A DNA stretch of 27,509 nt from an uncultured virus (IMG/VR IMGVR_UViG_3300022602_000035) (taxonomy: Duplodnaviria > Heunggongvirae > Uroviricota > Caudoviricetes), in the IMG/VR virus record IMGVR_UViG_3300022602_000035; one strand, written 5' to 3'. A program made the position numbers and the translations under genes. Shown here in pieces: positions 1 through 27,509 of the stretch. Numbering within the stretch: the stretch's first letter is position 1; every line of letters starts with the position of its first letter. The notes under the pieces are model-generated. The model did no database searches, had not been told where the DNA came from, and saw nothing but the letters and a program-made list of their open reading frames with translations.

Positions 1-1
1 G

Positions 2-172
2 TTTGGTTGGTCTGGGATATATAGACCAAATTACCCACATCACACACAAGGTGAACCAGAGTTAACTAATCATACCTATCTAGGGTGGAATGGTATTTGG
101 ACTTTGGAATTTACAACTCCAATTTATACTTGGATCCATAACATTGAAAATTTAGGTTGGATTTATGAATAA
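2..172 (+). CDS. 3' end of a hypothetical protein, truncated by the window start (...FGWSGIYRPNYPHHTQG...LGWIYE*)
   Basis: Frame +2 is open from base 2 to TAA at 170-172 and is followed directly by a promoter. Confidence 0.6.
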   Translation, partial: FGWSGIYRPNYPHHTQGEPELTNHTYLGWNGIWTLEFTTPIYTWIHNIENLGWIYE

Positions 173-177
173 TTTGG

Positions 178-206
178 TTGACTTTTTGATATTTTGGTAG
201 TATAAT
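178..206 (+). promoter_or_regulatory. sigma70-type early promoter
   Basis: TTGACT(178-183)-17 bp-TATAAT(201-206); SD AGGAG before ATG 247. Confidence 0.85.
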
Positions 207-246
207 AGTAACTGAGCAGTATAATATTAACTTGTAGGAGAAAAAT

Positions 247-564
247 ATGTTTAAAGTAGTTGGAGTTTCGACACTTAACGGTGTTACCAAAGTGCGTTTT
301 GCTAATGATTTTGTTAGCCGTGTTAAGATGTTGGTCAAAGATGGTCATACTGATATCGAATTGTATGAACTTCCAGAACCGCTGTCTAAAGCTGATGCAG
401 TTACACACTTAAAAGCAACAACATTAATGGATACTCCTCGTTTTGCAGAAGCTATTACACTTGCAGATGAGAAATACAATCATAATTATGCTGTTAAATT
501 AAGCCGTCCTAAGAGTGCATTAAGCATTGAGGCTATCAAAACACGTGCAGGAATCGTTGCCTAA
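247..564 (+). CDS. hypothetical phage protein, 105 aa
   Basis: ORF with promoter, strong SD and phage-typical codon usage. Confidence 0.8.
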   Translation: MFKVVGVSTLNGVTKVRFANDFVSRVKMLVKDGHTDIELYELPEPLSKADAVTHLKATTLMDTPRFAEAITLADEKYNHNYAVKLSRPKSALSIEAIKTRAGIVA

Positions 565-566
565 GG

Positions 567-574
567 TGTAAATA
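567..574 (+). promoter_or_regulatory. putative T4-late-like promoter (TGTAAATA)
   Basis: TAAATA core in the intergenic gap before ORF 626; resembles T4 TATAAATA. Confidence 0.4.
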
Positions 575-625
575 CTGGTATAGCGATCCCGATTCTATCC
601 CGACCGCTACTATGGAGGATATGTT

Positions 626-1006
626 ATGAGGATCGCTACACTTGCACTATTAGTGTCATTGTCTGCAATGGCAGATGAACCAACTGAAATGTACATGCCA
701 AATGACAGTGGCGGGTACATTGTATTAACCCTAGAAGATTGTCGAGTTAAAACTTCAGATTATCCCTATAGGGCCTATGCTACAGAGTCAGAGTCAGGAC
801 CTGCGCTACATGAAGGCTGTTGGACTAGATTCACTGACCCAGAGTATGATAAATTTGCAGAAAGTATGGTTAGTACCTATTGGGGTCCAGGCCTAATGGC
901 CAGCTTTAGACAGAGGTTGTTTAGTCCTAATAAAGCACGTTGGACTGATGATAAGAACCCAATGACTATACGAGCACCAGAAGTGGTAGTAAAACCTAAT
1001 ACCTAG
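626..1006 (+). CDS. hypothetical exported protein with Sec signal peptide, 126 aa
   Basis: N-terminus MRIATLALLVSLSAMA|DE has a basic residue, hydrophobic core and A-x-A site; two Cys; SD GGAGG. Confidence 0.75.
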   Translation: MRIATLALLVSLSAMADEPTEMYMPNDSGGYIVLTLEDCRVKTSDYPYRAYATESESGPALHEGCWTRFTDPEYDKFAESMVSTYWGPGLMASFRQRLFSPNKARWTDDKNPMTIRAPEVVVKPNT

Positions 1007-1013
1007 ATAAGTA
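1006..1013 (+). promoter_or_regulatory. putative late-type promoter (GATAAGTA) for the tmRNA
   Basis: Variant of the ATAAATA box just upstream of the predicted tmRNA precursor 5' end. Confidence 0.4.
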
Positions 1014-1020
1014 TTGTATT

Positions 1021-1332
1021 AAAGAATTGTTGTATAAGCTCTAAAGTAATATCGTTGCGGACGCCGGTTCGACCCCGGCCACCTCCACTGAGGGCATTTG
1101 AAAAAGTGTCTTGAGTGGGGGTGTATTTGGTTTCGACGTGGCGGGATAGGATAAGGGTCAACACATCATGTGGATGTAAAACGCAAACTCAAGTAAATGC
1201 AAACGCAAATACTAAAGACGTAGTTAAAGTATCTATGGGTCGTGGCTTCCGCTTCGCTCGTGGTACCGAAGCTGTAGCAGCCTAAGAAACTGCAACGTCC
1301 GGGGTAGGACTTACCTTGTTACCAAAACAACC
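1021..1332 (+). ncRNA. ssrA: two-piece (circularly permuted) tmRNA
   Basis: T-arm GCCGG-TTCGACC-CCGGC (1063-1079) and acceptor 3' strand CACCTCC-A (1080-1087) lie upstream of the acceptor 5' strand GGGGGTG (1117-1123), which gives a G3:U70 pair. Also present: D-loop-like TATTTGGTTTCGAC; P2 pairing 1137-1143/1053-1059; PK1 (1163-1167/1173-1177 and 1169-1172/1182-1185); tag ORF 1199-1285 ending AVAA-TAA with the stop in a hairpin loop. Ends are approximate. Confidence 0.93.
1199..1285 (+). other. tmRNA tag reading frame ANANTKDVVKVSMGRGFRFARGTEAVAA*
   Basis: Resume codon GCA follows the upstream GTAAAT element 13 nt after PK1; C-terminal AA degron. Confidence 0.85.
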
Positions 1333-1355
1333 ACCCGCTTCGGCGGGTTTCTTCT
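1333..1355 (+). terminator. Rho-independent terminator with cUUCGg loop
   Basis: ACCCGC-TTCG-GCGGGT followed by TTCTTCT. Confidence 0.85.
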
Positions 1356-1376
1356 AATCTATTATGAAAGACTAAT

Positions 1377-1952
1377 ATGACAACAAATTTTGATCGCGCA
1401 ATGGCAGTAGCGGCTCACAAACAGAAAAAATTAATTAAAAAAATGTACAGCAAATCAAACTGGGGTATGGACCTTAGTCTAGAAGACTTGGCATTGATCA
1501 GTGCTACATATCCAAGTGCGCAACAATACGGTCCGAAATTTGAGAAATGGATCAATAATCAGTTTGGTTGGACTAGATTAAAAGCCAAAGCAGATCGTGG
1601 TGATAGTCTTACACTAAGTGGCAAATACATTGAACAAAAATGGTGCATTCGCACTGACACTGGCCCAACAGGCCTACAACATCGTTTCTGGCAGGAAATT
1701 GACTACTATCTATATGGTCACGTAGATGATACAGATAGTGAAAATATTACTGTAGACCTATATCTTCTAACCAAAGCACAGGTATTAGAAGAAGCTGAAA
1801 AATTGAATCTAATTGTAAGCCATGGTACTCCTACTGCTATTCTACTAAATGAACATGTTGAATATACCATGGGTGTACGCTATGGTAGCGACGACCATCA
1901 ACGTTGGAAAAAACTTTACCAAATCCAATTAACGGATTTAGAAAATCTTTAG
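1377..1952 (+). CDS. putative PD-(D/E)XK restriction-endonuclease-like nuclease, 191 aa
   Basis: Motif order: helix Glu (YGPKFEKWI), GD (DRGDS), E-x-K (YIEQK), then QxR (LQHRF). Confidence 0.55.
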   Translation: MTTNFDRAMAVAAHKQKKLIKKMYSKSNWGMDLSLEDLALISATYPSAQQYGPKFEKWINNQFGWTRLKAKADRGDSLTLSGKYIEQKWCIRTDTGPTGLQHRFWQEIDYYLYGHVDDTDSENITVDLYLLTKAQVLEEAEKLNLIVSHGTPTAILLNEHVEYTMGVRYGSDDHQRWKKLYQIQLTDLENL

Positions 1953-1964
1953 TCACCAAAACTT

Positions 1965-1993
1965 TTGACTTAAATAGTTGTCTGTATTATACT
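1965..1993 (+). promoter_or_regulatory. sigma70-type promoter of groES-groEL, with a nested TAAATA late-like box
   Basis: TTGACT(1965-1970)-17 bp-TATACT(1988-1993); CTTAAATA at 1969-1976. Confidence 0.8.
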
Positions 1994-2056
1994 ATATGTT
2001 TCGTGCCTGATATAGGGCGTAGCATATATTTTATTTGCTTAATTAAGGAGTAAGAA
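1994..2056 (+). promoter_or_regulatory. ROSE-like RNA thermometer candidate in the groES leader
   Basis: An imperfect upstream hairpin (1994-2027) is followed by TTTGCTT-AATT-AAGGAG (2034-2050), where UUGCU pairs with the SD with a bulged G. Confidence 0.5.
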
Positions 2057-2350
2057 ATGAAGTTAAACCCATTACACGATCGTGTAGTAGTCAAACGTGT
2101 CGACGCAGACACACAGTCAGCAGGTGGTATCTTTATCCCTGATAACGTAGCTCAAAAACCAGACCAAGGTATTGTATTAGCTGTAGGCGCAGGTCGCCGT
2201 ACAGAAGAAGGCACTGTATTACCTATGTCAGTGCAGGTCAATGACAAGGTATTATTTGGTCAAAACACTGGAGAACAGGTAAAGATCGAAGGTGAAGAGT
2301 TACTGGTATTAAAAGAATCAGAAATTTACGCAGTTATTGAGGAGAACTAA
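2057..2350 (+). CDS. groES: co-chaperonin GroES (Cpn10)
   Basis: PLHDRVVV, GGIFIPD mobile loop, AVGAG, V.DKVLF, GEELLVLKESEI. Confidence 0.97.
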   Translation: MKLNPLHDRVVVKRVDADTQSAGGIFIPDNVAQKPDQGIVLAVGAGRRTEEGTVLPMSVQVNDKVLFGQNTGEQVKIEGEELLVLKESEIYAVIEEN

Positions 2351-3970
<1,620 letters not shown>

Positions 3971-3988
3971 ACTAAATTAGTTTAGCTT

Positions 3989-4017
3989 AAAATAGCACCT
4001 ACGGGTGCTATTTTTTT
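3989..4017 (+). terminator. Rho-independent terminator with cUACGg loop
   Basis: AAAATAGCACC-TACG-GGTGCTATTTTTTT. Confidence 0.9.
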
Positions 4018-4040
4018 GTCTTTAGTTTCTAACTCCCAAG

Positions 4041-4048
4041 CATAAATA
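4041..4048 (+). promoter_or_regulatory. T4-late-like promoter (CATAAATA)
   Basis: Lies between a terminator and the first structural gene; no sigma70 -35 seen. Confidence 0.65.
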
Positions 4049-4081
4049 ACAATATAGTAGCTTTTTGGGAGATATGGAACA

Positions 4082-5068
4082 ATGGCTAATAAAAACTTCG
4101 TAGTCCATAACGGACTTACGGTTGGCCTCTTAACAATCGACGCCACAACAGGCGACATCACAACTCCAGGTAATCTTAAACTTTCCGGTAATGGGACTGT
4201 AACAGTTACGAATGTATCTGTAAGTTCAATGAGTCTAGGTGATACCAGTATCAGTATATATGATCCGGGTACTGGTGGTAACATTAGAATTATTGTTGAT
4301 GGTACTGTAGAACAAACTATTAGTGCCGCAGGTATCAGTACCGTGGGTCTTGCATCATCAGGTGTAGTTACAGCATCAGGTGTTGTCTATGCCAATTCTG
4401 CTACTGACACTACATCAACATCAACTGGTGCAGTTATAGTACCTACTGGTGGTATTAGTGTAGCAGGTAATGCTTACGTAGGTAAAAACCTATATGTAGG
4501 TGGCAGTACAGCATTTACTACAGCACTAACAACTCCGACAGTTGTCGCAGTAGACAACGGCAGTGCCTATGCACAGATGGCACAGATTAACACTGCTCTA
4601 ACTGGCAGTGCTGACTTTATTGCTTATCCAGGTGATTATCCAGGCCCAAGTAGTGATCATGGCTGGATAGACATGGGTTTTACAGGTACAGGATTTAATG
4701 ATCCAAACTACACAATTACTAAACCACAGGATGGTTACTTATTTGCATCTGGTGCAAACACCAGCGTTGGTGGTAACTTAGTTCTAGCTACAGATAGCAC
4801 AGGTCTATTTAACGATATTGTTATTGGTGTTGGTAGTTTTAATGCATCTAGTGAAGTTGCTCGTTTCCACGGTAACGTAAGTAATAACGGCAACCTAAGA
4901 TTAGAATATACAACCCCAAGCACAAGCACAACATCTGGGGCATTACAAATAAGCGGTGGCGCAGGCGTTGCTGGTAACATTAACGTTGGCGGACAAATAA
5001 CAATTGCAGGTGCAATTGCAGCAACATTGGCTGATGCTACTGCATTAGCGATAGCATTAGGCGGTTAA
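4082..5068 (+). CDS. virion structural / tail-fibre-like protein, 328 aa
   Basis: G/T/S/N-rich; TSTSTTSGALQISGGAGVAGN repeats; shares a domain with ORF 11351. Confidence 0.75.
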   Translation: MANKNFVVHNGLTVGLLTIDATTGDITTPGNLKLSGNGTVTVTNVSVSSMSLGDTSISIYDPGTGGNIRIIVDGTVEQTISAAGISTVGLASSGVVTASGVVYANSATDTTSTSTGAVIVPTGGISVAGNAYVGKNLYVGGSTAFTTALTTPTVVAVDNGSAYAQMAQINTALTGSADFIAYPGDYPGPSSDHGWIDMGFTGTGFNDPNYTITKPQDGYLFASGANTSVGGNLVLATDSTGLFNDIVIGVGSFNASSEVARFHGNVSNNGNLRLEYTTPSTSTTSGALQISGGAGVAGNINVGGQITIAGAIAATLADATALAIALGG

Positions 5069-5078
5069 GGAAAACAAT

Positions 5079-5411
5079 ATGGCAAATACATTTTATAGAA
5101 AATTTAGTGGTAACGTAGGCAATACCGCAGTAACAGTTGGTAGCTACACAGTAGGAACAAGTACTACATCAGTTATTGTAGGACTAACATTGTGTAACGT
5201 AGTTGGATCAACTATCAATGCCAGCGTGTATATTAATAATGGTAGTAATAACTATTATATAATTAAATCTGCTCCAATTTCATCTGGTGGTGCATTGGTG
5301 CCAATCGGTGGTGAACAAAAAGTGATCTTACAAACTGGCGATAACGTTAGAGTAGTAAGTGATACTGCATCATCCATTGACTGTGTTCTAAGTATCATGG
5401 AGATAACATAA
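5079..5411 (+). CDS. small virion-associated beta-rich protein, 110 aa
   Basis: Inside the late structural operon with SD AAGGA. Confidence 0.7.
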   Translation: MANTFYRKFSGNVGNTAVTVGSYTVGTSTTSVIVGLTLCNVVGSTINASVYINNGSNNYYIIKSAPISSGGALVPIGGEQKVILQTGDNVRVVSDTASSIDCVLSIMEIT

Positions 5412-5412
5412 T

Positions 5413-7038
5413 ATGGCATATATTGGTTTAACGCCAACTATCCAAAACCTTGCTACCAGTTCACAACAACTTAGCGGTGATGGCACTACAAAACAATTTA
5501 CACTGCAACAAAGTGTAGGCAAAGCATCTGACATAATTGTTGCTGTAGGAAGTACTTTACAAATTCCAAATACTGACTATACTGCATCAGCGACTTCTGT
5601 TATTTTTACCAATGCACCTACAAGCGGTACTAATAATATTTCAGTAAGCTATGTTGGCGGCGCATTGAATACTGTTTATCTATCAGCTAACTCATTTCCA
5701 GTAGGAACTACAACTGCTCCATCAATTAACGCAGTAACAGCAGCTTCGACAGGTATTTACTGGCCAAGTATTAACAGCCTAGCAGTATCAGTTTCTGGCA
5801 ATACTCGTGTAACTGTTAGTGATGCAGCACAGGGTCTTGCAACCAGCACAACCACTGGTGCATTGCGTGTTGTTGGCGGTGTTGGTATTACAGGCGATGG
5901 TTACTTTGGCGGTGTTATTCGTGCATCGGGTACCACTGATTCAACTAACAGTACAACTGGCGCACTTGTAGTATCAGGCGGTGTTGGTATCGCTAAGAGT
6001 GTTAACGTTTTAGGTAGTATGGTTATCAGCGGCGGATTAACTGTAGCTGGTGCGTTCAACACAACCAGTACCAACAGTTTGGTTGTTAACACTCCATTCT
6101 TATTCTTAGCTAACACTAACGTATCTGACTCAGTTGATATTGGTACTATCGGTACATATCAAGGTGTTGATTCTGTACAACGTTATACAGGACTATTCCG
6201 CGCACAGTCAGATGGAACTTATAGATTATTCACAAATTTAACAAATCAACCTAGTACATTAGTCGACAAAGGCAATGTTAGTTTCCGCCACGCTGATTTA
6301 TGGTTGGGCAATGCAAACGTCACTTCAACTGTAAGTTCAACAACATCAACGACCGGTGCATTAACAGTATGGGGCGGTGTTGGTGCACGTGGTGCGTTAT
6401 ACCTAAACAGTGTAAACAATGCTATCGCTATTGGCAACGGTGGCACAAGTGGCACAGGCAGTATCGGTGCTTCAGGTGCTATATTTGGCGCATTCTGGGG
6501 TACGACTGCTAACTTTAACAGCACGGTCACAGTAAACAGTACTGCACAATCAATAGCAATTGCTAATGGTGGTACAAGTGGTTCGGGTGATATCGGTGCT
6601 TCGGGTGCTACCTTTGGTACTGTATGGGCCAAAGCTACATCAGCACAGTACGCTGACTTGGCAGAAAATTATCTAGGTGACAGTCAAGCTGATACTGGCA
6701 CTGTTATGCTTTTTGGTGGCGAGTGGGAAGTAACAGAGTGTAACGATGACATGAGTCCACGTGTAGCAGGTGTAGTTTCTACAAATCCTGCACACTTGAT
6801 GAATAATGGTCTAATTGAAGATCCAGATCGTAACAAATATGTGGTAACTATCGCTTTAACTGGTCGAGTTCCATGTAAAGTAACAGGCACAGTACGCAAA
6901 GGTGACCTAATGGTATCAGCAGGTAACGGTCGTGCTCGCGCAGAAGCTAATCCAGTAATGGGCAGTGTAATTGGTAAAGCATTAGAAAACTTTGATGAAC
7001 TAGAAGGCATAATCGAAGTTGTAGTTGGCAGAGTTTAG
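5413..7038 (+). CDS. tail fibre/spike with C-terminal intramolecular-chaperone (peptidase G2-like) domain, 541 aa
   Basis: Fibre repeats STTTGAL.V.GGVG; C-terminus AQYADLAENY...GRVPCKV...KGDL...IGKALE...IEVVVGRV. Confidence 0.75.
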   Translation: MAYIGLTPTIQNLATSSQQLSGDGTTKQFTLQQSVGKASDIIVAVGSTLQIPNTDYTASATSVIFTNAPTSGTNNISVSYVGGALNTVYLSANSFPVGTTTAPSINAVTAASTGIYWPSINSLAVSVSGNTRVTVSDAAQGLATSTTTGALRVVGGVGITGDGYFGGVIRASGTTDSTNSTTGALVVSGGVGIAKSVNVLGSMVISGGLTVAGAFNTTSTNSLVVNTPFLFLANTNVSDSVDIGTIGTYQGVDSVQRYTGLFRAQSDGTYRLFTNLTNQPSTLVDKGNVSFRHADLWLGNANVTSTVSSTTSTTGALTVWGGVGARGALYLNSVNNAIAIGNGGTSGTGSIGASGAIFGAFWGTTANFNSTVTVNSTAQSIAIANGGTSGSGDIGASGATFGTVWAKATSAQYADLAENYLGDSQADTGTVMLFGGEWEVTECNDDMSPRVAGVVSTNPAHLMNNGLIEDPDRNKYVVTIALTGRVPCKVTGTVRKGDLMVSAGNGRARAEANPVMGSVIGKALENFDELEGIIEVVVGRV

Positions 7039-7046
7039 GAGAAGGT

Positions 7047-7451
7047 ATGTCATACTTAGGAAGAAGTCCACAGGCTGGTAATTATGTTAAACTAGATGAT
7101 ATATCTACACAGTTTAACGGTTCGTTATCAACATTTAATACCACAGTATCAGGAGTCGCCTACACTGTAAGCAATCCTTATGCTACATTAGTTGGTGCTA
7201 ACGGTACATTTTTACAACCAGGGGTTGATTATAACTTTAACCAATCAACAATCACATTCGCCACTGCACCAACCAGTGCTTGGCTAAGTAAGTTTTGGGT
7301 AGTAGTGTTAGGTGATGTCCTTAATGTAGGTATACCTAGCAATAATACTATTACAAACAGCATGATGGTACCTGGTACACTGCAATACACATCATTAGCA
7401 ACATCTACAAAAGCTACATTGATAGCGAACTCACTTATTTTTGGGGCATAA
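7047..7451 (+). CDS. structural protein, paralogous to the N-terminal domain of ORF 5413, 134 aa
   Basis: MSYLG/MAYIG start, LQPGVDY/LQIPNTDY and ITFATAP/VIFTNAP are shared. Confidence 0.7.
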   Translation: MSYLGRSPQAGNYVKLDDISTQFNGSLSTFNTTVSGVAYTVSNPYATLVGANGTFLQPGVDYNFNQSTITFATAPTSAWLSKFWVVVLGDVLNVGIPSNNTITNSMMVPGTLQYTSLATSTKATLIANSLIFGA

Positions 7452-7454
7452 CAA

Positions 7455-10400
7455 ATGGCAAGACAACAATTAAGAAATTACGTTTTTACACCAGCTGGCG
7501 CAGGTGTAGGTACAGTTAAGGTACCTGGCAACTTTGCTGGTGCGCAGATCTTAACTATCCTAAACACCACGAGTCAGACATTTATCTATAACTTTGCAGA
7601 CCCTACATTAGGTGCTGTAATTACATGGCAAAGTACGCCAGATGTAAACTTCCCAACAAGTATTGACGGTGTAACAACTATTACATTGACTACCGGTACA
7701 GCATCAATGAACGCATCAGATAAGTTGGCCATTTATGCTGAGGTTCCTTATGTAGCACAACGTCCATTTGCCACAGATGCAGTTGAACGTCTACGTATTG
7801 CTAACCCACAGTCACTAATCGACGCTGACTTTGAGTACGGCTTACAAAATACCAAATGGCAAAGTCTGTTTACCAACAACGATAACCCAAGTATCTATGA
7901 AGTTCCAGGTTCGGACATTTATGCTAACATTATTTCATATGTTGGATTTACAGGTGCTGCTGTTACTTCTAACTCGCAGACTTCTGTAGTTATTAGCAAC
8001 AATGGTGTTGCAGGTAATAATGCTCCAAACTGGACACCTGGTGATTTTGCTGTTACGTGGAATCCGTATGTGGCTAATCCTCCAGCAACAACTTATCTAA
8101 CTGCTAACGTAGCCAGTGAAAACCAACGTGGCCTTACTGTTCAAAGCAGTTCAGGTTTCTCAGTTGGACAAAACATTATTATTAGCTATGCACCGACTGC
8201 GGTTAGTGGTCCGACTACAACAGTATCCACATCAAACTTATCACCAGGTACTACATCACTGTCAGTGACCAGCGGTACAAATATTGCAACAGGCAGCATG
8301 ATTATGGTGTTTACTGCTAACACAACATCTGCTCTTGGATTCCAAACAGAGTTGATGACAGTTACAGCAGGTGGTGGTTCAACATCATTAACTGTAGCAC
8401 GTAATCGTCTAGGATCTAATGCAGGTAATGCGTATATTACTTCAGGTGCTGCAGTTTACGTTGTTGCCCAAGCCGAAGTAGCAAATATCGTTAGTATTCC
8501 TAACTCAACAACAATTAACGTTAACCGCGCATACATGAATACCATCTCTCAAGACTTGTTAGCGCAAGGTTCAGTTATCCAAGCAATTAACTGGGATGCA
8601 TCGACTGGTTCTGGTACTAACGTTGAAATTATTCAAACAACAATTATCGGTAACGCTGCTGGTAATACTGCTACTATTGCACGCGGTGCGATGGGCACTA
8701 CTGCAGTATCTGCATTGGGTTCAGGTAGTCCAGTTTTACGTTTAAGTGGTATATTTGTAGCTGGTTCAGCTAACTTACCATTAATTGGTGTTAATTTACC
8801 CGGTCATCACTTTGTATCCAACGGTGCAGTAAGTACAACTAACCATGTTGATACTAACAGTGAAGGTCAATATCAAGTAGTTAATACATACCCTAACTAC
8901 TTTACCTACTATCCACGTCGTGGTAGTGCAGCCACAGTGGGTTACCAACTAAATCGTTGGGACACACAGATTCGTTATGCTGGTTTCTATGGTACAGCAA
9001 GTTTACCACAGGTATCATTTACATCTGATGGTGCTACACCGAGTACTATCACAGGTACAACGGCTTATGCACACGGCCTAGCTCCAGCAACACCTATTCT
9101 GGCTAACTTGATTGCAGCAACTAATAGTGTTTATTGCAACGGTTCGTTTACTATTTTAAGTATTCCAACACCAACTACATTTACGTTCCAAGCTAAAGCT
9201 GGTGCAAGTGTAACTGGTCCAATCACTGGTGCAATTTATGCTCGTCCAAGTGCGTTCTTTACACATAGAGCTGCAGACGGTGGTGTGTTACTAGGTACAG
9301 GTACACCGCATCACGGCGCAAGTGCAGCACGTCAAACTAAGAAATACTTCCGTTACCAATCTGGTAAAGGTCTAATGTGGACATCAGGTACACTATTAGG
9401 TTCTAACTTTGACCTAACAGCAGTTAGTTCGACAGGGACAGGTGCAGGTAGTACAATTACAGTTACCACTGACCAGGAACATCAATTACAAATTGGTGCC
9501 AATATTCAAATTAGTGGTATTACTACTACTGGTTATAACGGTTATTATCTAGTACAGGCTATCACTGGTGACCACACATTCCAAGTTAATGCTGCAAGTT
9601 CATTAGGCGATACTGGTGCTAACGTAATTTATCAAAACCAACCAAAAGCTACTACAGTTAGTTGGATTGGTGCAAGTGTACGTGCTGGTATTTTTGATGC
9701 ACAAAACGGTGTATTCTTTGAAAACACAGGTACACAGATTAACGTAGTACAACGTTCAGCCACTTACTACATGACTGGTACTGTGTCAGTTGAAGTTGCT
9801 ACTAACTTGTGTACAGGCGATGGTACTTGCCACTTTACTCAACAGTATGTAGCTGGTGATAAGATTGTGTTACGTGGTATGACACACACTGTTACAAGTA
9901 TTATTGATGATAACCAACTAACGATTTCACCAGTATGGCGTGGCCTAACTAACCAAACACGTATTAAACCAAGTAAGGTTGTTGAACGTCGTGTGCAACA
10001 AGCACAGTGGAACCTAGACCGTTTAGATGGTACTGGCCCAAGTGGTTACTTAATGGATCCAACTAAGATGCAGATGTTGATGATTCAATACACATGGTAC
10101 GGTGCTGGTTTCGTAGACTACGGTGTTCGCGGACAAAACGGTAATTATGTATTCTGTCATCGTTTTATGAACAACAACTTGAATTATCAAGCGTATATGC
10201 GTACTGGTAACTTACCTGCACGTTACGAAGCTATTAATGATACACCATATCAGATCTTATCTGCTGCAATGGGCAGTGGTGATACAACGTTTACTATCTA
10301 TGATAGCACACAGTTCCCTACACCTACACCAACAAGCCCAGTATACGCATTAATTGACAATGAAATTGTTAAATGTACTGGTATTACCCCGGGTTCAACA

Positions 10401-11273
10401 GTAGCGGGGGTTACACCAGCTACAGTCACTGGTGTTACACGTTCAGCAACATTTAACCTATGGCAAGATGGTGCTAACAAATCGTTCTCAGCAGGTAGTG
10501 CGGCGGCACATAATGCCAACGTGTCGGTTCGTGTTATATCAGCTACATCAGCACCGAGCTTGAATCACTGGGGTAGTGCAATTATCCTAGACGGTGGATT
10601 TGACGTTGACCGCGGTTATGCTTATACATATTCAACAGCAAACGTTGCGTTCCCAACAGGCCTAGCAGCAGGTAACACAACAGTTACATCGTTTGCTATG
10701 CGTTTGTCTCCTGCGGTAAGTAACCAAATTCCAGGTGATCTAGGACAACGTGATCTAGTTAATCGTGCGCAGTTATTGTTACAAAACATGATTATTAACT
10801 TCTCTGGTAATAACGTATCAACTACAACTGGTGCACGTTATCTAATTGAAGGTATTTTAAATCCAAATAACATCAGCACTACAAGTACCACATGGGGTTT
10901 TATGTACAACAGTCCATATAATGCAACAACTAACCCAAGTGGTGCTATCCAACCAAGCTATACGCAGATTGCCTATGGTAACGTTTCTGGTGCAGTTAGT
11001 CAAACTGGTCAGATCAGCTTTACTACCAGTGGTAGTGGCGTAACATGGGCCACAGGCGGTGAACGTTTGTTTGCTATCCCGGTTAACTATACTAACTCAG
11101 GTCAGCTAGACTTGTCAATGGTTAAACAATTGGGTAACAGTGGTATTCCAGGATACAACATCTATCCAGACGGTCCAGAGTTATTAGCAATTAATATTAC
11201 TGCTCTTGTACCAACTGCTAACGTTGCAGTTACAGGTGAAATTCAAATTCAATGGAACGAATCACAAGCGTAG
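7455..11273 (+). CDS. large virion structural (tail/baseplate-associated) protein, 1272 aa
   Basis: Long T/S/G-rich beta-type ORF in the late operon. Confidence 0.75.
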   Translation: MARQQLRNYVFTPAGAGVGTVKVPGNFAGAQILTILNTTSQTFIYNFADPTLGAVITWQSTPDVNFPTSIDGVTTITLTTGTASMNASDKLAIYAEVPYVAQRPFATDAVERLRIANPQSLIDADFEYGLQNTKWQSLFTNNDNPSIYEVPGSDIYANIISYVGFTGAAVTSNSQTSVVISNNGVAGNNAPNWTPGDFAVTWNPYVANPPATTYLTANVASENQRGLTVQSSSGFSVGQNIIISYAPTAVSGPTTTVSTSNLSPGTTSLSVTSGTNIATGSMIMVFTANTTSALGFQTELMTVTAGGGSTSLTVARNRLGSNAGNAYITSGAAVYVVAQAEVANIVSIPNSTTINVNRAYMNTISQDLLAQGSVIQAINWDASTGSGTNVEIIQTTIIGNAAGNTATIARGAMGTTAVSALGSGSPVLRLSGIFVAGSANLPLIGVNLPGHHFVSNGAVSTTNHVDTNSEGQYQVVNTYPNYFTYYPRRGSAATVGYQLNRWDTQIRYAGFYGTASLPQVSFTSDGATPSTITGTTAYAHGLAPATPILANLIAATNSVYCNGSFTILSIPTPTTFTFQAKAGASVTGPITGAIYARPSAFFTHRAADGGVLLGTGTPHHGASAARQTKKYFRYQSGKGLMWTSGTLLGSNFDLTAVSSTGTGAGSTITVTTDQEHQLQIGANIQISGITTTGYNGYYLVQAITGDHTFQVNAASSLGDTGANVIYQNQPKATTVSWIGASVRAGIFDAQNGVFFENTGTQINVVQRSATYYMTGTVSVEVATNLCTGDGTCHFTQQYVAGDKIVLRGMTHTVTSIIDDNQLTISPVWRGLTNQTRIKPSKVVERRVQQAQWNLDRLDGTGPSGYLMDPTKMQMLMIQYTWYGAGFVDYGVRGQNGNYVFCHRFMNNNLNYQAYMRTGNLPARYEAINDTPYQILSAAMGSGDTTFTIYDSTQFPTPTPTSPVYALIDNEIVKCTGITPGSTVAGVTPATVTGVTRSATFNLWQDGANKSFSAGSAAAHNANVSVRVISATSAPSLNHWGSAIILDGGFDVDRGYAYTYSTANVAFPTGLAAGNTTVTSFAMRLSPAVSNQIPGDLGQRDLVNRAQLLLQNMIINFSGNNVSTTTGARYLIEGILNPNNISTTSTTWGFMYNSPYNATTNPSGAIQPSYTQIAYGNVSGAVSQTGQISFTTSGSGVTWATGGERLFAIPVNYTNSGQLDLSMVKQLGNSGIPGYNIYPDGPELLAINITALVPTANVAVTGEIQIQWNESQA

Positions 11274-11291
11274 TATAACTGTAGTGTAAAG

Positions 11292-11318
11292 AATAGGACC
11301 TACGGGTCCTATTTTTTT
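11292..11318 (+). terminator. Rho-independent terminator with cUACGg loop
   Basis: AATAGGACC-TACG-GGTCCTATTTTTTT. Confidence 0.9.
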
Positions 11319-11319
11319 G

Positions 11320-11327
11320 AATAAATA
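11320..11327 (+). promoter_or_regulatory. T4-late-like promoter (AATAAATA)
   Basis: Directly after a terminator and before the long fibre gene. Confidence 0.65.
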
Positions 11328-11350
11328 CTTAGAACAATTAGAGAGTAACA

Positions 11351-14300
11351 ATGGCATTAACTAGACCAAAATATAGTCAAATTTATGATACTGACTGGAA
11401 ACAACCAGTACGTGTAGCCACAACTGGTGATGTAGGAAATCTTGTTGTAGGTAATACTCAACCTAACACAGTTGACGGTGTTAGTCTATCATCATTAGAT
11501 CGTATCCTAGTTAAAGATCAAGGCAACAGCCAACAGAACGGTCTTTACTATGTACTCAGCGTTGGTACAGGTTCAAACGGCTGGTGGATACGCTCTCAAG
11601 ATGCTGATACCAACGGCAATGGTAAAGTAACTTCTGGTATGACTACCACAGTCAGTGAAGGTAGTGTGAACATCAGCAAGACTTATAAATTATCTACACC
11701 TAATCCAATTACTTTAGGTGTTACTCCTTTAACATTTCTTAATCCTTTTGTAGCAGGTAGTGCACCTGGTGCTAACACACAGGTTCAATTCAATGATGGA
11801 GGAGTCAGTGGAGCAAGTTCTGGATTTACATTTAATAAAACCAACAGTGCAGCATATATCTCAGGTAACGTTACAGTAGGCGGTACTGGTTTATTTACAG
11901 GTCCTTATAACGAAAGTTCAACTACACCTGGTGTGTTTATCGGTAATACTGGTTCGGGAACGCCAAGTCCACGTATAGGTTTCTTCACTGGCAATGCTGC
12001 ATTAAATTGGCAAGTAGATAATTATGGCGGATCATTCCGTTGGTTTACTCCTGGCACTACTAGAATGACTTTGGATGTCAATGGTAACCTATCTATTCCG
12101 TCAACTACTACATCAACTTCAACAAGTACAGGCGCATTACAAGTAGGTGGTGGACTAGGTGTTGCTGGTAATGTTTATGCTACAACACACTACGGTAACA
12201 TCGGCGGTGGTAGCACCTTATCTGATGTATATATTACTGGTAACCTAATACCCACAGCTAATGTTACCTACAATTTAGGTAGCCCGACAAACAAATTTAA
12301 GAGTGCTTACTTTAGTGGCAATACTGTATACATAGGCAGTGAATCGATCAGCGTTGATGGTAGCGGTACTTGGGCATTCTCAAGTGCTGGCTCAACAGTT
12401 TCGATGGGTGCAAATGCATCGTTTAATCCGCCAAGTGCAAATATTTCCGGTAATTTAACAGCGGCAAATGTAACAGCAAATCATTATGGCACTATAATGA
12501 CAGCCAGTCAGCCTAATATTACTACTGTCGGTAACCTAACAAGTTTGAGTTTATCTGGTACACTACAAACAACTGGTATTATATATGGTAATAGTGGTAT
12601 TAGTGGTACATTGTTGACAGCAAGTCAGACAAATATTACATCATTAGGCAATTTAACAAGTTTGAGTTTATCTGGTACACTACAAACAACTGGTATTATA
12701 TATGGTAATAGTGGTATTAGTGGTACATTGTTGACTGCAAGTCAAACAAACATTACCTCACTTGGTAATTTAACAAGTTTGAGTTTATCTGGTACACTAC
12801 AAACAACTGGTATTATATATGGTAATAGTGGTATTAGTGGTACATTGTTGACTGCAAGTCAAACAAACATTACCTCACTTGGTAATTTAACAAGTTTAAG
12901 TATTGCTGGCACCAGCACACATTATGGATCAGCTACATTTAACGGTGGCATTACTGGTACACTACAAACAGCAAGTCAACCTAATATTACCACACTTGCA
13001 GGTGTAACCAGCATTGGTGCAAGTTCAAGTACTACTTTAACGGGTATACTACAAACAGCTGCACAGACAAATATTACTTCAGTTGGTTCCCTAACTACAC
13101 TAAATGTTCTAGGCAATACAACCATTGGCGGTAATTTAACTGTTACTGGTAGTATCACAACGATCGGTAATGTTAATAACATTACAATTACAGGTAATGC
13201 TGGTCAATTCTTTGGTAACGTTAACGGTTTTGGAGCCCTGTACGCAGGTATTGGTACTGGTTATTTTATAGAACCACAGACTACATTCCAAATATCAAGT
13301 AACTATAATGGCTACGCTATGCTTAATATGCAGAACGTTAACAGCGGGCCATTAGCATCTAGCGATCTTATACTAACACCAAATAATGGGTCAGCTAACG
13401 ATACATTCTTTGACATTGGTGTTGCAAGTAGCACATACAACTATCCAGGTTATAGTTTAATTAAACCAAATGATGGTTACTTAATTGCCTATGGTAATGC
13501 TACTATTGGTGGCGGTAATTTAATATTATCAACTGGCCTAGCCAATGACATTATATTTGCAGTAAACGGCACAAATACAGCCAGTGAATTTGGCCGTGTG
13601 CAGGCAAGTTCGAATGCACTGTTAATTAAATCAACAACTGCGGCATCAAATACCACAAGTGGTGCCCTACAGGTAGCTGGTGGTTTAGGTGTTGCTGGTA
13701 ACCTATATGCTGGTAACGTAAGTGCAACCTACATTGTAGGTAACGGTAGTTTGCTAACAGGCCTACCGGCTGGATATGCTAACACAAACGTGGCTGCCTA
13801 CTTGCCGGGATATACTGGCGCAAGCGGCATAACATCAGTTGGCACATTAACTGGTTTGACTGTTAGTGGTCTAGTTAACCATTCGTTAACCACAGCCAAT
13901 ACCGCAACTGCAATTTTAACACACGGTAGTGATGTTAACTTCCAATTAACGGCACAAAACGGAGTAGGATATAATACCACAGGTAGTGAAGTAGCACGCT
14001 TTGGTGTTAACTACAATACAGCAGGTTGGGATAGTTTTACACAATATGTTCGTGGTGCATCGAGTCAAAATGGTTACCAAAGTCTTTGGGCTGCTAATGC
14101 CCCAATCGCCAACGTTACATCATCCGGCGTAAGTGTAACTGGTACGGTTACAGCAACTACATTCAGTGGTGCTGGTACAAGTTTAACAGGTACAGCAAGT
14201 AGTTTAACGGCAGGAGCAGTCACAAACGGTTTCTACACTACAAGTTCATTTAATTTAGGTACTACAAGTATTGCCGTTAATAGATCAAGTGCCACACAAT

Positions 14301-15370
14301 CATTGACTGGCATTAATATTGATGGTAGTGCTGGTTCTGTACCAGCAAGCGGTTTAACTGGTAGTACATTAGCATCGGGTGTTACTGCAAGTAGTTTGAC
14401 TTCAGTTGGTACACTGGGTTCATTAACAGTATCTGGCACAGCAACTATTAGTAGTATTTCATTAACAAATGGTATCACAACCAGCACAGGTAGTAGTTAT
14501 TTGTCACAGGTGACTGCAACAAATGTACCTATTCAAGAAACAAACACTGAAGCCGCTGGTACTACCTATAAAGCATTTGTAAGGTCTGTTAACAATACAC
14601 GCACTTATACACTCGGTCGCTTATCTGATACTAATTTTGGATTCTATGGATTTCTAAATTCTAGAGTAACCAATGGTGTAGACTTTAGTTGCTATATGGA
14701 TAACAGCGGTAACTGGATTACATCAGGTGGGATAACTGCCAGTGGCAAAAGCACAATGGGTGCTACTACTAACCAAGGTGCTGCTGCAAGTTCTAGTTTG
14801 TATGTTTCAGGCGACATTACAGCCGCTAGATCAAGCACTACGGGTGTTATATACCTATCCACTGGTGGCAATGATTATCTTTACTTTGACGGTTCTAGTT
14901 ATAGCTTAGGTGGTACTACAGGACACTTTTCGGTAACATCGGCAGGTGCTATTACAGGCGCATCATTTAGCGGTATTTCAACCCAAGCGAAATACGCTGA
15001 CTTAGCTGAAAACTATACCAGTGACAAAAAATATGTTCCTGGTACTGTGGTAGTTTTTGGCGGTGACAAAGAAGTTACTATATCAACTGAGTCGCACGAT
15101 CCAGCAATAGCAGGTATTGTATCAACTGATCCAGCATATTTGATGAACAGCGAACTCGATGGTGTAGCAGTCGCACTACAAGGTCGTGTGCCATGTCGTG
15201 TACAAGGTCCAGTTAAGAAAGGTGATCGTCTAGTATCCAGCGACATGCCAGGTATTGCTACGGTCATGGATAAAACCTTATACGAGCCAGGTTGTATTAT
15301 TGGTAAAGCTCTAGAAGATATCACTGATGATCGTGTACACACCATAGAAGTAGTAGTTGGTAGAGTTTAA
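11351..15370 (+). CDS. long tail fibre with C-terminal intramolecular-chaperone (peptidase G2-like) domain, 1339 aa
   Basis: N-terminal DRILVKDQ...QNGLY...W.RS.DAD fibre module; TASQ.NIT repeats; C-terminus AKYADLAENY...GRVPCRV...IEVVVGRV. Confidence 0.85.
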   Translation: MALTRPKYSQIYDTDWKQPVRVATTGDVGNLVVGNTQPNTVDGVSLSSLDRILVKDQGNSQQNGLYYVLSVGTGSNGWWIRSQDADTNGNGKVTSGMTTTVSEGSVNISKTYKLSTPNPITLGVTPLTFLNPFVAGSAPGANTQVQFNDGGVSGASSGFTFNKTNSAAYISGNVTVGGTGLFTGPYNESSTTPGVFIGNTGSGTPSPRIGFFTGNAALNWQVDNYGGSFRWFTPGTTRMTLDVNGNLSIPSTTTSTSTSTGALQVGGGLGVAGNVYATTHYGNIGGGSTLSDVYITGNLIPTANVTYNLGSPTNKFKSAYFSGNTVYIGSESISVDGSGTWAFSSAGSTVSMGANASFNPPSANISGNLTAANVTANHYGTIMTASQPNITTVGNLTSLSLSGTLQTTGIIYGNSGISGTLLTASQTNITSLGNLTSLSLSGTLQTTGIIYGNSGISGTLLTASQTNITSLGNLTSLSLSGTLQTTGIIYGNSGISGTLLTASQTNITSLGNLTSLSIAGTSTHYGSATFNGGITGTLQTASQPNITTLAGVTSIGASSSTTLTGILQTAAQTNITSVGSLTTLNVLGNTTIGGNLTVTGSITTIGNVNNITITGNAGQFFGNVNGFGALYAGIGTGYFIEPQTTFQISSNYNGYAMLNMQNVNSGPLASSDLILTPNNGSANDTFFDIGVASSTYNYPGYSLIKPNDGYLIAYGNATIGGGNLILSTGLANDIIFAVNGTNTASEFGRVQASSNALLIKSTTAASNTTSGALQVAGGLGVAGNLYAGNVSATYIVGNGSLLTGLPAGYANTNVAAYLPGYTGASGITSVGTLTGLTVSGLVNHSLTTANTATAILTHGSDVNFQLTAQNGVGYNTTGSEVARFGVNYNTAGWDSFTQYVRGASSQNGYQSLWAANAPIANVTSSGVSVTGTVTATTFSGAGTSLTGTASSLTAGAVTNGFYTTSSFNLGTTSIAVNRSSATQSLTGINIDGSAGSVPASGLTGSTLASGVTASSLTSVGTLGSLTVSGTATISSISLTNGITTSTGSSYLSQVTATNVPIQETNTEAAGTTYKAFVRSVNNTRTYTLGRLSDTNFGFYGFLNSRVTNGVDFSCYMDNSGNWITSGGITASGKSTMGATTNQGAAASSSLYVSGDITAARSSTTGVIYLSTGGNDYLYFDGSSYSLGGTTGHFSVTSAGAITGASFSGISTQAKYADLAENYTSDKKYVPGTVVVFGGDKEVTISTESHDPAIAGIVSTDPAYLMNSELDGVAVALQGRVPCRVQGPVKKGDRLVSSDMPGIATVMDKTLYEPGCIIGKALEDITDDRVHTIEVVVGRV
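12500..12897 (+). repeat. 117-bp (39-aa) in-frame tandem repeat, about 3.4 copies
   Basis: AACAAGTTT recurs at 12538, 12655, 12772 and 12889; units 12655-12771 and 12772-12888 are identical. Confidence 0.95.
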
Positions 15371-15371
15371 T

Positions 15372-15401
15372 TTGACATCTAGTATATAAGTCATATATAC
15401 T
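15372..15401 (+). promoter_or_regulatory. sigma70-type promoter, probably giving a leaderless mRNA
   Basis: TTGACA(15372-15377)-18 bp-TATACT(15396-15401); ATG at 15408 with no SD. Confidence 0.7.
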
Positions 15402-15407
15402 ATAGCT

Positions 15408-17300
15408 ATGTCAAAGAATATTCTATTATTTAATCCATCCTTTAGTGCCAACAACATGCACTTACCCTACTTTTGGGCCAGTGCTAAAACATATTACGAG
15501 CGCCAAGGCAAAGAACCTAACAAATATAATTGGGTCAATCCCCTATTCAATTTCTATAACAATATAGAAGAAATAAAACAGTTTATACAGGCCAATCCGC
15601 CAGCAGTGTTTGGCATTAGTTTATATGTTTGGAATCATACATCGTCTATGGCTATCGCAGCCTGGGTTAAAGAAAACTACCCTGACTGTGTAGTAATCAG
15701 CGGCGGCCCGCATCAATATTTTAAACACGAAACTTCTTGGTTCCAAGATCATCCTTTCTTAGATGCCAGTCTGGCGGGGGATGAATACGGAGAAATTACC
15801 ATATGTGATATCTTAGACAACTTAGATAACCTGTCTTGGAACAAAGTTCATGCTGTAGTTTATCCAAATAAAAATAGAAAATTAATACTACAAAGTAGTA
15901 AAACAGCAAACAAACGAACATTTTGGTGGGAGTACAGTGCGTATGCTGATCAGTTTACTTTACTACAAGAATATAAGCAGGCATTAGACCTATACAATGA
16001 TTCTTATCGAGCATTGGGCATATTAGAAACAACCAGAGGATGTCCGTATTCCTGTACATTCTGTGACTGGGGAGGTGGTACTGGTTCTAAGGTAATAGCC
16101 CGAGACATGAAGTATGTTCGACAGGATATCGAATATATTGCTCAACTTGAAGTCGATGGAATGTTTATCTGTGATGCAAACTTAGGCATACTTAAAGAAC
16201 GTGATGTTGCTGTGGTGCAACATATAGCAGATACCAAAAAGAAATATGATAAATTTTATGCTATACATCATGGTGGATACGCTAAAACTCCCAAAGCACT
16301 ACCTTATATTAAACAAATATTAGAAATAGAAGCACAACACTATCTAACACGCTCTCTTACATATAAATTAAGCATACAGACTCTGGATCAACCTACACTT
16401 AAGAATATCGATCGCACAGATGTGTCATTAGAACATTATCTAGAATTAAGCAGGTATCTACAAGATAACCACGGATATGATGCTTATGCTGAAATTATAT
16501 GCGGACTGCCAGGAATTACTCCTGACAAGTTTTATCACGAGATGGATGTGTTTAGTAGTAACAATATTACAATGAATTTTTATGAATGGTACCTACTGCC
16601 CGAAACACCATCATATACTAAAGAGTACAGACAGAAATATCAATTGGGCACTGTTAAAAAATTGTATGGTGTAGACGCAACAGATGAATATACTGCAGAA
16701 TTTGAGCGCGAATCGGAAATGGTAGTTACTACCTATAGTTATACCTATGAAGATTACAAAGAGATGCAGATCAGTTACGGACTGTACCGAGCCATATGGA
16801 CAGGTGGATTCTTAGATAAAACGCTAAAACAACTTAATATTCCATTGGGTGAATTTGTTAAATCTCTATATCGAGAATTTTTTACTAAAACATCAAATGA
16901 TTTTATAGTGTCGTTAAACAAAACTATCAATCAAACGTTTGATGACTTTAAGAATAAAAGTACTAAATTGTTATTTACAAATGATTATCTAGATAATGCT
17001 GATCCTATTAGACTAATTATGTTTACTATATTTTTAAAATTAGATCTATTTAAACATGATCTAACCAGCTGGGTATCTAATAGATATAACATAGATATTA
17101 CAGCTGATATTAACAGCACAATAACCTACAATAATTATAAAACTAAAAAAGGTTTTATATTAAAGACCTATTACTATCACGATATATTTGAAGATGCTGG
17201 TGATCTCAATGAAATAGTTTCTAAATTATCAGGTTACTTAAGTTCAAGTGTACCAGTACCCCCGTTGCATTTTCTACGTGCCAAAACAACTTTATTTTAA
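15408..17300 (+). CDS. cobalamin-binding radical SAM protein, 630 aa
   Basis: N-terminal B12-binding-type motifs (GISLYVWN, VISGGPH); ETTRGCPYSCTFCDW CxxxCxxC; DAN and GLPG motifs. Confidence 0.85.
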   Translation: MSKNILLFNPSFSANNMHLPYFWASAKTYYERQGKEPNKYNWVNPLFNFYNNIEEIKQFIQANPPAVFGISLYVWNHTSSMAIAAWVKENYPDCVVISGGPHQYFKHETSWFQDHPFLDASLAGDEYGEITICDILDNLDNLSWNKVHAVVYPNKNRKLILQSSKTANKRTFWWEYSAYADQFTLLQEYKQALDLYNDSYRALGILETTRGCPYSCTFCDWGGGTGSKVIARDMKYVRQDIEYIAQLEVDGMFICDANLGILKERDVAVVQHIADTKKKYDKFYAIHHGGYAKTPKALPYIKQILEIEAQHYLTRSLTYKLSIQTLDQPTLKNIDRTDVSLEHYLELSRYLQDNHGYDAYAEIICGLPGITPDKFYHEMDVFSSNNITMNFYEWYLLPETPSYTKEYRQKYQLGTVKKLYGVDATDEYTAEFERESEMVVTTYSYTYEDYKEMQISYGLYRAIWTGGFLDKTLKQLNIPLGEFVKSLYREFFTKTSNDFIVSLNKTINQTFDDFKNKSTKLLFTNDYLDNADPIRLIMFTIFLKLDLFKHDLTSWVSNRYNIDITADINSTITYNNYKTKKGFILKTYYYHDIFEDAGDLNEIVSKLSGYLSSSVPVPPLHFLRAKTTLF

Positions 17301-17308
17301 GGACCAAC

Positions 17309-18055
17309 ATGTATAATTATTCTGGCAGATTCTTTGCTTTTGGCTGTAGTTTTACTACTAATAATAGTCGTCCAACTTGGGCAGACATAGTCGGCGCTCA
17401 GTTTAGTGAATATCAAAATTGGGCTCGTGGTGGTAGTGGCAATCAATATATCTTTAACAGTCTAATAGAATGTAATCAACGCAATAAGTTTACCAAAGAT
17501 GACACAGCAATGATCATGTGGTCTAGTACTACCCGTGAAGATCGATATGTTAAACATCGTAATGGTTGGATCAGCAACGGCAATATCTATAGACAAAACA
17601 TCTATCCTGAAGATTGGGTTAAACAGTTTGCCTGTGAGCGTGGTTACCTAATTAGAGATCTTGCTGTGATAGCTGCCGCATGCGATTTACTACGGGCCTG
17701 GGGTGTTAACTATAAAATGATGTCAATGATGCCTATACACATGCTTGAAGCATTAGATGATGTTACACTCACAGAGAATCACGACGTAATTAACTTATAC
17801 AAACCTGCATTAGATGAAATTGCACCTAGTGTATATGAAGTAATATTTAACAGTGAAAATTGGCAAAATCGAAAATCGAATTTTGGAGCTTGGGTTGATG
17901 TTGGCATTAGAGATGCACATCCAGATCCCTTAGAAGCATTAGAATATGTTGAAAAAGTATTACCAGACCTTACAATTAAGCAAGAAACCATTGATTGGGT
18001 ACAGAATTTTAAATACGGCACAGAAATTCCTTTTGTTCCCGTTGCACGTTTATAA
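17309..18055 (+). CDS. SGNH/GDSL-hydrolase-like protein, 248 aa
   Basis: FGCSFT (block I), N.ARGGSGN (block II), D.HP (block V). Confidence 0.6.
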   Translation: MYNYSGRFFAFGCSFTTNNSRPTWADIVGAQFSEYQNWARGGSGNQYIFNSLIECNQRNKFTKDDTAMIMWSSTTREDRYVKHRNGWISNGNIYRQNIYPEDWVKQFACERGYLIRDLAVIAAACDLLRAWGVNYKMMSMMPIHMLEALDDVTLTENHDVINLYKPALDEIAPSVYEVIFNSENWQNRKSNFGAWVDVGIRDAHPDPLEALEYVEKVLPDLTIKQETIDWVQNFKYGTEIPFVPVARL

Positions 18056-18060
18056 TTTGG

Positions 18061-18089
18061 TTGACAACTTCATTAACAGAGTATATAAT
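18061..18089 (+). promoter_or_regulatory. sigma70 consensus promoter
   Basis: TTGACA-17 bp-TATAAT, perfect consensus. Confidence 0.9.
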
Positions 18090-18117
18090 ACACACATACT
18101 TTAGAAATAGGCAGATT

Positions 18118-19431
18118 ATGAATACACCTTGGTCAGTAATAGCGCAGTTAGAAGCAGATAATAGTCGTCTTGCAAAGGAAGAAATTGTTGCCCGTGAAGC
18201 GGCAGCAGGAAACTCAGAATTCTTTCAAGGTGCAGGTCTTGCTTTAGATGCTATGGTTACATTCGGTGTTAAACAAGTAGAACCTAAAACTGGTCCAGGA
18301 AAAGGACTTAGTTGGGCAGGTTTTAAACAACTTGCCGATGCACTATCATCACGTCAACTCACCGGCAATGCGGCACAGACCGCGGTAAACTATGCTCGTA
18401 TGACTGCTACAGAAGAACAATGGAATCTATGGTATCGTCGTATCTTAATCAAAGACCTACGCTGTGGCGTAAGTGAAAAAACAATCAACAAAGTAGTGGA
18501 GAAAAAGTATGATAAAAGTTATTCTATTCCTGTGTTTACTTGCCAACTTGCTCATGATTCTGCCAATCACGAGTCTAAAGTGGTCGGAGAGCGACTCATC
18601 GAAGTCAAACTTGATGGAGTTCGTGTCTTGGCTATTGTGTATCCAACTGGGACTGTTAGTCTTTTTAGCCGGAACGGTAAATCATTGGACAACTTTCCAT
18701 TGGTTGAACGTCAACTAGGCAAACACGCTATATTCTTCAGTGAGCCAGTGGTATTAGATGGCGAGATTATGTCAGCAAGTTTTCAAGACTTGATGAAACA
18801 GGTACATCGTAAAAGTGATGTAGAATCAACTGATGCTGTGCTTAATTTATTTGATGTTATTACTCTACATGAGTTCCAACTAGGACGTGGCGAACATCGT
18901 CAGGTTGATCGTAGTGTTAGTTTGTTAGCATGGTACAATCAATTTAAAGACCATATGCCTAATGTTACTGTGGTAGGTCAAGAACTTGTAGATTTATCAA
19001 CAGAAGAAGGTCAAAAACGCTTCAAACAGATCAATAGTGATGCCGTTGCAGGTGGATATGAAGGCATTATGATTAAAGATCCTAGTGCAGTATATGAGTG
19101 TAAGCGTAGCGTTAGTTGGCTAAAACTTAAACCATTTATTGAAGTTAGTTTGGAGGTAGTAGATGTCGAAGAAGGGACAGGTCGTAATGAGGGCCGCTTG
19201 GGGGCTTTGGTGTGTAGTGGCCAAGATGATGGCCGTACTATTACTGTTAACTGCGGTAGCGGGTTTACTGATAACGATCGCGGAGTATTTTGGGCCAGTC
19301 GTGACCAGTTGGTTGGGCAAGTAGTTGAAGTACGTGCTGATGATGTTACGCAAAATCAGGATGGTACTTACTCCTTACGCTTTCCTAGGTTCTTGCGTTT
19401 TAGAGGATTTGAAGTTGGCGAAAAATTATAG
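18118..19431 (+). CDS. ATP-dependent DNA ligase (start revised to ATG 18118)
   Basis: EVKLDGVR (motif I), LDGEI (III), FDVI (IIIa), EGIMIKD (IV), WLKLKP (V), OB domain GSGF and SLRFPRF. The TTG at 18061 is the promoter -35. Confidence 0.95.
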   Translation: MNTPWSVIAQLEADNSRLAKEEIVAREAAAGNSEFFQGAGLALDAMVTFGVKQVEPKTGPGKGLSWAGFKQLADALSSRQLTGNAAQTAVNYARMTATEEQWNLWYRRILIKDLRCGVSEKTINKVVEKKYDKSYSIPVFTCQLAHDSANHESKVVGERLIEVKLDGVRVLAIVYPTGTVSLFSRNGKSLDNFPLVERQLGKHAIFFSEPVVLDGEIMSASFQDLMKQVHRKSDVESTDAVLNLFDVITLHEFQLGRGEHRQVDRSVSLLAWYNQFKDHMPNVTVVGQELVDLSTEEGQKRFKQINSDAVAGGYEGIMIKDPSAVYECKRSVSWLKLKPFIEVSLEVVDVEEGTGRNEGRLGALVCSGQDDGRTITVNCGSGFTDNDRGVFWASRDQLVGQVVEVRADDVTQNQDGTYSLRFPRFLRFRGFEVGEKL

Positions 19432-19672
19432 GTTAGCTCAAGAAGCTGACAAAGATAAAGTCTACGGTGCTCTTAAGGAGTTTACCTGTAACCCTCGTCT
19501 ATGGCGTTCAAGTCCAGTTGGACGTGAATATTGCCACTTGACAGAAGAAGGCAGAGAAGTTATAGTAGACATGATGCAGGATATGTTACGCACCATTGAC
19601 GCATTGGAACGTAAGGCATTTGATCAACGTGCTAAAGAAATTGTGTTTGAAACACTGAAAGGTAAAGAATGA
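19415..19672 (+). CDS. hypothetical protein (likely TTG start at 19415)
   Basis: SD GAGGA 7 nt upstream; avoids a long overlap with the ligase; ATGA coupling to the next gene. Confidence 0.65.
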   Translation: MAKNYRLAQEADKDKVYGALKEFTCNPRLWRSSPVGREYCHLTEEGREVIVDMMQDMLRTIDALERKAFDQRAKEIVFETLKGKE

Positions 19673-19971
19673 CAGATCGAGTAACTTGTAAAGACTGTGT
19701 GCATAGTATCAGAGGACTTACCCTAAACGAACGTATCGGAAGTTGGTTCTTTGACCCGCCTGGAAAATTCTTAAAATGTCGTCGTACTATCGAAGAAACT
19801 GTAGAACATGACTATGTCACTGGCCGTGATGCTATTGAGCAAAAGATAAGGTATTGTAGCACTGCACGTAAATACGAGGATGAGTGCGGCCCGCAAGGTA
19901 TCCATTGGGTGCCCAAACATAAAAAAGATTTATTCAAACTAATGACAAGGATTGGCAATGAAACTGACTAA
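19669..19971 (+). CDS. hypothetical Cys-rich (possible metal-binding) protein, 100 aa
   Basis: CKDC...C...C...C; start overlaps the upstream stop. Confidence 0.7.
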   Translation: MTDRVTCKDCVHSIRGLTLNERIGSWFFDPPGKFLKCRRTIEETVEHDYVTGRDAIEQKIRYCSTARKYEDECGPQGIHWVPKHKKDLFKLMTRIGNETD

Positions 19972-20248
19972 AGAAGAACTTGTAGCGGCACTTAAAGCAC
20001 ATACATATAATGTTACATTTACCAAAGTAAATGGAGAAGTTCGTACTATGCCTTGTACACTCAACGAAGAAATTGTGCCTAAATATGAGCGCAAAACACC
20101 AGTTAAAGAAGCCACAGAAAAGGAAAAAGCAACACTAAGCGTTTGGTGTATTGACAAAAATGCTTGGCGCAGCTTCCGTGTAGACAGCGTGACTAACCTT
20201 GAATTGTTTACTGCTGATATTGGAAATATGCCCAAAGTAGCAGTATGA
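19958..20248 (+). CDS. WYL-like/Sm-like SH3 beta-barrel protein of T4-like phages
   Basis: VTFTKVNGEVRTMPCTL...VW..DK.AWRSFR; SD AAGGA before ATG 19958. Confidence 0.7.
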   Translation: MKLTKEELVAALKAHTYNVTFTKVNGEVRTMPCTLNEEIVPKYERKTPVKEATEKEKATLSVWCIDKNAWRSFRVDSVTNLELFTADIGNMPKVAV

Positions 20249-21258
20249 TCTATCAGATTAAACAAGGACAACTTGTTGAGTTTGATTCTGGGTATGTAGA
20301 ATATTTAATCAGCAACTACATACCTGATGATAGTATTGTAATACCTAATGCAGAACTTCCCTACGATATTGACTACTGTCAACTTGCTGAACTAATAAAT
20401 CCACACCCAGCTTCTACAATAATATTTGACTGCTCAGGCGATCCTATTGACGTAGAACACCGACTAGAACAGATAGCATCTGCAGGCTTTACTAAACCAT
20501 TTTATATACTGTCTGGCCTATTCAAGTACTATAAGAACCCAGCAATAGATTCACGTATACGATTCTTTCCATTTTGGTGTGTGTGGATGAGCAAACCCTA
20601 TGCTCCGCTGTTGTCTTTAGGTCCGCATACATTTAGTCATGCGACCAAGCAGTATACTGTAAGTTGCCTAAACGGTACCTATTGGAATCATAGAATACTT
20701 ACATATTTGTATCTGTCAGAACAACCTTACTTTAAAGATATCTTGTTTAGTTTTGGACTCAGACCTAGATTTGAAGATCTGGTCAATGAATGTACATTAA
20801 TGGTTGAGGAGCATGATAGATTTAGTAAACTTCCGCATCCCATTCAGTTAGAGAACGACACTGATCAAATCGATGTTACTGTAAATCACCCAGCATACAT
20901 CAATTCTTATATTAATCTAGTCACAGAAACTAATGTACGAGTAAGTACTCCTATGCTCAGTGAAAAATCATTTAAACCTATTGTAGCAGGACAATTGTTT
21001 GTGTTAATTGCTGCACCCGGTGCAGTACAATTTTTACAAGATATAGGCATTGATACGTTTGATGACATAATTGATCATAGCTATGACGCTGTAGTAGATC
21101 ACAGACTGCGTATTCGGCAGGCCATAGACCAAATCAGTCATTTGGTCAGTTTGGACCAAAAAGAATTGTATGATCGAATTAAACCCAGACTAGAACGTAA
21201 TTCGGAATATTTTAGATCGGAAGAATTTAGACAACAATTTTGGTTAAATTTCAGTTGA
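20245..21258 (+). CDS. hypothetical protein, possibly glycosyltransferase-like, 337 aa
   Basis: INLVTET...SEKSFKPI...G.DTFDDIIDHSYD; loosely resembles the C-terminal half of GT-B enzymes. Confidence 0.5.
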   Translation: MIYQIKQGQLVEFDSGYVEYLISNYIPDDSIVIPNAELPYDIDYCQLAELINPHPASTIIFDCSGDPIDVEHRLEQIASAGFTKPFYILSGLFKYYKNPAIDSRIRFFPFWCVWMSKPYAPLLSLGPHTFSHATKQYTVSCLNGTYWNHRILTYLYLSEQPYFKDILFSFGLRPRFEDLVNECTLMVEEHDRFSKLPHPIQLENDTDQIDVTVNHPAYINSYINLVTETNVRVSTPMLSEKSFKPIVAGQLFVLIAAPGAVQFLQDIGIDTFDDIIDHSYDAVVDHRLRIRQAIDQISHLVSLDQKELYDRIKPRLERNSEYFRSEEFRQQFWLNFS

Positions 21259-21283
21259 CAAGGTTGAAGTTTGAGTATATAAT
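21255..21283 (+). promoter_or_regulatory. sigma70 consensus promoter
   Basis: TTGACA-17 bp-TATAAT; the -35 overlaps the upstream TGA stop. Confidence 0.9.
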
Positions 21284-21342
21284 ATATGCTCATGCTTAGG
21301 AAAGCAGTAATACTTTTATTAATCGTTATGGAGAAGTAACAA

Positions 21343-21588
21343 ATGGCAAATTTAGCTAAAGTAACAAATCAAGTAGCATTCTTAGAAAAATACCTACGTG
21401 GTACAGGTAAAACATTAACAGCGGCTCAAGCCAAAGCTAACTACGGTATTGGTAATTTAGCAGCTCGTATGTCAGAATTCCGTAAATGTGGTTTGAATGT
21501 TAAGACTACTGTAAATACTACTGGTAAAACTGCTTACGCAGTTACATCGCGTGATGTTGACGGTAAGCGTTCACGTATTTTTTCTTAA
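21343..21588 (+). CDS. small winged helix-turn-helix DNA-binding protein, 81 aa
   Basis: LT.AQA...YGI.NLAARMSEFR..G.NV pattern; basic; strong SD. Confidence 0.7.
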   Translation: MANLAKVTNQVAFLEKYLRGTGKTLTAAQAKANYGIGNLAARMSEFRKCGLNVKTTVNTTGKTAYAVTSRDVDGKRSRIFS

Positions 21589-21611
21589 TCTAGTTAAGAA
21601 ATTGTAACCAT

Positions 21612-21638
21612 AAAAAAGCCGCATTACGCGGCTTTTTT
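21612..21638. terminator. bidirectional Rho-independent terminator
   Basis: AAAAAAGCCGC-ATTAC-GCGGCTTTTTT between convergent genes. Confidence 0.9.
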
Positions 21639-21639
21639 G

Positions 21640-22050
21640 TTATGTTCCTACTGCTCGAAGTGCTAGATAGGTTCTAGAATTTGGTCTAGTAAGATCAATT
21701 TGTACATATCCAGACAAATCAGGTTCAGTAACTTCTGCGATAGTTACTGTCATGTTATTAGCGGCAATGAACTCATCTGCTTCGGTCTTATTGTTAACAT
21801 CTTCCCATAACGGAATTTGCGTATATGCAGTGGTTTTATAACTGTCAAATAATTCGTTAGTTGGGAAATAATGATCAATAACCAAAGTTAGATCGTCATC
21901 TTCATTACCTTTAATCCAAGTCTGCACAGAAGCAGATTCAAGGGCATTGAAATTTGTAACTAACTGTCCTTCTGACCATGGATAAAGATCAAATGGCCAA
22001 ATTGTACTAATGTTAGGGCGTGTCATTGTTACTCTAATAGAAACAGCCAT
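21640..22050 (-). CDS. hypothetical protein, 136 aa (the only credible minus-strand gene)
   Basis: SD AAGGAG, late-like promoter upstream, terminator downstream, no competing + strand ORF. Confidence 0.8.
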   Translation of the reverse strand: MAVSIRVTMTRPNISTIWPFDLYPWSEGQLVTNFNALESASVQTWIKGNEDDDLTLVIDHYFPTNELFDSYKTTAYTQIPLWEDVNNKTEADEFIAANNMTVTIAEVTEPDLSGYVQIDLTRPNSRTYLALRAVGT

Positions 22051-22072
22051 ATAAAACTCCTTAATTTTATTG

Positions 22073-22080
22073 TATTTATC
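22073..22080 (-). promoter_or_regulatory. T4-late-like promoter (GATAAATA on the minus strand)
   Basis: TATTTATC on the + strand, 22 nt upstream of ATG 22050. Confidence 0.6.
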
Positions 22081-22089
22081 AATAATTGA

Positions 22090-22118
22090 TTGACTTTTAA
22101 CGATTTTGAATGTATAAT
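22090..22118 (+). promoter_or_regulatory. sigma70-type promoter
   Basis: TTGACT-17 bp-TATAAT. Confidence 0.85.
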
Positions 22119-22150
22119 ATGCATGTATTAAACAATAAAGAAAGCGAACA

Positions 22151-22729
22151 ATGACTACACGTTTATACGTAGGGCTTGGAGTAGCAATTTTTGTAGGTAA
22201 TATAATATATGCTCAATACGAAGATACCCGTATTAGTTCAATTGAAAATAATGTTGCTCAAATTGGCAGTGACATTAAAGAAATTAAAGAAGCTGTATTG
22301 GAACAACAACCAACAGCAATTAAATATAACGAAAAGGACATTGAGTGTCTGGCACGCAATGTCTACTATGAAGCAGGTGTAGAGCCGTTAATGGGCAAAT
22401 ACGCTGTGGCCAATGTAACTATTAACCGTGTTAAAAGCGGCTATTGGGGTCGACATGTATGTGATGTAGTCTATGCCAAAGATCAGTTTAGTTGGACACG
22501 AGAGAAAAAACGTGCTTGGGTCGAGTTAAAAGGTGAAGCATGGGCAACCAGTCGTGCAGTAGCAGAGTCTGCACTTAAACAACGTATTGCAGTTAAGCAA
22601 TTGAAACACGCATTATTTTATCATGCAGATTACGTAAATCCTACTTGGCGTGATAACAGCAAAAAAGTTTTAAAAGTAGGACAACATATTTTTTATACAC
22701 AGGCAAAAGGTAGCAATTTATCAATATGA
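22151..22729 (+). CDS. cell wall hydrolase, SleB/Hydrolase_2 family, with N-terminal membrane anchor
   Basis: CLARNVYYEA..E...G..AVA.V..NRV, QFSW, ALFYHADYV.P.W, GQHIFY. Confidence 0.9.
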   Translation: MTTRLYVGLGVAIFVGNIIYAQYEDTRISSIENNVAQIGSDIKEIKEAVLEQQPTAIKYNEKDIECLARNVYYEAGVEPLMGKYAVANVTINRVKSGYWGRHVCDVVYAKDQFSWTREKKRAWVELKGEAWATSRAVAESALKQRIAVKQLKHALFYHADYVNPTWRDNSKKVLKVGQHIFYTQAKGSNLSI

Positions 22730-23193
22730 AATATTTTAGTTACGGAATGAACACAAACCTAGGCAGTATGGCCATGCGTTGTCCTAAGGCACAGAGCCTA
22801 GGTGCCGCAGTATTACCACATTATGAATTTGAATTTAAATCATATGCTACTGTCTCGCCTAAAATGGATAGTGAAACGCACGGTGTTCTTTGGGAAATTA
22901 CAGAAGAATGCGAACGGGCTTTGGACCGACTAGAAGGTTATCCTGTTTATTATAGTAAAATTATTGTTTGGGTCGAGCATGATGGAGAAATAGTTCCATG
23001 TATGACCTACTTGATGTATCCAGAAGAAGAGCTCAACTATCCTAGTGACAGCTATGTTCGCATGCTAGAAGAAGGATACAGCCAACATGGCATCAGCACT
23101 GATCAAATCAACCAAGCATTAATGACTTTAGACTATAATGTTGAGTTGACTTCTCTATCAAATGATAGTAAACTATACACATATAACTACTAA
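22726..23193 (+). CDS. gamma-glutamylcyclotransferase (GGCT/AIG2)-like protein
   Basis: YFSYG.N.N, GVLWEI, LDRLEG.P..Y, PS..Y. Confidence 0.85.
   Translation: MKYFSYGMNTNLGSMAMRCPKAQSLGAAVLPHYEFEFKSYATVSPKMDSETHGVLWEITEECERALDRLEGYPVYYSKIIVWVEHDGEIVPCMTYLMYPEEELNYPSDSYVRMLEEGYSQHGISTDQINQALMTLDYNVELTSLSNDSKLYTYNY
23146..23174 (+). promoter_or_regulatory. sigma70-type promoter inside the 3' end of the GGCT gene
   Basis: TTGACT-17 bp-TAAACT. Confidence 0.65.
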
Positions 23194-23202
23194 AGGATTG
23201 TT

Positions 23203-23433
23203 ATGCCGTACGTAACTGTTGAAGAAGAAGTTTGGGTTGACCTAGATGACTTTGAAACTGAAGATCTAGTTGAAGAACTTACACGACGAAAAGGCACCAC
23301 CAGTGCTACTTGGACTGGTGCCAGTGGCAATGAGTTAGTTAGAGATATCTACATGGCCAAACACGTTCGTGGGCAACCATATGATCATCTAGTAGATGAA
23401 TTAATCAGCACAGTATTAGGGAAGGTAGTATAA
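23203..23433 (+). CDS. hypothetical acidic protein, 76 aa
   Basis: SD AAGGA; TAATG coupling to the next gene. Confidence 0.75.
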   Translation: MPYVTVEEEVWVDLDDFETEDLVEELTRRKGTTSATWTGASGNELVRDIYMAKHVRGQPYDHLVDELISTVLGKVV

Positions 23434-23711
23434 TGTCAGACGATAAAAAACCTAAAATTACCTTTGCACCTAGCTTTTTTGAAACTTTTGAAGGTACCCA
23501 AGAGGAACTCGATGAGCTAATTGCCCAGGTCACACAGGTCTTAGAAGAAAAAATAGCATCAGGTGAGTATGCTGATATTGAACGTACTATTGTTGGTGAG
23601 AAATCCAACATCGATTGGGACGAACTTGATGAACAAGTAGCAAAATTGTCAGACCAATATGGTGTTGATGACAATGGTTTTATTAAATTCCCGTTTCCAA
23701 CAATTCATTAA
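23433..23711 (+). CDS. hypothetical acidic protein, 92 aa
   Basis: Translationally coupled ORF. Confidence 0.75.
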   Translation: MSDDKKPKITFAPSFFETFEGTQEELDELIAQVTQVLEEKIASGEYADIERTIVGEKSNIDWDELDEQVAKLSDQYGVDDNGFIKFPFPTIH

Positions 23712-23720
23712 GGAACTCAT

Positions 23721-24440
23721 ATGGCCACTAAGAAACAAAAAGAAGAGTTAATGCAGACACTTAAATTCACACCACGTGAATATAAAATTGAAATTGGCGC
23801 CTATGGTGGTGAAATTTACTTTGGTACAGTCGACCGTAAAATTTACGAATTCTTTAAAGAAAAGAAAATTGACATTGAACAATGGGCCAGTGACTGGGAT
23901 GACGATAAGTGGTCCGATGTTCCAAGTGAAATGCGTCCGTTCGAGCCAGGTAGTGCTTATGACTGCGATAATCTAGCACATTGTAGTGGAGCAACATTCG
24001 ACAGTGGCAATACCATCACTGTTTATGATGAAAATGGTGACGAAGTTTGGAGTTGTGAGTTAGATGCTGAGACACTAGAAGCTGAAGGTGTTGTTGTTGA
24101 AAATACTGAAGAAGTGTTTATCAACGAACAGCCAGAAGGCACTGTAATATTCTACGGCGCACAAGGTGAAAAGGGTCTATTGTTTGGCAATGACTTTCCG
24201 TTAAAAGCACCATTTGATCCTAAGAAACTTACAATTAACTATGGTGACTTTGATGGTTGGGAAATGGTTACTAATGTCTTGTATGATGGTGAAGACATCG
24301 ACAACTACAACCTAGACACCACAGGCAAGTGGGGCGAAGCCAAATGGGTTATTGTTGGCGATGAAGAAGTCTACGAAGGTGAATATCGCGATGATGTTGA
24401 TAGCGATGAAGACGAGGAAAGCGAAGAGGACGACGAATAA
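23721..24440 (+). CDS. hypothetical highly acidic protein, 239 aa
   Basis: About 64 Asp/Glu by hand count; poly-acidic C-terminal tail; SD AAGGA. Confidence 0.8.
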   Translation: MATKKQKEELMQTLKFTPREYKIEIGAYGGEIYFGTVDRKIYEFFKEKKIDIEQWASDWDDDKWSDVPSEMRPFEPGSAYDCDNLAHCSGATFDSGNTITVYDENGDEVWSCELDAETLEAEGVVVENTEEVFINEQPEGTVIFYGAQGEKGLLFGNDFPLKAPFDPKKLTINYGDFDGWEMVTNVLYDGEDIDNYNLDTTGKWGEAKWVIVGDEEVYEGEYRDDVDSDEDEESEEDDE

Positions 24441-24850
24441 TGTCAGTCTACGTACCTAGTCAGGGTAATTACGGCAATATAACTATTAGTAATCCAGGCG
24501 CCGTAACTGGAGTAGGAGCAAGCACAAATATTATCAGTATCACCAATGGTGGTAGTGGTTATCCGAGTAGCAGTGTGCTAACCGCCACTGGCGCAGGCAC
24601 TACTACTTGGGCCAATAACACTAATACTAAAACTACCGCACGAGGCAAGTTACATTTAGAAGGTGACGATGCCGACATTGTTATGAATGGTGTTAGCCTT
24701 AAAGATCTATTAAATGGTATCACTGATCGTTTGAGTATATTACAGCCCAAACCGGAACTGCTTGAGAAGTATGATAATCTAAGACAGGCCTATGAGCATT
24801 ACAAGACACTAGAAGCATTGTTACACCAAGAGGATGACAATGCAAAATAG
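24440..24850 (+). CDS. hypothetical protein, 136 aa
   Basis: TAATG coupling; low-complexity N-half and helical C-half. Confidence 0.75.
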   Translation: MSVYVPSQGNYGNITISNPGAVTGVGASTNIISITNGGSGYPSSSVLTATGAGTTTWANNTNTKTTARGKLHLEGDDADIVMNGVSLKDLLNGITDRLSILQPKPELLEKYDNLRQAYEHYKTLEALLHQEDDNAK

Positions 24851-25016
24851 GTTGGACATACATGACTTGGAAAAAGCTATGAGTTTAGGTCGCTGGTGTA
24901 GAGATAATTTAGACGAAAATTCGTGGAATATTGAATTACTAAACATGGTACCACCGCACTATAAATTTGAATTTTTAGACCCACATATGACCACCGTAGC
25001 GGCACTTAGCACTTGA
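24840..25016 (+). CDS. hypothetical protein (start 24840 or 24834)
   Basis: SD GAGGA; fills the gap up to the next promoter. Confidence 0.6.
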   Translation: MQNRLDIHDLEKAMSLGRWCRDNLDENSWNIELLNMVPPHYKFEFLDPHMTTVAALST

Positions 25017-25041
25017 CATTTCGATCAACATAATGTATAAT
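25013..25041 (+). promoter_or_regulatory. sigma70 consensus promoter, probably giving a leaderless mRNA
   Basis: TTGACA-17 bp-TATAAT; ATG at 25048. Confidence 0.9.
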
Positions 25042-25047
25042 GATTAA

Positions 25048-25188
25048 ATGAAAAATACAAAAAAGATCAAAATGAAGATACGCAGACATCAAGCACTATT
25101 TGATAGTGCTTTGCCATTTAAACCGCGTGTAGAACGTGACCGTACTAAGTATACACGTAAACAAAAACATCGTAAGGATCAAGAATGA
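25048..25188 (+). CDS. small basic ArfA-like (alternative ribosome-rescue factor-like) protein, 46 aa, absent from the ORF track
   Basis: MKNTKKIKMKIRRHQALFDSALPFKPRVERDRTKYTRKQKHRKDQE; AL...F..RVE...Y.RK.KH pattern as in ArfA; ATGA overlap with the next ORF. Confidence 0.6.
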   Translation: MKNTKKIKMKIRRHQALFDSALPFKPRVERDRTKYTRKQKHRKDQE

Positions 25189-25316
25189 ATTTGACCAGGC
25201 AAGAAGTTTTAGAGATTGCTAAACGGTATAATATGGAATACGTACACGAAACATTCCTTATGCGTTTCGTTGAAGAAATAATTGCCGCTGAAAAGGCAAA
25301 GAATGCCGCAGTATAA
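25185..25316 (+). CDS. hypothetical protein, 43 aa, absent from the ORF track
   Basis: MNLTRQEVLEIAKRYNMEYVHETFLMRFVEEIIAAEKAKNAAV; SD AAGGA; coupled on both sides. Confidence 0.65.
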   Translation: MNLTRQEVLEIAKRYNMEYVHETFLMRFVEEIIAAEKAKNAAV

Positions 25317-25686
25317 TCTAGAAGAGGATATCCGTAATAATCCGGAGATTCTTGCTAAAGTACGTGAACGTGCCAATTATGCACAGAACTTGTATGCGGC
25401 TATGTGTAACATGCGCTGGCAAAAGACAGAAACATTTCCTATTCTAAAGAATGATTTATGGTCGGTTACTTGGCGTAGTGCCGGTGGTGTTATAGCAGAT
25501 CTACGTGGCGAGGGTGATTACTTGGATTGGTACTGTAGTGGGATGGGTGGCGGAATAGGCTACGACACCGAAGAAGACATCCGCCATATGGAACGATATG
25601 GCTTTGTACCAGAAGCCACAGTAACAGAAGAGATACTGCACGATATGAAAAGTTTAGGATGGCACCCTGTGCCTTGGGAAGATTAA
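25303..25686 (+). CDS. hypothetical protein (start revised to ATG 25303)
   Basis: YAQNLYAAMCN...WRSAGG.IAD...DYLDWYCSG. Confidence 0.75.
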   Translation: MPQYNLEEDIRNNPEILAKVRERANYAQNLYAAMCNMRWQKTETFPILKNDLWSVTWRSAGGVIADLRGEGDYLDWYCSGMGGGIGYDTEEDIRHMERYGFVPEATVTEEILHDMKSLGWHPVPWED

Positions 25687-25687
25687 T

Positions 25688-25879
25688 ATGAAAAACGGCA
25701 TTGGCATTTATAGACGTACTGTGGTTAGAAACAAATTAGTTAATGTACCAGACAAATTTAAACCCGTGCTAAGAACACAGCGTGGTACAGAAATTTACTA
25801 CCGCTGGACATGGTGGGGTATTTTTGATCGCAGGTTAAAAACAGTCTGGCATCCAGGCTATAAAGATTGGGAGTTTTAA
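25688..25879 (+). CDS. hypothetical basic protein, 63 aa
   Basis: Tightly packed between neighbours. Confidence 0.65.
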   Translation: MKNGIGIYRRTVVRNKLVNVPDKFKPVLRTQRGTEIYYRWTWWGIFDRRLKTVWHPGYKDWEF

Positions 25880-26719
25880 ATGAGAAATTATTGGACATGT
25901 AGTAAGTTTGCCGATTGGCTACGTGGCACAGCAAAACTTAATAGCGGTACAAGTGAAGAATGGAGTGCTTGGCGTAAACAGGCTAAATCTGCACACCCAT
26001 TCCGTTGGTGGCTAACTGAAGAAGCACTAAGCCAATTAGACGATGCTTGGAACTATGTTCCTAGTAAGATTAACAGTGTACGCTACTACTTAAACAATCG
26101 TTACGAAGCAAAAACACACGCACTGTCAAGTAATCTAAAGAAAGGGCAATGGCATGAGTTCGAAGAACGCTTGCTACACTGCTCATTTGACAGTTTTGTG
26201 GACTTCATTGAAATCGAAACTGCTTGGAGCCACTGTATGTGGAACGAAAAAGATTGTGCAGACTTCAATGTACCGTGGTGGAGACGTCATTGGTGGACTC
26301 GTTGGTTTTTAACATGGCGTTGCCCAGAAGCAGGTGTTGCTCACTTAGAGTGGGAAATGACACTTAAGTTCAACGACGAATGGGTTAAGAAGTCAGATCC
26401 AAACTATGACAAACCTACACCGCAAGCAGAAGCCGCTAAAGAAAAATGGGCATTATACTACTGGTGGAAATATGTTCGTCCGCACCGTGCCGATGTACAT
26501 GATTACTGTGGCTGGACTGCATACTGCGATGATCTTAGAAAAGCTGCAGAAGCCAAGGGTGAAGAATCAGATTGGATCTTTGCTAAATCTGATAAGAAAG
26601 ATAAAAAACGTAGCAAAGAACTATTAGACAAGATGCAGAAGTTAGAAGAGCAGTACGACAATGAAGATGAAGAAATGTTAATTCGTTTAATTAAGTTGAG
26701 GAAATCATTATGGACGTAA
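25880..26719 (+). CDS. hypothetical Trp-rich protein, 279 aa
   Basis: SD GGAG; long ORF. Confidence 0.8.
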   Translation: MRNYWTCSKFADWLRGTAKLNSGTSEEWSAWRKQAKSAHPFRWWLTEEALSQLDDAWNYVPSKINSVRYYLNNRYEAKTHALSSNLKKGQWHEFEERLLHCSFDSFVDFIEIETAWSHCMWNEKDCADFNVPWWRRHWWTRWFLTWRCPEAGVAHLEWEMTLKFNDEWVKKSDPNYDKPTPQAEAAKEKWALYYWWKYVRPHRADVHDYCGWTAYCDDLRKAAEAKGEESDWIFAKSDKKDKKRSKELLDKMQKLEEQYDNEDEEMLIRLIKLRKSLWT

Positions 26720-27021
26720 TCATTGCTATTTGGAATTTTTATTCTACTATTAGTGTAATCTTTACCACATGGATGCTGTTTAATATCATTCGTGCTTATA
26801 AGATAATGAAAAGTGAAGATAAAGCCAAGCCAAAAGAAAATAAGTCTACAAAATTAGTGTATATTGACACTGTTAATGTGGACTTAGTTATGATGTACGA
26901 TCGTGCTACACGTAGTTTTATTGCACAGGCCAATTCGATTGAAGATCTTTGGAAATTAGTTGAAGAACGCTATCCAAACACTAACTTTGTATTAACAGAT
27001 GTTGACAAAACAACAAAATGA
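26710..27021 (+). CDS. hypothetical membrane-anchored protein, 103 aa
   Basis: Hydrophobic N-terminal segment followed by a Lys-rich linker; SD GAGG. Confidence 0.7.
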   Translation: MDVIIAIWNFYSTISVIFTTWMLFNIIRAYKIMKSEDKAKPKENKSTKLVYIDTVNVDLVMMYDRATRSFIAQANSIEDLWKLVEERYPNTNFVLTDVDKTTK

Positions 27022-27030
27022 TTATATACT
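27002..27030 (+). promoter_or_regulatory. sigma70-type promoter
   Basis: TTGACA-17 bp-TATACT. Confidence 0.85.
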
Positions 27031-27058
27031 GCACACATATCATAGTTAGGAGTATTAT

Positions 27059-27472
27059 ATGAGTATGCACATGTTACCGCCTATGTATTCAACTACGGGC
27101 AAGAAAAAAGGCAAAGCTAAGTTTAGAAATGCTGATGCGGCTAATAAAGCACGCCGTAATGCAGAAAGTTGGAACGAAATCTTGGAGAAGTATGATGCTA
27201 AAGTGGTGGTGGAAAAACCTAAGTCGGTTCGAGCAGGATCTAGTAAGAGTGTGGCTCCTTATAGGTCTGATTGGCGTAGCCGTGTTGACCCTAGCCGCCT
27301 TACTGATCATATACCAAGTCGTGACACAGGCCGTGGTGTAGCGGCAAAACCAGCCGACAAAGTCTACACAGGCGATGCTATGATTGGTATTGGCCAACTA
27401 CATAAGTCAAATGGTATTCCTGTATTCCGTCAAGAAGATGCCATTGATGTTAGTAAAATGAGGCGCGGATAA
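27059..27472 (+). CDS. hypothetical basic protein, 137 aa
   Basis: SD AGGAG; C-terminal YTG...GI...HKSN..PV motif that I associate with T4-like phage hypotheticals. Confidence 0.75.
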   Translation: MSMHMLPPMYSTTGKKKGKAKFRNADAANKARRNAESWNEILEKYDAKVVVEKPKSVRAGSSKSVAPYRSDWRSRVDPSRLTDHIPSRDTGRGVAAKPADKVYTGDAMIGIGQLHKSNGIPVFRQEDAIDVSKMRRG

Positions 27473-27473
27473 T

Positions 27474-27509
27474 ATGACCGTTATTGCGTGGGATGGTAAA
27501 ACATTGTCA
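27474..27509 (+). CDS. 5' end of a possible Ntn-hydrolase/proteasome-beta-like protein (MTVIAWDGKTLS...), truncated
   Basis: Only 12 codons visible; Thr2 followed by a hydrophobic beta-strand and DG. Confidence 0.35.
   Translation, partial: MTVIAWDGKTLS

Follow-up and report, generated by a model that had tools for sequence, protein, structure and literature searches.

On the evidence of its sequence, a 46-aa open reading frame (ORF) in the DNA of an uncultured tailed phage (IMG/VR record IMGVR_UViG_3300022602_000035, a stretch of 27,509 nucleotides analysed whole and referred to here as the window) is homologous to the bacterial ribosome-rescue factor ArfA, and the likeness does not reduce to a shared bias for lysine and arginine. 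We consider it somewhat better than an even chance (roughly 0.55) that the ORF encodes a divergent, 'pre-truncated' rescue factor of the ArfA lineage, belonging to a mostly phage-borne branch that Pfam files as DUF7230. By analogy with ArfA, phages probably supply a means of their own to release ribosomes trapped on broken mRNA. A preliminary description of this DNA had already read the ORF as an ArfA-like rescue factor, and that interpretation of its function, which we infer, gains support from profile homology, motif conservation, a conserved layout and a normal stop codon; the link between ArfA and DUF7230 is a new addition of the present analysis. Coordinates are collected in Table 1.

Table 1. 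Position of the ArfA-related gene, its promoter elements and associated features in the window.
Feature	Position	Strand	Remarks
Permuted (two-piece) tmRNA gene	976-1376	+	24 kb upstream of the ORF, not physically linked
-35 hexamer TTGACA	25013-25018	+	overlaps TGA stop (25014-25016) of an upstream 60-aa ORF
-10 hexamer TATAAT	25036-25041	+	17-nt spacer from -35; 6 nt 5' of the ATG
ArfA-related 46-aa gene, Pfam DUF7230	25048-25188	+	TGA stop (25186-25188) included
Conserved core, codons 24-41 (FKPRVERDRTKYTRKQKH)	25117-25170	+	counterpart of ArfA F25-H45, shorter by 3 residues in the KGKGS stretch
Downstream 43-aa ORF	25185-25316	+	its ATG (at 25185) overlaps the stop of the 46-aa ORF (ATGA)

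The ORF is a real gene under purifying selection, since its differences from relatives fall mainly at third codon positions (8/6/29 by codon position for locus L006 and 5/4/18 for locus L004). Its product matches Pfam DUF7230 (PF23876) over residues 24-45 with 28.9 bits (E 1.3e-6; gathering cut-off 27 bits), as do 21 of the 22 members of our family profile A2, and it belongs likewise to PHROGs 6310, 2701 and 18092. We recovered 13 close homologs and 32 viral-contig loci, while at E<=1e-3 the DUF7230-type family comprises 233 representative clusters, whose members are almost all 40-60 aa long and derive mostly from viral or metagenomic DNA. The translation quoted in the preliminary description is identical to that of the gene listed here, and an identical 46-aa sequence is already present in protein collections, with close relatives labelled 'hypothetical protein'; to call the gene hidden, as that description did, was too strong, given that its family already stands in Pfam as DUF7230. 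Neither DUF7230 nor the three PHROGs carries a function, a full-text literature search for 'DUF7230' returned no papers, and the literature searched held no biochemical evidence on any DUF7230 member. NCBIfam gave no match to the ORF at E<=10, and blastn of positions 24400-26000 against 50,697 phage records gave none either; tblastn of the ORF against phages returned only matches to an 18-residue motif in PA5oct-like phages (E 0.1). Carriers of the family include jumbo phages, T7-like phages and the cultured phages PA5oct (EST35_0191), Vibrio phage 2.275.O (NVP2275O_182) and J2-1. The source phage is itself a freshwater jumbo phage, whose GroEL and a virion protein match those of a Vibrio jumbo phage and a cyanophage only distantly. 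The sequencing sources listed, 24 in number, are all freshwater or lake DNA metagenomes in contig form.

The relationship to ArfA is apparent both in pairwise comparison and with profiles. BLASTP aligns the ORF with E. coli ArfA at 12 of 30 positions identical (pairwise E 0.001), and a six-frame search of the whole E. coli K-12 chromosome with the DUF7230 HMM yields a single candidate, which lies inside arfA (12.6 bits, E 0.96). Searched against the whole PDB (177,635 sequences, E<=10), profile A2 returned six matches, all of them ArfA (E 0.021-0.062), with residues 14-44 aligned to 17-50; the narrow profile A1 missed ArfA in the PDB, where dynactin (E~1.2) was all that it matched. In hhalign comparisons A2 matched a set of 30 diverse ArfA proteins with a probability of 81.6% (P 1.1e-5, score 30.1), and 299 of 300 column-shuffled profiles scored 19.7 or less and the reversed profile 9.1; the one remaining shuffle (score 133.5 over 14 columns, with 21% identity) was treated as a numerical artefact. 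These column-shuffle controls exclude composition as the cause of the likeness. Profile A4, which includes three bridging sequences, reached 93.9% (E 1.7e-7). The two families are bridged by four natural proteins that exceed the Pfam cut-offs of both families, namely ATN93434.1 of Pseudoalteromonas phage J2-1 (ArfA 41.3 bits, DUF7230 28.6 bits) and the database proteins P0237, P0240 and P0262 (46-48 and 30-31 bits), in which a canonical ArfA N-terminus is joined to a DUF7230 C-terminus. The J2-1 protein is identical to the 46-aa ORF at 14 of 23 positions (E 2e-8) and to E. coli ArfA at 19 of 45 (E 1e-10). Such natural intermediates show that the Pfam families ArfA and DUF7230 belong together; furthermore, the conserved columns of the two families coincide, and the nearest clusters in the ESM Atlas include an ArfA cluster (score 0.91, rank 25). 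The ArfA HMM (PF03889, gathering cut-off 25.5 bits) matched neither the ORF nor any of the 22 members of A2 at E<=10, and found nothing in the five related phage records searched. The stretch of E. coli ArfA given in the preliminary description agrees with the protein from NC_000913.3, and the similarity proposed from it holds at the profile level beyond Lys/Arg bias, as seen in the PDB search, the hhalign controls and the bridging proteins.

Conservation is concentrated in a core that, by analogy, would correspond to the A-site segment and the mRNA-tunnel segment of ArfA and ends in the KH motif; in ArfA itself the A site holds residues 21-30 and the mRNA tunnel residues 31-48 (PMC5378476), and the KH motif touches the mRNA entry channel (PMC8012679). 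Of 137 representatives of the family, 124 keep F/Y24, 108 V28, 94 E29, 122 Y35, 134 R37, 131 K40 and 125 H41, and the tail residues Y35, R37, K38, K40 and H41, all present in the ORF, are conserved in 114-134 of these representatives and in 17-29 of 29 ArfA proteins. The ORF also contains A16-L17-F18 and L22-P23-F24, of which A16, L17, L22, P23 and F24 are invariant in 14 close sequences. The KGKGS stretch is replaced in the ORF by D-R-T-K, with a three-residue deletion that makes the tunnel segment shorter, and is missing in all 150 listed representatives. Comparison with E. coli ArfA thus upholds the motifs first described as shared (AL, F-x-x-RVE and Y-x-RK-x-KH) and the absence of KGKGS, and homologs likewise keep F..RVE and Y.RK.KH. 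[quoted passage not shown] An AlphaFold2 model built from A4 (mean pLDDT 81.3, pTM 0.26) has a short helix at residues 13-18 and is otherwise extended; its comparison with the PDB by Foldseek and VIA-align wide gave no match, an outcome to be expected of an extended peptide and hence uninformative.

Escape from the control that governs E. coli arfA, in which a non-stop mRNA, arising through an internal hairpin, RNase III site or terminator, is subject to tmRNA, is consistent with the end of the gene. An in-frame stop follows five codons past the KH motif and no hydrophobic tail is present, as first described, and in the family the tail beyond KH has a median length of 7 residues (136 representatives), a minority of DUF7230 members having hydrophobic tails. 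We sought an ArfA-like regulatory hairpin in the ORF and 11 relatives and found no conserved one; the sole strong hairpin of the ORF (25092-25110, 8 bp) lies mid-ORF and is not conserved in those relatives. The window also contains a second ribosome-rescue component, a two-piece tmRNA of the phage's own, which ARAGORN places at 998-1376 with the tag ANANTKDVVKVSMGRGFRFARGTEAVAA and Rfam detects as RF04321 (112.7 bits, 1028-1285) and RF01850 (97.4 bits, 976-1242). This gene, overlooked in the preliminary description, indicates that the phage invests in ribosome rescue. The window yielded neither SmpB nor any other rescue protein.

We propose that host sigma-70 RNA polymerase would fire from the consensus promoter at once on infection, producing a transcript whose 5' end would lie on the AUG or a few bases from it and which would be translated without a leader into a peptide ending at a normal stop codon. 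Because of that stop codon the peptide, unlike E. coli ArfA, would need no failure of tmRNA to accumulate. By analogy, 70S ribosomes that have stalled where a broken mRNA ends (its 3' end) would take up in their empty mRNA entry tunnel the basic C-terminal part of the peptide (roughly R30-E46, which includes the invariant Y-x-R-K-x-K-H). The F-x-x-(R/K)-V-E segment would occupy the vacant A site, and the hydrophobic elements A-L-F...L-P-F may bind a class-I release factor, of which RF2 is the most likely; this factor would then hydrolyse the peptidyl-tRNA and return the ribosome to the pool for phage translation.

It is possible, though unlikely, that the protein acts as a channel plug or mimic, having kept the tunnel-binding tail and lost release-factor activation. 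[quoted passage not shown] Such a role would fit the concentration of conservation in the tail, where 122-134 of the 137 representatives keep Y35, R37, K40 and H41, and the far greater variability of the N-terminal half, as well as the absence of KDNA and KGKGS and the report that the A18T change in ArfA separates binding from RF2 activation (PMC5378476). However, the hydrophobic elements with which ArfA touches RF2 are retained (the five invariant positions A16 to F24 of the close sequences, and F/Y24 across most of the family). In ArfA itself the patch facing RF2 comprises A18, L19, L24 and F25, of which L19, L24 and F25 bind W319, V198 and F217 of RF2 (PMC5378476). Moreover, the phage tmRNA uses the same empty channel, and a competing plug would work against it.

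The layout of the promoter suggests that the gene is probably translated from a leaderless mRNA. The perfect TTGACA-17-TATAAT promoter directly 5' of the ATG and the ATGA coupling to the next gene are both as the preliminary description gave them. Only six nucleotides (gattaa) separate TATAAT from the ATG, so that the A of the ATG is the seventh base past the -10 hexamer, the transcription start at or near it being what we infer from this geometry, and no Shine-Dalgarno sequence precedes the ATG. Perfect (12/12) promoter matches occur at 18061, 21255 and 25013, all on the + strand (10.5 kb scanned), and five further + strand sites in the whole window match at 11/12; among the strong promoters of the window only that at 25013 adjoins a start codon, the others having leaders of about 25-40 nt, several with a Shine-Dalgarno-like run. 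Of 24 related loci, 14 have the same arrangement, with a promoter matching at 11-12/12 that ends 7-9 nt 5' of the ATG, and three further loci combine a promoter with a Shine-Dalgarno leader. Both the promoter-abutting layout and the placement in an early region are conserved among relatives, and its position in L033 and L034 is directly upstream of a gene for a T7-type RNA polymerase. In addition, minimum-free-energy folds leave the A-rich first ~40 nt of the mRNA unpaired in the window and in most of the 11 relatives folded, three of which have some weak long-range pairing there. The downstream 43-aa ORF has no significant family match and is present in only 4 of the 24 related loci; it is thus not an obligate partner gene, a candidate role that we rejected since downstream genes vary between loci.

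That the promoter instead serves the downstream genes, with the ORF translated from M9 or from read-through transcripts, appears unlikely. M9 is retained in most close relatives and one database protein (P0012) begins there, yet M1 is retained in 13 of 14 close sequences, the exception being that same database call, and P0002 has L at position 9. Furthermore, a subgroup of the near-leaderless loci with products beginning MKPISF... (L018, L021 and L022) shares this promoter layout and lacks any internal Met ahead of the conserved core, and neither M1 nor M9 is preceded by a Shine-Dalgarno sequence, whereas relatives with a leader carry such a sequence as well.

A more speculative extension, which we regard as doubtful, would make DUF7230 proteins constitutively active phage variants of ArfA in which self-limiting leaderless translation has replaced tmRNA control. 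Leaderless mRNA would initiate on vacant 70S ribosomes, and because the tail would bind the empty mRNA channel of those ribosomes, excess peptide would stop its own synthesis. Made seconds into infection, the peptide could form with the phage tmRNA a two-tier rescue kit that keeps ribosomes free during host mRNA destruction and blunts mRNA- or tRNA-cutting defences.

A change of partner is also rather improbable as a separate explanation: the protein would be ArfA-like and recruit both RF1 and RF2, as is reported of ArfT, or only the release factor of its own freshwater host. Its N-terminal part diverges from ArfA, and ArfA and BrfA are described as species-adapted to their own RF2 while ArfT uses either factor (PMC8012679, PMC6299226), but this reading is a sub-case of the rescue-factor explanation and not a true alternative to it. 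Finally, it is very unlikely that the protein is a small basic nucleic-acid-binding peptide with no relation to ribosome rescue and only a convergent or chance likeness to ArfA, as the short motif, the modest individual E-values (0.02 in the PDB and 0.96 in the E. coli genome) and the failure of the ArfA HMM might suggest, given the proteins that pass both Pfam cut-offs, a PDB search that yields ArfA alone and shuffle controls that exclude composition.

Together these findings provide a testable function for DUF7230, a domain-of-unknown-function family of at least 233 sequence clusters, and suggest that many phages may carry in their earliest transcripts an always-on version of a bacterial back-up rescue factor. 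If so, ribosome rescue would join the host processes that phages supplement, and the family would offer structure-function work a natural minimal ArfA, devoid of KGKGS and of the regulatory tail. It could then also be asked whether rescue factors aid phage survival of host mRNA decay or of RNase-type defences.

Among known rescue systems the closest is ArfA itself (E. coli YhdL), a similarly small and basic protein reported only from some beta- and gamma-proteobacteria in the account of PMC8012679. The ORF keeps its order of elements, A-L-L, (P/L)-F, (R/K)-V-E and Y-x-R-K-x-K-H, and its length fits that of ArfA in its active, truncated form: the mature protein is 52 to 55 residues long (PMC6299226), and ArfA is active if cut at N47 and dead if cut after M40 (PMC5378476). 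Unlike ArfA, it has neither KGKGS (the three-residue deletion) nor KDNA, falls below the PF03889 cut-off, is phage-borne with a leaderless promoter layout, and ends at a normal stop in place of a hairpin-made non-stop mRNA and a hydrophobic C-terminal extension. BrfA of Bacillus and ArfT of Francisella, small release-factor-dependent rescue factors of which BrfA has a KH motif (PMC8012679), resemble the ORF in small size and in a basic tail, theirs sitting in the mRNA channel; the BrfA chain (PDB 6SZS; PMC8012679) was not retrieved by profile A2 from the whole PDB at E<=10, which gave ArfA chains only.

Phage genes already annotated as ArfA include ATN93434.1 of J2-1, gp30 of pelagiphage HTVC027P, which is reported to be highly expressed early and late (PMC12753301), and g10 of Citromicrobium phage RXM; Salmonella phage Arash (gp99c) and Pseudomonas phage pf16 have canonical forms with KGKGS. 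The sections of two papers that deal with phage ArfA genes, one of them PMC12753301, present gene annotation only and no functional test. Like these genes the ORF is phage-encoded, short (47-51 aa in J2-1 and pf16) and closed by a normal stop soon past the basic motif, and the J2-1 protein shares with it the VERDKTKY-RK-KH tail; the annotated proteins exceed the ArfA HMM cut-off, whereas the 46-aa ORF does not. In its promoter layout the gene resembles lambda cI, which is transcribed from PRM as a leaderless phage mRNA. Both have a -10 element about 7 nt from the start codon and no Shine-Dalgarno sequence, but unlike cI the gene described here is the first of an early lytic operon and would encode a translation factor.

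The 46-aa ORF is a real gene. A homologue search with its sequence returned 13 proteins that are 71-98% identical, a scan of viral contigs located 32 loci, and nucleotide differences from eight same-length relatives fall mostly at third codon positions (5/4/18, 8/6/29 and 16/11/32 at positions 1/2/3 for loci L004, L006 and L013). An exhaustive HMMER search with A2, a diverse profile of 22 sequences, gathered 233 representative clusters at E<=1e-3, 14 of them at E<=1e-10, and most of the 150 representatives listed are 38-60 aa long. The ORF clears the gathering threshold of the Pfam family DUF7230 (PF23876; 28.9 bits against 27) and matches three PHROGs of unknown function. DUF7230 was found in 2 of 401 Pseudomonadota genomes as against 37 of 401 for ArfA, which fits a mainly viral distribution of the family; ArfA is described in a review as limited to some beta- and gamma-proteobacteria (PMC8012679).

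Positions of features in the window and at related loci (L-numbers)
Feature	Record	Position	Strand	Remark
-35 hexamer	window	25013-25018	+	followed by a 17-nt spacer
-10 hexamer	window	25036-25041	+	17 nt past the -35
46-aa ORF (DUF7230)	window	25048-25188	+	ATG at 25048; translation MKNTKKIKMKIRRHQALFDSALPFKPRVERDRTKYTRKQKHRKDQE
Sequence containing promoter and start	window	25010 onward		cacTTGACAtttcgatcaacataatgTATAATgattaaATG
43-aa ORF	window	25185-25316		ATG overlapped by TGA of the 46-aa ORF
127-aa protein	window	25303-25686	+	no family match
Sigma-70 promoters, 12/12	window	18061, 21255, 25013	+
Sigma-70 promoters, 11/12	window	178, 15372, 19538, 22090, 27002	+	added by whole-window scan
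Permuted two-piece tmRNA gene	window	976-1376	+	ARAGORN tag ANANTKDVVKVSMGRGFRFARGTEAVAA
GroES and GroEL	window	2057-3970	+	97 aa and 538 aa
630-aa protein	window	15408-17300	+	adjoins tail and virion genes
Single-subunit RNA polymerase	L033	3074-5494		T7-like viral contig; right 3' of DUF7230 gene
Single-subunit RNA polymerase	L034	1399-3822		T7-like viral contig; right 3' of DUF7230 gene
PA5oct EST35_0191	L002	2941-3093		longer post-KH tail
pf16 ArfA ORF (KU873925.1)	L147	1495-1638	+	47 aa, unannotated
Arash gp99c	L148	1417-1641	+	annotated 'ribosomal protein L2'

The preliminary description had called this peptide ArfA-like, and the profile comparisons bear this out, except that the ArfA HMM itself (PF03889) gave no match to the window ORF at E<=1, none at E<=10 among the 22 members of A2, and none in a six-frame scan of five related phage records. 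A PDB search with A1, a narrow profile of close homologues, missed ArfA. When A2 was searched against 177,635 distinct PDB sequences at E<=10, all six matches were ArfA (E 0.021-0.062), with query residues 14-44 aligned to ArfA 17-50. By BLASTP (pairwise E 0.001), Q15-H41 of the window ORF align with E17-H45 of E. coli ArfA (reference sequence from NC_000913.3) at 12 of 30 identical columns, and a DUF7230 HMM scan of the complete E. coli K-12 chromosome found a single candidate, located within arfA (12.6 bits, E 0.96; 13.1 bits for the ArfA protein). Alignment of A2 by hhalign gave a probability of 65.8% against 12 enterobacterial ArfA, and 81.6% (P 1.1e-5, score 30.1) against 30 diverse ArfA drawn from the 37 ArfA-bearing genomes; 299 of 300 column shuffles of A2 scored 19.7 or less and the reversed profile 9.1, while the remaining shuffle (133.5 on 14 columns, 21% identity) is regarded as a program artefact. 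The 97-sequence alignment A4 reached 93.9% (E 1.7e-7), a figure that is not independent of natural intermediates because A4 contains three bridging sequences, that is, natural proteins above both the ArfA and the DUF7230 cut-offs. As a lead only, an ArfA cluster is among the 30 nearest clusters in the ESM Atlas (score 0.91, rank 25).

A bridging protein of this kind, ATN93434.1 of Pseudoalteromonas phage J2-1 (51 aa), annotated by its depositors as ArfA, joins a canonical ArfA N-terminus to the tail RVERDKTKYRRKKKH, scores 41.3 bits for ArfA and 28.6 bits for DUF7230, and is identical to the window ORF at 14/23 positions and to E. coli ArfA at 19/45. Thirty of the 150 listed representatives were picked by eye for ArfA-like N-termini and tested on both families: three (P0237, P0240, P0262) lie above both cut-offs, six more match both with ArfA below its cut-off, and one matches ArfA alone, again below cut-off. 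We conclude from these comparisons that DUF7230 is a branch of the ArfA lineage, and a likeness arising by chance is now unlikely. Since the window ORF fails the PF03889 HMM and lacks the signature motif, we class it outside PF03889, as a variant related to ArfA.

Other phages carry ArfA genes of their own. In Pseudomonas phage pf16 we noted a canonical ArfA ORF (PF03889, 72.5 bits) that shares its initial 36 nt with pf16_199, a gene annotated on the opposite strand, and Salmonella phage Arash gp99c matches ArfA at 67.8 bits and has KGKGSY, in spite of its annotation. The reports of HTVC027P gp30 (PMC12753301) and RXM g10 (PMC8953757) present these genes as annotated ArfA, without functional work in the parts that concern them. 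Literature searches found no paper that treats DUF7230 or a phage ArfA lacking KGKGS, and the word 'phage' is absent from an evolutionary survey (PMC6514570).

The layout of the gene is as first described, with a perfect TTGACA-17-TATAAT promoter abutting the ATG, whose A is the seventh base past the -10, and with an overlap of stop and start codons that couples it to the next gene; no Shine-Dalgarno was found upstream of this ATG. Three perfect promoters, all on the plus strand, occur within 17000-27509. Apart from the one at 25013, no strong window promoter adjoins a start codon; the others have leaders of ~25-40 nt, several of which contain a purine-rich stretch for ribosome binding. The eight consensus or near-consensus promoters look like the early promoter class of the phage, and many have a T-rich stretch right past the -35. 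In L006, L007 and L008 the gene next to the ArfA-like gene on its 3' side encodes the 127-aa protein, in which AQNLYAAMCNM(R/Q)WQK is conserved; in the window the 43-aa ORF lies between the two.

Expression signals were compared at 24 distinct loci (L009, L012, L015, L019, L020, L023, L027 and L030 were dropped as duplicate proteins). At 14 of these an 11-12/12 sigma-70 promoter has its -10 ending 7-9 nt before the ATG, including a subgroup (L018, L021, L022) without an internal methionine upstream of the conserved core; in three (L026, L028, L035) a leader of 25-30 nt that contains a Shine-Dalgarno separates an 11/12 promoter from the ATG; and in seven the best match within 60 nt is 8/12 or less. 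In two of the seven, L033 and L034, the next gene encodes a T7-type single-subunit RNA polymerase (PF00940, 355 and 311 bits), which is the arrangement of the classical T7-like early region. The window ORF mRNA begins with ~40 A-rich nt that are unpaired in the MFE fold, as in most of 11 relatives folded, with weak long-range pairing in L006, L014 and L017. Together, promoter layouts, unpaired mRNA starts and RNA polymerase neighbours suggest that the DUF7230 gene is typically the first of an early transcript, which in the window lineage would be leaderless or nearly so.

The window is part of a large phage, with related contigs of 158-300 kb (estimated 45-81% complete); it encodes GroES/GroEL, an ATP-dependent DNA ligase, an endolysin, a gamma-glutamyl cyclotransferase and virion proteins common to T4-like cyanophages, and its DNA is present in freshwater and lake metagenomes. 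Its tmRNA gene (Rfam tmRNA_permuted 112.7 bits, beta_tmRNA 97.4 bits) has G-U as the third base pair of its acceptor stem, and a hairpin resembling a terminator follows near 1335-1355; a search of the window for SmpB was negative. A permuted tmRNA occurs in two of five related contigs (G003, G004), once ~4.5 kb from the DUF7230 gene, and in none of five cultured phages whose genomes carry ArfA or DUF7230; two-piece tmRNAs have been described in aquatic phages (PMC9004378). Identity of the GroEL is ~68% with its enterobacterial counterparts and 60% with the GroEL of Vibrio jumbo phage 2.275.O, and the 630-aa protein has weak radical-SAM and B12-binding matches, both below Pfam cut-offs.

In a joint MAFFT alignment of the window ORF, 137 representatives (<=70 aa) and 29 ArfA, the conserved columns of the two families coincide, and the F..RVE and Y.RK.KH motifs of the preliminary description are kept in most representatives: F24 (F in 86 and Y in 38 of 137; F in 28/29 ArfA), V28 (108/137; 21/29), E29 (94/137; 26/29), Y35 (122/137; 26/29), R37 (134/137; 29/29), K38 (114/137; 17/29), K40 (131/137; 23/29) and H41 (125/137; 20/29). 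In the account of Demo et al. 2017 (PMC5378476), ArfA His21-Glu30 lie in the A site and residues 31-48 in the mRNA tunnel, with Lys44-Arg48 reaching its entry; Ala18 lies in the core of the N-terminal minidomain, and Leu19, Leu24 and Phe25 bind RF2 at Trp319, Val198 and Phe217. By alignment, F24-E29 corresponds to the A-site segment and R30-E46 to that of the tunnel. K40-H41 represents the KH motif, whose contacts with the mRNA entry channel are described as conserved (PMC8012679). ArfA truncated at Asn47 is active and after Met40 inactive (PMC5378476); the window chain would end at about the equivalent of ArfA 50-52, and so appears long enough.

We favor, with a probability of about 0.55, a peptide that would be made early and constitutively and would rescue ribosomes through a release factor; a changed release-factor partner would be a sub-case. 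The main rival, a peptide that plugs the tunnel but has lost the ability to activate a release factor, is favored by the divergent N-terminus but seems less likely given that A16-L17-F18 and L22-P23-F24 probably correspond to the ArfA hydrophobic elements (register uncertain by 1-2 residues) and that the phage has its own tmRNA.

In arfA, a stem-loop yields a non-stop mRNA, and the last 17-18 residues of the protein are regulatory and hydrophobic, according to the review (PMC8012679). This control module appears to be absent from the window ORF, which stops five codons past KH, as had been claimed, and whose sole strong hairpin (25092-25110) is not conserved in relatives. Among the 136 of 150 listed representatives carrying KH, the tail beyond it has a median of 7 residues and is 10 or shorter in 102. 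A minority (P0146, P0147, P0238, P0239, PA5oct EST35_0191) have longer tails, some hydrophobic and reminiscent of full-length ArfA, and the hydrophobic-tailed members may still be under tail- or non-stop-based control. Several divergent bacterial ArfA frames (among L134, L135, L140, L142, L143 and L145) end in ...AA (LMAA, SKAA, RQAA, LLAA), resembling the end of the ssrA degradation tag. The reported lack of KGKGS holds for the family: ArfA K-G-K-G-S is replaced by T-K, a three-residue deletion that is the systematic difference from ArfA, and the motif occurs in 0 of the 150 listed representatives; the 'DNA' residues of ArfA are also missing from the window ORF. Its shortness is shared with canonical phage ArfAs, of which the pf16 protein has 47 aa and the J2-1 protein 51 aa.
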